Shown here piece after piece: positions 1 through 64,000 of a DNA stretch of 64,000 bases. A program made the position numbers and the translations under genes. This DNA is from Alphaproteobacteria bacterium (lineage in GTDB: Bacteria; Pseudomonadota; Alphaproteobacteria; UBA2966): NCBI GenBank assembly GCA_964291395.2, contig OZ219856.1:704001-768000 (forward strand). Reading direction: 5' to 3'. The notes beneath the pieces are model-generated. The model was not told where the DNA came from, did not search any database, and was given only the letters and a program-made list of their open reading frames with translations. Position 1 is the first letter of the stretch; each line of letters opens with the position of its first letter.

Positions 1-763
1 CGAGCAGAATGGCGGCGGCGCCGGTCGTCCGCACCCTTTCGACGACATCCCGCAGGTGGGATGCCGTCGGCGGAACTCCGGAGATCCGCTCCAGCCTGGC
101 GACCAGATCCAGACCGGTCCAGCCGAGCAGATAGACCCACGCGGCGTGGTGGACGACGACCTTCATGCCGCGAAGCCCTTCGGCGCGTGCGCGCCAGCGC
201 TTCGTCGCCGCGCCCCATCGCGCCTCGAAATCCGCGAGCCGGGACCGATATGCTTCCTCGTTGGCCGGATCGACGCGCGCCAGCCGTCCCGCCAGCTCGA
301 CCGCGAGGTGCGCGACATTGTCCGGATCCAGGTGGACGTGCGGGTTGCCGCTCGGATGGATGTCGCCGAGGCTGCGGTCGACCCTTTCGGGCCGCTCCAT
401 GACTTCGACGTGATCGGCCGCCATGAGATGTCCGGGCTGGCCGGGCTGCACCCCGCGCCGGGCGCCGCGCTCCATCAGCAGCGGAAGCCAACCGACCTCC
501 AGCTCCGCGCCGGAGCAGAACACGATGTCGGCGCGGCGCACCTGCGCGATCAGGCTGGGGCGCGCGCGGATGTAATGGGCATCCTGGCGTCCGTGGGTTG
601 CCGAGTAGACCGTCACGTCATCGCCGCCGATCTCGCCCGCCAGCGCCGCCCATTCCGGTTCGCAGGCGAACACCCTGGCATCGGCCGCCGCGCTGGCCGG
701 CGCAATGACCGCCAAGGCGGCAAGCAGCGCCGCCGCCAAATGTCTCGACATCGCCGCCGCCAT
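1..763 (-). CDS. Zn/Mn ABC transporter substrate-binding protein (ZnuA/TroA family), runs off the window edge
   Basis: Not in the ORF track. Manual translation from the ATG at 763, directly after the upstream TAG, gives a signal peptide then VFACEPEWAALAGEIGG...QDAHYIRARPSLIAQVRRADIVFCSGAELEVGWLP, typical of cluster A-I metal SBPs. Confidence 0.85.
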   Translation of the reverse strand, partial: MAAAMSRHLAAALLAALAVIAPASAAADARVFACEPEWAALAGEIGGDDVTVYSATHGRQDAHYIRARPSLIAQVRRADIVFCSGAELEVGWLPLLMERGARRGVQPGQPGHLMAADHVEVMERPERVDRSLGDIHPSGNPHVHLDPDNVAHLAVELAGRLARVDPANEEAYRSRLADFEARWGAATKRWRARAEGLRGMKVVVHHAAWVYLLGWTGLDLVARLERISGVPPTASHLRDVVERVRTTGAAAILL

Positions 764-2341
764 CTAGAAGCTGTGCGCGGCGTGGGCGCCGAGGCTCATC
801 ACGTATTGCAGGATGAACTGGTCATCCTTCTCGTGGCCGTCGAGCGCTTCGTGGTTGTACTGCAGCCGGATACGCCCGAATTCGCTGTTGGTCCAGTCGA
901 CCATCATCCCGAAGGCATAGGGGTCGTGGTCGATCCCGGCGTCGTCCGGCGGCGAAAGCCGGGCGTACCGCGCGCCGATCCGCCAGCGCGGCACCGGCTT
1001 GTAGACCCCCTGGATGTACCAGCCATGCGCGATGGAGTCGGTCCTGAGTTCCTCGAGATGCTCCTCTCCGTCCTCCTCTTCCGCCAGCGCGTAGGTTCCG
1101 TCTTCCTGGCGCCAGAAATACTCGGCTTGGAGGATCACCTCGCTCTCCCGCGCGTTGCCGGTCGGCGCCATGGCGAAGCGGACGTCGATCCCGTAGAGCC
1201 GCGTGTCGCCGGAGAACGCGCCGGCCGAGAAGAACTCGCCAAAATCCTCCCCGTGCTCGTGCTCGTGTTCCTCTTCATGGGCATGCTCGTCTTCGTGCTC
1301 GTGCTCGTGTTCCTCTTCGTGGGCGTGCTCGTCTTCGTGCTCGTGCTCGTGTTCCTCTTCGTGGGCGTGCTCGTCTTCGTGCTCGTGCTCCTCTTCATGG
1401 GCATGCTCGTCTTCGTGCCCGTGCTCGTCCTCGTGCCCGTGCTCGTCCTCGTGCGCGTGCCCGTGCCCGCCTCCGCTCCGGTTCAGCGACCTGCCGTCCA
1501 GCAGATACCCGCCGATGCGCCAAGCGGCGTTGCGGCCGATGTCGCCGCCGACGCGTGCGTAGACGGAGCGCGCCCGCAGCCCGTTGTCGGAGCCGCCGAA
1601 CAACGGCCTGTCGTCGCCCCGGAAAAGGCCGCCGCCGACTTCGCCGTAGAGCGCCGACGGCAGGACGAAGGACAGCTCCACGCCGTCGTCGTTGAACGCG
1701 TTGTCCAGAAACGCCCGGTAAGGAAGCGGCCGGTCCGCGAAATCGTCGCCGTGAGCGTGCTGCTCGTTGAGATAGCCGAAGGTCCAGAGCGCCCGGCCCG
1801 CCTTTGCCCGCATACCCTCGGGGAGCCCGGCGCCCGGCAGGGTCTGGACATAGGCTTCCTCGAGCTCGACTTCCGTCGCCTCGCCCGGGTGCGCACCGAG
1901 ACCGAGGGTGAGGCTGCCGCGAAACTTGTCGTCGACATTGCCGGACGCGGTCACTTCGCTGTGGCCCAGCGAAAGGCCCTCAGGGGCGCGCTCCGACTCG
2001 TGACCGAGCACGAAGCCGGGAATCGACGACCCTTCGGCCGAGAAGCTCCCATACCGGCCGTCCAGGACGATGCCGATCGCCGGGTTGAACGCGTTGTCCT
2101 GTGCCGGCTGGCCGGGCGCCGCGGGCTTCGAAGCCGCGCCCTTCGTCCCCTCCTCTAGCGACGAAAGCTGCGATTCCAGCGCCTTCAGCCGCGCTTCGTA
2201 CTCGTGCTTGAGGGCCTGGATTTCGGCGGCCAAATCCGCCGCCGAGGGTACCGTCCCGGACTGCGAGACGGCCTGCGTCCCAACGAGAAGGGCTGGCAGC
2301 GCGACGGCGACCAACCGGGCAATTCTGATGACGGCGCGCAT
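764..2341 (-). CDS. Putative zinc-regulated outer-membrane beta-barrel/receptor with His/Glu-rich insert
   Basis: GGAGG RBS before ATG 2341, signal peptide, coiled coil, NAFNPAIGIVLDG and FGYLNEQHAHGDDF motifs, C-terminal LQYVMSLGAHAAHSF. Lies directly upstream of the metal SBP. Confidence 0.75.
   Translation of the reverse strand: MRAVIRIARLVAVALPALLVGTQAVSQSGTVPSAADLAAEIQALKHEYEARLKALESQLSSLEEGTKGAASKPAAPGQPAQDNAFNPAIGIVLDGRYGSFSAEGSSIPGFVLGHESERAPEGLSLGHSEVTASGNVDDKFRGSLTLGLGAHPGEATEVELEEAYVQTLPGAGLPEGMRAKAGRALWTFGYLNEQHAHGDDFADRPLPYRAFLDNAFNDDGVELSFVLPSALYGEVGGGLFRGDDRPLFGGSDNGLRARSVYARVGGDIGRNAAWRIGGYLLDGRSLNRSGGGHGHAHEDEHGHEDEHGHEDEHAHEEEHEHEDEHAHEEEHEHEHEDEHAHEEEHEHEHEDEHAHEEEHEHEHGEDFGEFFSAGAFSGDTRLYGIDVRFAMAPTGNARESEVILQAEYFWRQEDGTYALAEEEDGEEHLEELRTDSIAHGWYIQGVYKPVPRWRIGARYARLSPPDDAGIDHDPYAFGMMVDWTNSEFGRIRLQYNHEALDGHEKDDQFILQYVMSLGAHAAHSF
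1253..1465 (-). repeat. Coding tandem repeat (18-42 bp units) encoding a 71-aa His/Glu tract
   Basis: Repeated EDEHAHEEEHEH(EH) units; 26 His in 71 residues, counted directly. Confidence 0.95.
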
Positions 2342-2375
2342 CGCACACTCCTCCACGACATCTGACTTTTACGAT

Positions 2376-2392
2376 ATGTAATATCATACCAT
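2376..2392. promoter_or_regulatory. Putative Zur box
   Basis: ATGTAATA-T-CATACCAT matches 13 of 16 positions of the Zur-type palindrome ATGTTATA-n-TATAACAT and lies about 35 bp upstream of the zinc-uptake genes. Confidence 0.65.
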
Positions 2393-2558
2393 GATGGAGA
2401 GGATTGAGGTCAAGAGCGGGCCATTCACATGCTGGACTAATGTGTGAACCGTGCGAACAAGCTCGGCGGGCGGCCGCCAAACGTCCGTGAAGGAACGGTC
2501 ATTGTCGGGTGTTCCGGGACGGGTTCGGCGCGCACCCGCGCCGGCGCCGTCCCCGGGG

Positions 2559-2987
2559 CTACGGTACTTGGGCCACCACGTCGATCTCCAGGAGCATGTC
2601 CCGGTGCGCCAGGGACGGGATCTGGATCAGCGTGCGGGGCGGCATGCGCTCGCGCCCGAACAGCTCCCAGGTGATCTCGTTCAAGACGTCCTGGTCGCGC
2701 ATGACGTCGATCAGGTAATGCGTCATCTTGACGATATTGGTGAGGTCGGCATCCGCCGCCGCGAGGATCCGCTCGATGTTCTCGAAGGTCCGCTCGCACT
2801 GCGCGCGGAACCCGCCCTCGTACCATTTTGCTTCCTCCACGGGGTCGTGGGGATGCCTGTGATAGATGGGCACCGGACCCATGCCGGAGAGCCACAGAGT
2901 CCGGCCGCCCTCGACCGAGAATGCCGGCACGAACGGCATGTTGTGCTCGGGCAGCGGGGTGCCCGGATGGACGGGTGTGATCTTCAT
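2559..2987 (-). CDS. RidA/YjgF family protein
   Basis: LWLSG, AQCERTFENIERIL, PPRT (conserved Arg) and LLEIDVVA motifs; GGAGG RBS before ATG 2987. Confidence 0.85.
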   Translation of the reverse strand: MKITPVHPGTPLPEHNMPFVPAFSVEGGRTLWLSGMGPVPIYHRHPHDPVEEAKWYEGGFRAQCERTFENIERILAAADADLTNIVKMTHYLIDVMRDQDVLNEITWELFGRERMPPRTLIQIPSLAHRDMLLEIDVVAQVP

Positions 2988-3051
2988 GATTTCCGCCTCC
3001 AATGAGTGGAAGGGGTTGGGGGACGGTCGGTCGTCCCGGCGGCACTCCCAC

Positions 3052-3084
3052 GATACCCCGACATGGCGCGAAGTGTGCGAATTC
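3052..3084 (+). repeat. 33-bp direct repeat, left copy (partner 3844-3876)
   Basis: GATACCCCGACATGGCGCGAAGTGTGCGAATTC; 30 of 33 positions identical to the right copy. Confidence 0.9.
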
Positions 3085-3141
3085 GACTCGGTGGCCGGCT
3101 GCGGAACGGAAACGCGTGTACACAGACATTGATAGTGACCA

Positions 3142-3156
3142 GTCATATGATATGAC
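3142..3156. promoter_or_regulatory. Perfect palindrome, likely antitoxin autoregulatory operator
   Basis: GTCATAT-G-ATATGAC, 25 bp upstream of the phd-type start codon. Confidence 0.6.
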
Positions 3157-3180
3157 CATTAAAGAGGAAGGAATGGGGAG

Positions 3181-3405
3181 ATGAAGACGATCGGTGCAGC
3201 GAAGTTCAAGGAACGGTGCCTGGCGTTGCTCGATCACCTTGATCACGACGGGCTGGTCATCACCAAGCGCGGCAAGCCCGTCGCGCGCCTGCTTCCATTC
3301 GAGCAGCACCACGCCGAACTGATCGGCAGTCTGCGTCACAAGGTCGAAGTTCGGGGCGACATTCTCGCCACCGGAATCGAATGGAACGCCGATGCTCAAT
3401 CTTGA
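3181..3405 (+). CDS. Phd/YefM family antitoxin
   Basis: MKTIGAAKFKERCLALLD...LVITKRGKPVARL; 74 aa; overlaps a PIN gene. Confidence 0.9.
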   Translation: MKTIGAAKFKERCLALLDHLDHDGLVITKRGKPVARLLPFEQHHAELIGSLRHKVEVRGDILATGIEWNADAQS

Positions 3406-3787
3406 CACCCACGTACTCGTCTTCGCGGTCAGCGGCGCGCTTCGCCCGGCGGAACGCGCGCTGTTGGCGCGCGACAGGTGGTCGGTTTCGGCCATCGTGC
3501 TGTAGGAGCTCGCCAAGTTCATCCGGCTTGGCCGGGTGGGCATGGACCTCGATGATCGCGACGTCGCCGGCATGCTCGACCGCGTGCATGTCTGGCCCAT
3601 TGACCTCGACGTCGCGCGAGCCTCCACCCGCCTCGACTTCAAGGGCGACCCGGCGGACGAGATCATCGCGGCTACCAGCGTCGTGCACGTCGTCCCTCTG
3701 GTCACCCGCGACCGCGTCATCAGGCAGTCGAAGATCGTCCCCCTAGCCACGGCGGATGGAGAAGACGAGGCACGGCGGGAATTCTGA
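3392..3787 (+). pseudogene. vapC: VapC/PIN toxin with in-frame amber stop
   Basis: MLNLDTHVLVF...SVSAIVL*ELAK...DPADEIIAATS...LVTRD. TAG at 3503-3505 occupies the position of the family Trp (S..WE motif). Confidence 0.85.
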
Positions 3788-3843
3788 CGCCGCAGGACAT
3801 GGCGGGCGTGGCCGCGCGCCGGGCGCTCGAGTCGCGCGGCAGG

Positions 3844-3876
3844 GATACCCCGACATGGTGTGAAGTGCGCGAATTC
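3844..3876 (+). repeat. 33-bp direct repeat, right copy
   Basis: GATACCCCGACATGGTGTGAAGTGCGCGAATTC. Confidence 0.9.
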
Positions 3877-3924
3877 AGCCCGCCGGATGGCCGCTGACCC
3901 GCTCCGGGGGACGGTTCCGGGGGT

Positions 3925-4854
3925 TCAGCCGCCGGCCGCCTTCGCGGCCACGATGGCGGCGATGAAGGCGGCGGCCAGACGCGCTTCGGGCGGGTCGGCC
4001 CGCGACGTCAGCACGATCGGCACCCTGGTGCCCATGACCACGCCGGCCGCCGTGGCGCTCATGAAGTAGACCATCTGCTTGAACAGGATGTTGCCGGCCT
4101 CGACGTTGGGCACGACGAGGATATCGGCGTTGCCCGCGACCGGGCTCTCGATGCTCTTCAACCGGGCGGCCTCGGGCGAGACCGCGTTGTCGAAGCCGAA
4201 GGGGCCGTCGACTGCCGCGCCCGTCACCTCGCCGCCGGCCGCGCGCGCGGCGACCTCGGCGGCCTGGACGCTCGACGGCATGCCGGGGTTGACGACCTCG
4301 GCGCCCGAGAGGAGGGCCACGCGGGGCTCCCGGGGGTCGAGGGCCCGGGCCAGCTCGACGGCGTTGTTGACGATGTCGAGCATCTCGTCCGCGTCGGGCC
4401 GGACGTTGACCACCGCATCGGTGACGTGGAGGACGCCGCTGCGGCCCGGAGCCGTCATGTGGAAGACGTGGCTCACGCGCCGGCCGGTGCGCAGGCCCGC
4501 ATCCCGGCGCAGGACCGCGCGCATCAGGGCGTCGGTGTGCACGTGGCCCTTCATGATCGCCGCCGCCTCGCCGCTCCCGGCGAGTGCCGCCGCGGCCTCC
4601 GCCTTCTTCGCCTCGTCCGCCTCCTCGACGATGCGGACCCCGCCGAGGTCCCAGCCCGCGTCCCCCGCGAGGGACCGGATGGCGTCCGCCTCGCCGATCA
4701 GGACGGGTTCGATGGCGCCCGCCTCGGCGGCCCGCCGCGCGCTCGTCAGGGCCACGGGGTGGTCGGCGCCCGCCACGGCCATCGGGACGCGGGGCAGCCC
4801 GCCCGCGAGTTCCATCAGGTATGCGGGGACCTCGAAGGGCTCGGTGCTCAGCAT
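3925..4854 (-). CDS. pta: Phosphate acetyl/butyryltransferase
   Basis: IMKGHVHT, VDGPFGFDNAVS, ILVVPNVEAGNILFK and PIVLTSRAD motifs; directly downstream of xsc. Confidence 0.9.
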   Translation of the reverse strand: MLSTEPFEVPAYLMELAGGLPRVPMAVAGADHPVALTSARRAAEAGAIEPVLIGEADAIRSLAGDAGWDLGGVRIVEEADEAKKAEAAAALAGSGEAAAIMKGHVHTDALMRAVLRRDAGLRTGRRVSHVFHMTAPGRSGVLHVTDAVVNVRPDADEMLDIVNNAVELARALDPREPRVALLSGAEVVNPGMPSSVQAAEVAARAAGGEVTGAAVDGPFGFDNAVSPEAARLKSIESPVAGNADILVVPNVEAGNILFKQMVYFMSATAAGVVMGTRVPIVLTSRADPPEARLAAAFIAAIVAAKAAGG

Positions 4855-4949
4855 GGTCCGAGTCTCAGGGAAACGGGTAGCGCACCGCTCCGCGTCGGCG
4901 GAGGCCGCCGCGCGTCACTGCGGGCAGGTAACCGACCCTGCCGGGCTAC

Positions 4950-6731
4950 CTACGCGCCGACCTGGGGCCGCATGTCGGCCGGGTCGATGCCGGCGACCGC
5001 GACCGGCGCCTTCATCGCGTCGCGGCGGAACGGCTCGCCCAGCTCCTGGTTCAGCACGACCTCGACGAAGGTGGTCTCGTTCCTCTCCATCTGCCCTTCG
5101 ATGGCGTCGGACAGCGCCTCCGTCAGGCCGCCCGTCGTCGTCACCTGAACGCCCTTCAGGCCGCAGGCTTCGGCGATCCCGGCGAACCGCACGTCGAGGT
5201 CGAGCTCGGTGCCGACGAAATTGTCGTCGAACCACAGCGTGGTGTTCCGCTTCTCGGCGCCCCACTGGTAGTTCCGGAAGACGACCATCGTGATCGGCGG
5301 CCACTCGCCCCGCCCGCAGGACGACATCTCGTTCATGGAGATGCCGAAGGCGCCGTCGCCGGCGAAGCCGACCACCGGCACGTCGGGCTTGGCGATCTTC
5401 GCCCCGAGGATCGCCGGGAAGCCGTAGCCGCAGGGGCCGAACAGGCCCGGCGCCAGGTATTTGCGGCCCTTCTCGAAGGTCGGATAGGCGTTGCCGATGG
5501 CGCAGTTGTTGCCGATGTCGGACGAGATGATCGCCTCCCCCGGCAGGGCCGCCTGGATGGCCCGCCATGCCATGCGCGGGCTCATGCGGTCGGGCTGGGC
5601 CGTGCGGGCGCGCTCGTTCCAGGTCGTTCCGGGGTCGTCCTCCTCGTGGTCCATCGAGGAGAGAAGCTGGAGCCAGGCCGACTTCGTCTGCGCGACGAGG
5701 GCCTCGCGTTCCTTGCGCCCCTTGTCGCCGGCCGTGCCGGAGAGCCCGGCGAGGAGCTGCTTCGCGACGGCCTTGGCGTCGCCCTGGATGGCCACGGTTA
5801 CCGGCTTGGTCAGGCCGATCCGGTCGGAATTGATGTCGACCTGGATGAGCTTCGCGTCCCCGGGCCAGTAGTCGATCCCGTAGCCGGGCAGGGTGGAGAA
5901 CGGGTTGAGGCGCGTGCCGAGCGCCAGGACGACGTCGGCCTTCGAAATGAGCTCCATCGCGGCCTTCGAGCCGTTGTAGCCGAGAGGGCCGACCGACAGG
6001 GGGTGGCTGCCCGGGAAGGCGTCGTTGTGCTGGTAGTTGCAGCACACGGGGGCCGACAGCTTCTCCGCGAGCTTTGCCGACGCTTGAATGCCGCCGGACA
6101 GCACGACGCCGGCGCCGTTCAGCATCACGGGGAACTCCGCCTTGGAAAGGAGGTCGGCCGCTTCCTCGATGGCGGCCGTGCCGCCGCGCGGGCGCTCGAG
6201 GCGCACGATCTGCGGCAGGTCGATGTCGATGACCTGCGTCCAGTAGTCGCGCGGCACGTTGATCTGGGCCGGCGCCGACAGCCGGAAGGCGTTCTCGATG
6301 ACGCGGTTCAGCACCTCGGCCATGCGCGAGGGATCGCGGACCTCCTCCTGATAGCAGACCATGTCCTCGAACAGCTTCATCTGCTCGATCTCCTGGAAGC
6401 CGCCCTGGCCGATGGTCTTGTTGGCGGCCTGCGGCGTCACCAGCAGCAGCGGCGTGTGGTTCCAGTACGCGGTCTTCACCGGCGTCACGAAATTGGTGAT
6501 GCCCGGACCGTTCTGCGCGACCATCATGCACATCTTGCCCGAGGCGCGGGTATAGCCGTCGGCCATCATTCCGGCGTTGCATTCGTGCGCGCAGTCCCAG
6601 AACGTGATCCCCGCCGTGGGAAAGAGGTCGGAGATGGGCATCATCGCCGAACCGATGATCCCGAAGGCATGCTCGATACCGTGCATCTGGAGAACCTTCA
6701 CGAAGGCTTCTTCCGTGGTCATTTTCGTCAT
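4950..6731 (-). CDS. xsc: Sulfoacetaldehyde acetyltransferase (ThDP)
   Basis: MTTEEAFVKVLQMHGIEHAFGIIGSA, GDGAFG ThDP motif, NYQWGAEKRN and ELGEPFRRDAM are characteristic of Xsc; AAGGAGG RBS. Confidence 0.95.
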   Translation of the reverse strand: MTKMTTEEAFVKVLQMHGIEHAFGIIGSAMMPISDLFPTAGITFWDCAHECNAGMMADGYTRASGKMCMMVAQNGPGITNFVTPVKTAYWNHTPLLLVTPQAANKTIGQGGFQEIEQMKLFEDMVCYQEEVRDPSRMAEVLNRVIENAFRLSAPAQINVPRDYWTQVIDIDLPQIVRLERPRGGTAAIEEAADLLSKAEFPVMLNGAGVVLSGGIQASAKLAEKLSAPVCCNYQHNDAFPGSHPLSVGPLGYNGSKAAMELISKADVVLALGTRLNPFSTLPGYGIDYWPGDAKLIQVDINSDRIGLTKPVTVAIQGDAKAVAKQLLAGLSGTAGDKGRKEREALVAQTKSAWLQLLSSMDHEEDDPGTTWNERARTAQPDRMSPRMAWRAIQAALPGEAIISSDIGNNCAIGNAYPTFEKGRKYLAPGLFGPCGYGFPAILGAKIAKPDVPVVGFAGDGAFGISMNEMSSCGRGEWPPITMVVFRNYQWGAEKRNTTLWFDDNFVGTELDLDVRFAGIAEACGLKGVQVTTTGGLTEALSDAIEGQMERNETTFVEVVLNQELGEPFRRDAMKAPVAVAGIDPADMRPQVGA

Positions 6732-6844
6732 GTCTGGAAATCCTCCTTGGCCGCGGCCGCCAGCAGCTTCGACGGTCGTCTTGCCTCGCCGCTTGCGGCG
6801 GATTATTAAGCCATTGCCCCGGCACGGGCAAGTTGGCAGGGTCG

Positions 6845-7513
6845 TCACCGGCCGCCCGGAATCACCCCTTCCATGGGCTTCCAGTCCGGCTGGTTCTCGG
6901 GCATCGAGTCGGCGAAGGCGGGCAGTTCGTTGCAGCGCGCGACGATGTCCAGGATTGTCGGATACGGCGACAGGTCGCAGTCGAACCGTCGGGCGTTGTA
7001 GGTCTGCGGAACCAGGCAGAGGTCGGCCAGCGTGGGCGCGTCGCCGCGGCAGAACACGCCCGGCGACTCCCGCGCCGCGAGCATGCCCTCGAGGCCGCTC
7101 AGGCCGGCGGCGATCCAGTTCCCGTACCAGCCGTCGATGTCCTCCGCCGACGCGCCGATCCGGTCGGCCAGATAGCGCCGCACCCGCCGGCCCATCAGGG
7201 GGTGCATGTCGCTCGCGATGGATTGGGCGAAGCTTCTGACCCAGGCCCGTCCGGCCGAATCGGCCGGGAGCAGGGGCGGCTCGGGATAGACCTCTTCCAG
7301 GTACTCGAGGATGGGCAGGGATTGCGCGACCACGATCCCGCCGTCCTCGAGGATCGGCAGCATCCGCTGGGGATTGAGCGCCTCGAACCAGTCCGCTCGG
7401 TGCTCGTCCTCGACCAGGTTGACGATCACCTGCTCCGCCTCGATTCCCTTTAGTTTCAGCGCGATCCGTACCCGATAGGCCGCGTTCGACATGTAAAAAT
7501 CATAAAACTTCAC
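6845..7513 (-). CDS. maiA: Maleylacetoacetate/maleylpyruvate isomerase (GST zeta)
   Basis: SNAAYRVRIALKLKG, QSLPILEYLEE, SDMHPL, TLADLCLVPQ and PENQPD motifs; GTG start inferred. Confidence 0.85.
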   Translation of the reverse strand: MKFYDFYMSNAAYRVRIALKLKGIEAEQVIVNLVEDEHRADWFEALNPQRMLPILEDGGIVVAQSLPILEYLEEVYPEPPLLPADSAGRAWVRSFAQSIASDMHPLMGRRVRRYLADRIGASAEDIDGWYGNWIAAGLSGLEGMLAARESPGVFCRGDAPTLADLCLVPQTYNARRFDCDLSPYPTILDIVARCNELPAFADSMPENQPDWKPMEGVIPGGR

Positions 7514-7619
7514 GGTTCCGCTCCCGGTCGGTATGCTTGGCGCCCATTCACGCGAATCGAGCCCGTCATCATAGTTGCCGGGCGGCGCGGAATCCCCCTG
7601 GAAATCGAAGGGTGCGTTC

Positions 7620-8684
7620 ATGGAATTCGGAATTTTCAACCTGCTCAGCCGCCGGCTGGAGTCGCAGACGATCAACCAGATCGTCGAGGAGGCCGCGGAG
7701 ACGGTCAAGCTGGCGGATCAGGCTGGCTTCACCACGGCCTGGTTCCCGGAGCACCACTACTCGAACTACTCGATCGCGCCGTCACCGCTGATGATGTGCG
7801 CCTTTTGCGCCCCCACCACCCGCCGGATCAAGCTCGGCACGGCCATCGTCATCGGCACGCTCTATCAGCCGGCGCGGCTGCTGTCGGAGGTGGCCTTCGT
7901 CGACGGCATGACCGACGGCCGGCTCGTGCTCGGTTTCGGCAGCGGCTATCAGCCTCACGAGTTCAAGCGTTTCGGCATCGATCTGCAGCACTCGCCGGAC
8001 ATCACGGAAGAGGTGCTGGACATCGTGGAGGGCGGACTCACCAACGACTCCTTCGAGTACCACGGCAAGCATTTCGATTTTCCGCATACCTACATGGCCC
8101 TGCGGCCCGTACAGCCCATGCCGGAAGTCTGGATCGCCGGCAACAACGCCCAGATGCAGCGCCGGGCGGCCCGAAGCGGCTATCCGCTGATCGTCTCGGC
8201 GCTGGTGAAGGACATCGATTTCGTGGCGGGCCTGCGCGAAACGGCGGAGCGGAACTGGAACGACGCGGGCGTCGACCCGGCGAACATGCGGCTCGCCACC
8301 CTTCGCTTCGCCTATGTCACCGACGACCACGGGGACGCCCTGGAATTCGGCGACAGCGCACGGTTCCAGTACCGGCTGGCCCGCAACCTGCGCTTCCGCA
8401 AGGAAGAGCTCGAGGAGGGTCTGTTGCCTGAGGTTCCCTTTGAGGACGAACCGACACTGGAGGAGCTCGTCGCGAACAATCCCATCGGCGATCCGGAAAC
8501 GGTCGCGGAGCGTATCGTCGAGGAAGTGCGCAGGGTCGGCTCGTTCCACATGAGCTTGTACATGCACGTCGGCTCGATGCCGCTCGAGAAGTCGATGCGG
8601 TCGATCGAGCGCTTCGCCGCCGAGGTCATGCCCCTCGTGGAGAAGGAGCTGGACGAACCGGTGACCGCCGCCGCCGCCGAGTAG
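7620..8684 (+). CDS. LLM-class (luciferase-like) flavin-dependent oxidoreductase
   Basis: [31 protein letters not shown] and [11 protein letters not shown] motifs. Confidence 0.9.
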
Positions 8685-8728
8685 CGCGAATCAACGGTTT
8701 TCCTTCTCCCGAAGAGGGGAGACGGCAC

Positions 8729-9196
8729 GTGACCGAAACGCTCGATCCCAGCAAGCGGCAGAACATCACCCTGGTGACCGGCGTCATCGGTTCCGATACG
8801 CACATCGTCGGCAACCGCATCCTGTCGATGGCACTGGAAGAGGCGGGGTATTCCATCGTCATCCTCGGCGCCCTGACGCCGGCGGACGAATTCATCAAGG
8901 CCGCCATCGAGACGGCAGCCGACGGCATCATGGTTTCGTCGCTCTATGGCCAGGGCGAGCTCGACTGCCGCGGCTTCAGGGAACTTTGCGTCGAAGCGGG
9001 GCTCGACGACATCCTGCTCTACGTGGGGGGCAACCTCGTCGTGGGCAAGACTCCGTGGGAAGTGGTCGAGAAACGCTTTCTGGACATGGGGTTCGACCGC
9101 GCTTTTCCGCCGGGTACGCGCACCCCGGAGGTCGTCGAGGCCCTGGACAGGGATTTCGCCGCGCGCGCCCGGGGCAAGCGGACCGCCGACTCGTGA
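8729..9196 (+). CDS. mamA: Glutamate/methylaspartate mutase S subunit (B12-binding)
   Basis: [11 protein letters not shown] (DxHxxG), [12 protein letters not shown] and [11 protein letters not shown] closely resemble GlmS/MutS. Confidence 0.93.
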
Positions 9197-10632
9197 GCGG
9201 AGACGCCGCGGCCGCGCTGCTCATCGACTTCGGCAGCACCTACACCAAACTTCGCGCGATCGACCTGGAGCGAGCCGAGATCATCGGTTCGGGCCAGGGA
9301 CCGTCGACGGTCACGACCGACATCACGGTCGGCATGGAGGCGGCGCTCGCGGACCTGGAAGGCCGCATCGGCGGCCTTCCCGATTTCACGTACCGGCTGG
9401 CGACGTCCAGCGCCGCGGGCGGCCTGCGCATGGTCACCGTGGGGCTGGTCAAGGAGCTGACGGCGGAAGCGGCGCGGGTTGCCGCGCTGGGCGCCGGCGC
9501 CAGGCTGATCGGCACGTACGCCTATCGGTTGACCGCCGGCGACATCGCCGGGATCGAGGGTCACAGTCCCGATATCATCCTGCTCGCCGGCGGCACCGAC
9601 GGCGGCAATGACGAAGTGATTCGGCACAATGCCCGGGTCCTCGCGGAGTGCGGCATCACCTGTCCCGTGGTCGTCGCAGGAAACCGGGAGGCGACGGACG
9701 ACATCTCCGCACGGCTGGACTCGGCGGGAAAGACGGCGGTTCCCACCGAGAACGTCATGCCGGAATTCAACGTGCTCAATATCGAGCCGGCGCGCGCCGC
9801 GATCCGCCGGATCTTCATAGATCGGATCGTCCACGCCAAGGGGATCGATCGGGCGGCGGAGATGTTCGACGAGATCCTCATGCCGACGCCGGAGGCGGTC
9901 ATGGAAGGCGCGCGTCTGCTCGCCGACGGCACCGGCGGGCAGAACGGTCTGGGGCCGCTGCTCGTGGTGGACATCGGGGGCGCGACGACGGACGTGCATT
10001 CGGTGGCGGCCGGGGAGCCGACCCTCGAGGGCGCGATTCAGCGAGGGCTGCCCGAGCCTTACGTCAAGCGCACCGTCGAGGGCGATCTCGGGATGCGCCA
10101 CAACGCTCTCTCCATCGTCGAGGCGGCGGGTCTGGACACCCTGGCCTCGGAAGCCAGGCTGACCGGGGATCGCTTCCGGGAAAATCTGGCAATGATTTCC
10201 GGCGACGTGGAACGGCTGCCGGAGACGGACGAGGAACGGGCGGTCGACCGGGCACTCGCGCGTGCCGCGACCCTCATCGCCGTGCGTCGCCACTCGGGCA
10301 GGACCGAGACCGTCTATACGGCCATGGGGCCGGCGGTCGCTCAACACGGAAAGGATTTGTCCGGCGTGGGGGCCGTCATCGGTACCGGCGGCGCGCTCGT
10401 ACACGGAAACGACCCCGCGGGAATCCTGGCCAAAGCGTGCGCCGATCCGAACGACCCGGAGTCGCTCCGTCCGCGTGCGCCCCGCCTGTATCTGGATCGG
10501 GAATATCTGTTATACGCCTGCGGCTTGCTCGGAACCGTGGAGCCGAAAGCCGCCTTGACCTTGGGCCTCGCCCATATGCATCCTGTCGCCGAGGAGGAAC
10601 ACGGGAATGGCCGAAGTTCTGCCGCCGGATAG
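9193..10632 (+). CDS. glmL: Glutamate mutase accessory/reactivating protein GlmL (MutL)
   Basis: [36 protein letters not shown] and [11 protein letters not shown] motifs; GTGA overlap with the S gene. Confidence 0.92.
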
Positions 10633-12115
10633 CGTTGCGTCGCCACTGTCCGAAATCCGGATTCCGGATGACGAATTCGCCAGGATGCGCAAGGAGAACC
10701 TGGCGCGCTGGCCGACGGGCGCGGGCGTCGATTTCGATGCCGCGGTCGACTACCACAAGAACCTGCCCATGCATAAACGGCTCGCCTGGGTGATGCGGCG
10801 GGCGGACGCGGAGGGCCGCACGCTTACCCAGCCGCGCGGCGGCTTCGGCACGCTGGAGATGCAGAGGGAACTGATGACCACCCTCGACCGGGAGGGCTTG
10901 GCCGACATCGTTCCGACCACGACGGACAGCTACACGCGAAACGAGCGCTGGGAACAGGCCCAGCACGGCATCGAGGAGTCGAAGCGCCTGGGGCGCTCGA
11001 TGCTGAACGGGTTCCCCATGGTGAACTACGGGGTCGAGGACACCCGGAAGCTGATCGAGGCGATCGACAAGCCCGCCGTCATGTTGACCGGCACCGCGAT
11101 GCCCAAACTGACCGGCGAAGTCGGCTACGCGGCCGGGTATTCGGGATATCTGGGATCAGCCATCGCCTACACGCTCTCCTACACCAAGGAGATCCCGATC
11201 GAGATCGGCATCCGCAACTACCAGTACCTCGACCGGCTGGCGTCGATGTACCTGGAGCACGGGGTCGAACTGCACCGCCGCCAACCGGGATTTCTCACCG
11301 GGACCAACATCCCGCCCTGTATCGCCATCGTCACGGCCGTGTTGGACGTGCTGCTGGCCGCGGCTCAGGGCGTTCGCAATTACGGCCTCGAGCTCGGTCA
11401 GACGTTGCACCTGATCCAGGACGCCGCCGCCATCCGGGTCTGCCGCGAGATGTGCCAGGAGTATCTGACCAGGAAGGGATACGAGGACGCGTTCACGCCG
11501 GTGACGTCGTTGCACTGGATGGGGGCCTGGCCGCACGACGACGCCCAGTCGGCGGCGATCGTCGCATATGGCGGCACGCTCGCGGCGGTGGGCGGCGCCA
11601 TCAGCGTCACCACGAAGAGTCTCCACGAGGCCTTCGGCATCCCGACACCGGAAGCAAACGCCGAAGGCCTGCGCGTCACCCGTATGGCCATCTACATGGC
11701 CCGCAGCATCAAGCTCGACGGTCTGCCCGAATACGAACGGGAGAAGGAAGTCATCCGCAAGGAGGTCCGCGCCGTCGTCGACAAGGTGTTGGAGATGGGT
11801 GACGGAGACGCGGCCGTCGGTACCGTACGAGCCTGCGAAGCCGGCGTGCTCGATATCCCGTGGTCCCCGAGCCGTTCGGTCAAGGGCCGCATCCTTCCGG
11901 CCCGCGATGCCGATGGATACCTGCGCATCTTGAACCCGGGTGACATGCCGTTTCCGAAGGAAGTCCTCGACTATCACGAGGAGCGCTTGCGCAAGCGCGC
12001 CGAGAAGGACGGCATGCCCTACGACCATGAGCTCGCAGTCTCGAGCGTCTACGAGATCTCCGAGCCGCTCCAGGCGCTGGCGCCGTTCCCCTATGTCCAG
12101 GAAGCGGCGGAATAG
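10607..12115 (+). CDS. glmE: Glutamate-mutase-like E subunit with altered substrate pocket
   Basis: WPTG, QPRGG, DSYTR, SMLNGFP, QYLDRL, WMG and HEAFGIPT are colinear with GlmE, but the QARHG and NEGG motifs are replaced by VMLTG and YLGS. Confidence 0.85.
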   Translation: MAEVLPPDSVASPLSEIRIPDDEFARMRKENLARWPTGAGVDFDAAVDYHKNLPMHKRLAWVMRRADAEGRTLTQPRGGFGTLEMQRELMTTLDREGLADIVPTTTDSYTRNERWEQAQHGIEESKRLGRSMLNGFPMVNYGVEDTRKLIEAIDKPAVMLTGTAMPKLTGEVGYAAGYSGYLGSAIAYTLSYTKEIPIEIGIRNYQYLDRLASMYLEHGVELHRRQPGFLTGTNIPPCIAIVTAVLDVLLAAAQGVRNYGLELGQTLHLIQDAAAIRVCREMCQEYLTRKGYEDAFTPVTSLHWMGAWPHDDAQSAAIVAYGGTLAAVGGAISVTTKSLHEAFGIPTPEANAEGLRVTRMAIYMARSIKLDGLPEYEREKEVIRKEVRAVVDKVLEMGDGDAAVGTVRACEAGVLDIPWSPSRSVKGRILPARDADGYLRILNPGDMPFPKEVLDYHEERLRKRAEKDGMPYDHELAVSSVYEISEPLQALAPFPYVQEAAE

Positions 12116-12142
12116 TCCGGGGCCTTTTCACGGGAGAATGGG

Positions 12143-12538
12143 ATGAAACGCATGCACGTCGGCCTCGTCGTCGAGGACGTGGCCGCCTCGGTGACGTTCT
12201 ACACGCGTCTCTTCGGCCAGCCGCCGAGCCTGGAAAAACCCGACTACGCCAAGTGGATGCTCGACGACCCGCGGGTCAACTTCTCGATCAACTCGCGCGG
12301 CAGTACGCCGGGCGACGTGCATCTCGGCATCCAGGCCGAGGACGAAGCCGAACTGGGCGAACTGCGCGAGCGCTGGACGGCGACCGGCTCGGAGACCCTG
12401 GACAGGAAGGCGCTCACGTGCGGCTATCAGACCCAGAACAAGACCTGGGTACGCGACCCCGAAGGCATGCGCTGGGAAGCCTTTCACACCTATGCGGTCA
12501 CCGACACGTTCGGCAAGAGCGAGTCGGAAGAGCGGTAA
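12143..12538 (+). CDS. VOC-family metalloenzyme (ArsI/CadI-like)
   Basis: MHVGLVV, DYAKWMLDDPRVNFSI, HLGIQ and WVRDPEGMRWEAF motifs; the CCY motif is CGY here. Confidence 0.85.
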   Translation: MKRMHVGLVVEDVAASVTFYTRLFGQPPSLEKPDYAKWMLDDPRVNFSINSRGSTPGDVHLGIQAEDEAELGELRERWTATGSETLDRKALTCGYQTQNKTWVRDPEGMRWEAFHTYAVTDTFGKSESEER

Positions 12539-12567
12539 CGGTTCCGCGCTGCAACTCGGCGCCCATG

Positions 12568-12777
12568 CGGAAGGGGAGTTGACCGGCCATGGCCGACAAG
12601 AAAACCGCGCTGGTTCTGGGTGGAACCGGCATGGTCGGACGGAACCTCGTCATGCTGCTCGACACCCTGGACGACTGGGAGGCGATCGCCGTTTCGCGCC
12701 GGGAACCCTATTTCGAAACCAAGGCGCGTCACATCTCCTGCGACATGACGGAGCCCGACGACTGCAGGGCCAAGCTG
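12568..12777 (+). repeat. 210-bp exact direct repeat, left copy (RBS plus first 63 codons of the SDR at 14238)
   Basis: Appears identical by eye to 14217-14426. Confidence 0.95.
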
Positions 12778-12795
12778 GGTGGGCAGCGCGCTTGA
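12589..12795 (+). pseudogene. Truncated duplicate of the PRISE-like SDR N-terminus
   Basis: MADKKTALVLGGTGMVG...CRAKL, then diverges and stops. Confidence 0.9.
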
Positions 12796-13136
12796 GGTAT
12801 TCACCTACGCCGTGTTCGGCCCACATTTGGTCCTTTACGCGGTGTTCGGCGTTGCTTGCTGCTCAGCCCGATCGTGTTCTGGAGAAACGCCCCTCCTATC
12901 GACCGTATTTGGTCCGGTCCCGGCTTCTGCCTGATCGTGTCACACATGGCCTTGAAGGCTTTACAACGACCTTAAATCAGGCAATTCCGATTATTATTGC
13001 CATAATCTCAACCGCTTGATCGGGCTTCAAATTTCATAAAGTATCGTCAAGTTGTTTCATGCAATTCCATCACGGATTGTGGTGGTGTCGCGCTCCCTTC
13101 GTGGGCGAAACCCGGGAAGGGGGGAAGGGGTGCGAG

Positions 13137-13451
13137 ATGGCCAAGCATATCCGGTGCTACGCCGAGGGCAGAGGTGATGAATGGACCGCGATCTGTCTGA
13201 ACTTCGATATCGCGGTGCAAGGACATTCGTTCGAGGACGTGAAGGAATGCCTTGAGGGCGCAATCGATCTGTTCCTCGAAGGCGTAGCGGAGCTTCCCGC
13301 TAAAGACCGGAACCGTCTCCTGCGTAGATCGGCACCTGTGTCCATGCTGAAGTATTTGCGAGCCGTGGTCTGGTCGTGGATCTTCGGCGACTCGGAGGAT
13401 GGGGAGCAACACCAGCATCACTACACGATGCCGTTTGCCGGCACAGCCTGA
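13137..13451 (+). CDS. HicB-like antitoxin
   Basis: WTAICLNFDIAVQGHSFEDVKECLEGAIDLFLE fits the HicB partial RNase H fold pattern. Confidence 0.7.
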   Translation: MAKHIRCYAEGRGDEWTAICLNFDIAVQGHSFEDVKECLEGAIDLFLEGVAELPAKDRNRLLRRSAPVSMLKYLRAVVWSWIFGDSEDGEQHQHHYTMPFAGTA

Positions 13452-13457
13452 CCGGCT

Positions 13458-13668
13458 TTAGTCGAAATAAGACTTCGGGAGACCCCTGGCGGATGATCGA
13501 GGGAGTGGCGGGGTGTATATCGTCGCTTTCGCGCGAACAAGCGATAGTCACGAGCCGGACCTTACCGTTGACCACACCACGATAGTTTCTATGGCTTCCC
13601 TTCTGGCGTTTCAACTCGAAACCGTTCCGAAGCAGGACGCGAACGATGTCTCGGAATTTCTTCGTCAT
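13458..13668 (-). pseudogene. hicA: HicA toxin with C-terminal frameshift
   Basis: FRDIVRVLLRNGFELKRQKGSH (GSH motif). The expected ending GLPKSYFD* lies in another frame and stops at TAA 13458. Confidence 0.75.
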
Positions 13669-14216
13669 CTGAATGTGGTCGGCGTGCTCACGGAGTCACC
13701 TTGCTCGCACCGAACATGACGCGCACCGCGATTCTGCGCGTCTCTGGCTTTCATCAATCAAATGTAGACAAATCAATATGTTGTCATAATCATCCACAGG
13801 TCGGTTCGATTTGTAACTGGATCTTCCCACAAGATTTTGTGTCGACACGACACTTATTTTCCATATTTTGAGGGTGCGCCACTGCTTTGTGCGACTGTGA
13901 GAACGTAGGACGAACACGCCGCCGTACATACGCTGCGTCGATCGACTCGTCCGTCACGTCGTCGAGAACGGCCGTCATCGGTCTCGCCCCGGTCGATGGA
14001 TGCCAGCGGTCCATTTACGCGGGTGTACCAGCGGGTCGAAACGCGAGCTCGGCTTCGGGCGCATCCCGACGGTCGGGGTCACGGCGCGACAAGAGCGCGC
14101 GCGGATGCGATTCGGGACCCTCCCGCCCTGTCGGGCGGAGGAACGCAAGTCGGGAGGATGTCGATAGAAAGCGGAATCGGCGTGCCTGTGATATAAGCCG
14201 GCCGTGTCGTACCGTT

Positions 14217-14426
14217 CGGAAGGGGAGTTGACCGGCCATGGCCGACAAGAAAACCGCGCTGGTTCTGGGTGGAACCGGCATGGTCGGACGGAACCTCGTC
14301 ATGCTGCTCGACACCCTGGACGACTGGGAGGCGATCGCCGTTTCGCGCCGGGAACCCTATTTCGAAACCAAGGCGCGTCACATCTCCTGCGACATGACGG
14401 AGCCCGACGACTGCAGGGCCAAGCTG
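14217..14426 (+). repeat. 210-bp exact direct repeat, right copy
   Basis: Appears identical by eye to 12568-12777. Confidence 0.95.
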
Positions 14427-15290
14427 TCGGGCATCGGCGACGTTACCCATGTCTTCTTCTGCGGGCACGCCACCGGTATCCGGTGGGCGGAGAAAGCGCC
14501 CGAGGATACCGACCTCTTCCGCAATTCGATGGATGCCGCGCTGCCCAACCTCCCCAATTTGCGGCACGTCTGCCTGATGCAGGGATCGAAGTACTACGGG
14601 CGGCATCTCGGGCCGTTCAAGACGCCGGCGCGGGAAGAAGACCCGCGTCACATGCCGCCCAATTTCTACTACACGCAGCAGGACCGCCTGATGGAGCTCT
14701 CGGAGGGGCAGTCATGGGGCTGGTCGTGCGCGCGACCTCACATCGTCACCGGATACGCGCGCACGGACCTCAATCTGACGAAGCCGATCGCGGTCTACGC
14801 GACGGTCTCCAGGGAGCTCGGCCTGCCGCTTCGCTATCCCGGCAACGAAGCCGCTTACCGGGCCCTTCACTGCGCCTCGGACGTCGAGCTTCTGGCCCGC
14901 GCGATGGTGTGGATGTCGACCACGCCGGAATGCGCCGGAGAAGCCTTCAACGTGGTCAACGGCGACTATTTCCGCTGGGAGAACGTGTGGCCGAAGATCG
15001 CCGACTATTTCGGGATGGAGTGCGGCCCCGTCCAGGAGATCGATCTCGAACAGATGATGTCGGACAAGGAACCGCTGTGGAACGAGATCGTCAAGAAGCA
15101 CGGCTTGGTGGAGACGCCATGGGCGGAAGCGGCCCATTGGGGGTATGCCGACTACGCCTTCGCGCCCTCCTGGGACGTGATGCTCGATTCCCTGAAACTC
15201 CGGAAGTTCGGGTTCCACGACTACGTGGACAGCGAGGAGATGTTCATCCGCATCTTCGACAACTTCCGGCGCGACAGGTTCATTCCGTAA
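14238..15290 (+). CDS. Atypical SDR, PRISE (progesterone 5-beta-reductase/iridoid synthase-like) family
   Basis: GGTGMVG, QGSKYYG, PNFYYTQQD, WSCARP and AFNVVNGDYFRW motifs. Confidence 0.85.
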   Translation: MADKKTALVLGGTGMVGRNLVMLLDTLDDWEAIAVSRREPYFETKARHISCDMTEPDDCRAKLSGIGDVTHVFFCGHATGIRWAEKAPEDTDLFRNSMDAALPNLPNLRHVCLMQGSKYYGRHLGPFKTPAREEDPRHMPPNFYYTQQDRLMELSEGQSWGWSCARPHIVTGYARTDLNLTKPIAVYATVSRELGLPLRYPGNEAAYRALHCASDVELLARAMVWMSTTPECAGEAFNVVNGDYFRWENVWPKIADYFGMECGPVQEIDLEQMMSDKEPLWNEIVKKHGLVETPWAEAAHWGYADYAFAPSWDVMLDSLKLRKFGFHDYVDSEEMFIRIFDNFRRDRFIP

Positions 15291-15307
15291 ACGGCGCGGG
15301 GCCGGCC

Positions 15308-15847
15308 GTGGCGCGAGAGTCCGACAACGGGGGCGAGGGGCAGGCGCTCAGCTATACCGACGTTCTCGATATTCTCGAGATCGTCGACGGCGTCGGCGAG
15401 GGCTGCGAGCTGACCGTCGACGTGGGCGACTTTCATCTGCATTTCGTGAAGGATGCCGCAGGCGGGGCGTCGGCAAGTCCGGAACCGGCGCCCGGGCCCG
15501 AACCTGCGGTTCCCGGACCGCGGGCCGCCGAAACGGAGGAACCGGCACCCACGGAGGCGTCCGAAACGGAGGCCTTTTCGGCCGACGAGCCGGCGGACCC
15601 CAATCTGTTCGAAGTCGAGTCGCCGATGGTCGGGACATTCTATCGTCGTCCGGCTCCGGACCGGCCGCCGTTCGTCGAAATCGGCCAGGACGTGGGACCC
15701 GACGACGCGGTCTGCCTCGTCGAGGTGATGAAACTGTTCAATACCATCGTGGCCGGCCAGGCCGGACGCATCGCCGAAATCTGCGTCGAGGATGCCACGC
15801 CCGTCGCGGTGGGACAGGTCCTCGTCCGCATCGATCCCGCGGACTGA
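15308..15847 (+). CDS. Biotin carboxyl carrier protein
   Basis: SPMVGTFYRRP, CLVEVMKLFN (biotinylated Lys) and an Ala/Pro linker; GTG start inferred. Confidence 0.88.
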   Translation: MARESDNGGEGQALSYTDVLDILEIVDGVGEGCELTVDVGDFHLHFVKDAAGGASASPEPAPGPEPAVPGPRAAETEEPAPTEASETEAFSADEPADPNLFEVESPMVGTFYRRPAPDRPPFVEIGQDVGPDDAVCLVEVMKLFNTIVAGQAGRIAEICVEDATPVAVGQVLVRIDPAD

Positions 15848-15869
15848 CCCGGCCGTACCGTATCCTCCC

Positions 15870-17339
15870 GTGAGCCGCGAGATCCCCATCGTCGAAGAAG
15901 CCCTGCGGGATGCCCACCAGTGCCTGTGGTCGACCCGCATGACCAACGAGATGATGCTGCCCATCGTCGAGCGCATGGACGCGGTGGGCTACGACGCGAT
16001 GGACCTGATCGGCGGTGCGGTCTGGGATGTTTCGATCCGCTTTCTGCTGGAGGACCCGTGGGAGCGGATCCGGCACGTTCGCAGGCTCGTGACCAGAACA
16101 CCCCTGAATGCCTGGGTCCGCGGTCAGAGTCTGTGGACCTTCGAGGTCTTTCCGGACGAGGTGGTCGAGCTCGCCATGGAGCGACTGGCGGCGAACGGCA
16201 TTCGGCGGGCCACGATCTACGACCACATCAACGACATGGAGGGTCTCCACGTCGTCGTCGGCAAAGCGGTCGAAGTCGGGCTCGAGGTGTCGGGCGCCCT
16301 GGTCTTCACCTTGAGCCCGGTCCATACGGACGGGCATTTCGCCGAGCGCGCGGCCCAATTCGTCCGGATGGGTGCGACCGAGGTCGTCGTCAAGGACCCG
16401 AGCGGTCTTCTGTCGGTCGAGCGCATCCGAACCCTGGCACCGGCCCTCAAGAAGGCCATCGGTGACGCTGCGCTCAACCTGCACACCCACTGCATGACCG
16501 GCCGCGCCCCCGATGTCCTGCTCGAGTCCGTCGACTACGGGATGGACAAGCTGCACTGCGCGATCTCGCCGCTGGCGCACGGCGCGTCTCATTCGCCCAC
16601 GGAATGGATCGCCGAGAAGCTGGTCGGGAAGGGGTACTCGACACGGCTGGACGCGGAACTTCTCGGCGAGATCGCGGACTATTTCCATTTCGTCGCGCGC
16701 CGCTGGGACAAGCCGGTCGGCGAGCCCGTGCCGTTCGACCCGCGCGTGCTGGAGCACCAGATGCCCGGCGGCATGATCTCCAACCTCGCGAGTCAGCTCG
16801 CGACGGTCGGACTGGAACGCCGCCTGGACGAAGTCCTCGACGAGATGGGCCGGGTGCGCAAGGAACTCGGTTACCTGCCGATCGTCAGCCCTTCGGCCCA
16901 GTTCATCGCCACCCAGTCGGTCCTCAACCTGGTGCAGGGGGAGCGCTACAAGACCATTCCCGACGAGCTGCGGAAGTACATTCTCGGCTACTACGGCCGT
17001 CCGCCGGCGCCGGTCGACCAGAACCTCGTCGACCGCGTGGCCAGGAAGAGCTCCGACGTCGTCACCGGGCCCAGCGGCTCTCACGTTCCCCCGGTGCTCG
17101 ACAAGATCCGCAAGGAGCGGGGTCCCTTCGAGTCGGACGATGACCTGCTGCTCGCCGCGATGTATCCGGACGAGATCATCCGCCCTCTGTTCGAAGCGCG
17201 CGACAAGGCCGACTATTCCGCGTTCTACCGCGCCGACACGCCGGCCGACTACCTCCTGAAGGAGGTCAGGGCCCGTCCAGGGCTGCGGAGCTTCGAGCTC
17301 TCCACGGGGGCCGGTTTCGACGTCGTCTATAGTCACTGA
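15870..17339 (+). CDS. Pyruvate carboxylase subunit B/OadA-type carboxyltransferase (no biotinyl domain)
   Basis: LRDAHQ, EDPWER, KDPSG, HTH, HQMPGGMISNL and IVSPSAQ motifs. Confidence 0.88.
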   Translation: MSREIPIVEEALRDAHQCLWSTRMTNEMMLPIVERMDAVGYDAMDLIGGAVWDVSIRFLLEDPWERIRHVRRLVTRTPLNAWVRGQSLWTFEVFPDEVVELAMERLAANGIRRATIYDHINDMEGLHVVVGKAVEVGLEVSGALVFTLSPVHTDGHFAERAAQFVRMGATEVVVKDPSGLLSVERIRTLAPALKKAIGDAALNLHTHCMTGRAPDVLLESVDYGMDKLHCAISPLAHGASHSPTEWIAEKLVGKGYSTRLDAELLGEIADYFHFVARRWDKPVGEPVPFDPRVLEHQMPGGMISNLASQLATVGLERRLDEVLDEMGRVRKELGYLPIVSPSAQFIATQSVLNLVQGERYKTIPDELRKYILGYYGRPPAPVDQNLVDRVARKSSDVVTGPSGSHVPPVLDKIRKERGPFESDDDLLLAAMYPDEIIRPLFEARDKADYSAFYRADTPADYLLKEVRARPGLRSFELSTGAGFDVVYSH

Positions 17340-17374
17340 CGATCCGGCGCCACTGACAGGAAAGGAGCTTCGTC

Positions 17375-18175
17375 ATGAACCGTGTCGACGGAAAAGTCGC
17401 CATCGTCACGGGGGCCGGCAAGGGCATCGGCCGTGCGACGGCGGAACTGTTGGCCGAATGCGGTGCCAAGGTCCTGGCGACCGACGTCCTCGATGCCGAA
17501 GTCGAGGAAACGGTCGAGCGGATCAGGGCGCGGGGCGGGGAGGCCCGGGGCCTTCGTCACGACGTCACGAACGAGGACGATTGGACCGCAGCCGTCGATG
17601 CGGCCGTGAACGGTCTCGGCGGCTTCGAGGTGCTGGTCAACAACGCCGGCGCGTTTCTCCAAAAATCCATCGAGGAGACTACCTTCGAGGAGTACGACCA
17701 CATCATGCGGGTCAACGTCTGGGGGTTGATGCTCGGCACCAGGTTCGCCATGAGCTCGATGAAGGAGCGCATTTCGGCGGACGGTCCGGCGGGCGCGATC
17801 GTCAACCTGGTATCGACGGCCTCGATCAAGGGCTCACCCTTCGGCTCCGCCTACGCGACGTCGAAGGGGGCCGTCCGGGTGTTCACGAGGTGCGCGGCCC
17901 GGGAGATCGCGGCGCTCGGCTACAACATCCGCGTCAACGGCATCTACCCCGGGATCATCGATACGGAGATGGGCGCCGCCGCCATGAAGCGGGCCGCCGA
18001 CGCCGCCGGCGAAGGCGCGAACCGGGCGCGCGAGATCGGGGCGAAACTTCACCTCATCGAGCGCTTGGGCACGGTGGAAGACATCGCCAAGGGCATCGTC
18101 TTCCTCGCGTCCGAGGACGCCTCCTTCATCACCGGGACCGAATTCGTCGTCGATGGGGGCTTCTTGCTCAAGTGA
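17375..18175 (+). CDS. Classical SDR oxidoreductase
   Basis: TGAGKGIG, NNAG, YATSK and VDGG motifs. Confidence 0.9.
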   Translation: MNRVDGKVAIVTGAGKGIGRATAELLAECGAKVLATDVLDAEVEETVERIRARGGEARGLRHDVTNEDDWTAAVDAAVNGLGGFEVLVNNAGAFLQKSIEETTFEEYDHIMRVNVWGLMLGTRFAMSSMKERISADGPAGAIVNLVSTASIKGSPFGSAYATSKGAVRVFTRCAAREIAALGYNIRVNGIYPGIIDTEMGAAAMKRAADAAGEGANRAREIGAKLHLIERLGTVEDIAKGIVFLASEDASFITGTEFVVDGGFLLK

Positions 18176-18210
18176 ATGACGGGGGCCGGGTCCGAACCCC
18201 ATTCCTCGCC

Positions 18211-18637
18211 AAACTTGTCGGAGGCCATGAGTTGTCAGGGGACAGGTCAGCCGAGAGATGATCAACCCTGCGCGACGGTCGCAGGTGTGGCATGGAAAAA
18301 GGCAAGCCTCAAAGCAGGAAACTGAAAACTGTAACGACCGATTATCGGCAAGCGTTGCCGCGGGATCTCTCTTCGGTCTACTGCAGGAACGTCAACATGG
18401 ATTAGCGATTTTGCTTTTATCAATCGTGGCGAATAATGCGACTTTGTGGTCATGTATGCATCTGCCGCACCGCGCGCGCGCGACGTCATCGATCTGGTCA
18501 GCCTCTCGAAGCGGCATCATTCACCCGTCCGAGCGCGATCGGCTCCTTGCTGTCTCGGCGGCTGTGCGCCAGGCGCTCGAGCCGCCTTGCGGCCGGACAT
18601 CGCTAGCCCCGCGCGCATGTTCTACGTCATCGTGCCG
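18211..18637 (+). repeat. Degenerate indel-rich tandem copy of about 18642-19080 (abiEi upstream region and 5-prime end)
   Basis: Shared blocks GGCCATGAGTT, ACAGGTCAG, GATTTTGCTTTTAT, GAATAATGCGACTTTGT, TCATGTATGCATCTGCCGCACCGCGCGCGCG and TTCTACGTCATCGTGCCG occur in the same order. Confidence 0.85.
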
Positions 18638-18887
18638 ACACGAACTTGCTTCGGGGCCATGAGTTCATAGGCGGCACAGGTCAGTCGGGTCGAGAGATGG
18701 ACAACCCTGCGGAGGGTCCGCAGGCGTGCATGGAAGGGGGAAAGGCAGCGGAGAAAGCACCGGAACCGAAGATTGTCGACCGATATCTCGAGTTGCCATG
18801 CGGGAGCTTCGGTCTACGGCAGGACCGCGCAGATTACGATTTTGCTTTTATAACGTGACGAATAATGCGACTTTGTCAGTGTCATGT

Positions 18888-19677
18888 ATGCATCTGCCGC
18901 ACCGCGCGCGCGCAACGTCATCGCCGATCTGGTCGCCGGAGCGGCCGGCATCACTTCACCTCGTCCGAGCTTCGCTCGGCCCTTGGGGTCTCCGAGGCGG
19001 CTGTGCGCCAGGCGCTGAGCCGCCTTGCGGCCAAGGGGGAGATCGCTAGCCCCGCGCGGGGGTTCTACGTCATCGTGCCGCCCGAGTACAGGCGGCTCGG
19101 CTGCCTGCCGGCGGATCAGTTCATACCGTTGCTGATGGAGCACTGGGGCGCTCGCTACTACGTGGGCCTCCTCTCGGCAGCGCAATTTCACGGCGCGGCC
19201 CATCATCGCCCGCAGGAATTCCAGGTGGTGGTGGAGAAGAACCGGCCGGCGATAATTTGCGGGGCCGTCCACGTCGCCTTCGTCGCGCGCCGGAACCTCG
19301 ATGCGGTGCCGGTCGAGACGTTCAACAATCCGCGCGGAACCGTTCTTGTCTCGACCGTGGAAGCGACGGCGGTCGACCTCGTCGGATACTTGCGTCGCTC
19401 CGGAGGCGTGGACCGGGTGGCGGGCATACTTTCCGAGCTCAGCGAGGACATGGACCCGGAGCGTCTCGTCGAGGCTTCGAATTCAGCGTCGATCCTCTGG
19501 GCGCAGCGTCTGGGCTACCGGGATCTGGAGCATGTTGGGGCCGGAGACAGAGCGGTGCTGCTCAAGGAGCATGTGCGGCGGCGCGCGCTACAAACTACAC
19601 GAAGCTGGCGGCTGCCCGGCGCGGGACACCGCGGATGCGCCGTTCGGTCGACAGGACTGCTCAGGCGGGGTTCGTGA
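18888..19677 (+). pseudogene. Type IV TA antitoxin AbiEi, frameshifted at both ends
   Basis: HFTSSELRSALGVS, PARGFYVIVPPEY, YYVGLLSAAQFHGAAH, STVEATAVDL and AQRLGY motifs. Confidence 0.8.
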
Positions 19678-19702
19678 ACGCAAGCATCGACTGCGCGGAT
19701 GC

Positions 19703-19800
19703 GTGATCCGAGCAGGGATTACATCACCCAGTGGCGGGCGCAGGCACCCTGGAACGAGGACTTCGCATGGTCGAGCACGGAACACATCGTCGTCAGAGTC
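19703..19800 (+). pseudogene. AbiEii nucleotidyltransferase toxin, 5-prime remnant only
   Basis: GTG ATC followed by RDYITQWRAQAPWNEDF, resembling the AbiEii N-terminus; the reading frame then collapses. Confidence 0.6.
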
Positions 19801-20039
19801 CAACGCGGCTCCAGCGGCCCTTCAACGCCGCCGGTTTCTCGCCGGGCCAGGGGCGGATATCTCCATCCGTGAGCACCTTTAAACGCTGGACCACTGAGCA
19901 CGTCCCATCCTACCGGAGCGTAAGGGGCGCGCGGCCTTGACTCGCGCCGGGTGCCTCAACACACTGCGCCGGCCCTCCCGGAGCGGCTCTTTCACCCCCG
20001 GTCCAAGCCCCGAGACCCCGGCAACGCGGAGATCGAACC

Positions 20040-20444
20040 ATGGCCGACGGCAACGCCATTCAGCCGCCATTGAAGGCGTACGAGGACGCTCTCGGCAGGG
20101 GCGAGATCATCTATCAGGCGTGTGGCGACTGCGGGCACGTGGCGTTCTATCCGCGCCTCATCTGCCCGGAATGCGGATCCGCGAACGTCGAGTATCGGCC
20201 GAGCGCGGGAAAGGGGGAAGTGTACACGCGTACCGTCGTCCATTCGCGCGGCCGGGATCCCTACAACGTCGTGCTCATCGACATGGACGAGGGATTTCGC
20301 ATCATGAGCACGGTGGAGGACGCGCCCAACGACGACGTGCAGATCGGCATGCGCGTCGAACTGAAGACCGTCTACCCGGTCGAGGACGCCAACGCCAAGG
20401 CGGGCCGGCTGCCCAAGCACGTCTTCAAGCCCGAGGGCAGTTGA
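20040..20444 (+). CDS. DUF35 Zn-ribbon/OB-fold protein
   Basis: CGDCG...YPRLICPECGS, GEVYTRT and IGMRV motifs; TGATG-coupled to a thiolase-like gene. Confidence 0.9.
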   Translation: MADGNAIQPPLKAYEDALGRGEIIYQACGDCGHVAFYPRLICPECGSANVEYRPSAGKGEVYTRTVVHSRGRDPYNVVLIDMDEGFRIMSTVEDAPNDDVQIGMRVELKTVYPVEDANAKAGRLPKHVFKPEGS

Positions 20445-21598
20445 TGAGCGCCGGTCTCCGGGGCAAGGCCTGCGTCGTCGCCGTCGCCGAGTCCGACCTG
20501 GGCGAGGTGGGGCCGCACCTGTCGGCCGCCGACCTCATGGCACAGGCGCTCGACCGTGCGCTCGCCGAATGCGGCCTGACGAAGGCGGATGTCGACGGCC
20601 TCTTCTCGTCGTCCGCCTATTACCAGATGGCTTCGGTGGAACCGGCCGAATATCTGGGCGTTCGTCCCCGCTATACCGACAGCACGACGCTCGGCGGGTC
20701 GTCCTTCGTCTCGCACCTGCTCCACGCGGCGGTTGCCCTGAATCAAGGCGCCTGCGACGTCGCGGCCATCCTGTACGGCAGCACCCAGCGCTCGGATTCG
20801 GGCCGACTCGTCTCGACCGCGAACTGGCTGCCTTACGAACGGCCATACGAGCCGCGCATGCCGGTCAGCATGTACGCCATGGTGGCCCAGCGGCACATGC
20901 ACGAGTTCGGCACCACGCGCGAACAGCTCGCCGAGGTGGCGATCCAGGCCCGCCGATGGGCGCAGCTCAACCCGAAGGCGTTTGCCCGCGATCCGCTGAC
21001 CATGGAGGAGGTGTGCGGCGCCCGCGTGATCTCGGAGCCTTTCACGTCGCGTGACTGCTGTCTCGTCACCGACGGCGGCGGCGCCGTGATCATGACCCGG
21101 CCCGACCGCGCCAGGGATCTCGAGCGGAAACCGGTCTATCTGCTGGGGGCGGGCGAAGCGCACTGGCATCGGCACATCTCGCAGATGCCCGAGCTCACGA
21201 CCACGGCGGCCACCGAGTCCGGCGAGCGGGCCTTCGAGATGGCCGGCCTGCGGCCCTCCGACGTCGACGTCTTCGAGCTCTACGACGCCTTCACCATCAG
21301 CCCGATCATCTTCCTCGAGGATCTGGGCCTGTGCGCCAAGGGCGAGGGCGGTCCCTTCACGTCGGACGGAAACATCGGTCCGGGCGGCAAGTGCCCGGTC
21401 AACACGAACGGCGGCGGACTGTCCTACTGCCATCCGGGCATGTACGGCATCTTCACGATCATCGAAGCCGTGCGGCAGGTGCGCGGCGAATGCGGCGAGC
21501 GCCAGGTCGACGGCGCGCGCGTCGCCCTGGCGCACGGCAGCGGCGGGGTGTTCTCGACCCAGGTCACGAGCATCTTCGGCGGGCCGGAAACGGTCTGA
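20444..21598 (+). CDS. SCP-x/Ltp2-type thiolase-like protein 1
   Basis: DCCLVTDGGGAVI, LYDAFT and VNTNGGGLSYCHPG motifs; GGSSF at the usual nucleophile region. Confidence 0.88.
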   Translation: MSAGLRGKACVVAVAESDLGEVGPHLSAADLMAQALDRALAECGLTKADVDGLFSSSAYYQMASVEPAEYLGVRPRYTDSTTLGGSSFVSHLLHAAVALNQGACDVAAILYGSTQRSDSGRLVSTANWLPYERPYEPRMPVSMYAMVAQRHMHEFGTTREQLAEVAIQARRWAQLNPKAFARDPLTMEEVCGARVISEPFTSRDCCLVTDGGGAVIMTRPDRARDLERKPVYLLGAGEAHWHRHISQMPELTTTAATESGERAFEMAGLRPSDVDVFELYDAFTISPIIFLEDLGLCAKGEGGPFTSDGNIGPGGKCPVNTNGGGLSYCHPGMYGIFTIIEAVRQVRGECGERQVDGARVALAHGSGGVFSTQVTSIFGGPETV

Positions 21599-21610
21599 CG
21601 CGATGTCCGG

Positions 21611-22765
21611 ATGAACGAGGATCTGCGGGGCAGGGCCTGTATCGTCGGCGTCGCCGAGTCGGACCTCGGCGCGGTCGGCGAGGGCGTCACGCCGCTCGAC
21701 CTGCAGGCCCAGGCCATGGTCCGGGCCCTCGATGAAGCCGGTCTGAGGAAATCGGACGTCGACGGTCTCTTCTCGGCCTCCGTCTATTACCAGATGGCCT
21801 CGGTCGAGGTGGCCGAATACCTCGGCATCCAGCCGCGCTACACGGACTCGACGACCGTCGGCGGCTGCTCCTTCATCGTGCATCTGCATCACGCCGCCAC
21901 GGCGCTGTCGGCGGGCGCCTGCGACGTGGCTCTGATCCTCTACGGCTCGACCCAGCGGTCCGGGGCGGGCGGTTTCACGACCAACGCCAATCCGTCCCCT
22001 TACGAGGTCGCTTACGGCCCGCGCATGCCGATCAGCATGTACGCCATGTCCGCGGCGCGGCACATGCACCGGTACGGCACCACGCGGGAGCAGCTTGCCG
22101 AGGTGGCCGTGCAAACGCGCGCCTGGGCGCGGATGAACCCCAAGGCCTTCATGCGCGATCCCCTGACCGTGGATGAGGTTCTCGACGCGCGCATGATCTC
22201 CGAGCCCTTCACCCTGCTCGATTGCTGCGTCGTCACCGACGGAGGCGGGGCCGTCATCGTCACCCGGCCCGACCGGGCCAAGGACCTGCGGCAGGAGCCG
22301 GTCTACCTGCTCGGCGCCGGCGAGGCGCACTGGCACCGGCACATCCACCAGATGCCGGACCTGACGGTCACCGCGGGAATCGATTCGGGGAGACGTGCCT
22401 TCGAGATGGCGGGGCTGACGCCCAAGGACGTGGACGTCTGCCAACTCTACGACGCCTTCACCATCTTTCCCGTCATGCATCTCGAGGATCTCGGGTTCTG
22501 CGAGAAAGGGGAGGGCGGACCGTTCGTTTCGGGAGGACGCATCGGCCCCGGTGGGGACTGCCCCGTCAACACCAACGGGGGCGGCATGAGCTACTGCCAT
22601 CCCGGCATGTACGGCATCTTCACGATCATCGAGGCGACGCGACAGCTTCGGGATCAAGGGGAGGACCGCCAGGTCGACGGTGCGGAGGTCGCCGTCGCGC
22701 ACGGCGTCGGCGGGGTGTGGTCGGCCGCCGCGACCTCGATCCTGGGGACCGCGGCGACTCTATGA
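21611..22765 (+). CDS. SCP-x/Ltp2-type thiolase-like protein 2
   Basis: Close paralog of the preceding gene; GGCSF, LYDAFT and NTNGGGMSYCHPG motifs. Confidence 0.88.
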   Translation: MNEDLRGRACIVGVAESDLGAVGEGVTPLDLQAQAMVRALDEAGLRKSDVDGLFSASVYYQMASVEVAEYLGIQPRYTDSTTVGGCSFIVHLHHAATALSAGACDVALILYGSTQRSGAGGFTTNANPSPYEVAYGPRMPISMYAMSAARHMHRYGTTREQLAEVAVQTRAWARMNPKAFMRDPLTVDEVLDARMISEPFTLLDCCVVTDGGGAVIVTRPDRAKDLRQEPVYLLGAGEAHWHRHIHQMPDLTVTAGIDSGRRAFEMAGLTPKDVDVCQLYDAFTIFPVMHLEDLGFCEKGEGGPFVSGGRIGPGGDCPVNTNGGGMSYCHPGMYGIFTIIEATRQLRDQGEDRQVDGAEVAVAHGVGGVWSAAATSILGTAATL

Positions 22766-22790
22766 CGGCGGCTTCCGGTTGACTCGGGCC

Positions 22791-23507
22791 ATGGACGGAC
22801 GCCGGCCGCGAGCCTTGATGTGTTGGAGCAGCGGCAAGGATAGCGCTTGGGCTCTGCACGTCCTGCGCGGCCAGGGCGACGTCGAGGTGGCGGGGCTTCT
22901 GACGACCGTCAACCGGACGGCGGGCCGCGTGGCGATGCACGGGGTGCGCGAACGGCTCCTGGAACTCCAGGCCGAGGCCTTGGGACTGCCGCTGATCCGG
23001 GTCCCTGTCCCCGAAAAATGCTCCAACGAACACTACGAAGGCGCGATGGCCGCGGCGCTGGGGCAGGCCAAGAGCGACGGGGTGTCGGCGGTGGTCTTCG
23101 GAGACCTGTTTCTGGAAGACATCCGCCGCTATCGGGAGCAACAGCTCGCGGCCCTCGGTCTCAAGCCTCTGTTCCCGATCTGGGGCCGGGACACCGCCCG
23201 TCTCGCGCGCAAGATGATCCGTGCTGGACTCCGCGCCCGGCTGACCTGCCTCGACCCCAAGGCGTTGGACCCCTCTTTCGCCGGCCGGACCTACGATCAC
23301 GCCCTGATCGACGCGCTGCCCGACGGCGTCGACCCGTGCGGCGAGAACGGCGAGTTTCATACCTTCGCCTATCGCGGGCCGATGTTCGCGAACGAGATCG
23401 GCGTGCGTGCCGGCACGGTCGTCGAACGTGACGGCTTCGTATTCGCCGATCTCCTGCCTGCCGATGAAGCCGCGACCGCGAACGCGGGAACGGCGGCGGC
23501 GCTGTAG
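22791..23507 (+). CDS. PP-loop ATPase, diphthine-ammonia ligase/DUF71 family
   Basis: WSSGKDS, VFGDLFLEDIR and DPCGENGEFHTF motifs. Confidence 0.88.
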   Translation: MDGRRPRALMCWSSGKDSAWALHVLRGQGDVEVAGLLTTVNRTAGRVAMHGVRERLLELQAEALGLPLIRVPVPEKCSNEHYEGAMAAALGQAKSDGVSAVVFGDLFLEDIRRYREQQLAALGLKPLFPIWGRDTARLARKMIRAGLRARLTCLDPKALDPSFAGRTYDHALIDALPDGVDPCGENGEFHTFAYRGPMFANEIGVRAGTVVERDGFVFADLLPADEAATANAGTAAAL

Positions 23508-23569
23508 TCGGCCGTTCCCGACCTTCAGGAGCCGTCCGATGAGCGGCCCCCGTCCGGGTTGTGGAGGGG

Positions 23570-25021
23570 CTACTCCGCGGCGACCGCCCCGGCGAAGGAC
23601 CGTTCGTAGTCCCGCATCGCGTTGCGGATGAACGTGTCGCGTTCCCCGCCTTCGTAGCGGTCGCCTTCGGCGACGATCTCGACCATCTTCCGGCACACCT
23701 CGCGGACGAGCTCGTCGTCGTCGCGGCCTTCCTGCACGGGAATCGCGAGCACCGTGTTGTTGGTGTAGCTGTAGTCGCGTTCGCCCGCGTTGGCCTTGGC
23801 GTGCATGGCGTCGGGTTGCGCGTGGGGATTCTCGCCGTTGAGGGCGCGGCGCATGTTGCGGCGGTTCATGTAGACGCCGATGTCGCCCCGCATCGGGTTC
23901 TCGAGCGCGTGCACGGCGATGGGCCGCTGGCTGACGATGGCTTCCCAGTCGCCGGGCATGCGCTGCGACACGTCGTAAGGGCGTCCCCCCGTCTGACCTT
24001 CGAGAAAGTCGATGTCGTCGTACCCGCACCGCTCCTTGCGCCCGGCGTCGAACGGATCGATCGATGCGCCGAACATGCGCCAGCCGATGATGATGTGGTT
24101 CTCGTTGTCGATCGGCACGTACCAGCGTGCCATGTGCACGCGATGGAAGAGTCGGCTGTCGCGGCCGTCTTCGAACAGGTTGGCATGGATGGTGAGATTC
24201 GGGACCACCACGTCGTTCATGCGCACCCAGATCTTGTCCGTCCCGACGCGGCGGCCGGCGATGAAGACCATCGCCGTGTCGTCGCGCACGGACGCGTATT
24301 CCATCACCGGCGTCTGGGTAAACACCGGATTGAGCGCCGTGGCGGGATAGGCGTCGTCGTCGTCGTCGCCGACCACCCGCATGCTCGCGTTGTGGAGCTG
24401 CGAGGTATGGATCTGGTCGGGGATGTTGTCGAACGCCTGCAGATAGTTGCACGGATAGACGTTGGTGAACGGAATGAGCTCGAGATCGTCGTAGGCGTCG
24501 AAGAAGTCCCATTCGGGGAATTTCGGTATCTCGTCGTAGGGGCCCATGTAGGCGAAGACGAGACCGTGACGTTCAAAGGCCGGATACGCGCCCTGGCTGA
24601 CCTTTTCGGCCAAACGCGCACCGCCGTCCGGCTCGCCCGGCACCTCTATCAACCTGCCGTCCACGTCGAACTGGAAGCCGTGGTAGCAGCAGCGGATGCC
24701 GGTCTCCTGTACGATGCCGTACTCGAGAGAGGCACCCCGGTGCGCGCAGTGGCGGTGCAGGACGCCGACCTGTCCCGACTTGTCGCGGAACGCCACGAGT
24801 TCCTCGCCCATGATCTTGATCGCCTTGGGCACGTCGGTGAGCTCTTCGGACATGCAGACCGGCTGCCAGAACCGACGCAGGAATTCCCCCATCGGCTCGT
24901 CCGGATCGGTGTGCGTCAGCTCGGGGTCTTCTGCTGGAACCTGGCGTTTCTCGTAGCCGCTGTAAGCCCTGTTGTCGTCGTGACTGAATTTGAGATGCGT
25001 GTCCTGGTCGTTCATGCTCAT
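23570..25021 (-). CDS. Rieske non-heme iron oxygenase alpha subunit (phthalate dioxygenase-like)
   Basis: CAH...CCYHG Rieske motif, DQIHTSQLH mononuclear Fe motif, LRRFWQPV. Confidence 0.88.
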   Translation of the reverse strand: MSMNDQDTHLKFSHDDNRAYSGYEKRQVPAEDPELTHTDPDEPMGEFLRRFWQPVCMSEELTDVPKAIKIMGEELVAFRDKSGQVGVLHRHCAHRGASLEYGIVQETGIRCCYHGFQFDVDGRLIEVPGEPDGGARLAEKVSQGAYPAFERHGLVFAYMGPYDEIPKFPEWDFFDAYDDLELIPFTNVYPCNYLQAFDNIPDQIHTSQLHNASMRVVGDDDDDAYPATALNPVFTQTPVMEYASVRDDTAMVFIAGRRVGTDKIWVRMNDVVVPNLTIHANLFEDGRDSRLFHRVHMARWYVPIDNENHIIIGWRMFGASIDPFDAGRKERCGYDDIDFLEGQTGGRPYDVSQRMPGDWEAIVSQRPIAVHALENPMRGDIGVYMNRRNMRRALNGENPHAQPDAMHAKANAGERDYSYTNNTVLAIPVQEGRDDDELVREVCRKMVEIVAEGDRYEGGERDTFIRNAMRDYERSFAGAVAAE

Positions 25022-25184
25022 CCGGCTCGCCTCCGATGCCTCGTGCCTGCGCCCACCATCACTACGTCAATAATACTGACCTTGTTGAAAATATAGCACA
25101 ATTCGGATCGGGAACCAAACAAATCAGTGCAAATCCGGTACAGCGGACCGGTGCCGACCCGACCGGATACCGTGCCCGCCGGGA

Positions 25185-25667
25185 TCACCCCGCGGGGTCG
25201 ATCCACATCAGCGGCTGGCCGGCCTTTACCTGCGCCTCGTTCTCGGCGCAGATCCCGGTGACGGTCCCCGCGACGCCTGCGGGAACGGAGTTGAAGAGCT
25301 TCATCACGTCGACCAGGCACACGGTGTCGCGGGCGTTCACTTCACTGCCCACCTCGACGAAAGGCGGCGCGTCCGGCGAGGGAGCGCGATAGAACGTACC
25401 CGTCATCGGACAGTCGACGCTGACCAGCCCCTCTCGGGGAGGAACCGCGGCCGGTGCCTCCGGAAGTGCCGGCGTCTGTCCGTCGACGGCCGCGGACTCG
25501 GCGGTCCCGGCGGCGACCGTCTTGAGCGGCGGGGATGGTGCCGGCTCGCCGCCCGCCGTCGCGTCCACCTCGAGGAGCACGTCGTCCTGTTCATAGCGAA
25601 AGCGTTGGTAACCGAGTTCGTCCAGCGTGCGCAGAATTTCGATCACGTCCTTGGCCGACAACGCCAT
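25185..25667 (-). CDS. Biotin carboxyl carrier protein 2
   Basis: PMTGTFYRAPSP and CLVDVMKLFN motifs. Confidence 0.88.
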   Translation of the reverse strand: MALSAKDVIEILRTLDELGYQRFRYEQDDVLLEVDATAGGEPAPSPPLKTVAAGTAESAAVDGQTPALPEAPAAVPPREGLVSVDCPMTGTFYRAPSPDAPPFVEVGSEVNARDTVCLVDVMKLFNSVPAGVAGTVTGICAENEAQVKAGQPLMWIDPAG

Positions 25668-25843
25668 CACGGGGTCTCCACCGCCGGCTCCGGGAGGGCT
25701 TCCACCGCCGGCCCGTCGGATTCCTTTTCGACACGGATCTCCATATCGCCCTGCGCCAACCTCAGCCTGCCGCGCTGCGGCCCGTCGATGAGCGCGAGGA
25801 TCGTCGCGACGTCACGATAGGTGAGGGGCGCGTCGTCGGACAC
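25667..25843 (-). CDS. 58-aa stand-alone BCCP-N-terminal-like protein
   Basis: GTG 25843 starts 6 bp after the ligase stop; LTYRDVATILALIDG...LRLAQGDMEIRVEK parallels both BCCP N-termini; the stop overlaps the BCCP start. Confidence 0.6.
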   Translation of the reverse strand: MSDDAPLTYRDVATILALIDGPQRGRLRLAQGDMEIRVEKESDGPAVEALPEPAVETP

Positions 25844-25848
25844 GGGAT

Positions 25849-27960
25849 CTACGGTTCCACGGTGAACTTGTAGTCTACGGCCAGGCAGCCTTCGCCGTCG
25901 CCGAGAACCAAGACGGGGTTGAGGTCGAGCTCGGCGATCTCGGGACGGTCGACCGCGAGCCAGGAGACCCGGGCGATCGTTTTCGCCAGCGCCTCGACGT
26001 CGAGGGGGCCGCCGCCCCGGAATCCTCGGAACATGGGGCCGAGGACCGACTCCTCGAGGACGCGTCGGGCCGCCACCTCGCTGACGGGCGCCGGCAGCAT
26101 GTGCACGTCGGCGATGAGTTCCACCAGCGTACCGCCGGGGCCGAAGACGATCATCGGACCGAAAACCGGATCCCGCTTCACGCCGACCAGGACTTCGAGC
26201 CCACCGCCGACCATTTCCTGCACGAGAAGGCCTTCGATGCGGGCGTCCGGGTGGTGCCGCCGGGCATTGGTATTGACCGTATCGCAAGCCACGGCGAGCG
26301 CGTCCTCGCCGCGCACGTCCGTGATGACGCCGCCGATCTCCGTGCGGTGGACGATATCGGGCGAGGCGATCTTCACGGCAACGGGCGAGTCGAGCTCGGC
26401 ACGGAACGCCTCCGCTTCCTGGATGGTCGCCGCGATGATTTCGCGAGGCAAGCGAACGCCATATGCCGCGAGCGCGGCCTTTTGGGCCTCCACCTGATCG
26501 AGCGGCGCGTCACCCGCTGCGCCGGGTCCGACGTCGCGGGCGGGCTTGGGGTCGGCGAGCAGGACGCGGCGTCGTTCGTCATAGACGAGTCGGGCGGCGA
26601 CGTTTCTCGCGGCCCGCGCAGGATCGCTGAACACGGGGAACGGCGCCTTCCGGATCGCCTCCATGGCGTTCTCGTGGGGCGCCACCCAGGACACCGCGAA
26701 CGGCTTGCCGACGTCGGCGCGAAGCCTGGTCAGCTCTTCGACGAGCTCCAGTCCGTTGCGCCAAATGAGTTTCACCGACAACACGGCGGCGTCGTAGTGG
26801 TCGCCTTCGAGGAGAAGCCGGAGGCATTGCGCCAGGATATCTGGCCGAAACACCATCGGCCCGGTCGCGTCCAGCGGGTTGTTGAACCCGGCGTAGTCCG
26901 GAAGGATCTCCGCGACTTTGGCCCGCAGCTCTTCCGGCAACGGTGCGACGTCCAAGCCGGCATCCGTCGCGGCGTCCGCCGCGAGCACACCGGCGCCGCC
27001 GGAATGGGAGACCAGCGCGATGCGCTTCCCCCGGGATGCCGGCGTCTTGTTGAAGACCTTCATGTAGTCGATGAACTGGTCTCCGTCGGCGGCGCGGACG
27101 ACCCCGGTGGCGTCGAACACGGCCTGGGCGACTCCGTCCGAGCCGACCAGGGCCCCGGTATGCGACCGGGCCGCGACCGCGCCGGCATCCGACTTGCCGA
27201 CCTTGAGGACGATCAAGGGCTTGCCCGCCTGCAGCGCCGCCCGAGAGACGTCGATGAAGCCCGCGCCCTTCCGGATGCTCTCGATATAGCCGCCGATGAT
27301 GCCGACCCGATCGTCGTTGATCAGGTATCCGGCGTAGTCGGAGAACTCGAGATCCGCCTCGTTGCCCGAGCTTACGAAGTGCCCCGTGCCAATCCCCTGG
27401 CGCTCGGCCTCGGTGAGGATGGCGGCGCCGACCGCGCCGCTCTGACTCGCCAGCGCGACATTGCCGGGCTCGACGTCCTTGCGGTCCAGGAGCTGGGTGA
27501 TCGAGGGGACGACTCCATTCCACAGGTTGATCGAGCCGACGGAGTTGGGTCCGACGGCGCGGCCCCCCTTGTCGCGGATCAGGTCCATCAGCTCGGATTC
27601 GATGCGCTTGCCTTCCTCGCCCAGTTCTCCGAAGCCCGACGTGATGATGAGGAAGCATTTGACGTGACCGGACTCGAGCGCCTCCACTGTCCGGCGAACG
27701 ACGGTTGCCGGGACCGAGAGCACGGCGAGATCGATCGGATCGGGAATGTCGGCGAGAGATGGAAAACACTTCAGGCCGTTCACCGCCTCGTACTTCGGAT
27801 TCACCGGGTAGATCGTGCCGCCGTATCCGTGGAGGTCGAGGAATCTCAAAATGAGTCCGCCGCCCATGCGGGTTGCGTCTTCGGACGCGCCGACGACGGC
27901 GATCGATTCCGGCTCGAACAGCGCGGCCAGGGCTTGGGTGTCCGGCTCGGCGGTGCTCAT
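25849..27960 (-). CDS. ADP-forming acyl-CoA synthetase (acetate-CoA ligase family, fused alpha-beta)
   Basis: AVVGAS, VGPNS, SQSG, SHTG phospho-His, NPLD, and ATP-grasp VKIAS..HRTEIGGV and ELDLNP motifs. Confidence 0.92.
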   Translation of the reverse strand: MSTAEPDTQALAALFEPESIAVVGASEDATRMGGGLILRFLDLHGYGGTIYPVNPKYEAVNGLKCFPSLADIPDPIDLAVLSVPATVVRRTVEALESGHVKCFLIITSGFGELGEEGKRIESELMDLIRDKGGRAVGPNSVGSINLWNGVVPSITQLLDRKDVEPGNVALASQSGAVGAAILTEAERQGIGTGHFVSSGNEADLEFSDYAGYLINDDRVGIIGGYIESIRKGAGFIDVSRAALQAGKPLIVLKVGKSDAGAVAARSHTGALVGSDGVAQAVFDATGVVRAADGDQFIDYMKVFNKTPASRGKRIALVSHSGGAGVLAADAATDAGLDVAPLPEELRAKVAEILPDYAGFNNPLDATGPMVFRPDILAQCLRLLLEGDHYDAAVLSVKLIWRNGLELVEELTRLRADVGKPFAVSWVAPHENAMEAIRKAPFPVFSDPARAARNVAARLVYDERRRVLLADPKPARDVGPGAAGDAPLDQVEAQKAALAAYGVRLPREIIAATIQEAEAFRAELDSPVAVKIASPDIVHRTEIGGVITDVRGEDALAVACDTVNTNARRHHPDARIEGLLVQEMVGGGLEVLVGVKRDPVFGPMIVFGPGGTLVELIADVHMLPAPVSEVAARRVLEESVLGPMFRGFRGGGPLDVEALAKTIARVSWLAVDRPEIAELDLNPVLVLGDGEGCLAVDYKFTVEP

Positions 27961-29462
27961 TCGGCGGCGACCGCCTGGGACGCGGGTCCCTCGATTTCAA
28001 AATTGAAATCGCCCTTCTTGACGCTGACGTACTTGAGCGTCGGACGCTTCTCGACTTCGTTCATGAGTTGCTTCAGCGGCGTCAATGCCGGGAGGGGGTA
28101 ATCGGTCCTGCGTCCCGGCGCATCGCGCACGGCATAGAGTTCCTCGAGAACGGGCGGTTGATAGAAGGCGGCGAGCAGAAGGTCGTCGTCGGATTTGAAG
28201 GGGCCCCGTTCCTTCTTCAGCCGGGGGATCCAAGGTTCCACGAGCTCGCCGGCGCGCTCGACATTGGGCTCCTTCATGCCGAGGTGGTCGGCGGACTTCT
28301 CGATGATCCGCGGCAGGATGGGCCCGACGGGCCTGCCGTAGAACCCCATCGCGTAGCGGGCGATTTCGTCGGGAATGGTCTTGTAGCGTTCCCCTTGCGC
28401 CACGTTGATCACCGATTGGGTGACGATGTATTGCGCGAACGGGCTCACGACGACCGGATAGCCGAGATCCTCGCGGACTTGCACCGCTTCCACGAGCACC
28501 TCCTCGAACCTGTCGCTCATGCCGATATCGGCGAGCTGGGAGTGCAGGTTGGAGATCATGCCGCCCGGGATCTGGTGCTCATAGAGCTTGGGGTCGTAGC
28601 GTTTGTGGATGCCCAGCGGTTTGTCGTAACGCTCGGCCAGCGCGATGAAGTAGTCCGCCATTTCCGCGAGATCGTCGAGTTCGAGCTTGATCCCGTATCC
28701 CAGGTCGCCGAGATGCCGGACGAAGTACTCGGTCGGAGGCAGCGAGTCGGACCCCGCCATGGGACTGATCGCCGTATGCAGCACGTCGACACCGAGCGGG
28801 ACCGCCTCGAGGTAGCAGAGTTCCGCCAGCCCTCCGCGGCAGTGGGAGTGGAGCTCGAGCGGCATGTCCGGGCCGATGGCATTCCGGATCGCCGGAACCA
28901 GCGTGCGGATCCGGTCCGGCGTGAGCAGGCCGCTCGCGTCCTTGATGATGAAGGCGTCCACTCCGTGACCGATGATCTCCGTCGCGATATCCGCGTAGAA
29001 CCCGTCCGTGTGAACCGGACTGAGCGCGTAGGCAAATCCGGCGCAGCAATAGAGCCCGGCCTCCTTCGTCGTCTTGATGGCGAGTTCGATGTTCCGGACG
29101 TCGCCCAACGTGTCGTAGAAGGTGTGACGATGCATCCCGTTGGCGGCAATGCGCCGGATGGTCAGGTCGACGATGTCGTCAGGGAAGAAATCGAAGGTAA
29201 ACAGGCTCTGGCCGCGCGTCCAAATGTTGAGCGGCGTCCGCGTGCAGCGCTCCGCCATGAGGCGCATGCGTTCCCAGGGGTCTTCCCGCAGATACCGGAC
29301 GCAAACGTCGAAAACCGCCCCGCCTTCGAGGTCGATCCAGTCGAAGCCCATCTCGTCCATGCGCGGGGCGAAGGGCATGATCATGTCGTTGGTGATGCGC
29401 GTCGCCCACAGCGATTGCGGGGCATCGCGCACCGAGACGTCGACGAACTTCACCTCTTTCAT
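27957..29462 (-). CDS. Pyruvate carboxylase subunit B/OadA-type carboxyltransferase 2
   Basis: VRDAPQSLW, EDPWER, KDASG, HSH and HQIPGGMISNL motifs. Confidence 0.88.
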   Translation of the reverse strand: MKEVKFVDVSVRDAPQSLWATRITNDMIMPFAPRMDEMGFDWIDLEGGAVFDVCVRYLREDPWERMRLMAERCTRTPLNIWTRGQSLFTFDFFPDDIVDLTIRRIAANGMHRHTFYDTLGDVRNIELAIKTTKEAGLYCCAGFAYALSPVHTDGFYADIATEIIGHGVDAFIIKDASGLLTPDRIRTLVPAIRNAIGPDMPLELHSHCRGGLAELCYLEAVPLGVDVLHTAISPMAGSDSLPPTEYFVRHLGDLGYGIKLELDDLAEMADYFIALAERYDKPLGIHKRYDPKLYEHQIPGGMISNLHSQLADIGMSDRFEEVLVEAVQVREDLGYPVVVSPFAQYIVTQSVINVAQGERYKTIPDEIARYAMGFYGRPVGPILPRIIEKSADHLGMKEPNVERAGELVEPWIPRLKKERGPFKSDDDLLLAAFYQPPVLEELYAVRDAPGRRTDYPLPALTPLKQLMNEVEKRPTLKYVSVKKGDFNFEIEGPASQAVAAE

Positions 29463-29525
29463 TGGCGAGCCTCCGGATGGCAAGGAACGGCGGCGGATGG
29501 AATTTAGCGGCTCGCCGCCGCTTCG

Positions 29526-30362
29526 TCACGGTCGGGAGGACACGTTCCGGCCGGGGGAGCCGGCCGTGATGGCGTCGTCGGAGAGCTCGGCGAGATCTTC
29601 CCGATAGGGATAGTTCACATAGGGCGTCATATGTTCCCGCTTGATTTTCGACTCGACGGGAAGGTTGTCCGACCGGTTGTAGATGAACATCAGATACAGT
29701 CGGTCCCGGTCCGAGTGGTTCTCCCCCGACCCGTGCATGATTTCGGGCGCGAAGAGGATCACGTCGCCGGGCTTCCCTTCGATGAACTCGGGCGACGTCT
29801 CCGCGAGCATCTTTTTCACGTACGCATCGGGCGCGTTGAAGGACTGGTAGCCCACGGACTCGGTATCGAAGAACAGCTCGCCCACGCCGTGCCGGTGGGA
29901 TCCCGGCAGAACCCGCATGGCGCCGTTCTCCGGCGTCGATTCCGTCAAGAGGACACAGATCGTGATCATGTCGTTGACGGAGCCGCGCCGGATGCCGTCG
30001 TTGATCCAGTTCGCGAAGTCGGTGTGCCAGGGATATCCCTCGCCCACGCGTCCCATCTTGGCGTTGACACGCGTCTGAAACAGGTAGACGTGTCCGCCTA
30101 GCAGCTGCTTCACGGGGCCGACAATGCGCGGGAGTCTCACGGCCGCGGCCACGGCTTCGGAATCGAGGTCGATCCCGAAGCTGACGCGCGTGGAGTCGCT
30201 GTTCAGCTCGGAGATGTTGCCGTCGGGATGGTTCCGGTCCGGCGACAGGATCGCATAACAGTCCGCGCGCAGGATCTCCATCTCCTCGGGCGTGAAGACG
30301 GCTGGAACCTTCAGATACCCCTCGGCGTAATAGGTATCGATCTGTGCCTGCGTAAGCCTCAT
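29526..30362 (-). CDS. PhyH-family Fe(II)/2-oxoglutarate dioxygenase (ectoine hydroxylase-like)
   Basis: WHTD, NGAMRVLPGSH and MHGSGENHSDRDR motifs. Confidence 0.88.
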   Translation of the reverse strand: MRLTQAQIDTYYAEGYLKVPAVFTPEEMEILRADCYAILSPDRNHPDGNISELNSDSTRVSFGIDLDSEAVAAAVRLPRIVGPVKQLLGGHVYLFQTRVNAKMGRVGEGYPWHTDFANWINDGIRRGSVNDMITICVLLTESTPENGAMRVLPGSHRHGVGELFFDTESVGYQSFNAPDAYVKKMLAETSPEFIEGKPGDVILFAPEIMHGSGENHSDRDRLYLMFIYNRSDNLPVESKIKREHMTPYVNYPYREDLAELSDDAITAGSPGRNVSSRP

Positions 30363-30526
30363 GCCAGTGCGGGTCGGGGTTGGGGCAAAGCGATCCTCAT
30401 ACTGTAGCACACCGCCGGCTTCCGTCTCTTCCCGCTGGTCGCGGGTCTCCGGCGACGGTGTATCGGTTCGTGGTTTGTCCCTATGATGGACGGACGACGA
30501 AAAGAGCGCGGAGTGGGAAGGACGCC

Positions 30527-31309
30527 ATGTTGCAGGGGAGGGCCGCGCTCGTCACGGGTTCGACGAGCGGCATCGGACTCGCGATCGCCGAAACGCTGGC
30601 CGCCGAGGGCGCCCGGATCATGATGAACGGGTTCGGCGACGCCGACGAAATCGAGGACATTCGCGCCGCGCTGGTCAGGCGCCACGGCGTGGAGGTGCGG
30701 TATTCCGGCGCGGACCTCACCGAGGCCGATCAGATCGACGGCCTCGTCGACGACACCGTCTCGGCATTCGGGTCGCTCGACATCCTGGTCAATTGCGCGG
30801 GCATCCAGATCATCGCGCCCATCGACGAATTCCCGCTCGACGGCTGGGACGCCATAATCGCGATCCACCTCTCCGCGACATTCCACACCACGCGTCTCGC
30901 TCTGCCCCACATGAAGGAGCGGCGCTGGGGCAGGATCGTCAACATGGGGTCGGCCCACGGACTGGTGGCATCCCCATGCAAGGCGCCTTACGTGGCGGCG
31001 AAGCACGGCGTCGTCGGGTTCACCAAGGCGACGGCCCTCGAGGCCGGCCCTTGGGAGATCACCTGCAATGCGATCTGTCCGGGTTTCGTCAAGACACCCA
31101 TGTACGACTTGCAGGCCGAAAATTTGGCGGCCCGGGAAGGGCGCGACGTCGAGGAATTCGTCCGGGAGCAAGTGGATACCCGGCATGCGTTGCCGCACAT
31201 CATCTCGGTCGAGGAGATCGCCGCCGCCACGGTCTTCCTCTGTTCGGACGGGGGGCGGTCGATCAGCGGGACGACTATATCCGTCGACGCCGGTTGGACG
31301 GCGGTCTAG
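30527..31309 (+). CDS. bdhA: 3-hydroxybutyrate dehydrogenase
   Basis: TGSTSGIG, AGIQ, SAHGLVASPCKAPYVAAKHG and CPGFVKTP motifs. Confidence 0.8.
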   Translation: MLQGRAALVTGSTSGIGLAIAETLAAEGARIMMNGFGDADEIEDIRAALVRRHGVEVRYSGADLTEADQIDGLVDDTVSAFGSLDILVNCAGIQIIAPIDEFPLDGWDAIIAIHLSATFHTTRLALPHMKERRWGRIVNMGSAHGLVASPCKAPYVAAKHGVVGFTKATALEAGPWEITCNAICPGFVKTPMYDLQAENLAAREGRDVEEFVREQVDTRHALPHIISVEEIAAATVFLCSDGGRSISGTTISVDAGWTAV

Positions 31310-31318
31310 TTCCACGTT

Positions 31319-31414
31319 CTACCAATAGACGTTGACATGCCAGACGGCGACGAGCAGGGCGAGTGCCAGCACGATAAACGGCAGGTAAGGCAGCACGTGG
31401 TGGAATAGTCTCAT
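31319..31414 (-). CDS. Putative 31-aa single-pass membrane protein
   Basis: MRLFHHVLPYLPFIVLALALLVAVWHVNVYW starts 8 bp after the TauE stop and fills the gap to bdhA. Confidence 0.45.
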   Translation of the reverse strand: MRLFHHVLPYLPFIVLALALLVAVWHVNVYW

Positions 31415-31422
31415 CGCACGAC

Positions 31423-32541
31423 TCACAGCCTGAAGGGCAATTCCACGAACATGTCGAGGACGTAAAGCGCGCCGGCGATGGCGGTGATCGCCCCCAGCAT
31501 GACCTTCAACGAGTATTCGGGCACGAAACGCTGAGTCTTGGCCGCGGCCCAGGAGCCGAAGATACCCCCGGCGGCGGCGAACAGGCCCCAGGCCCACTCC
31601 GGCGCGATGGCGGTTCCGGTTACCGCCGGCATGATTCCGCTGTAGGTGACGAGGGCCACGAGCGAGAGCACGATGACATAGGGGATCGTCGCCGCGACGA
31701 CCACGTACATAGGTAGCCGGTAGAGGGCTGTCAGGATCGGCACCAGCAGGAATCCGCCACCCACGCCCAGCGCCGAGGAGATGATCCCGACACCGAAACC
31801 GATCACGAACAGCGCCGATGGACGCACCGTCCAGGTCTCACCCCAGAAGCTGATCGTGATATGGTCACTGGCCTTGCTGACCGTCTCGATGGGCGTCCCC
31901 GGGGGCACGCCGGCGGGCGGGCGCCCCGCGGCGCGTTGGGCGATGGCCTCGGCCCGGAAGCGGGCATCGATCCCTTCACCGGAGTGACGGGAGAGGAACC
32001 CCCGGGCGGCCGCGACGCACAGGTGTCCGCCAACGAATACGAGCGCGAGGCCGACCGCGAACGTGAAGGGTTTGACGTCCGAGAGCCACGTCAATCGGAT
32101 GAACGGCCCGATCAGGGCACCCGACGCGCCGCCGACGCAGACCCACAGGGCGAAATCGAGGTTCCACTGCCTGTTGCGCCGGAACCCGAACAACGCGCCA
32201 AGCGGGTTGAACAGGGTCAGGATCTGAGTGGTCGGAGAGACGGCCGGGCCCGAAAACTGCAACACCGACATCGTGTAGGGGAGGGCGAAGATTCCCGATG
32301 CCTCGCCGACGAGAGCGAGCGTGTAGCCGGTCCACGCCCCCATCCACACGAGGTGCCAGATAGGGACCCGCACACCGGCGATGGGAAACTCGACGTCTCC
32401 TCCGGGGAGCGTTCCGTGCTGCAGGTATGCGGCCGCGAGGCCCGCCGTCAACGTCAATGCGATGAGCGGAAGCTGCTCGGCGAAGAACTCGCGCGCGACC
32501 GAGACCTGGCTTCCGCCGGGATTTGACTCCTTTCCGGTCAA
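31423..32541 (-). CDS. Sulfite exporter TauE/SafE family
   Basis: Multiple transmembrane segments with LGVGGGFLLVP; start codon uncertain. Confidence 0.85.
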   Translation of the reverse strand: MTGKESNPGGSQVSVAREFFAEQLPLIALTLTAGLAAAYLQHGTLPGGDVEFPIAGVRVPIWHLVWMGAWTGYTLALVGEASGIFALPYTMSVLQFSGPAVSPTTQILTLFNPLGALFGFRRNRQWNLDFALWVCVGGASGALIGPFIRLTWLSDVKPFTFAVGLALVFVGGHLCVAAARGFLSRHSGEGIDARFRAEAIAQRAAGRPPAGVPPGTPIETVSKASDHITISFWGETWTVRPSALFVIGFGVGIISSALGVGGGFLLVPILTALYRLPMYVVVAATIPYVIVLSLVALVTYSGIMPAVTGTAIAPEWAWGLFAAAGGIFGSWAAAKTQRFVPEYSLKVMLGAITAIAGALYVLDMFVELPFRL

Positions 32542-32734
32542 AGTGATCGTTTCTCAACCACGAGGATCACGGAAACCACCGAGGGACCGCGGCGGTATGC
32601 CGGGGCGAGCCTCGGTGACGTTAGTCCCGCGGCGGCATTTGGGTCCGCTCATCGGACTCTGACCTCGTTCAGGGCGTGTGAAACGGTGGGGCTTCGTTGT
32701 TGCCTGTCGGGCAAGGTACTCTTGGCAGGGATGT

Positions 32735-32773
32735 CCGCCAAGTCCCGCCAAGTCCCGTCAAGTCTCGTCAAGG
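32735..32773. repeat. Four tandem 10-bp repeats
   Basis: CCGCCAAGTC CCGCCAAGTC CCGTCAAGTC TCGTCAAGG. Confidence 0.85.
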
Positions 32774-32884
32774 CACGCATCCCATGTCTGTCCGAACGAG
32801 GTCGGGCCGGTTGTGGGCTCCCGCTTGCTGGGGCGCACAAGAATTTGTATTTTCGGAATCGATTGGAGCGCGAAGGAGAACGGG

Positions 32885-33760
32885 ATGTTCCAGGGATCAT
32901 TTGTCGCGCTGATCACGCCGTTTCGTGACGGCGAGGTCGACGAACAGGCATTTCAATCGCTCGTTGAGTGGCATATCCGGGAGGGGACGCACGGTCTGGT
33001 ACCGTGCGGAACTACGGGTGAATCACCGACCTTGAGCCACGCCGAGCACAAACGAGTCGTCGAGCTTTGCATCGAGGCGGCGGCCGGACGCGTTCCCGTC
33101 ATTGCGGGTGCAGGTTCCAATTCGACCCGGGAAGCGATCGAATTGACGGAGCACGCGAAAGAGGCGGGGGCGGACGCGACGTTGCACGTCACGCCCTACT
33201 ACAACAAGCCGACGCAAGAGGGGCTGTACCATCACTTCAAGGCCATCGCCGACGCGGTCGACCTGCCGATGTTCATTTACAACATCCCGGGGCGTTCGGT
33301 CGTCAACATGTCAAACGACACCATGGCCCGACTGGCGGAGATGACCCAGATCGTCGGCGTCAAGGACGCTACGGCGGATATCGCACGGGTCAGCAGCCAG
33401 CGTCTGCTCATGGGTTCGGATTTCATTCAATTGTCGGGTGAAGATTCCACGGCACTCGCCTTGATGGCGCATGGGGGACACGGCTGCATCTCCGTGACCG
33501 CGAACCTCGCCCCGCGGGCCTGTGCGGAGTTCCAGTCGGCGTGTCTGGCAGGCGATTTCGGCACCGCGCTGGAGTACCAGGACCGCCTGATGCCGCTGCA
33601 TACCGCCCTGTTCCTGGAAACGAGTCCGGCACCCGTCAAGTACGGGGCCAGTCTGCTGGAGCTGTGTACCGGCGAGTTGCGGTCGCCGCTGGTCGAAGTT
33701 TCCGACGAGACGAAAGGGTCCGTCAAAACCGCCATGCGCGCGGCCGGTTTGCTCAATTGA
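32885..33760 (+). CDS. dapA: 4-hydroxy-tetrahydrodipicolinate synthase
   Basis: GTTGES, PYYNKP, YNIPGR and GVKDAT motifs. Confidence 0.97.
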
Positions 33761-33764
33761 CCGG

Positions 33765-34238
33765 ATGGCGCGCTCGGCGGGCGGCGCGGGACGGGCAATC
33801 GCCGTCAACAGGAAAGCCCGCCGCAACTATTTCATAGACGACACGTTCGAAGCCGGCATCGTCCTGCAGGGCTCCGAGGTCAAGAGCATGCGTGCCGGCC
33901 GGAGCAGCATCGACGAGGCCTATGCCACCGAACGCAAGGGCGAGTTCTTTCTGATCAATGCCCACATTCCGGGGTATGCGGCCGCGAACCGACAAAACCA
34001 CGACCCGCGCCGCGCCCGCAAGCTGCTGCTGCACAAGCGCGAGATCAGGCGGCTCGCGGGCGCCATTCAGCGGGAAGGGATGACGCTGGTTCCGCTCTCC
34101 CTCTACTTCAATGATCAGGGCCGGGCCAAGGTGGAGCTGGGTCTCGCCCACGGCAAGCGTAAGTACGACAAGCGCGCGGCGGAGCGCGATCGCGACTGGA
34201 GCCGGCAGAAAGCGCGACTGCTGCGGGACAAGGGATAG
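33765..34238 (+). CDS. smpB: SsrA-binding protein
   Basis: [21 protein letters not shown] and GKRKYDKR motifs. Confidence 0.97.
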
Positions 34239-34320
34239 CCACCTGGACGGTGCGGTTCCGCTGCGGCAAGTACGTCGCATGCGGACGTGGCGGTCCGACC
34301 CCGGTCGAACCGGAACCGGG

Positions 34321-34977
34321 TTAGCCGGCGTCCGGCGAGTCCCCGAGCCGCGCCTTCACGGCCGCGAACACATCCCGGAACATCGCCTCCGTCAGCCGAC
34401 CGGTATTCACGTTGTAGCGGGAGCAGTGATAGCTGTCCGCGAGCACGAGCGACTCTCGCAACCGGTGGAAAGCGCCGTGCCGGAACGGAAACAGTTTCCG
34501 CCGGATGTCCAGCGCGTCGAGAACGGCGGAGTGGGCGACGGTTCCGAGCGCAACGATCGCCCGAACTTTCTTCAGGGCCGCGAGTTCCGAAACGAGGAAC
34601 GGGCGGCAGGCCCCGATTTCCGAACCGACGGGGCGGTTCCGAGGCGGTACGCATCGAACGGCGTTCGTGATCCGGCAACCCACGAGACGAAATCGGTCCC
34701 TGGCGTTCTCGGAGTAGCGGCCGTGGGCCCAGCCGAATTCCCGGAGCGTCGGATACAGGAGCGCCCCGGCGGCATCACCTGTGAAGGGGCGCCCCGTCCG
34801 ATTGGCGCCCCGCAGGCCGGGCGCCAGCCCGACGACCAGGAGTTCCGCGTCCTCGCCCCCGAAAGAGGGCACGGGCGCGTTGTGCCAACCTGGCTCGGAC
34901 GTCCTGTTGTTCTCGCGGAAATCCACGAGGCGGGGGCAGAGGGGGCAGTTCCTGTCGGGCTCCAGCGGTACGGCCAT
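34321..34977 (-). CDS. Uracil-DNA glycosylase (family 5/UdgB, Fe-S)
   Basis: CPLCPRL, GLAPGLRGANRTGRPFTGD and HCSRYN motifs. Confidence 0.92.
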   Translation of the reverse strand: MAVPLEPDRNCPLCPRLVDFRENNRTSEPGWHNAPVPSFGGEDAELLVVGLAPGLRGANRTGRPFTGDAAGALLYPTLREFGWAHGRYSENARDRFRLVGCRITNAVRCVPPRNRPVGSEIGACRPFLVSELAALKKVRAIVALGTVAHSAVLDALDIRRKLFPFRHGAFHRLRESLVLADSYHCSRYNVNTGRLTEAMFRDVFAAVKARLGDSPDAG

Positions 34978-35054
34978 GGCGGACGGCGAGCTACGGACCG
35001 GAGAGCCGGACCGGGAGTCGGAGCGCAGCGCCCGGCGGGGAGGAATTGTTCAGG

Positions 35055-35681
35055 TCAGGCGAAGCGGCGGACGTCGTCGTCCAAGGCAATCTCGCGCCTG
35101 AGATCGTCCTCCTCTTCGATGTCGTCCGCGGGAGGCTCTTCACGTTGCATACGGACATCCCGCTCGATAAGCGCTTGAATGTCGCAAAGGTCGATGAAGT
35201 GATCGGCCTGACGGCGAAGCTCGTCAGCCACCATGGGAGGGCTTGATTCGACCGTGCTGACCACGGTGACCCGCGTGCCTTTACGCTGCACCGCGTCGAC
35301 GAGACGCCGAAAGTCGCCATCGCCGGAGAACAGCACGACATGGTCCACGTGCGGCGCCATCTCCATGAGGTCGACAGCGAGCTCAATATCCATATTTCCC
35401 TTGATTTTGCGCCGCCCCGAGGCATCCGTGAACTCTTTCGTCGGCTTGGTGACCAAAGTGAAGCCGTTGTAATCGAGCCAGTCGACCAAAGGCCGGATGG
35501 GCGAATACTCCTGGTCCTCGATCAACGCCGTGTAGTAGAACGCGCGAATGACGCGGGCCTGGGAGGAGAAATGCTCCCGAAGCCGCTTGTAATCGATATC
35601 GAAGTTCAAGGTACGGGCGGCGGAATACAGGTTGGCGCCGTCGATGAACAGCGCGATACGCTCATTCGGATAAAAGGTCAT
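35055..35681 (-). CDS. NYN domain (LabA/DUF88) protein
   Basis: FIDGANL, KGNMDIELAVD and SGDGDF motifs. Confidence 0.92.
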   Translation of the reverse strand: MTFYPNERIALFIDGANLYSAARTLNFDIDYKRLREHFSSQARVIRAFYYTALIEDQEYSPIRPLVDWLDYNGFTLVTKPTKEFTDASGRRKIKGNMDIELAVDLMEMAPHVDHVVLFSGDGDFRRLVDAVQRKGTRVTVVSTVESSPPMVADELRRQADHFIDLCDIQALIERDVRMQREEPPADDIEEEDDLRREIALDDDVRRFA

Positions 35682-35873
35682 CTCTCAAAATTCCCACGAA
35701 ATCAATTGTTCCAAGAAAAGGGGTCTCGACAGGCACAAACCGCGAAAGTTCCGCCCCTGGGCCAAGCTGCGGACCCCATCGCACAGGGCGCGACGTTATC
35801 GGCGCCCGGACTGACCCGGGCCCGGAATAGGATTTAGCACACAAGGTCTTGAGGGCAAGGGGATACCGCCTGG

Positions 35874-36401
35874 ATGCACGACAAAGTGATCCTGATCGGT
35901 TTGGGCGCCAACCTGCCGGGTCCCGCCGGTGCGACACCCTTGGAAACGCTGGAGGCCGTGCTGGAAGACCTTGATAAACGGGGCGTTCGCGTCAGCCGGC
36001 GCTCGCGATGGTACCGCAGCGCGCCGGTGCCGAAGTCGGACCAGCCCTGGTTCATCAACGGCGTGGCCGTCGTCGAGTTCGACGACGCACCCGGGAACCT
36101 TCTCCGGATCCTTCGGCAGGTCGAGGACAAGTTCGGCAGGGTTCGGCGAGTCCGCAACGAGGCGCGTGTCATCGATCTGGACATCCTGGCCTTTGGCGAC
36201 ATGGTCGAGACTTCGGGCACCGGAGACCGCGCCGAGGGGTCGCTCGAGCTGCCCCATCCCGAGCTTCAAAATCGCGCGTTCGTGCTCCGGCCAATGGCGG
36301 AGGTCGTGCCGGATTGGCGCCATCCCGTCAGCGGGCGAACCCTCGACGACTTGATTGCCGGTCTGCCGCCCGATCAGTTGGTGGAACCGCTGGACGAGTG
36401 A
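35874..36401 (+). CDS. folK: 2-amino-4-hydroxy-6-hydroxymethyldihydropteridine diphosphokinase
   Basis: GLGANL, ARVIDLDIL and LPHPELQNRAFVL motifs. Confidence 0.95.
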   Translation: MHDKVILIGLGANLPGPAGATPLETLEAVLEDLDKRGVRVSRRSRWYRSAPVPKSDQPWFINGVAVVEFDDAPGNLLRILRQVEDKFGRVRRVRNEARVIDLDILAFGDMVETSGTGDRAEGSLELPHPELQNRAFVLRPMAEVVPDWRHPVSGRTLDDLIAGLPPDQLVEPLDE

Positions 36402-36503
36402 CGTGGCGCAACCGCGGCGACGCAAGGCTCGGCCGTGCCCTTGCTTTGGCGAGTCATTGCGAATATGTATTGACTGGATATCTGGGACTTTCGGAGTTGA
36501 GCC

Positions 36504-36908
36504 ATGGCTCGCGTTACCGTCGAGGATTGTATCGACAAGGTTACGAACCGATTCGATCTGGTTCTTCTGGCCGGACAGCGGTCCCGCCAGATTTCCGCCG
36601 GTGAGGAACCGACGGTCGATCGCGACAACGACAAAAATCCCGTCGTTGCGTTGCGCGAGATCGCCGATACGACGATCGAAAACGAGGAACTTCGCGAGTC
36701 GCTCATTCGAAGCATGCAGCGGCATGTCGAACACGATGAGCCCGAAGAAGACGACATGGCTTTGCTCATGGCAGGTCAAGAGTGGTCCGCCGCCACGGGC
36801 TCGGGCGACGACCAAGGCGCGGCAGATGCCAGCGAGGAAGAAACCGTCGACGCCGAAGGGGCGGAGCCGGGTGATAGCGATGCCACCGGCGAACCGGAAG
36901 AGGCGTGA
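36504..36908 (+). CDS. rpoZ: RNA polymerase omega subunit
   Basis: [16 protein letters not shown] and [12 protein letters not shown] motifs. Confidence 0.97.
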
Positions 36909-37022
36909 TCGAGCGCTCGATCTGAAATCGGCGCACGATCAGATTATCCACGATCGGCTGCGCCCTTCGTTTTCGGATAGTTGGAAGTTTCCTGAGCGGT
37001 GGTGGGAACCGCCGGGCAAGCC

Positions 37023-39173
37023 ATGATGGAGCAGGTCGAACTCCTCGAACGGGTGCGCGCGTACGACCCACACGCGAGCGAGGATTTGCTGAGCCGCGCC
37101 TATGATTTCTCCGTCGCGGCGCACGGGAGCCAAACTCGCGAGTCGGGGGATCCCTACTATCTGCACCCGGTGGCGGTCGCGGGTATCCTCACCGACATGA
37201 AGCTCGACGCGGACACGATCGCCACGGCGCTTCTTCACGATACGGTGGAAGATACGCTGGCCACGCTCGAACAGATCGAAGGGCAGTTCGGCGCCGACAT
37301 CGCGCGCCTTGTCGACGGCGTAACCAAACTGTCCCTGATCGAGATGCCGCACACGGAAGAGACTCGGCAAGCCGAGAACTTTCGAAAGCTCGTGCTGGCC
37401 ATGTCGAACGACATCCGCGTGCTGCTGGTAAAGCTGGCGGACCGCCTCCACAACATGCGCACCCTGAAGTTCGTCAAGAGCGGCGGGAAGCGGCGGCGTA
37501 TCGCCTTGGAGACGATGGAGATCTACGCTCCGCTCGCCGAGCGGATCGGCATGCATCACATGAAGGACGAACTCGAGGACCTCGCCTTCGCCGAACTCCG
37601 GCCCGAGGCCCGGGAGACGGTCCTGTCGCGCCTCAAGTTCCTGCGAGAGCAGGGCAGCGATTTGGTGCCGCGCATCACGGAGCAGATGCAGGAGACCCTG
37701 GAGGCGGCATCCATCAGAGCGTCGGTGACGGGCCGCGAAAAGCGTCCCTATTCCATCTGGCACAAGATGGAGAGGGATAACGTCAGCTTCGAGCAGCTCT
37801 CCGATATCATGGCGTTTCGGATCGTGGTCGGGAAGGCCGAGGACTGTTATCGGGCTCTTGGTGTCGTTCATGCCCGCTATCCGATGGTACCGGGCCGATT
37901 CAAGGATTACATCTCGACACCGAAGCGGAACAACTATCGCTCGCTTCACACGGCGGTCATCGGTCCGGAGCAAAACCGGGTCGAGATTCAAATCCGTACG
38001 CAGGAGATGCACCAGATCGCGGAATACGGCGTTGCCGCGCATTGGCAATATAAACAGCACGCGGACCATATCGACGGAAATCAATACCGATGGCTCAGGG
38101 AGCTGCGGGAAATTCTCGAGAACGCGTCCAATCCGCAGGAGTTCCTCGAGCACACCAAGCTCGAAATGTTCTCCGATCAGGTATTCTGCTTTTCACCCAA
38201 GGGTGAGCTGATCGCCTTGCCGAGTGGCGCGACGCCCGTCGATTTCGCTTACGCCGTGCACACGGACGTGGGCGACACCTGCGTCGGCGCGCGAATCAAC
38301 GGCAAGTTGGCCCCGTTGCGCTCTCAGCTCAAGAATGGCGATCAGGTTGAGATACTGCGCTCCGCCGATCCGTCGCCGTCCCCCATCTGGGAGAATTTCG
38401 TCATCACCGGAAAGGCTCGCTCGGCGGTCAGGCGGTTCGTGCGAAAACAGCAGCGCTCGCAATACCGGGAGCTCGGCCGCGCCATCGTGAAAAAGGCGGT
38501 TCGCGAGACCAATCGGCGACTGACCAATGAGACCATGAGGCGCGCGCTCAAGTCGCTCGGCCGGAGATCCCTCGAAGACCTGTACATCGCGGTGGGCAGT
38601 GGCGACATCGACAAGGCGACGGTCATCAATGCGATCTACCCCGACCCGACGGTTCGCCAACGGGCGGGTAAGATCCTCTCCCGGATGCGGCCCCGGATCG
38701 GTTCGGCCAAAGACCGGACCGATCCCGTGCCCATACGGGGCTTGATGTCGGGAGTTGCCGTGCACATGGCCGGGTGCTGCCATCCGCTCCCCGGGGAACG
38801 CATCATCGGCATTCTGACCGCCGGCAAAGGCGTGACCGTGCATACGATCGACTGCGAAGCACTGGAACAGTTCAACGACGTGCCCGAGAGATGGCTGGAC
38901 GTCTCTTGGGATGCGAACACGTATCCGCATCAGATGCATGTGGGACGGATCGAAACGGTGCTGTCGAATACGCCGGGAAGTCTCTCGCGGCTGACGACGG
39001 TCATCGCCGACCATCGTGCCAATATCTCGAACCTCAAGATTACGGATCGATCATCCGATTTTTATGAGTTTCTCGTCGATATCGAGGTCAAGGACGTCGC
39101 CCATCTGACCGGTATTCTCGCGGCGCTGCGCGCCGAATCGGCGATCAACTCGGTTGAACGGGTGCGCGGATGA
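37023..39173 (+). CDS. spoT: Bifunctional (p)ppGpp synthetase/hydrolase (Rsh)
   Basis: HD domain LLHDTVED, synthetase YRSLHT/EIQIRT, TGS and ACT domains. Confidence 0.96.
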   Translation: MMEQVELLERVRAYDPHASEDLLSRAYDFSVAAHGSQTRESGDPYYLHPVAVAGILTDMKLDADTIATALLHDTVEDTLATLEQIEGQFGADIARLVDGVTKLSLIEMPHTEETRQAENFRKLVLAMSNDIRVLLVKLADRLHNMRTLKFVKSGGKRRRIALETMEIYAPLAERIGMHHMKDELEDLAFAELRPEARETVLSRLKFLREQGSDLVPRITEQMQETLEAASIRASVTGREKRPYSIWHKMERDNVSFEQLSDIMAFRIVVGKAEDCYRALGVVHARYPMVPGRFKDYISTPKRNNYRSLHTAVIGPEQNRVEIQIRTQEMHQIAEYGVAAHWQYKQHADHIDGNQYRWLRELREILENASNPQEFLEHTKLEMFSDQVFCFSPKGELIALPSGATPVDFAYAVHTDVGDTCVGARINGKLAPLRSQLKNGDQVEILRSADPSPSPIWENFVITGKARSAVRRFVRKQQRSQYRELGRAIVKKAVRETNRRLTNETMRRALKSLGRRSLEDLYIAVGSGDIDKATVINAIYPDPTVRQRAGKILSRMRPRIGSAKDRTDPVPIRGLMSGVAVHMAGCCHPLPGERIIGILTAGKGVTVHTIDCEALEQFNDVPERWLDVSWDANTYPHQMHVGRIETVLSNTPGSLSRLTTVIADHRANISNLKITDRSSDFYEFLVDIEVKDVAHLTGILAALRAESAINSVERVRG

Positions 39174-39246
39174 GGTTTGGAGTTCGCTCGGTGGGTCTTT
39201 GGGGGACCGGTAACATCCCGAATTCAATGGTGACGCAGGCGAATCG

Positions 39247-39825
39247 ATGTTTCGTCGCCGGGTGAGCATGACCTACCTGCAGCGGGCGCGAGAGTTCCTG
39301 TGGCCGCGCATGGGGTGGTTCCGGGTCGGCACCTACCTTCGCCACCGCGTCGGGCGACTCACGGGATCGCCGTATTCGATCGCGGCCGGGCTTGCCTGCG
39401 GTGCCGCCATTTCGTTCACGCCCTTCATCGGCCTTCATTTTGTGTTCGCCGCCCTTGTCGCATGGTTGATCGGCGCCAACGTCATCGCCTCCGCCATCGG
39501 GACGGCCGTCGGCAACCCCTGGACGTTCCCGTTCATCTGGTGGGGCACGCTTCGCCTCGGGGAGCTGATCCTGGGGTCGTCGCGTCTGACCGATGTGCCG
39601 CGGCAGATCAGCCTTCAGTACATCTTCGATCATCCCTTCGCGGTCTTGCTGCCGATGTCCGTCGGTGGCGTGCTCTGCGCCGTCGCGGTGTGGATCGTCG
39701 TCTTTTTTTCCACTCACTACTTTGTCGAACGGTACCAGCGTCTTCGGTCCGAGCGCTTGCGTCGCCGACGGAAGGGAACGTCCCCCGTCTCCGGCCCCGG
39801 CGCCGGGAGAGGGCTGGTTCCGTGA
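39247..39825 (+). CDS. DUF2062 membrane protein
   Basis: SPYSIAAG, FTPFIGLH and VGNPWTFP motifs. Confidence 0.88.
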   Translation: MFRRRVSMTYLQRAREFLWPRMGWFRVGTYLRHRVGRLTGSPYSIAAGLACGAAISFTPFIGLHFVFAALVAWLIGANVIASAIGTAVGNPWTFPFIWWGTLRLGELILGSSRLTDVPRQISLQYIFDHPFAVLLPMSVGGVLCAVAVWIVVFFSTHYFVERYQRLRSERLRRRRKGTSPVSGPGAGRGLVP

Positions 39826-40559
39826 GTACGGGTCCGAGGTTGGGCGTGAATGTCGATCATGTCGCGACTGTCCGGAACGCGAGGGGCATTGACCATCCGG
39901 ATCCCGTCAGGGCGGCCCATCTCGCCGCCAAGGCCGGCGCCGACGGTATTACCGCCCATCTCAGAGAGGATCGGAGACACATCCGGGACGATGACATCGC
40001 TCGGCTGAGCGAGGAACTCGACGTGCCGCTGAATCTCGAAATGGCGGCAACCGACGAAATGGTTGCCGTCGCCCTGAAGTTTCGGCCCCATGCCGCGTGT
40101 ATCGTTCCCGAGAAACGGGAGGAGTTGACGACCGAAGGTGGTCTCGACGTGGTGGGCTCGAGCGATCGCCTTGGGGCGATCGTTCCACGGCTGTTGGAGG
40201 CGGGTTGCCGCGTGTCGCTGTTCGTCGATCCGGACAGGCGGCAACTCGACGCGGCGGTCGCGGTCGATGCGCCCGTGGTCGAGCTGCACACGGGAACGTA
40301 CTGCGAGGCCGCGGGTTCCGAGCGCGAAGCTGAGCTGTGGCGACTGAAGGACGCCGCGGCGCATGCCGAGGAGATCGGTCTCGAATGTCATGCAGGCCAC
40401 GGGTTGAGTTTCGAGACCGTGGGCGCCGTCGCCGCCATCCCAACCATCGCGGAGCTCAATATCGGTCACTTTCTCATGGGGGAAGCCATGTTCAGAGGAC
40501 TGGAAGGCGCGATTCGCCACATGCGTGTGCTCATGGACGAGGCGAGGGCCTCGTCGTAA
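39822..40559 (+). CDS. pdxJ: Pyridoxine 5-phosphate synthase
   Basis: LGVNVDHVAT, HLREDRRHI, HAGHGL and ELNIGH motifs. Confidence 0.97.
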   Translation: MSTGPRLGVNVDHVATVRNARGIDHPDPVRAAHLAAKAGADGITAHLREDRRHIRDDDIARLSEELDVPLNLEMAATDEMVAVALKFRPHAACIVPEKREELTTEGGLDVVGSSDRLGAIVPRLLEAGCRVSLFVDPDRRQLDAAVAVDAPVVELHTGTYCEAAGSEREAELWRLKDAAAHAEEIGLECHAGHGLSFETVGAVAAIPTIAELNIGHFLMGEAMFRGLEGAIRHMRVLMDEARASS

Positions 40560-40574
40560 CGGGGGAACAGTGTC

Positions 40575-40985
40575 TTGAAGGTGATCGGGATGGGCAGCGA
40601 CCTCATCGACATCCGGCGCATCGAGAGAACCCTCGACCGCTTCGGAGAGCGCTTCGTCAAACGGCTTTTCACCGAATTCGAGCGCTCGAAATCGGAAGGC
40701 CACGCGGACCGGGCGGCCTCGTATGCACGCCGGTTTGCCGCCAAGGAAGCTTGTGCCAAAGCACTCGGGACCGGGTTTCGGCAGGGCGTCTACTGGCGCG
40801 ACCTGGGGGTTTACAACCTTCCCTCCGGCAAGCCCATGCTCGAACTTACCGGAGGCGCCCGGACCCGGCTCGAAGAACTCACGCCGGACGGCATGCGCGC
40901 GGATATCGAGCTTACGCTCACGGACGAGCCCCCACTCGCTCAGGCGATCGTCCTGATCTCCGCTCTCCCGGTCGAGGCCCCGTGA
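40575..40985 (+). CDS. acpS: Holo-ACP synthase
   Basis: [10 protein letters not shown] and [15 protein letters not shown] motifs. Confidence 0.96.
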
Positions 40986-41055
40986 TCGGCCACATGTTCC
41001 GCACTGGTGGCGGTCGGCTCGTTTCCGGACTCTGGGAATCGCCAGTTCTCTTACG

Positions 41056-41826
41056 ATGTCACGGGCGGGAAGCACGCCGGTGAGCGGAGAGAAAGCGAAA
41101 GGCGGAATCGGCGAGACGGTCCGCACGATCATCTATGCCGTGTTGATCGCAGGAGTCATACGGACGCTCGCCTTCGAGCCGTTCAACATTCCATCGGAAT
41201 CGATGCTTCCCACCCTGTTGGTCGGGGACTACCTGTTCGTTTCCAAGTACGCCTACGGGTACAGCAGGCATTCGTTGCCGTGGAGCCCGCCGCTATTTTC
41301 AGGTCGGATCGCCGACTCCACACCCGAGCGTGGAGACATCGCGGTGTTCAAGCTCCCGCGGGACAATGCCACGGATTACATCAAGCGGATCATCGGATTG
41401 CCCGGCGACCGGATTCAAATGAGGGAAGGCCGGCTGTATCTGAACGGCGAACTTGTGGCGCGAACGCGCATCGGTGACTTCGCCTACGCCGACGGCTTCG
41501 GGAACGTCTACTTCGTGCCTCAATACGAAGAGAGGTTGCCCAATGGAGCCACCTACAAGACCTTGGATCTGCTGCGAAATAGTGTCCACGACGACACCGA
41601 GGAATACTTGGTGCCGCCGGGCCACTACTTCACGATGGGCGACAATCGCGACAATTCCCTGGATAGCCGGGTCGAATCGGCCGTGGGATTGGTCCCGGCG
41701 GAGAACCTCGTCGGCCGGGCGGAGATTCTGTTTTTCTCCACAGACGGTTCCGCGCGGTGGTGGGAGGTCTGGAACTGGCCGTTCGCCGTCAGGTACTCGC
41801 GTCTGTTCGACGGCCTCCGAAGCTAG
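41056..41826 (+). CDS. lepB: Signal peptidase I
   Basis: IPSESMLPTL, YIKRIIGLPGD and GDNRDNS motifs. Confidence 0.96.
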   Translation: MSRAGSTPVSGEKAKGGIGETVRTIIYAVLIAGVIRTLAFEPFNIPSESMLPTLLVGDYLFVSKYAYGYSRHSLPWSPPLFSGRIADSTPERGDIAVFKLPRDNATDYIKRIIGLPGDRIQMREGRLYLNGELVARTRIGDFAYADGFGNVYFVPQYEERLPNGATYKTLDLLRNSVHDDTEEYLVPPGHYFTMGDNRDNSLDSRVESAVGLVPAENLVGRAEILFFSTDGSARWWEVWNWPFAVRYSRLFDGLRS

Positions 41827-41832
41827 GCCGGC

Positions 41833-42546
41833 ATGCCGCCATCTCGCACCGGGCTCGGCAGGTTACTCGGTCACGAGTTCAAACGGACCAAACTGCTCGA
41901 CGAAGCCTTGACGCACCCGAGCGCCGTCAAGGGTGGCCGCCGGTCCGGTCGACGTCGACGCGACTACGAGCGCCTGGAATTCCTTGGAGACCGGGTCCTG
42001 GGCCTTGTCATCGCCGACGAACTGCTCGCGCGCTTCGAAGATGCAGACGCGGGACAACTCGCGCATCGGTACAATGCATTGGTAAGACGGGAGACCCTGG
42101 CCGGTGTTGCTCGGGAAATGAATCTCGGTGCTTATTTGGACCTAGCCAAGGGCGAACGCGGCGCGGGCGGCGCGGACAAGCCGGCCATCTTGGCGAATGC
42201 CTGCGAAGCCATCATCGGCGCCCTGTACCTCGATGGCGGCTTGGAAGCGGCGGCTCAATTCATTCATCGTTACTGGGACGACAAGGCCGATGCGCTCGTC
42301 CGGGCACCGAAGGACGCCAAGACGCAGTTGCAGGAGTGGGCCCACTCCATGGGTCTGGAGCCGCCCACCTACAACCTCGTCACTCGCGAAGGCGCTGCCC
42401 ACGACCCGACGTTCACGATCGAAGCGTCCGTGCAAGGGCATTCGGTGCGATGGGGACGAGGCAGCTCGAAGCGCGATGCGGAGCAGGTTGCCGCGGCTGC
42501 GCTGCTCGCGGAAATCGAGCGCCATGCGCTCTCGAACGGCGATTGA
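41833..42546 (+). CDS. rnc: Ribonuclease III
   Basis: ERLEFLGD motif; C-terminal dsRBD. Confidence 0.96.
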   Translation: MPPSRTGLGRLLGHEFKRTKLLDEALTHPSAVKGGRRSGRRRRDYERLEFLGDRVLGLVIADELLARFEDADAGQLAHRYNALVRRETLAGVAREMNLGAYLDLAKGERGAGGADKPAILANACEAIIGALYLDGGLEAAAQFIHRYWDDKADALVRAPKDAKTQLQEWAHSMGLEPPTYNLVTREGAAHDPTFTIEASVQGHSVRWGRGSSKRDAEQVAAAALLAEIERHALSNGD

Positions 42547-42550
42547 CGAC

Positions 42551-43483
42551 ATGGCACGGGAACCGGAAGGGCATACGTGCGCGGATGCGCGCTGCGGCGT
42601 GATCGCGCTCGTAGGCGCACCCAATGCCGGAAAGTCCACATTGTTGAACGCATTCGTCGGGACGAAGGTATCGATCGTCACACCCAAGGTTCAAACGACG
42701 CGGGCGCGGGTTATCGGGGTTGCCGTCGAGGGATACGCTCAGTTCATATTTGTCGACACCCCCGGGATCTTCTTTCCCCGTCGTCGCCTCGAGCGGGCGA
42801 TGGTGGATGCGGCGTGGTCCGGTGCCCATGACGCGGACGCGGTCGTGCTCCTCGTCGATTCCCGTCGGCCGACGGACACGGACGACGACGACACGGCGCG
42901 GATCGTCAGAGGACTGGCCGAGGCGGATTTGACGACGGTACTCGCCCTGAACAAGATCGATCTCGTTGAGAAGAGCAAGCTGCTTGCCCTGAGCGGTGCT
43001 TTAAACGGATCCGGCGCGTTTCGCGAAACCTTCATGATCTCCGCACAGTCCGGAGACGGCGTGGGAGACTTGCGAAATTTCCTCACCGAGACCTTGCCCG
43101 AAGGTCCCTGGTTGTACCCGGAGGATCAGGTCGCCGTCATGCCCATGCGGTTGCTGGCCGCCGAGACGACGCGGGAAAAGCTGTTCATGCAGCTTCACCA
43201 GGAACTCCCATACCACCTCACGGTGGAGACGGAGGGTTGGGAAGAACGCCCCGATGGCAGCGTGAAGATCGATCAGGTGATCTACGTGTCGCGCAACACC
43301 CACAAAGGAATCGTGCTGGGAAAGGGTGGGAAATTGATCAGGTCGGTGGGGTCGGCGTCGCGCATCGAGCTCGAAAATGCCATGCAACGTCGGGTCCATC
43401 TGTTCCTTCACGTGAAGGTGCGGGAGGGCTGGCTCGACGAACCAGCCCGGTATCAGGAAATGGGCCTGGAGTTTCCCCGTTAA
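42551..43483 (+). CDS. era: GTPase Era
   Basis: GAPNAGKST, QTTR, DTPG, NKID and KH-domain LGKGG motifs. Confidence 0.96.
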   Translation: MAREPEGHTCADARCGVIALVGAPNAGKSTLLNAFVGTKVSIVTPKVQTTRARVIGVAVEGYAQFIFVDTPGIFFPRRRLERAMVDAAWSGAHDADAVVLLVDSRRPTDTDDDDTARIVRGLAEADLTTVLALNKIDLVEKSKLLALSGALNGSGAFRETFMISAQSGDGVGDLRNFLTETLPEGPWLYPEDQVAVMPMRLLAAETTREKLFMQLHQELPYHLTVETEGWEERPDGSVKIDQVIYVSRNTHKGIVLGKGGKLIRSVGSASRIELENAMQRRVHLFLHVKVREGWLDEPARYQEMGLEFPR

Positions 43484-43498
43484 GCAGGTGTTGGCTCG

Positions 43499-44281
43499 AT
43501 GGATTGGACCGACGAAGGGATCGTTCTATCCGTACGCAAGCACGGCGAATCATCCGCTATCGCGCAGCTGCTGACTAGACGTCGGGGCCGCCACGCAGGC
43601 CTCGTTCGCGGCGGTGCCGGACGAAAGATCCGCGGTGTGCTCCAGCCGGGCAATCAGGTCACCGCGAGCTGGCGCGCCCGGCTTGCGGAACATCTCGGAA
43701 CCCTGACCGTTGAGCCCGTGCGTGCACGCGCCGCAAATCTTCTCTCCGACTCGAATCGACTGGCGGGCCTCAGCGCCGCCTGTGCGGTCGCGGAGGTCGC
43801 CCTGCCCGAGCGTGAACCCCATCCGGGCGCTTACGAGGGGATGCTGACTCTGCTCGACGAACTCGAGCAGAGCGACTCCTGGCCGCTCATCTATGTTCGG
43901 TGGGAGGTGGGACTGCTGGCCGAACTGGGATTCGGGCTGGATCTCGGGTCGTGCGCGCGGACGGGCGTAGAGACGGGATTGGCGTACCTCTCCCCCCGAA
44001 GTGGGCGTGCCGTCAGCGAGGCGGCAGCCGGGGAGTATCGTGACCGTTTGCTGCCCTTGCCCGCGTTCCTCGTTGCGAACGGGCGGGGTGCAGGTCACGC
44101 GGTGCCTGCAACGCCCGAAGACTTGCGGGACGCGACTACGGATGGATTGGCGTTGACAGGCCATTTCCTGGAACGCCACGTTCTCGGCAATCGAGGTGGC
44201 GCGCTTCCGCCCGCTAGGACGCGACTGGTAGAACGATTTTCTCGCAGAACCACAATATCTAGTGATATATCAGTGCAATGA
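43499..44281 (+). CDS. recO: DNA repair protein RecO
   Basis: [20 protein letters not shown] and LGFGLDL motifs; follows era. Confidence 0.95.
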
Positions 44282-46506
44282 CTGTTGCTTCACCCGTGGA
44301 AGACATTCGTGATACCGCTCTCACCGATGCATTGAGCGAGCGATATCTCGCCTATGCGCTCTCGACCATTACCGCCCGGTCCCTGCCGGACGTGCGCGAT
44401 GGCCTGAAGCCCGTTCATCGCCGACTTCTGTATGCGATGCGGCAGCTCAGGCTCAACCCCGATCAGGGTTTCAAGAAATGCGCCCGCGTCGTGGGCGACG
44501 TCATCGGCAAGTTTCATCCCCACGGCGATCAGGCCGTTTACGATGCGCTCGTCCGCCTTGCCCAGTCGTTCGCCGCGCGCTACCCGCTCGTCGACGGCCA
44601 GGGGAACTTCGGCAACGTCGACGGCGACAACGCCGCGGCGATGCGTTACACCGAAGCGCGTCTCACCGGCGTCGCTGAGGCGCTGCTCGATGGAATCGAC
44701 GAAGACACGGTCGACTTTCGGGATACTTATGACGGCGAGGAGAGCGAGCCGGTAGTCTTGCCGGCGGCATTTCCGAATCTGTTGGCCAACGGCGCCAGCG
44801 GGATCGCCGTCGGCATGGCGACGAACATTCCGCCGCACAATGCCGGCGAACTTTGCGACGCGCTGCTGCATCTCATCAAATACCCCAAGGCGCGTGCCGT
44901 GAAGCTGGTCGAATTGGTGCCGGGCCCGGATTTTCCTACCGGCGGAGTTCTCGTCGAACCGGTCGAGAACGTCATCGAGGCCTACGCCACGGGACGTGGC
45001 AGCTTTCGGCTCCGGGCAAGGTGGGAAAAGGAGAAGCAGGGCCACGGTCAGTACCGGATAGTCGTGACCGAGATCCCGTACCAAGTGCAGAAAGCGCGGT
45101 TGGTCGAGAAGGTCGCGGAGCTCGTCGAGTCGCGAAAACTGGCCATGCTGGCGGATATCCGCGACGAGTCGGCGGACGAGGTGCGGATAGTGCTCGAGCC
45201 GAAGAGCCGTTCGGTAGATGCGGCCATGCTCATGGAGACGCTTTACCGGCTGACCGATTTGGAGGTGCGGATCCCCCTCAACCTCAACGTCCTCGATGCC
45301 GGCAACACGCCGAGGGTCATGGGATTGCGCGAAGCGCTTTTGGCGTTTCTGGAGCATCGGCTGGATGTGCTCGTGCGGCGTACCCGTCATCGCCTGGACC
45401 GGACGGAACGGCGTCTCGAGGTCCTGGAAGGCTATCTCGTCGCTTTTCTTGATCTCGATGAGGTGATTCGCGTCATCCGCGAGGAAGACGATCCCAAGCC
45501 GGCGCTGATGAGGGCCTTCGAGCTGTCGGACATGCAGGCCGAAGCCATTCTCAACCTGCGTCTGCGGGCCTTGCGACGCCTCGAGGAGGAAGGCATCCGG
45601 CGGGAGCACGCCGACCTGACCGAAGAACGCGAGAAACTCGGAGCGTTGCTCGGGGACGAGGAAAAGCGCTCGTCGGCCCTCGCGGCGGAAGTCCGGGCCA
45701 TTCGTGAGCGATTCGGCGGAAAAACCGAGTTGGGCCGCCGCCGAACCGAGATCGGCTCATCCCCGACCACGACCGTCGTGCCCTTCGAGGCGATGGTCGA
45801 AAAGGAAGCCGTCACGGTGATCTGTTCCGAGAAAGGCTGGATTCGGGCGATCAAGGGCCACGTCGATCCGAACGGCGACACCCGCTACAAAGAAGGCGAT
45901 CGTGGCCGTTTCTGGCTGCATGCGGACACGACCGACAAGCTTGTGCTGTTCGGGACGAACGGCCGCTTCTACACCATCCCCTGCGACAGGATTCCACGGG
46001 GACGCGGCCATGGAGATCCGGTGCGCCTCATGGTCGAATTGGGCACCGAAGATGACATCGTTCGGCTGCTGGTTCACGAAGAAGGACGGACCTTGCTGGT
46101 CGCGTCGAGCGACGGCCGCGGTTTCCTCGTCAAGGAGGACCAGGTCATCGCCCAAACCCGCGGCGGAAAACAAGTGCTGAACGTCGGCGGTGGCGTGGAG
46201 GCACAGGTCTGCGCCGTGGTGTCGGAGAGCGCGGACTCCATCGCCGTCGTGGGAGAAAACCGGAAGTTGGTGGTGTTTCCCATCTCTGAACTGCCGACCA
46301 TGACCCGGGGACGCGGCGTCCTGCTCCAACGCTACAAGGACGGAGGCCTGTCCGACGCCGTCGCGTTCAATCTTGCCGAAGGTCTCTCCTGGCGGTCCGG
46401 CGATCGGACACGGACCGAGACGGATGTCGTGCCATGGACGGGTAAGCGCGCGCAGGCCGGCCGCCTCGCGCCCAGGGGCTTCCCGAGATCGAACCGGTTC
46501 GCCTGA
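44278..46506 (+). CDS. parC: DNA topoisomerase IV subunit A
   Basis: [14 protein letters not shown] and AAMRYTE motifs; 742 aa with no GyrA box. Confidence 0.95.
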
Positions 46507-46570
46507 CCCGAGACCCGGCGGGACACTCGCGGCCCCATGGGGCGCAGGCGCCCGCCATGGAGACGCGTAC

Positions 46571-47035
46571 GGGCGGGGTGCCGTGCAGCGCGAACTCGCA
46601 AAGCTCGCCGGGAGCGGCATCGCGGCCGTGTCCCAGGTTGGCAACCGAAAATACTATCGGGCGAACCCCGATTCGCCTCTCTTCGATGAGATTTGCGGCA
46701 TCGTTCGCAAGACCTTCGGCGTGGAAGAGTCCGTTCGCGACGCGCTCGCGCCGGTGGCGGACAGGCTGACGCTTGCCGTGCTCTTCGGATCGGTTGCCCG
46801 GGGAACCGACACCGCGGCAAGCGATATCGATCTGTTGCTGGTTTCGGACGATCTGACGTTGGAGGCGGTCTACGGCGCTCTGGCGCCGGCCGAGAAGTTG
46901 CTCGGTCGCCGCGTCAACCCGACGCTCTACACGTCGGACGAATTCAGGCGCCGGCGCGTGGAAAAGTCCGGATTCGTGACGCGGGTGCTCGAAGTGCCGC
47001 ATGCCATTCTGATGGGCAGCCTCGATGGGGGATGA
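46571..47035 (+). pseudogene. HTH plus minimal nucleotidyltransferase (MNT) antitoxin, 5-prime truncated
   Basis: GAVQRELAKL...GNRKYYRAN wHTH tail and LFGSVARG...SDIDL motif; no in-frame start for the HTH. Confidence 0.75.
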
Positions 47036-47189
47036 ACACCTGGACAATCTGGTGAGAGCGGGCGGTCTCAAGAGCGAGGCCGCGACCGAGGTCGATGAGA
47101 GCTTGGTGGAGGCACTGATCCGGGCGACGGAAGAGGTCGCCGTGCGCCTCCAGGACATGCTGGCGGGAAGCATGCCGGACGCGGAATAG
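47025..47189 (+). pseudogene. HEPN-type partner with apparent in-frame internal deletion
   Basis: MGDEHLDNLVRAGGLKSEAAT is joined directly to EVDESLVEALIRATEEVA; only 54 aa, with no Rx4-6H/Y core. Confidence 0.6.
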
Positions 47190-47316
47190 TCCGTTCGGAA
47201 CAGCGGTGCGGTGGCGGGGCGGACGGTTCTCGGTTCCTGGTATTGACCAGCCGGATCAGCGAGCGGCTCTCGGGTTAGCGTGCCTATCGGCATCCGATCA
47301 ACACGCCGATCAACAA

Positions 47317-48039
47317 TCACTCCCTCAGCAGAACCCAGCCTTCGGCTCTGAGCGCCTCGATGGGCTTGAACCTCGTCTTGTAGGCCATCTTCTCGCTTTC
47401 GGAGATCCAGTACCCGAGATAGACGTAGTCGAGGCTCAATTCCGCCGCCCGCCGAATGTGCCACAGGATAATCGCGGAGCCGAGGCTCAGGCGATGAAGG
47501 TCGGGACGGACGAAGCTGTAGACCATCGACAGTCCGTCCGCCAGGACGTCGGTCAGGCAGGCGCCGCCGAGCTGTCCGTCGGGTTCCCGGAATTCGACCA
47601 TCGAGGTGACGACGGGCGTTTCCTCGACCATGGCCCGGTACTCGTCGAAATCCATGTCCATCATGCCGCCGTCCGGGTGTCGCCACGACAGATACCGGCG
47701 GAACAGCCGGAACTGCTCGGCGGTGGCCGTCGGCGGCCGCTCGCTGACCTCGAGATGCGCGGACTTGGCGGCGATGCGCCGCATCCATTTCTTGGGCCGA
47801 AATTCTCCCGCTAGTACGCGAACGGGCACGCAGGCCGTGCAGCCGTCGCACAGGGGACGGTAGACGATACCCTGGCTTCGACGAAAACCCGCCACCGCCA
47901 GAGCGTCGTGAAGCTGCTCGGCATCTTCACCCCAAAGCTCCGTGAATACCTTCCGCTCGAGTTTGCCCGGCAGATAAGGGCATGGCATTCGCGGCGTGGC
48001 GAAGAATTTCTTCTCGTGAGGATCGACGGACAGATTCAT
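47317..48039 (-). CDS. bpt: Aspartate/glutamate leucyltransferase (arginyltransferase-like, Bpt/Ate)
   Basis: PCPYLPG, GFRRSQ, CDGCTAC, GLSMVYSF and YLGYWI motifs. Confidence 0.92.
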   Translation of the reverse strand: MNLSVDPHEKKFFATPRMPCPYLPGKLERKVFTELWGEDAEQLHDALAVAGFRRSQGIVYRPLCDGCTACVPVRVLAGEFRPKKWMRRIAAKSAHLEVSERPPTATAEQFRLFRRYLSWRHPDGGMMDMDFDEYRAMVEETPVVTSMVEFREPDGQLGGACLTDVLADGLSMVYSFVRPDLHRLSLGSAIILWHIRRAAELSLDYVYLGYWISESEKMAYKTRFKPIEALRAEGWVLLRE

Positions 48040-48183
48040 CCCGGGGGCCGTTGATGCGTCTCGCTCAAGAGGTTGCGGCTCACGATCATAAGCGTTTCGT
48101 CCGTCACGTGCATGCGATCACGCTTTCCATATTACGGACGCCTTTCGGACGTTTTTCAGGGAAACGGACACGCAGACCTTTGG

Positions 48184-50574
48184 TTACCGCCTCGGTTGCA
48201 ATAGGAGGGTTCCCAACGCGCCTGCGAGGATGTCCGCGCGATCCATGCTCATGGAGACATATGCGACGTCCCGCCACTCCTTCGCGAAGTTGCCGTAATA
48301 CGACGACAGGATATTTCCGGACTGCCCGGTGCTGTGCATGTAGAGCGACCGGTCGGGGTCCGACAGATCGTAGATCGCCCGATAGCCGGCGCCGTGAAAT
48401 TGCTGGAACGGTTTTCGTTGGTTTCCGATGCGATGGGCCGCCGCATTCACCGTAAATCCGTCCCCGTCCGACTCGAGAGCGATATCGAACAAGTGTGCCA
48501 GCAAGGGCTGATGCGAGAACGGCGTGTGGCCCGCGTAGGCCACATGCGCTTTGCCCCAACGCCATGCCGTCGGGTGGGGTCCGTACTTTCCCGTGAGGTA
48601 GGCAGTGGCTGATGCGAGGGCCTGGGTGATGATCTCCGAGCATGTCTCCTCTCGTCTCGTCCGCTTGTCGTCGCAAAGGTGTTGGCGGTGGTTCAATATG
48701 TCGTCCACCAACAGCGGACGCGCGCTCCAGAATTCTCCGAACAAGGCGCCGATATCATCCTCGAGAAGGAGGCGCGTGATTTCGCGGTACCAGGCCCAGA
48801 AAAGCAACGGTTCAGGACGGTGGCGATCCATGGTGCCGTCCCATTCCGACAACATGTCGACGAAAGGCCGGTTCGCGTCGTCTACCGCGATGCGACCCAG
48901 GAACAAAGGCAGGAAGTCGACCGCGACGAGACTCGTGCTGTCCGCCTGCATCCGTTGCATGTCCGGGATGGTATGCCGGTCGACTTCCGCGAGCATGGTC
49001 TCGATGCGCCGTATCCGGTACGGGGGCGCCCAGTTTTTCGATATGAGGTGAGGGTACGCCTCGCCGACGATTTTGTGATTGGCCGTAGCGATCGATCCGC
49101 CGTCCGGGTTGTAGACGTGCGGCATCTCTTCGAACGGGATGTAACCCGTCCATTCGTAAGTGGCGTCCCAGCCGGGCACGGGCATGGTTCCCTGGACAGC
49201 GTTCGTGGGTCGGCGGATGGGCACGCGTCCGGCCGCGCGGTAGCCGATGTTGCCGTCGACATCCGCGTAGACGACGTTTTGCTGCGGATCCTTGAAATCT
49301 CTGAGGGCGTCGGTGAACTCTTTCCAGTTCCTGGCGCGGTTCATGTACAGGATCGCGCGGGCCGTCGTGTCGCCGCGCCGCAGGGCCGTCCAGGCCAACG
49401 AGATCACGTGACTCGATTCGGCCGCGTCGGCCGTGCGGGGGGAGGCGTCGGATATGACGGGCCCGTGAATCGTCTCCCGCGCATCGAAGCTGAGGTCGTC
49501 TGCGTCCCGCACGTGCACGACCTCGGGACGAATGGCCAGCGGCCTCGGCCCGTCGGGCGTGACGTACGAGTTGGGGTCGCCCGTCGCAAGCTTTTCGACA
49601 TAGAGGTCCTGAACGTCGGCGTTCAGGTTGGTAAAGCCCCAGGCGATCCGGTCGTTCCGGCCCAGGATGATCCCCGCAACGCCGGGAAGCGTCGCGCCGA
49701 TCGCACGGAACTCGGGACAGTCCAGATGGGCGAGGTACCAGACCGACGGCACGCCCAGGCCCAGGTGAGGATCGTTTGCGAGGAACGGTTTGCCAGTGGC
49801 CGTTCGCGTGCCGTCAACGACCCAATTGTTGGAGCCGTTCGCCGAAGATCGGGCCCGCATCGCCGGCATGTCCGCGACCTCGACCGGCGACCTCGACCAA
49901 ATGCCGGTGAGGTTCGGCAGGGCAACGGGCGCGTCCCCCGGATAGGGCGGAAAGAGCTCGGCCAACTGATCGGGCCGCAAGCCGGCCAGCTTGATCAAAC
50001 GCAGCCGGAGCAGCTCGTTCCGCCAGTTCTGAGCCAGGTCCCAGGCCATCATCTTTGCCCACGCGAGGGTGTCCTGTGGCGCCCAGGGCTCGGGTTTATG
50101 GTTGAGGATCAGGAATTCCGGCGGGAGCGGGGCATCATGGGTGTCGAGAAAGGCGTTTACGCCGGCTGCGTAGGAGTCGAGAACCTCACGGGTTTGTCGA
50201 TCGAGCTCGTCGTACGTGCGTTGTGCCGCCCGACGGATGCCGAGCGTACGGAGAAACCGGTCGGTGTTCCGGGCCGGAGGGCCGAGGATCTCCGCGAGGC
50301 GCCCCGCGCCGATGCGGCGATTGACCTCCATCTGCCAGAGTCGGTCCTGAGCATGCGCGAACCCCAAGCCGAACATTACGTCTCTGACGTTTTCCGCATA
50401 GATGTGCGGCACGGCGTTCCGATCCCGAATGATGCGGACAGGGGCGGTCAAGCCCGTCAGTTCGATGGTCCCCTCCACCACCGGCAGGGATCCCCGAAGC
50501 CAGACGTAGGCCCCGCCCGTCGCCAGACAGAGGACCGCGGCGAAGGCGAACAGCGCCCGTGCGAGAGATTTCAT
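48184..50574 (-). CDS. Penicillin acylase family Ntn-hydrolase
   Basis: N-terminal anchor, HAQDRLWQM, GSNNW (Ser nucleophile), ANDPHL and GQSG motifs. Confidence 0.92.
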   Translation of the reverse strand: MKSLARALFAFAAVLCLATGGAYVWLRGSLPVVEGTIELTGLTAPVRIIRDRNAVPHIYAENVRDVMFGLGFAHAQDRLWQMEVNRRIGAGRLAEILGPPARNTDRFLRTLGIRRAAQRTYDELDRQTREVLDSYAAGVNAFLDTHDAPLPPEFLILNHKPEPWAPQDTLAWAKMMAWDLAQNWRNELLRLRLIKLAGLRPDQLAELFPPYPGDAPVALPNLTGIWSRSPVEVADMPAMRARSSANGSNNWVVDGTRTATGKPFLANDPHLGLGVPSVWYLAHLDCPEFRAIGATLPGVAGIILGRNDRIAWGFTNLNADVQDLYVEKLATGDPNSYVTPDGPRPLAIRPEVVHVRDADDLSFDARETIHGPVISDASPRTADAAESSHVISLAWTALRRGDTTARAILYMNRARNWKEFTDALRDFKDPQQNVVYADVDGNIGYRAAGRVPIRRPTNAVQGTMPVPGWDATYEWTGYIPFEEMPHVYNPDGGSIATANHKIVGEAYPHLISKNWAPPYRIRRIETMLAEVDRHTIPDMQRMQADSTSLVAVDFLPLFLGRIAVDDANRPFVDMLSEWDGTMDRHRPEPLLFWAWYREITRLLLEDDIGALFGEFWSARPLLVDDILNHRQHLCDDKRTRREETCSEIITQALASATAYLTGKYGPHPTAWRWGKAHVAYAGHTPFSHQPLLAHLFDIALESDGDGFTVNAAAHRIGNQRKPFQQFHGAGYRAIYDLSDPDRSLYMHSTGQSGNILSSYYGNFAKEWRDVAYVSMSMDRADILAGALGTLLLQPRR

Positions 50575-50935
50575 GACTTCAGTTTGCGCGAATCGGCAGA
50601 ACGGGCAATGGGCGGTATTTATGTAGGACATGCGCGGCCGTGACTGCGCTGCGCCGTGATCGTTCGCGCATGCTCAAGAGCATACGCTCGATCCGCCATG
50701 CTCCTGACGTCGATTGGCGTTGAAAGCGCAGATGAATGCATGACAAGCGCGCGCACGGAGTGCACCCGCAGCATGCAGCGATCCGGTGTGACAAACCAAC
50801 GGCCGCAAGGCCGTACAGCGAGTTCGCCGGCGATGGTTTGGCCGGCGGCGCGGCTTGTGATGCTCTGGCTGACGACAGCGGGACGTGCATCGAACTCGAC
50901 AGTGCAACACACGAACGGTGCCGGCGACCGTGGGA

Positions 50936-51373
50936 TCAGGCGGGTAGCGTTTCGAAGGGGTTCACCGCCCGGATGGCGAGCGGAGCGAAATGGCGCACGT
51001 TGCGCGTGAGGACCGTAAGATCGCGGCAGCCCGCCGTCGCCGCGATGGCGAGGTCGGCGAAGCCGGGCGATTGGCCAGTCGCGCGTGCTCTGTCCATCAA
51101 CGTCCCCGCCAAACGCGCCGCGGCAATGTCGAACGGCATCACCCGGTCGCCGTAGAGGTGGAGCACCAGTTCGAGCCAGTCGCCGAGGCGCGCGGCTCTG
51201 GCGCCGCCGCCGGTCCGTTTCAGCTTGGCGATACCGTCGCAGATCTCGGCGACGGTGACCGTGGACAGGAACAACGCGTCGGAGTGCGCCTCCATCCAGT
51301 CGACCAACGCCAGCGGGCGCTCTCGCCGACCGGGCGCTCCGGTCGACAGAACGTCGGTATCGATCAGATACAA
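50936..51373 (-). CDS. vapC: VapC/PIN toxin, apparently intact
   Basis: YLIDTDVLS, TVAEI, DLAIAATA and LTRNVRHF motifs. Confidence 0.9.
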   Translation of the reverse strand: MYLIDTDVLSTGAPGRRERPLALVDWMEAHSDALFLSTVTVAEICDGIAKLKRTGGGARAARLGDWLELVLHLYGDRVMPFDIAAARLAGTLMDRARATGQSPGFADLAIAATAGCRDLTVLTRNVRHFAPLAIRAVNPFETLPA

Positions 51374-51384
51374 TAAGGCGGTCC

Positions 51385-51627
51385 CTAAAGCGCGGCGTCC
51401 CGCGGTGGTGTCGTGTCCCGCGGCGTCAGATCACCGTCGTCCAGTCCCGAGGCCATCAAAAGACGGCCGAACGACGGGATCGTGCGCAGGCGGTTCCATT
51501 CATCGACCCCGACGATGACGGCCCGGGGCTCGCCGCGGCGGGTGATGACGGCGGTCTCTCCGTGCGCCGCCTCTTCCACCAGGGCCGACAGTTTGGCCTT
51601 GGCCTCGCGCAACTGAACTTCTCGCAT
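51385..51627 (-). CDS. Phd/YefM family antitoxin
   Basis: MREVQLREAKAKLSALVE...VITRRGEPRAV; GGAGG RBS. Confidence 0.9.
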   Translation of the reverse strand: MREVQLREAKAKLSALVEEAAHGETAVITRRGEPRAVIVGVDEWNRLRTIPSFGRLLMASGLDDGDLTPRDTTPPRDAAL

Positions 51628-51821
51628 GGCGATCCTCCCGCGAACCAATGTGGTCACTTTAGGTCGCGTCACCCGATCCGGCAATCGCATCAGCGGTTGG
51701 ACAGGACGGAACCCCCCGCTTGCGACTTTCGCCCCGACTTGTGAATCTGTAGGAATCTGCGGTCCGATTCGGCGACAACCGTACCGCAGCCACAGGGAGA
51801 GGATGGGAGAATCTCATGGGA

Positions 51822-52688
51822 ATGAAACTGGCGTTCATCGGCCTCGGAGTCATGGGGTTCCCCATGGCGGGCCACCTGGCCACCGCCGGTCATGACGTAA
51901 CGGTCTATAACCGGACGACGGCGAGAGCGCGAAGCTGGGTCAAGAAGTACGGCGGCAGGATGGCCAAGACACCCGCCCAGGCGGCCCGTGGGATGGAGAT
52001 CGTCTTTGCCTGCGTGGGAAACGACGATGACGTCCGCAGCGTCGCCATGGCGAAGGACGGCATCTATCAGGGAATCGAGAAGGGCGCCGTCTTCGTGGAC
52101 CACACGACCGCGTCGGCCAACCTCGCACGGGAACTGGACGCCGCGGCGAAAAAGAAGGGCTGTCAATTTCTTGACGCGCCCGTTTCCGGCGGACAGGCGG
52201 GAGCGGAGAACGGCGTACTCACGGTCATGGTCGGTGGCCGGAAGAGCGCGTTTCGCAAAGTGGAGCCGGTCATCGGGGCCTATGCGCGGGAAGCGCAGCT
52301 CCTCGGTCCCGCCGGGGCCGGTCAACTGACCAAGATGGTCAACCAGATCTGCATCGCCGGGCTGGTTCAGGGCCTGGCCGAAGGCATGAACTTCGCCCAG
52401 CGGGCGGGCCTCGATGGGGACCAGGTTCTCGACGTCATCTCCAAGGGCGCCGCCCAGTCGTGGCAGATGGAAAACCGCGGACGCACGATGTTGCGCAACA
52501 GGTTCAACTTCGGCTTTGCCGTCGAATGGATGCGCAAGGATCTTTCCATCTGTTTGGAGGAGTCCCGGCGCAATGGCGCGCGACTGCCCGTCGCGGCGCT
52601 CGTCGACCAGTTCTATGCTGAAGTGCAGGCACTGGGCGGAAGTCGTTGGGACACGTCCAGCCTGATGAAATTGCTGACCCGCCCATAA
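51822..52688 (+). CDS. Beta-hydroxyacid (3-hydroxyisobutyrate-type) dehydrogenase 1
   Basis: FIGLGVMG, DAPVSGG, KMVNQ and KDL motifs. Confidence 0.9.
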   Translation: MKLAFIGLGVMGFPMAGHLATAGHDVTVYNRTTARARSWVKKYGGRMAKTPAQAARGMEIVFACVGNDDDVRSVAMAKDGIYQGIEKGAVFVDHTTASANLARELDAAAKKKGCQFLDAPVSGGQAGAENGVLTVMVGGRKSAFRKVEPVIGAYAREAQLLGPAGAGQLTKMVNQICIAGLVQGLAEGMNFAQRAGLDGDQVLDVISKGAAQSWQMENRGRTMLRNRFNFGFAVEWMRKDLSICLEESRRNGARLPVAALVDQFYAEVQALGGSRWDTSSLMKLLTRP

Positions 52689-52692
52689 TCCG

Positions 52693-53580
52693 ATGAGTGA
52701 AGACGTCGCCTTTCTGGGCCTCGGAGTCATGGGCGGTCCCATGGCGGGGCACCTGGCGGCGGCAGGGCATCGGGTCACCGTCTACAATCGCACGGCGGCC
52801 AAGGCACAGGCGTGGCTTTCCAAGTGCGGAGGTGCCGCTGCCGCCACACCGGCGGAAGCGGCCAGGTCGGCGCGTTTCGTGTTTTCTTGCGTCGGCGGCG
52901 ACGACGACCTCCGGGCCGTCACGGTAGGTCGGGATGGCGCTTTCCCCGCGATGCAACCGGGCGCGGTATTCGTCGATCACACCACGACGTCCGCCGAAGT
53001 GGCCCGCGAGGTTGCGGAGCAGGCGCGGTCCAACGGTCTCGGCTTTCTGGATGCCCCGATCGCGGGAGGCGAGCCCGGTGCGCTGCAGGGCGCGTTGTCC
53101 ATCATGGTGGGCGGCGACGCCGGGGCATTCGAGCAAGCCGCGCCTCTGCTGAAGGTGTACGGGCGTAGTGTCCTCCACATGGGCCCTGTCGGCACCGGGC
53201 AGCTGACGAAGATGGTCAATCAGATCTGCGCGACCGGAATCATCGCATCTCTGGCGGAGGGCCTGTCCTTCGCGGAGCGGGCGGGCCTCGACGGAGAAAA
53301 GGTCATAGAGGTGATCTCGAACGGGTCAGCCGCGTCCTGGCAGGTCGGCAATCGCGCCAGACCGATGCTGCAACGGGACTTCAGTGCCGGCGGCGCCGTG
53401 GGTCTCTTGCACAAGGACCTCGGCATCTGTCTGGAGGAAGCGGCACGGATTGGCGCGTCTTTGCCCGTGGTCGAGCTCGTGCGGTCGTATCACGAAACCT
53501 TCGTCGACCGGGGAGAGGGCAAGCTCGACGCGGCCTGCCTGATCGACCTCTTCAGCGGGAAGAGCGGTGGTGCCGGCTAA
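52693..53580 (+). CDS. Beta-hydroxyacid dehydrogenase 2
   Basis: FLGLGVMG, DAPIAGG, KMVNQ and KDL motifs. Confidence 0.9.
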   Translation: MSEDVAFLGLGVMGGPMAGHLAAAGHRVTVYNRTAAKAQAWLSKCGGAAAATPAEAARSARFVFSCVGGDDDLRAVTVGRDGAFPAMQPGAVFVDHTTTSAEVAREVAEQARSNGLGFLDAPIAGGEPGALQGALSIMVGGDAGAFEQAAPLLKVYGRSVLHMGPVGTGQLTKMVNQICATGIIASLAEGLSFAERAGLDGEKVIEVISNGSAASWQVGNRARPMLQRDFSAGGAVGLLHKDLGICLEEAARIGASLPVVELVRSYHETFVDRGEGKLDAACLIDLFSGKSGGAG

Positions 53581-54542
53581 TTGAGGCGGAAGGACACGGG
53601 GACGTCCACGGCGCCGGAGGCCGCCTCGCCGTTGACCATCGCCGGCAGGAATCGCCATTTGTCCATCGCCCGGCGTGCGGCCTCGTCGAGAAGCCGGTGG
53701 CCGCTGCTCTTTGCGATCGCCACGTGTTTCACGGCGCCCGTGCGATCCACGTCAACCCGCAACAGGACGCGGCCTTCCAGCCCCAACCGTCGGGCCGCCA
53801 GGGGGTATCCTGGCGGGCGATTTTCCGCGGCGACTCGAACGCCGCGGGTGATTCCCGTCGGTATCTTCGCGGGCCGCCGGACATCCGCGACCTGAAGTGA
53901 CGCGTCGACGGACGTTTCCGGCCGCGGCTCGCCCGTGAGGAACTGCGATGCCGCCAAGGGTCCGCCCTGTCCCGTATCCGGCGATTTGTCCGACGGTACG
54001 GGTGTGGCGGACATATCCACCTGATCCGGCATCCCGTCGATGCCGTTATCCGAAGCCACCCCTGTCGGGCGGCGGATATCGACATCCGGACCGACGGGAG
54101 AGCTGACGTCATCGACGACTGCCGTGACGTCGGATTCGGGACGGGTCCGCGCCGGCGGCGGTTCGGACAGGACGGCCGGTTCGATCCTCGGGATTGGGGG
54201 TTTGATCCGCGGCAGGCGGTCCGCATTGCCGGACGATCGGTCGTCGCGTGGAATCCCGGCGCTCGGCGAGGGCGCGGCGTCCGGCGGCACGGGCCGCCTC
54301 GACGACGCCGGCTCGGGCGATATATCTGGCGCGACGTCCGGTGGTGGCGGACCCGCCGGAGTTTTCGCCGAGGGTGCCGGTTCGTCGAGGAGTACGAGCT
54401 CTACCATGATCGACGGCGGACCTTCGGGCGGGAGGGTGTTCTCGAGGTCGATAACGATCGCCGCGGCCGCGGCGTGACCGGCCAACGATACGGTCGCTGC
54501 CGTCAACCAGTTCCCCGTGGCGTTGCCGGGAATCACGTTCAC
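53577..54542 (-). CDS. tonB: TonB family energy transducer
   Basis: SxxxH transmembrane anchor, Pro-rich linker, YPLAARR, SSGHRLLD and WRFLPA motifs. Confidence 0.88.
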   Translation of the reverse strand: MNVIPGNATGNWLTAATVSLAGHAAAAAIVIDLENTLPPEGPPSIMVELVLLDEPAPSAKTPAGPPPPDVAPDISPEPASSRRPVPPDAAPSPSAGIPRDDRSSGNADRLPRIKPPIPRIEPAVLSEPPPARTRPESDVTAVVDDVSSPVGPDVDIRRPTGVASDNGIDGMPDQVDMSATPVPSDKSPDTGQGGPLAASQFLTGEPRPETSVDASLQVADVRRPAKIPTGITRGVRVAAENRPPGYPLAARRLGLEGRVLLRVDVDRTGAVKHVAIAKSSGHRLLDEAARRAMDKWRFLPAMVNGEAASGAVDVPVSFRLN

Positions 54543-55333
54543 GATGCCTCGTCCCGGGCGTCCAGGCGCCGCCAGGGCACCACCAGGTTTCCGGCACTGG
54601 TGGAGGCGGTGATCGTCTCGACACCGTAGACCTCGCCGACGATGTCGGATGTCAGAACCTCCTCGGGGTTCCCGTCACGAACGATGCCTCCGTTCGCGAT
54701 GAGCACGATCTCGTCGCAGAAACGGGCGGCCAGGGTCAGATCGTGGAGGACCGGTACGACGATCCGATCACCTGCCGCGAACTCCCGGAGGAGCTCCATG
54801 ACCCGGAGCTGGTGGTAGGGGTCGAGCGAGGAAATCGGCTCGTCCGCGAGCAGCACTTCAGGGTCGCCGGCAAGGGCGCGGGCGATGAGGACCCGCGCCC
54901 GTTCGCCGCTGGATAGGGATGAAATCACCCGATCCGACAGGTGAAGAACCTCGGTTCGGCTCATTGCGGCTTCCGTCATCCGGGCATCGGCATCGTCCGA
55001 ACCCCGCCAGGGGCTGGCGTGGGGGATGCGCCCGAGCATGACCAATCGGTCGACGCGCAACGGCCAGTGGACCGGCGCGTCCGCGGGCAGGTAGGCGATG
55101 CGTTCGGCGCGGTTTGCGCGTGGGATGGCCGCCAGCTCGATATCCCCGAGTCTGACGGTGCCGCGGTCGGGTGCCATGAGTCCGCTCAAGACGCGCAAGA
55201 GCGTGGTCTTGCCGGCGCCGTTGGGTCCGACGAGGCCGACGACCCGGCCGCGCCGGGCGGTGAAATCCACGCCGTCCAGCACCCTGCGTCCGCCGCGGGA
55301 GACGGCCAGGTCTCGCGTGACGAGCCCGCTCAT
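54539..55333 (-). CDS. Cobalamin/iron-chelate ABC ATPase
   Basis: GPNGAGKT, LSSGE, LLADEP and VLHD motifs. Confidence 0.9.
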   Translation of the reverse strand: MSGLVTRDLAVSRGGRRVLDGVDFTARRGRVVGLVGPNGAGKTTLLRVLSGLMAPDRGTVRLGDIELAAIPRANRAERIAYLPADAPVHWPLRVDRLVMLGRIPHASPWRGSDDADARMTEAAMSRTEVLHLSDRVISSLSSGERARVLIARALAGDPEVLLADEPISSLDPYHQLRVMELLREFAAGDRIVVPVLHDLTLAARFCDEIVLIANGGIVRDGNPEEVLTSDIVGEVYGVETITASTSAGNLVVPWRRLDARDEAS

Positions 55334-56394
55334 GCCAGCGTTCTCCGCGTGCGCACGATCAGATGGAGAAAGAAGGGCGCGCCGATCAGCGCGGTGACGA
55401 CGCCCAGACGTAGTTCGTGCGTCACCGGCAGAAGGCGAGCCGCCAGGTCGGCGGCCACGAGCAGTGCCGCCCCTCCCAGCCCGCTCGCGATCAGCAGGCG
55501 GCCGGGTTCATGGCCGACGAAGGGGCGCAGGAGATGAGGGACGACGAGGCCGACGAAACCGATGACGCCGCTCACCGCCACTCCCGCTCCCACGCAGCAG
55601 GCCGCGCCCAGGACGATTCGGGCCCGGACACGCGACAAATTGAACCCCAGAGATCGTGCCACGTCGTCACCGAGAGTGAGGGCGTCGAGCGGCCGAGCCG
55701 CCGTGGCCAACAGAAACCATCCGATCAGCGTAAGCGGCAGCGCGACCCGAACGTGCGAGAAGCTTCGATCGGCGAGGGATCCGAGAAGCCAGAACACGGC
55801 TTCGATGACGGCATAGGGACTGGGCGCCAGGTTGAGCGCAAGCGAGATCAACGCGCCGGCGAACGCGTTCACGGCGACGCCCGCAAGGATGAGCGTGAGG
55901 GGGCCGGCATCGCGTCCGGCTAGGGCGAGCAGGAGCGCCACCGCCGCCGCGGCCCCCGCCATCGCCGCGAGCGGAACCATGAGGTCGGACCCGGCCGCCA
56001 GCCCGAAGTAGATGACGATGACCGCGCCCAACCCCGCGCTGCTCGAGACGCCGATCACGCCGGGATCCGCCAGCGGGTTGCGCAGCAAGCCTTGGAGGGC
56101 AGCGCCCGCGAGGCCGAGGCTGCCCCCGACGATGACCCCAAGCAAGGCGCGTGGCAAGCGGATTTCCACGAGGATCAGGCCCAGCATTCCCGGATCATCG
56201 CCGAACGCCCCTGCCAGCGTTCGGATCAGCGGCAAGGACACGTGCCCTGTCGCGAGCGACGCGGTGAACAGCGCCACAACCAGGATCGACAGGACGATCA
56301 GCAGACGCGCGGATTCCGTGCCCAGGGGCTTCCGCGCCGCGGCCGGCGGTCGTCGGGTATCCGGTCCGCCATCATCCGTTTCCGAGGCTCTCAC
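55330..56394 (-). CDS. Cobalamin ABC permease (BtuC/FecCD)
   Basis: IRLPRA, RNPLADP, IGFVGLVVPH and GAPFF motifs; GTGA overlap start. Confidence 0.9.
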   Translation of the reverse strand: MRASETDDGGPDTRRPPAAARKPLGTESARLLIVLSILVVALFTASLATGHVSLPLIRTLAGAFGDDPGMLGLILVEIRLPRALLGVIVGGSLGLAGAALQGLLRNPLADPGVIGVSSSAGLGAVIVIYFGLAAGSDLMVPLAAMAGAAAAVALLLALAGRDAGPLTLILAGVAVNAFAGALISLALNLAPSPYAVIEAVFWLLGSLADRSFSHVRVALPLTLIGWFLLATAARPLDALTLGDDVARSLGFNLSRVRARIVLGAACCVGAGVAVSGVIGFVGLVVPHLLRPFVGHEPGRLLIASGLGGAALLVAADLAARLLPVTHELRLGVVTALIGAPFFLHLIVRTRRTLA

Positions 56395-57230
56395 GGCCGC
56401 GCCTCCATCAGCAGTTCCACCGCTTCCGCGAGCATGGGGCCCGGACATACCCAGAGGCGGGTGGGAACCCGGATTAGCGTCTTGCCCTTCATCAGCCTTG
56501 CAAAAGCGGGGTGACGGAGCCCCTCTTCGGCGATCGAGCCGCCGCCGTCTCCGAGGGAGCTCAGGATCAATACCTCGGGATTGGAGGCCATCAATCGCTC
56601 CATCGGAAGGACAGCGGTTCCCGTCACCCCGAGTTCGGCGACCTTGTTCCGGAAACCGGCGGCAGTGAGAATGGAATGCACGGGTGTCCCGCTGCCCGCG
56701 GTGTATCCGTTCGGGAGGTAAAAGGCGGCGGTTCGTCGGTCGGCGGACGCGGCAAGCCTGGCCCGCTCCAGCCGTCGGTCCATATCCGACAGAAGCGCGT
56801 TGCCCCGTTCCTCCTCTTCCAGGATCGCTGCGAGGTGACGGACCTGGGCGCGGATTCCCGGGAAATCCTCGGGCAGGTCGAGGATGACCACGCGATAGCC
56901 CGTGCGCTTCAGGAAGGCGACCGACCCTTGCGACGTGAAGCGTCCCGCGAGTATCAGGTCGGGTTCGAGCGGAAGAATTTCCTCGACACGCCCGTGCGTT
57001 GCCGGGAAATCGCGGGCGACCGATGCCATGTACGAGTTGACGGGGTCGTGCGACAGGTAACTGACCGCAGCTATGTTGGGAGCCTGCGCGAGCATCAGGA
57101 CGAGCTGGTCCGTACAGAGGTTGAGTGAGACGATTCGCTGGGGTTTCGCATTCGCCACACCCGCGAGACATCCCGCGAGAAGGATGGCGGCAAGGAATCG
57201 CGAGCCGAAACGAAGGATGCCTGCCGCCAT
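56391..57230 (-). CDS. Cobalamin ABC substrate-binding protein (BtuF-like)
   Basis: PQRIVSLNLCTDQL motif and a signal peptide. Confidence 0.88.
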   Translation of the reverse strand: MAAGILRFGSRFLAAILLAGCLAGVANAKPQRIVSLNLCTDQLVLMLAQAPNIAAVSYLSHDPVNSYMASVARDFPATHGRVEEILPLEPDLILAGRFTSQGSVAFLKRTGYRVVILDLPEDFPGIRAQVRHLAAILEEEERGNALLSDMDRRLERARLAASADRRTAAFYLPNGYTAGSGTPVHSILTAAGFRNKVAELGVTGTAVLPMERLMASNPEVLILSSLGDGGGSIAEEGLRHPAFARLMKGKTLIRVPTRLWVCPGPMLAEAVELLMEARP

Positions 57231-57242
57231 CGTCGCCGGCCT

Positions 57243-59159
57243 CTAGAACCCCGCCCGAACGCCCGCGTGGACCGCGCGGCCGGGAGTGCCGTAGGTCACG
57301 ACCTCCTCGTATTCGCGGTCGAGCAGGTTCTCGCCCCGAACGTAGATCTCGATGCCGGGTCCGACCTGATAGCCGGCGACGATCTTGAACAGCGTGAAGC
57401 TTTCGAGACGAACCCTGGTGGCTGGGAAGGAATCGAAATTGAGGTCGGCACGCTCGCCGTTGAAATCGATGCCGACGTTCACCCAGCCCGGACGGTCCCC
57501 GAACTCGAACGCGTAGTTCGCGTTCAGGCTGGCGATATGCTTGGGCCGGCGGACCAGTTCCGAGCCGTTTGCATCCTGCCCGACCGACCAGGTGTAGGTT
57601 CCCGACAACGTCAGACCGTCGCCGGGCTGCCACGTTCCGGCAAGCTCGACGCCGTAGGTCCCGCTGGTGCCCGGGAGATTCACCGCCGTGTCGCCAAAGC
57701 CCTGGATCAGGTCGGTAACGTCGGTCTCGAAGTACGTGACGTCGAGGATCGCCTCGCCGCCGGGCAGCGACTGCTCGAGACCGGCATCCCAGCCTGTCGC
57801 GGTTTCCGGGGACAGGTTCGGGTTGCCCCTGAAGCCGGACGCGAACCCGAACAGCTCGAAGATCGTCGGGTTCTTGGCCCCTTCGCCGTAGCTCGCATGG
57901 AACCGTGTCCCCCACGGCGCGTGTTCGTACGCCCCCGTGATTCGGTAGGTGCGGGTGTCGTCGAAAAGGTCCGCGTCGTCATGTCGGCCGGCCAGGGAGA
58001 CGTGGATCGAGTCGAGCAGGTCGAGCCTGTACTCCGCGACGTACCCCACGTTCGCGACGTCGCGGTCGACGTCCAGGAAGGCGCTCCTCGAAACGACGTT
58101 CTCTTCCTCCCGCTCCGCCGCCAACGTCACGGAGTGTTCGGCGCCCGCCGCTCCGGGTGTGCCGAAACGCAGGCTCGTCTGGTAGTCGAACTTCCGTTTC
58201 TCGCCTTCGAATACGCTGTCGAAGGCGCCGTTCTGGAAGTTCTTGCGGTGGCTGTTCGTGAGCCCCGCGCTCACCTCGTGAGTCCAGAGGCCGTCGAGCG
58301 TGGATAGGGCGGCGGACCCGCGATGGTACCGCTTGACGGAGCTCGTCCGGGACTCGGTATCGGTGAGACCCGTGCCGAAGACGAAACTGTCCGTCTCCAA
58401 TTCGGCGTCCGTCCACCGCCCCACCAGGTCGAGGCGCGCGTTCGGCGATGGCGAGAGACCCGCCTTGACGTGAACGGTACGGTTGCGATGGCCGTCCTGC
58501 TCGTCGTTGCCCCGCCACTCGCTCGCCATCGAGACGCCGTCCGTGTGAACGCCCACGGCATGCGCGGCGAAGTGGTAGCGGTCGCTTCCGGTGCGGAAGC
58601 CCGCAACGCCGCGCGCCGTACGAAAGGACCCGGCCTCGGTCCCGACGGAAATTTGAGGTTTGCCGCGTCCCCGTCGGGTAACGACGTTGACGACGCCGCC
58701 GATCGCGTCGCTGCCCCACAGTGCGCTTTGGGGCCCGCGAAGCACTTCGATGCGCTCGATTTCGTTCGCAAGGAGATTTCCGAAGTCGAATTCGGATCCG
58801 TTCGCCGGATCGCCCACCTCGATCCCATCGATCAGAACGAGGGTCTGGTTCGCTTCCGCGCCCCGGATGCGAACCTGCGTCTGGGCTCCGACGTTTCCCG
58901 TGCGACTGACGGCGACGCCGGGAACCTCCCGGAGGATTTCGCCGACGAAACGGTCCTGCTTGGCGTCGATGTCGTTGCCGTCGATGACGGTCATGGCGCT
59001 GCCGACCGCCGGGGACGGGACGGGTATCCGGCTGGCGGTTACCACGACTTCCGGCAACATCTCGACCTGCGCCGACAGGTGCTCCGAAGTGGCGCCGAGG
59101 ATTGCCGACGCGCCGGCCAGGACAAGCGGAAGACGCGCAAATTTGCTATCGAATTTCAT
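57243..59159 (-). CDS. btuB: TonB-dependent cobalamin receptor (BtuB-like)
   Basis: EVVVTASR TonB box, IRG, IERIEVLRGPQSALWG, ENLLD and C-terminal Phe; downstream of a B12 riboswitch. Confidence 0.85.
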   Translation of the reverse strand: MKFDSKFARLPLVLAGASAILGATSEHLSAQVEMLPEVVVTASRIPVPSPAVGSAMTVIDGNDIDAKQDRFVGEILREVPGVAVSRTGNVGAQTQVRIRGAEANQTLVLIDGIEVGDPANGSEFDFGNLLANEIERIEVLRGPQSALWGSDAIGGVVNVVTRRGRGKPQISVGTEAGSFRTARGVAGFRTGSDRYHFAAHAVGVHTDGVSMASEWRGNDEQDGHRNRTVHVKAGLSPSPNARLDLVGRWTDAELETDSFVFGTGLTDTESRTSSVKRYHRGSAALSTLDGLWTHEVSAGLTNSHRKNFQNGAFDSVFEGEKRKFDYQTSLRFGTPGAAGAEHSVTLAAEREEENVVSRSAFLDVDRDVANVGYVAEYRLDLLDSIHVSLAGRHDDADLFDDTRTYRITGAYEHAPWGTRFHASYGEGAKNPTIFELFGFASGFRGNPNLSPETATGWDAGLEQSLPGGEAILDVTYFETDVTDLIQGFGDTAVNLPGTSGTYGVELAGTWQPGDGLTLSGTYTWSVGQDANGSELVRRPKHIASLNANYAFEFGDRPGWVNVGIDFNGERADLNFDSFPATRVRLESFTLFKIVAGYQVGPGIEIYVRGENLLDREYEEVVTYGTPGRAVHAGVRAGF

Positions 59160-59354
59160 GGATGGCTCCCGAACTGATCTGTGTTGGACACGGCGAAAGC
59201 CGTGCCGCGGCCGAGAGCCGGTCGGCGAGGTCGTGGAGTCCCTGTTGCTATCATCGACGGCCCGTTCGCGGCGACACGCTTGCTTTCCGTTCGTCGCCAC
59301 CAACGGCAGTCCGTCCCGACGAAGTAACCCCGTTCACCGGTTGGGCGACGTGCG

Positions 59355-59530
59355 GCGGCAGGTCTCCTGGCTCGCGGGTTGTTGCGGGTCGCTCGCCTTC
59401 CCGGTTTCCCAGTGGCAATCGTGAGCGCCGGCTATCCGCTTACAGTTGCGGGGGCAGCCGCGGACTCGATCCCGAAGGAATCTCACCGCGTTCCCTTTTT
59501 ATCCCCAACGGGGGAACCACCACGCCACGG
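59355..59530 (-). ncRNA. Cobalamin riboswitch
   Basis: Minus strand has AAAAGGGAA.., CTGCCCCCGCAACTGT, GCCACTG, GGGAAGG and the B12 box AGCCAGGAGACCTGCC. Confidence 0.95.
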
Positions 59531-59639
59531 AGCGTATACGTGGACTTCCGTACGAGCAAGAATTTGTCCTGTCGGCTGCCCGAAAGAGACAGATTGCAGG
59601 GAATTCGTAATACTTTCGAAATGTTTTCTTTGTCGGTAC

Positions 59640-59689
59640 GAAATGATATTTCCATTGGACGTCGATAATGGAACATATATTTCAACATT
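59640..59689. promoter_or_regulatory. AT-rich imperfect palindromes, possible IclR-type sites for malate synthase
   Basis: GAAATGATATTTCCATT and AATGGAACATATATTTCAACATT loosely resemble TGGAAATnATTTCCA. Confidence 0.3.
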
Positions 59690-59842
59690 CGCTTAAGTCG
59701 GAAAGGCTGCAGGGGGGCAACCTCTTGTAAGGGTTGATCTCAATCGGTTGAATACGGCGCCGATTTTGAGAGTGGGTGGATCGTACCCGAATTGAGCCGG
59801 CGTGCCGGCGCGATCTCGATGGAAATTTCAAGGGGGTTGGAG

Positions 59843-61468
<1,626 letters not shown>

Positions 61469-61623
61469 GGTGTAGCGCGGCGGCCAGTGCCGGCAAGGCC
61501 GGTGACGATCTCCGGGCGCCGGCTGTAGCGAGTCGAATCTCTGGAGTCGTTGCGAGCGGTTCGCGGTTGGACTCCAACGGATCGACCCCTGAAACCGGCG
61601 TTGAAACCCCTTCAGGCGTCCGC

Positions 61624-61963
61624 CTACCAGCTTCCGGATGGACTCGACCTTGGCCGACGTCCGTCCGCCGAACGTCGCCACTTGGATGGTCACTGGGATG
61701 TTCGCCAGATCCGCGAGCTCGACATCCCGTCCGCCCATTCCCAAGACCACGAGGATATCGAGCAGCTCCTTCTCCGTGACCGGGTGCGGATGGTTCCATG
61801 TGCGGCCCTCGGCCTTGAACGAGAAGGTGATGTCGTAGCCGCCGTCCTCTGCCTCGGCGACCGATGCGATGGTGCCGGTGTGGCTGCCCATCGGCGGGAC
61901 CGAACCCTTCTTCGGCGCCCACGCCTTCTTCGGCCTGGACCTCGTCGGTACTGTCAACGTCAT
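61624..61963 (-). CDS. Small hypothetical protein (about 112 aa), stop apparently out of frame by 1 nt
   Basis: ATGA-coupled start with a purine-rich RBS. Reads MTLTVPTRSRPKKAW...SAKVESIRKL then G-TAG; as assembled it runs on antisense through aceB. Confidence 0.5.
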
Positions 61964-63132
61964 CGGTTTCTCTCCCTGCTGCGTTCCACGAGATCGGGCG
62001 GCAGCCCGTACACGGCCGTGAGCTGCGGCGGCGACGGCGGCCAGAGGTAGCCCACGTCCGACCGGAATATCAGCGCATCGCCGGGCTGCATCGTCACCAG
62101 GCCGTGGCCCTCGATCGTGATGCCCGTGAAGTTGTCCGGGTTCAGGCACACCACGACCCTGACACGGTGGGTCTCGCTCTCCGCAAGGTCCACCGCCCAG
62201 CCGGCCGCTCCACGGGCGAAGCCGATGGCGGACCGGTGTTCGTGCCCGGCGAAGGCGCAACCGGAGATCATGCCAGGCGTCGCATCCGCCACGATCCTGC
62301 GCAGTCGGCTGGTGAGCCAGCTCGGCGGTCCCGATGCCTCGGTGTCGACGACGGTCCGGCACTCGCCAGCGGACAACAGGCTCGGGAACAGAAAGTGCGT
62401 GCGGGGTTCGTGGGCCAGGCGCTGGCTGGTGCAGCCGGCCTCCATCAGGTGCTCCACGTCGCCGAGGCGGGGTCGGCCGCCGAGCTCATCCAGGCCGGCA
62501 TCGGCCAATAGGTCGATCTCCCTCGACGAGTGCGTGCGCACCGGCTCGAAGGTGGAATACCGCATGAACAGCATTCTCCCTTCCCGTCCCGGATAGGGCG
62601 GCCGCCAGTGATGCACGTCGTGCCCGGCGAACAGCAGCGCCCGATCGGCCGAGGAATTGTCGAGCACGTCGACGGCGCCGTCCGGCCTCTCGACGTGGAG
62701 CGGCCAGCCGCCGTCGACGTCGAGTGCTGCGGGCCACGAGAGGAGGTATTTCGAGCCGGCGCCGATGTCCCGGTGCCGGGTCATGGCGACCCCGGCGAGC
62801 GTCACCAGCACGCCGGCGTAGCTCAGCCAGGCGCGGCGCTCCAGAACACGCGACACCTCGCCCTCGAGCGCGCGGCCGACGGCCGCCACGACCGGCTCGC
62901 TGTTGCACCACCAGCCGCCGGGATAGCTGTTGCTGAGCGGATAGCTGCCCGGGCGGTCGCGGTACGGCAGGGCCGCCGCCCAGCGCCGGACGCCCTCGTA
63001 CATGCCGGAAGGCAAGGCCGATCGCACGTCGACCCATTCCCGCGTCGCGTCGGCCTCCGGGTGGTTCGCGCCGCCGAACAGCTCGTCCATGCTCCCGACG
63101 TAGGACTGAAAGGCGGACCGGTCGAACGTCAT
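61960..63132 (-). CDS. Phage-type 2OG-Fe(II) oxygenase with a second degenerate DSBH-like domain
   Basis: HRD...GWPLHV...ALLFAGHDVHHWRPP (HxD...H...R pattern); second half has PSLLSAGECR and PGDALIFRS; ATGA-coupled at both ends. Confidence 0.65.
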   Translation of the reverse strand: MTFDRSAFQSYVGSMDELFGGANHPEADATREWVDVRSALPSGMYEGVRRWAAALPYRDRPGSYPLSNSYPGGWWCNSEPVVAAVGRALEGEVSRVLERRAWLSYAGVLVTLAGVAMTRHRDIGAGSKYLLSWPAALDVDGGWPLHVERPDGAVDVLDNSSADRALLFAGHDVHHWRPPYPGREGRMLFMRYSTFEPVRTHSSREIDLLADAGLDELGGRPRLGDVEHLMEAGCTSQRLAHEPRTHFLFPSLLSAGECRTVVDTEASGPPSWLTSRLRRIVADATPGMISGCAFAGHEHRSAIGFARGAAGWAVDLAESETHRVRVVVCLNPDNFTGITIEGHGLVTMQPGDALIFRSDVGYLWPPSPPQLTAVYGLPPDLVERSRERNR

Positions 63133-63710
63133 GACGCTGCCGGACGCCAAACCGTGGCGCTGTGGTAGTCGATGGCCTCGAGCTCGGCCAACGTCGTGGC
63201 GGCTTTCACCTTGGCCTCGAGGGCATGGCAGACGCCGATCATCCGCTTGCGCTCGGCATCCTTGAGCGCGCTCTCTGCGGCCGACAGCGAGAAGCGCGCC
63301 TCCCATTCCTTGTTGCGGTCGTGGGCGGCCTCCGGGTGGTAGATCCGGGCGATGTTCCGCGCCGCATAGACGTTCACGACCTCCGGCAGGAACGTGTCCT
63401 TCATCCATTGCCGGTAGACGGCCGTCGCCTTCGCCCAGGTGGGCTTGGGCCCCACGTCGACGGATTCGCGGCTCCAGCCCCAGGTGCCGTCGGCGTTCCA
63501 GACCGGCGTGATGACGGGGTCCCACGACAGGACCTTCCACTTTTCCGCGGTGAGCTCCCAATCCTCGATCGTCTCGAGGTCGGGGAAGGGCCCGGTCGTC
63601 GGCGCCGTCCAGTCCGTGCCGGGGTCCGGCGTGACCAGGCCCGACACTTCCAGCCCTCCGCCGTCCCGAAGCGCCTGCTTGACCCGCCGCCATTTCCTTC
63701 GCGTCGCCAT
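63129..63710 (-). CDS. Hypothetical protein, possible tail-fibre assembly/chaperone
   Basis: TGATG-coupled ATG at 63710; PKPTW motif and C-terminal VKAATTLAELEAID resemble tail-fibre-associated proteins. Confidence 0.5.
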   Translation of the reverse strand: MATRRKWRRVKQALRDGGGLEVSGLVTPDPGTDWTAPTTGPFPDLETIEDWELTAEKWKVLSWDPVITPVWNADGTWGWSRESVDVGPKPTWAKATAVYRQWMKDTFLPEVVNVYAARNIARIYHPEAAHDRNKEWEARFSLSAAESALKDAERKRMIGVCHALEAKVKAATTLAELEAIDYHSATVWRPAAS

Positions 63711-64000
63711 CACGGACCGCTGTACGTGTAGGAGGTAATCCGGAACTCGCCACGGCGCTCGCCGTTTTTCCCGGAGGTGAGATTGGCCCACGAGGGACTG
63801 TGGGCGCTGACCGATGGGGGGTATCTGCCGCTCGTCGACGTGACCGCAATTCGAATCTGGTCGTAAAGGCCCGACCGGCTCACCGTCGCTTCCGTCCCGG
63901 CCGTCCCGCACGGTGAAGGTGCTGGTGGTGCCGTCATCGTAGGTGACGGTGACCACGCCGGTGGAGCTGTTGCGGCTTATCGACCTGATGCCCCGGCCAT
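63710..64000 (-). CDS. C-terminus of a collagen-like tail fibre/surface protein (partial, apparent frameshift near 63875)
   Basis: DGRGIRSISRNSSTGVVTVTYDDGTTSTFTVRDGRDGSDGEP repeat unit; an alternative frame gives LYDQIRIAV...ITSYTYSGP* ending at 63710. Confidence 0.55.

Follow-up and report, generated by a model that had tools for sequence, protein, structure and literature searches.

To our knowledge, AdoCbl-dependent mutases have been described for only a small number of reactions. The closest described relative of the genes analyzed here is glutamate mutase of Clostridium cochlearium (GlmS/GlmE/GlmL; PDB entries 1CCW, 1CB7, 1I9C, and 6H9E), which is paired with methylaspartate ammonia-lyase (methylaspartase), itself an enolase-superfamily enzyme. 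The only other AdoCbl carbon-skeleton mutase that we know of for a free non-amino dicarboxylate is 2-methyleneglutarate mutase of Eubacterium barkeri, a single fused polypeptide of anaerobic nicotinate fermentation, which indicates that the migrating group of a Glm-type reaction need not carry an amino function. A preliminary description of the present locus relied on three arginines of GlmE (R66, R100, and R149) forming a claw for the substrate carboxylates and on E171 engaging the amino group. These roles are supported by an excerpt of PMC10947579, which assigns the glycyl group to R66, R149, and E171 and the acrylate part to R100 and Y177.

Two sulfonate-degrading systems are also relevant. 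The sulfoacetate pathway (SauS, SauT or SauCD, and Xsc; Cupriavidus necator and Bilophila wadsworthia) needs no mutase, enolase-superfamily enzyme, or B12 as described; SauCD and SauS are covered in excerpts of PMC12890257. The glycyl radical enzyme IslA/IseG, isethionate sulfite-lyase, performs radical chemistry on a C2-C3 sulfonate and grips it with two arginines and a glutamine, according to an excerpt of PMC8473560. Here, we describe a glutamate mutase-like trio with a rebuilt pocket that is physically linked to genes of the sulfoacetate type.

The trio and the pocket of its catalytic subunit

The window, the whole stretch of 64,000 nucleotides that was analyzed, encodes a complete trio on the plus strand with the gene set and order of C. 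cochlearium: a small cobalamin-binding subunit of the GlmS/MutS type (S; 8729 to 9196, 155 aa, GTG start), a GlmL/MutL-type accessory protein, presumed to be a reactivating chaperone (L; 9193 to 10632, GTG start), and a TIM-barrel catalytic subunit of the GlmE family (E; 10607 to 12115, 502 aa, ATG start preceded by GAGGAGG). The start codon of L and the stop codon of S overlap as GTGA; the TTG at 8986 given as the L start in the list of open reading frames lies too early, and the GTG at 9193 was taken. None of the three genes contains an internal stop. Family profiles match S (PF02310, 53 bits), L (PF13941, 544 bits), and E (PF06368, 471 bits), and the NCBIfam equivalog models call all three methylaspartate mutase, above cut-off in each case (NF002612, 189.9 bits against 110; NF040745, 588.2 against 475; TIGR01503, 463.5 against 390.1). 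Alignment of S with 1i9c_A (expectation value 8e-49) matches D23-T-H25-I-V-G28 to D-C-H-A-V-G, so the DxHxxG motif is intact, as first described.

Subunit E is the sole PF06368 protein of its genome, which also encodes a PduO-type adenosyltransferase (PF01923, 208.6 bits, at C3:458857). The features of a class I, His-on AdoCbl isomerase are thus all present: a cobalamin-binding Rossmann domain, a barrel subunit, the adenosyltransferase, and residues aligned with K326 and E330, which we take to be the adenosyl-binding residues of GlmE. The trio probably encodes an AdoCbl-dependent base-off/His-on mutase with the same architecture as glutamate mutase, of the E2S2 type and with a GlmL-type chaperone.

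HMMER aligns residues 19-485 of subunit E with residues 8-474 of 1cb7_B/1ccw/1i9c in a single ungapped stretch (expectation value 4e-119), so the offset to GlmE is a constant +11. An AlphaFold2 model (pLDDT 94.8) agrees, superposing on 6h9e_B and 1cb7_B with TM scores of 0.93-0.97, 40% identity, and an rmsd of 1.0 Å over 472-474 columns. The pocket retains R77, R111, Y188, Y192, K337, and E341 in place of R66, R100, Y177, Y181, K326, and E330, respectively. R149 is replaced by L160 (codon at 11084), H150 by T161, N170 by Y181, and E171 by L182 (codon at 11150), and the R-E-P-F-G loop has become R224-R-Q-P-G228, whose R224-R225-Q226-P227 we count among the pocket residues, as we do S184, E262, and H303. 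The residue assignments made by eye in the preliminary description all hold, and neither the sequence alignment nor the superposition restores equivalents of Arg149 and Glu171. The three-arginine claw is therefore incomplete, and the Glu171 contact to the amino group, with His150 beside Arg149, is absent (L182, T161).

By alignment, the side of the pocket for the non-migrating "acrylate" carboxylate is retained (R111 and Y188), as are the K326/E330 equivalents and one arginine of the upper claw (R77). The half for the migrating glycyl group is rebuilt (R149 to L, H150 to T/S, E171 to L, and E214 to R). R225 and E262, which align with E214 and G251 on neighboring barrel strands and are invariant in related sequences, could partly re-create a charged site.

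A conserved clade linked to sulfonate genes

The pocket changes define a clade. L160, Y181, L182, R225, Q226, and P227 are present in 121/121 sequences (the query and its best 120 database homologs), in which position 161 is always T or S and K337 and E341 are invariant. Among related loci, every one of the 76 rows readable at these sites (75 loci and the window) carries L160, L182, and R225; the other 2 loci of the 77 are truncated. Seventeen positions carry an invariant clade residue unlike the canonical one, including R149 to L, H150 to T/S, E171 to L, E214 to R, F216 to P, and G251 to E, in addition to 11 others. The clade forms one long branch in the E tree (SH-like support, 100; stem length, 0.45), and identity falls from 65% to 41% on leaving it in a library clustered at 50% identity. 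With dN/dS ratios of 0.04-0.13 against the close relatives L001-L005, subunit E is under purifying selection. The conservation argues that the substitutions are not the private decay of one genome, in line with the original view of a clean reading frame. S was found in 63 and L in 66 of the 77 related loci. Eighty species-level genomes carry clade members, and these belong to Alpha- and Betaproteobacteria, Nitrospira, Acidobacteria, Vulcanimicrobiaceae, and further groups; judged from record titles, the hosts are mostly Alpha- and Betaproteobacteria, with isolates of Hyphomicrobium (L075) and Pelomicrobium (L015) among them, and they presumably respire oxygen. Our literature search found no paper describing the clade.

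The absence of methylaspartate ammonia-lyase, first noted for the window, extends to the whole genome, which has no MAAL_C match at 98.1% completeness. A gene for a luciferase-like (LLM) flavin/F420 oxidoreductase (7575 to 8684, plus strand) lies 45 nt upstream of S, and one for a VOC (glyoxalase-fold) protein (12143 to 12538, plus strand; NF041414, 108.1 bits against a cut-off of 116) begins 28 nt downstream of E, with no terminator-like site between E and the VOC gene. Both are confined to close relatives, the VOC gene to 4/77 loci and the LLM gene to 3/77 on a stricter count or 4/80 on another. The LLM protein is only 22% identical to the one adjoining E in locus L055, and its link to the mutase is putative. 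About 2 kb upstream of the trio and divergent from it, a minus-strand pair encodes Xsc, the TPP enzyme sulfoacetaldehyde acetyltransferase (4950 to 6848; TIGR03457, 926.2 bits against a cut-off of 676.4; NF005713, 1023.6 bits), and, downstream of it, a Pta-type phosphate acyltransferase (3925 to 4854; PF01515, 145.5 bits). SauS (754 bits) and a SucC-like gene lie approximately 25 kb upstream in the same genome. SauS and Xsc both score above curated cut-offs, and genes of a sulfoacetate-type route are physically linked to the mutase genes.

The LLM gene occupies the slot that other lineages fill with a gene for an MLE-type enolase-superfamily protein (MR_MLE). We counted partners in the 33 loci from lineages other than that of the window whose sequence extends 8 kb or more upstream and 6 kb or more downstream. 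MR_MLE is found in 31/33, directly 5' of S on the same strand in 26 of these 31 and with a QOR-type reductase (MDR) intervening in two more. TctA (20/33), MDR (19/33), SdhB-like genes (13/33), and SauS (11/33, each time with a CoA ligase) are also frequent, alongside TauE sulfite-exporter genes (4/33) and Xsc (3/33); FumA-like and SDH-like genes occur in 7-13/33, and either the reductase or an SDH/fumarase-like set is present in 27/33. The MR_MLE protein of L075, the one member inspected residue by residue, keeps the catalytic set of the MLE subgroup when aligned with 1jpm_A (KxK, as K-I-K, on strand 2, the D/E/D metal ligands, and K on strand 6). Among characterized enzymes, the MR_MLE partner is nearest, by weak matches, to Ala-D/L-Glu epimerase and N-acetyl-D-Glu racemase. 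MDR has its best match in the PDB with 2-haloacrylate reductase (1wly; expectation value 1e-76).

Several loci place SauS and the mutase genes in one co-directional string: SauS-ligase-TctCBA-MR_MLE-S-L-E in L061, L073, and L029, MR_MLE-S-L-E-MDR-TctCBA-SauS-ligase in L049, and S-L-E-IclR-SauS-SucCD in L009 and L006. In L030 and L071, S-L-E faces Xsc-SucDC-SauS. The neighboring SauS scores 776 bits with NF047625 (cut-off 600). L051 and L046 both have a Tct-MR_MLE-S-L-E module in genomes that lack SauS and Xsc; in L051 the string includes MDR, and in L046 MDR follows E on the opposite strand. The window's own lineage (the window and L001-L005) has no MR_MLE, MDR, or Tct gene beside the trio, and the closest MR_MLE homologs of its genome are 43-44% identical and 1.3 Mb away. 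All three tested genomes without MR_MLE at the locus encode one with 55-57% identity elsewhere. Two of these copies share a contig with SauS, at a distance of 5-11 kb, and the third lies 5.6 kb from a partial match to Xsc.

The association extends to whole genomes. SauS scores above cut-off in 35/38 clade genomes and in 21/301 genomes of one class (18/298 after removal of three clade bearers), and Xsc in 27/38 and 36/301, respectively, a comparison in which the baseline is a single class, the 38 genomes span several, and related genomes are not independent. Xsc is split or partial in 6 further clade genomes, and both genes are absent from 2/38 (G019 and G023).

Candidate reactions and substrates

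Subunit E is probably not a glutamate mutase, and its gene partners point to a sulfonated acid as the substrate instead. The pocket, the clade, and the neighborhood are all consistent with the earlier suggestion of a carboxylate without an amino group; the sulfonate that it named as an option has the most support, since the trio is linked to and co-occurs with SauS, Xsc, CoA ligase, and TauE. Since half of the pocket is kept and half is rebuilt, the enzyme most likely performs a radical 1,2-shift beside a bound carboxylate, probably in common with glutamate mutase. The clade departs from that system in its MLE-type partner in place of methylaspartase, its sulfonate genes, and its non-clostridial hosts, and the sulfonate link also sets it apart from 2-methyleneglutarate mutase. 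The reaction would interconvert X-CH2-CH2-COO- and CH3-CH(X)-COO-, where X is anionic and bears no amino group, with SO3- favored. Our best explanation, at a probability of about 0.45, is an AdoCbl mutase whose substrate is a sulfonated acid lacking an amino group, with interconversion of 3-sulfopropanoate and 2-sulfopropanoate as the favored guess.

Gene strings and genome co-occurrence suggest that this reaction would feed a desulfonation of the sulfoacetate type, in which a CoA ligase, SauS, and Xsc lead to an acyl phosphate and sulfite. In most lineages, TctCBA would import 3-sulfopropanoate, and the mutase would convert it, via acrylate and the sulfite radical anion, to the alpha-sulfo acid 2-sulfopropanoate. 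The MLE-type partner, probably a racemase, would then work on the acidic alpha-proton, and the ligase, SauS, and Xsc would take off the sulfonate; that these three receive the mutase product is suggested by gene order. Parts of the sulfoacetate pathway found beside or with the mutase comprise SauS, AMP- or ADP-forming CoA ligases, IclR, Xsc, Pta, and TauE. This scheme shares the logic of methylmalonyl-CoA mutase and its epimerase, with a B12 mutase interconverting a linear, succinate-like acid and a branched alpha-substituted isomer and a separate enzyme handling the acidic alpha-proton. Methylmalonyl-CoA mutase differs in acting on CoA esters with a migrating thioester carbonyl, and its likeness to subunit E is a distant one of fold (Foldseek expectation value about 1e-9, TM score about 0.5). 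The invariant R-R-Q at 224-226 recalls, by analogy, the sulfonate grip of IslA/IseG, which differs in fold, cofactor, oxygen sensitivity, and direct elimination instead of migration. That the clade shifts the sulfonate itself by AdoCbl radical chemistry, through acrylate and a sulfite radical anion, is a tentative and somewhat doubtful suggestion; we know of no B12 enzyme with a sulfonate 1,2-shift.

Several observations count against the favored scheme. If the mutase is stereospecific, there is no obvious need for a racemase downstream of it, the scheme does not require the QOR-type reductase or the SDH/fumarase-like sets, and neither the own-lineage loci without adjoining MR_MLE, MDR, and Tct nor the two genomes without SauS and Xsc fit it readily. 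In addition, R225 and E262 could form a charged site suited to another substrate, and the equivalog models still assign all three subunits to methylaspartate mutase. Those two genomes retain the Tct-MR_MLE-S-L-E module, which speaks for an alternative in which the mutase acts on a sulfonated acid and the enolase-superfamily partner is a sulfo-lyase, an exact analog of glutamate mutase with methylaspartase. Here 4-sulfobutanoate could give 2-methyl-3-sulfopropanoate and then methacrylate and sulfite, the QOR-type reductase reducing the 2-substituted acrylate, or 2-sulfoglutarate could give 3-methyl-2-sulfosuccinate and then mesaconate and sulfite, followed by fumarase-like and SDH-like enzymes. 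The MR_MLE gene in the methylaspartase position with its full catalytic set, the 2-haloacrylate reductase match, and the TauE, FumA-like, and SDH-like genes agree with such a route. We nevertheless regard it as quite unlikely: if MR_MLE released the sulfite, the close association with CoA ligase and SauS (in 35/38 genomes for SauS and in the same strings) and that with Xsc would have no purpose, on chemical reasoning the radicals.CH2-SO3- and.CH2-COO- would lack the captodative stabilization of the glycyl radical, and sulfoglutarate, sulfobutyrate, sulfoisobutyrate, and sulfomethylsuccinate were not found in the literature searched.

The simplest reading of E171 to L is loss of the amino group alone, in which case the substrate could be a non-sulfonated dicarboxylate and the sulfonate genes mere neighbors in catabolic islands. 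Methylsuccinate and glutarate, 2-methyleneglutarate and 3-methylitaconate, or 2-hydroxyglutarate and 3-methylmalate would be candidate pairs. Tct, SDH-like, class-I fumarase/mesaconase-like, and SucCD-like genes fit C4-C5 dicarboxylates, itaconate or mesaconate could serve as substrate for a QOR-type ene-reductase, and glutamate mutase converts 2-hydroxyglutarate slowly. Such a substrate is unlikely, as it leaves unexplained both the enrichment of SauS in clade genomes and the single-strand strings in which SauS and ligase accompany transporter and mutase genes; Leu/Leu for Arg/Glu is ill-suited to a 2-hydroxy group, and the literature search found no paper on such an enzyme. A mutase still acting on glutamate or another amino-dicarboxylate, with R225 (beta-5) replacing R149 and E262 (beta-6) replacing E171, would account for the equivalog matches of all three subunits and, weakly, for the glutamate moieties handled by the MR_MLE relatives. 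The family also shows matching covariation: among 118 full-length PF06368 representatives, R at 214 occurs only where R149 is missing (0/75 with R149, 9/43 without), D/E at 214 tracks R149 (65/75 against 7/43), and an acidic residue at 251 is restricted to non-canonical members (11/85 against 0/33). We consider retained glutamate activity very unlikely in view of the genome without methylaspartase, the 17 positions that set the clade apart, its separate long branch, and a context of sulfonate rather than amino acid catabolism.

If the favored sulfonated substrate is correct, B12 enzymology would gain a noteworthy new class of substrate, and a sulfonate shift would break and re-form a C-S bond rather than a C-C, C-N, or C-O bond. 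3-Sulfopropanoate is a natural product that arises from sulfoquinovose/DHPS fermentation, and its degradation is termed unreported or unclear in excerpts of PMC11489063 and PMC12890257. The sulfonate shift would supply the missing entry step for its aerobic degradation through SauS and Xsc, and the link to these genes offers a testable candidate for the degradation of short sulfo-carboxylates such as 3-sulfopropanoate, an open question of the sulfur cycle. Automatic annotation uniformly names clade members "methylaspartate mutase," so reconstructions of glutamate fermentation or the methylaspartate cycle that draw on the clade are probably wrong. Because the canonical R149/H150/E171 set is present in just 33 of the 118 PF06368 representatives, the family probably holds many more unexplored specificities.

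Layout of the trio and the residues of its pocket

In the window, S, L, and E are closely packed on the forward strand (8729-12115), and each is matched by Pfam and NCBIfam models above curated cut-offs. The cobalamin-binding S subunit (8729-9196, 155 aa) carries its DxHxxG motif as D23-x-H25-x-x-G28, which aligns with the motif of PDB 1i9c_A. The gene for L, of the GlmL/MutL family (9193-10632), begins at a GTG that overlaps the S stop codon as GTGA, and it overlaps by 26 nt the gene for E, of the GlmE family (10607-12115, 502 aa), which has a GAGGAGG 10 nt ahead of its ATG. A luciferase-like oxidoreductase gene (LLM; 7575-8684, +) ends 45 nt upstream of S, and a gene for a VOC-fold protein (12143-12538, +) begins 28 nt downstream of E. 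No terminator-like site was found between the LLM gene, the trio, and the VOC gene, and a promoter and terminator scan of 7300-14300 gave no signal exceeding the shuffled expectation. Upstream, on the reverse strand, lie genes for a MaiA-like GST (6845-7708), sulfoacetaldehyde acetyltransferase (Xsc; 4950-6848), and Pta (3925-4854), with the Xsc-Pta pair 2-4 kb from the trio. Acylating sulfoacetaldehyde dehydrogenase (SauS) and a SucC-like gene are located about 25 kb upstream. The genome (98.1% complete) contains a PduO-type adenosyltransferase, but neither a methylaspartase domain nor another PF06368 gene was detected in it.

The preliminary description had read the pocket of E by eye against Clostridium cochlearium GlmE, and a HMMER alignment with the epsilon chain (1cb7_B, also 1ccw and 1i9c) confirms that reading throughout. 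Residues 19-485 align onto 8-474 in a single ungapped stretch (E value 4e-119) with the claimed offset of +11; R66, R100, Y177, and Y181 are retained, while R149 is replaced by L160, H150 by T161, E171 by L182, and the REPFG loop by RRQPG. The same alignment reveals a further substitution, N170 to Y181. An AlphaFold2 model of E (pLDDT 94.8, pTM 0.93) superposes on 6h9e_B and 1cb7_B with a TM score of 0.93-0.97 and an rmsd of 1.0 Å over 472-474 columns, so the positional equivalence of E and GlmE is secure; equivalents of Arg149 and Glu171 are absent from the alignment, and the superposition agrees. According to PMC10947579, R66, R149, and E171 of glutamate mutase bind the glycyl moiety of the substrate, and R100 and Y177 bind its acrylate part. 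The changes thus fall in the half of the pocket predicted to hold the migrating group, and the half predicted to hold the stationary carboxylate is unaltered. The clade-invariant residue differs from the canonical one at 17 positions, including G251 to E262, Q292 to H303, G173 to S184, F216 to P227, and F297 to W308, and the canonical pair of R149 and an acidic residue at 214 is swapped to L160 and R225.

Conservation and occurrence

We searched 5.8 billion proteins for homologs of E and used the best 120 matches, which are 72-99% identical. L160, Y181, L182, R225, Q226, P227, R77, R111, Y188, Y192, K337, and E341 are present in all 121 sequences (the query and these best 120 matches); at position 161, 66 of them have T and 55 have S. 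Among 80 loci taken from species-representative genomes, 77 have a usable E match and 75 cover the pocket sites. L160, L182, and R225 occur in all 75, which include loci from Nitrospira, Acidobacteria, Vulcanimicrobiaceae, a Bacillota MAG (60% identity), and a Chitinophaga-labelled MAG. One full-length entry (65% identity) and some fragments make up the clade in a library of representatives at 50% identity, where the next full-length proteins are at most 41% identical. A tree of 95 rows, built with FastTree only, places the 12 clade rows on a single branch (SH-like 100, length 0.45). The 9 canonical rows fall elsewhere, and the nearest rows outside the clade are other non-canonical pockets. 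Pairwise comparison with the close relatives L001-L005 gives dN/dS values of 0.04-0.13 (E), 0.06-0.29 (S), and 0.08-0.29 (L). The low values for E, together with the recurrence of the substitutions in every site-covering locus, bear out the earlier judgment that decay is unlikely, and the pocket changes are no private accident of the window genome.

The segment 7575-12538 was found in 17 sequencing runs of many studies at 63-96% of sampled words. Most of these runs are labelled sponge metagenome, so the organism appears to be sponge-associated; the sponge-labelled runs, from at least 10 studies, contain 63-79% of sampled words. Evidence for expression of the segment is weak, because RNA libraries of this type can contain DNA: library X13 has near-identical contigs over 29 of 30 bins, and two other RNA libraries have pieces 95-99% alike over 21 and 6 of 30 bins.

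Several other features of the window and its genome (G000) were recorded. Pfam gave no match with an E value of 0.001 or below for two long high-GC3 ORFs, 764-2356 (-, 530 aa) and 2437-3750 (-, 437 aa). Paralogous carboxyltransferase-type genes (PycB/OadA-like) lie at 15792-17339 (+; NF006761, 442.9 bits) and 27957-29525 (-), the latter adjoining an ADP-forming acyl-CoA synthetase gene (25849-27996, -; CoA_binding and ATP-grasp_5, 715 aa). A similar 715-aa ligase is encoded upstream of the window (G000:C1:691523-693670). An AbiEi-type antitoxin/regulator gene (18865-19677, +; AbiEi_1, 139.9 bits) has no obvious AbiEii partner among the picked ORFs. A thiolase-like/lipid-transfer-type gene pair (Thiolase_C_1; 19937-21598 and 21611-22765, +) is followed by a Rieske-domain protein gene (23570-25021, -), and another thiolase-like gene is located at G000:C1:695148-696392; the thiolase-like and Rieske genes may form a sterol- or aromatic-side-chain-type catabolic set. 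Near-equal isocitrate-lyase loci occupy separate contigs (G000:C1:57351-58580 and G000:C2:39071-40297) with mirrored neighbors (C1:64402-65373 and C2:32268-33239), a doubling that may be a duplicated or mis-binned segment, given the estimated contamination of 9%.

Partner genes and sulfonate genes in clade genomes

Partners were counted by clustering the ORFs of all loci de novo, followed by family scans and tblastn, across the 33 loci that do not belong to the window's lineage and that extend at least 8 kb upstream and at least 6 kb downstream. An MLE-type enolase-superfamily gene (MR_MLE) is present in 31 of the 33, TctA in 20, a QOR-type reductase (MDR) in 19, SdhB-like in 13, SauS in 11 (each accompanied by a CoA ligase), an AMP-forming ligase in 10, FumA-like in 7, SucCD-like in 6, TauE in 4, and Xsc in 3. 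On the earlier question of a neighborhood common to the clade, MR_MLE is widely shared outside the window's lineage, and the window's own trio-flanking genes are common only to L001-L005. The window's LLM was set aside as a conserved alternative partner, being just 22% identical to the E-adjacent LLM of L055, and no close characterized relative of it was found. L055, of another lineage, reads MFS-MR_MLE-(S)-L-E followed by that different luciferase-like oxidoreductase, MDR, and a proline-racemase-family gene (L055 11522-12490, 13557-15041), as also in L067.

MR_MLE lies immediately 5' of S on the same strand in 26 of the 31 loci, with MDR intervening in 2 more. The MR_MLE of L075, the only member inspected, retains KxK, D, E, D, and K relative to 1jpm_A; names found for this partner through the ESM Atlas were all generic (MR_MLE, OSBS, and epimerase). 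The top PDB match of MDR is 2-haloacrylate reductase (1wly), with ordinary quinone reductases scoring almost equally, and the SauS neighbor reaches 776 bits against the equivalog model for SauS (cut-off 600). The gene strings are compact as well as co-directional: SauS-ligase-TctCBA-MR_MLE-S-L-E (L061, L073, and L029), MR_MLE-S-L-E-MDR-TctCBA-SauS-ligase (L049), S-L-E-Tct-SauS-SucCD-MDR (L013 and L056), and S-L-E-IclR-SauS-SucCD (L009 and L006). In L030 and L071, Crp-TctCBA-MDR-MR_MLE-S-L-E faces Xsc-SucDC-SauS. In some betaproteobacterial loci (L034 6310-6969, also L025 and L063), the string includes a SAM-methyltransferase gene that separates TctA from MR_MLE. Mutual exclusion of MDR and SDH-like genes is not supported, as five loci contain both (Fisher p 0.15).

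Three genomes without MR_MLE at the locus carry a 55-57% identical copy elsewhere, two on the SauS contig, 5-11 kb from SauS, and the third 5.6 kb from a partial Xsc match. The window's genome has a tandem MR_MLE pair (G000:C1:2052759-2054927; locus L087 9712-11979), whose members share 43-44% identity with the MR_MLE linked to the mutase in L075; SDR and amidase genes follow it, with a nitrile-hydratase alpha chain near, and the same pair occurs in the relative behind L002. This pair may or may not be the absent partner of the window's mutase.

We also compared whole genomes, taking as the clade set those behind 38 of the 77 loci (the 33 counted loci plus L006, L007, L015, L002, and L003). 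SauS is above cut-off in 35 of the 38 and Xsc in 27, with six more having only split or partial Xsc matches of 530-660 bits. Among 301 baseline genomes sampled from the window's class, SauS exceeds the cut-off in 21 and Xsc in 36. The clade is found in three of them (G000, G190, and G205), all with both genes, and the remainder give 18/298 for SauS and 33/298 for Xsc. The contrast is large, although the baseline covers a single class, the 38 genomes belong to several, and relatives are not independent.

A proposed reaction and the breadth of the family

We favor an AdoCbl mutase for a sulfonated acid, with a probability of about 0.45. The retained residues favor the chemistry of glutamate mutase: Co-C homolysis would be followed by hydrogen abstraction adjacent to the carboxylate bound by R111 and Y188, fragmentation into bound acrylate and a migrating radical, and recombination one carbon along. 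The product of a Glm-type shift would always be CH3-CH(X)-COO-. The sole enzymes recurring with the mutase and transporter are SauS and the CoA ligase, and Xsc is encoded in these genomes too. Between them they act on an alpha-sulfo acid and on the corresponding CoA ester and aldehyde, suggesting that the simplest X is the sulfonate itself. The gene context would then point to interconversion of 3-sulfopropanoate and 2-sulfopropanoate, a specific assignment that is tentative and, on balance, doubtful. The stationary fragment would again be acrylate and the migrating species the sulfite radical anion, which adds to alkenes and is lost from them in ordinary radical reactions. The pocket changes would agree in part with a sulfonate substrate, since E171 to L would remove a charge repelling it and R77, perhaps with R225-Q226, could serve as sulfonate ligands. 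In IslA, two Arg and one Gln bind the sulfonate (PMC8473560), and the likeness to R225-Q226 is an analogy only. According to PMC11489063 and PMC12890257, 3-sulfopropanoate is a product of DHPS and sulfoquinovose fermentation, and its degradation is termed unreported or unclear, save for a thesis route via sulfoacrylate and sulfolactate. The SDH-like and fumarase-like neighbors could represent that route. MR_MLE as a racemase on the acidic alpha-proton is a guess, as are the parts played by MDR and by the window's LLM and VOC genes.

The Tct, SDH, and fumarase genes would be accounted for by a plain dicarboxylate mutase, an unlikely reading that leaves the SauS association unexplained. If the mutase and MR_MLE worked together as glutamate mutase and methylaspartase do, with MR_MLE releasing sulfite from a compound such as 2-methyl-3-sulfopropanoate or 3-methyl-2-sulfosuccinate, the presence of MR_MLE, MDR, and TauE would make sense; we consider this quite unlikely, as the ligase, SauS, and Xsc would have no explanation. 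R225 and E262 form a possible "relocated Arg/Glu" site, but a glutamate mutase with relocated binding residues, standing without methylaspartase and without an amino-acid context, is improbable. Acetate assimilation, by a methylaspartate-cycle-like route for the acetyl phosphate of Xsc, was set aside without being disproved. A new C2 route is unnecessary because isocitrate lyase has matches at two loci in the window's genome and no crotonyl-CoA carboxylase/reductase exceeded the cut-off there, and the Tct transporter in the operon, as in a catabolic module, also opposes such a role.

The canonical R149, H150, and E171 occur together in just 33 of 118 full-length 50%-identity PF06368 representatives, while R100 (113), K326 (107), and E330 (110) are near-universal. 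R149 accompanies an acidic residue at 214 in 65/75 sequences, versus 7/43 without R149, and Arg at 214 is restricted to sequences without R149 (0/75 versus 9/43); these counts ignore relatedness. Distinct pocket signatures among representatives P0124-P0273 number in the dozens, some of them in S-E and E-S fusions 630-660 aa long. No longer homolog of E was found at an E value of 1e-10 or below among proteins of 880-2510 aa, a range that excludes these fusions. Database names were looked up for 10 representatives, the clade and nine other variants, and each one that bears a name is called methylaspartate mutase (subunit E or S). Judged by sequence, PF06368 is far wider than glutamate mutase and has the look of an extensive, unexplored radiation of B12 mutases. 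Within the literature searched, which lay outside most subscription journals, neither a GlmE-family enzyme with a substrate other than glutamate nor a role for B12 enzymes in sulfonate metabolism is described. Should the sulfonate shift prove real, it would be a new kind of reaction.
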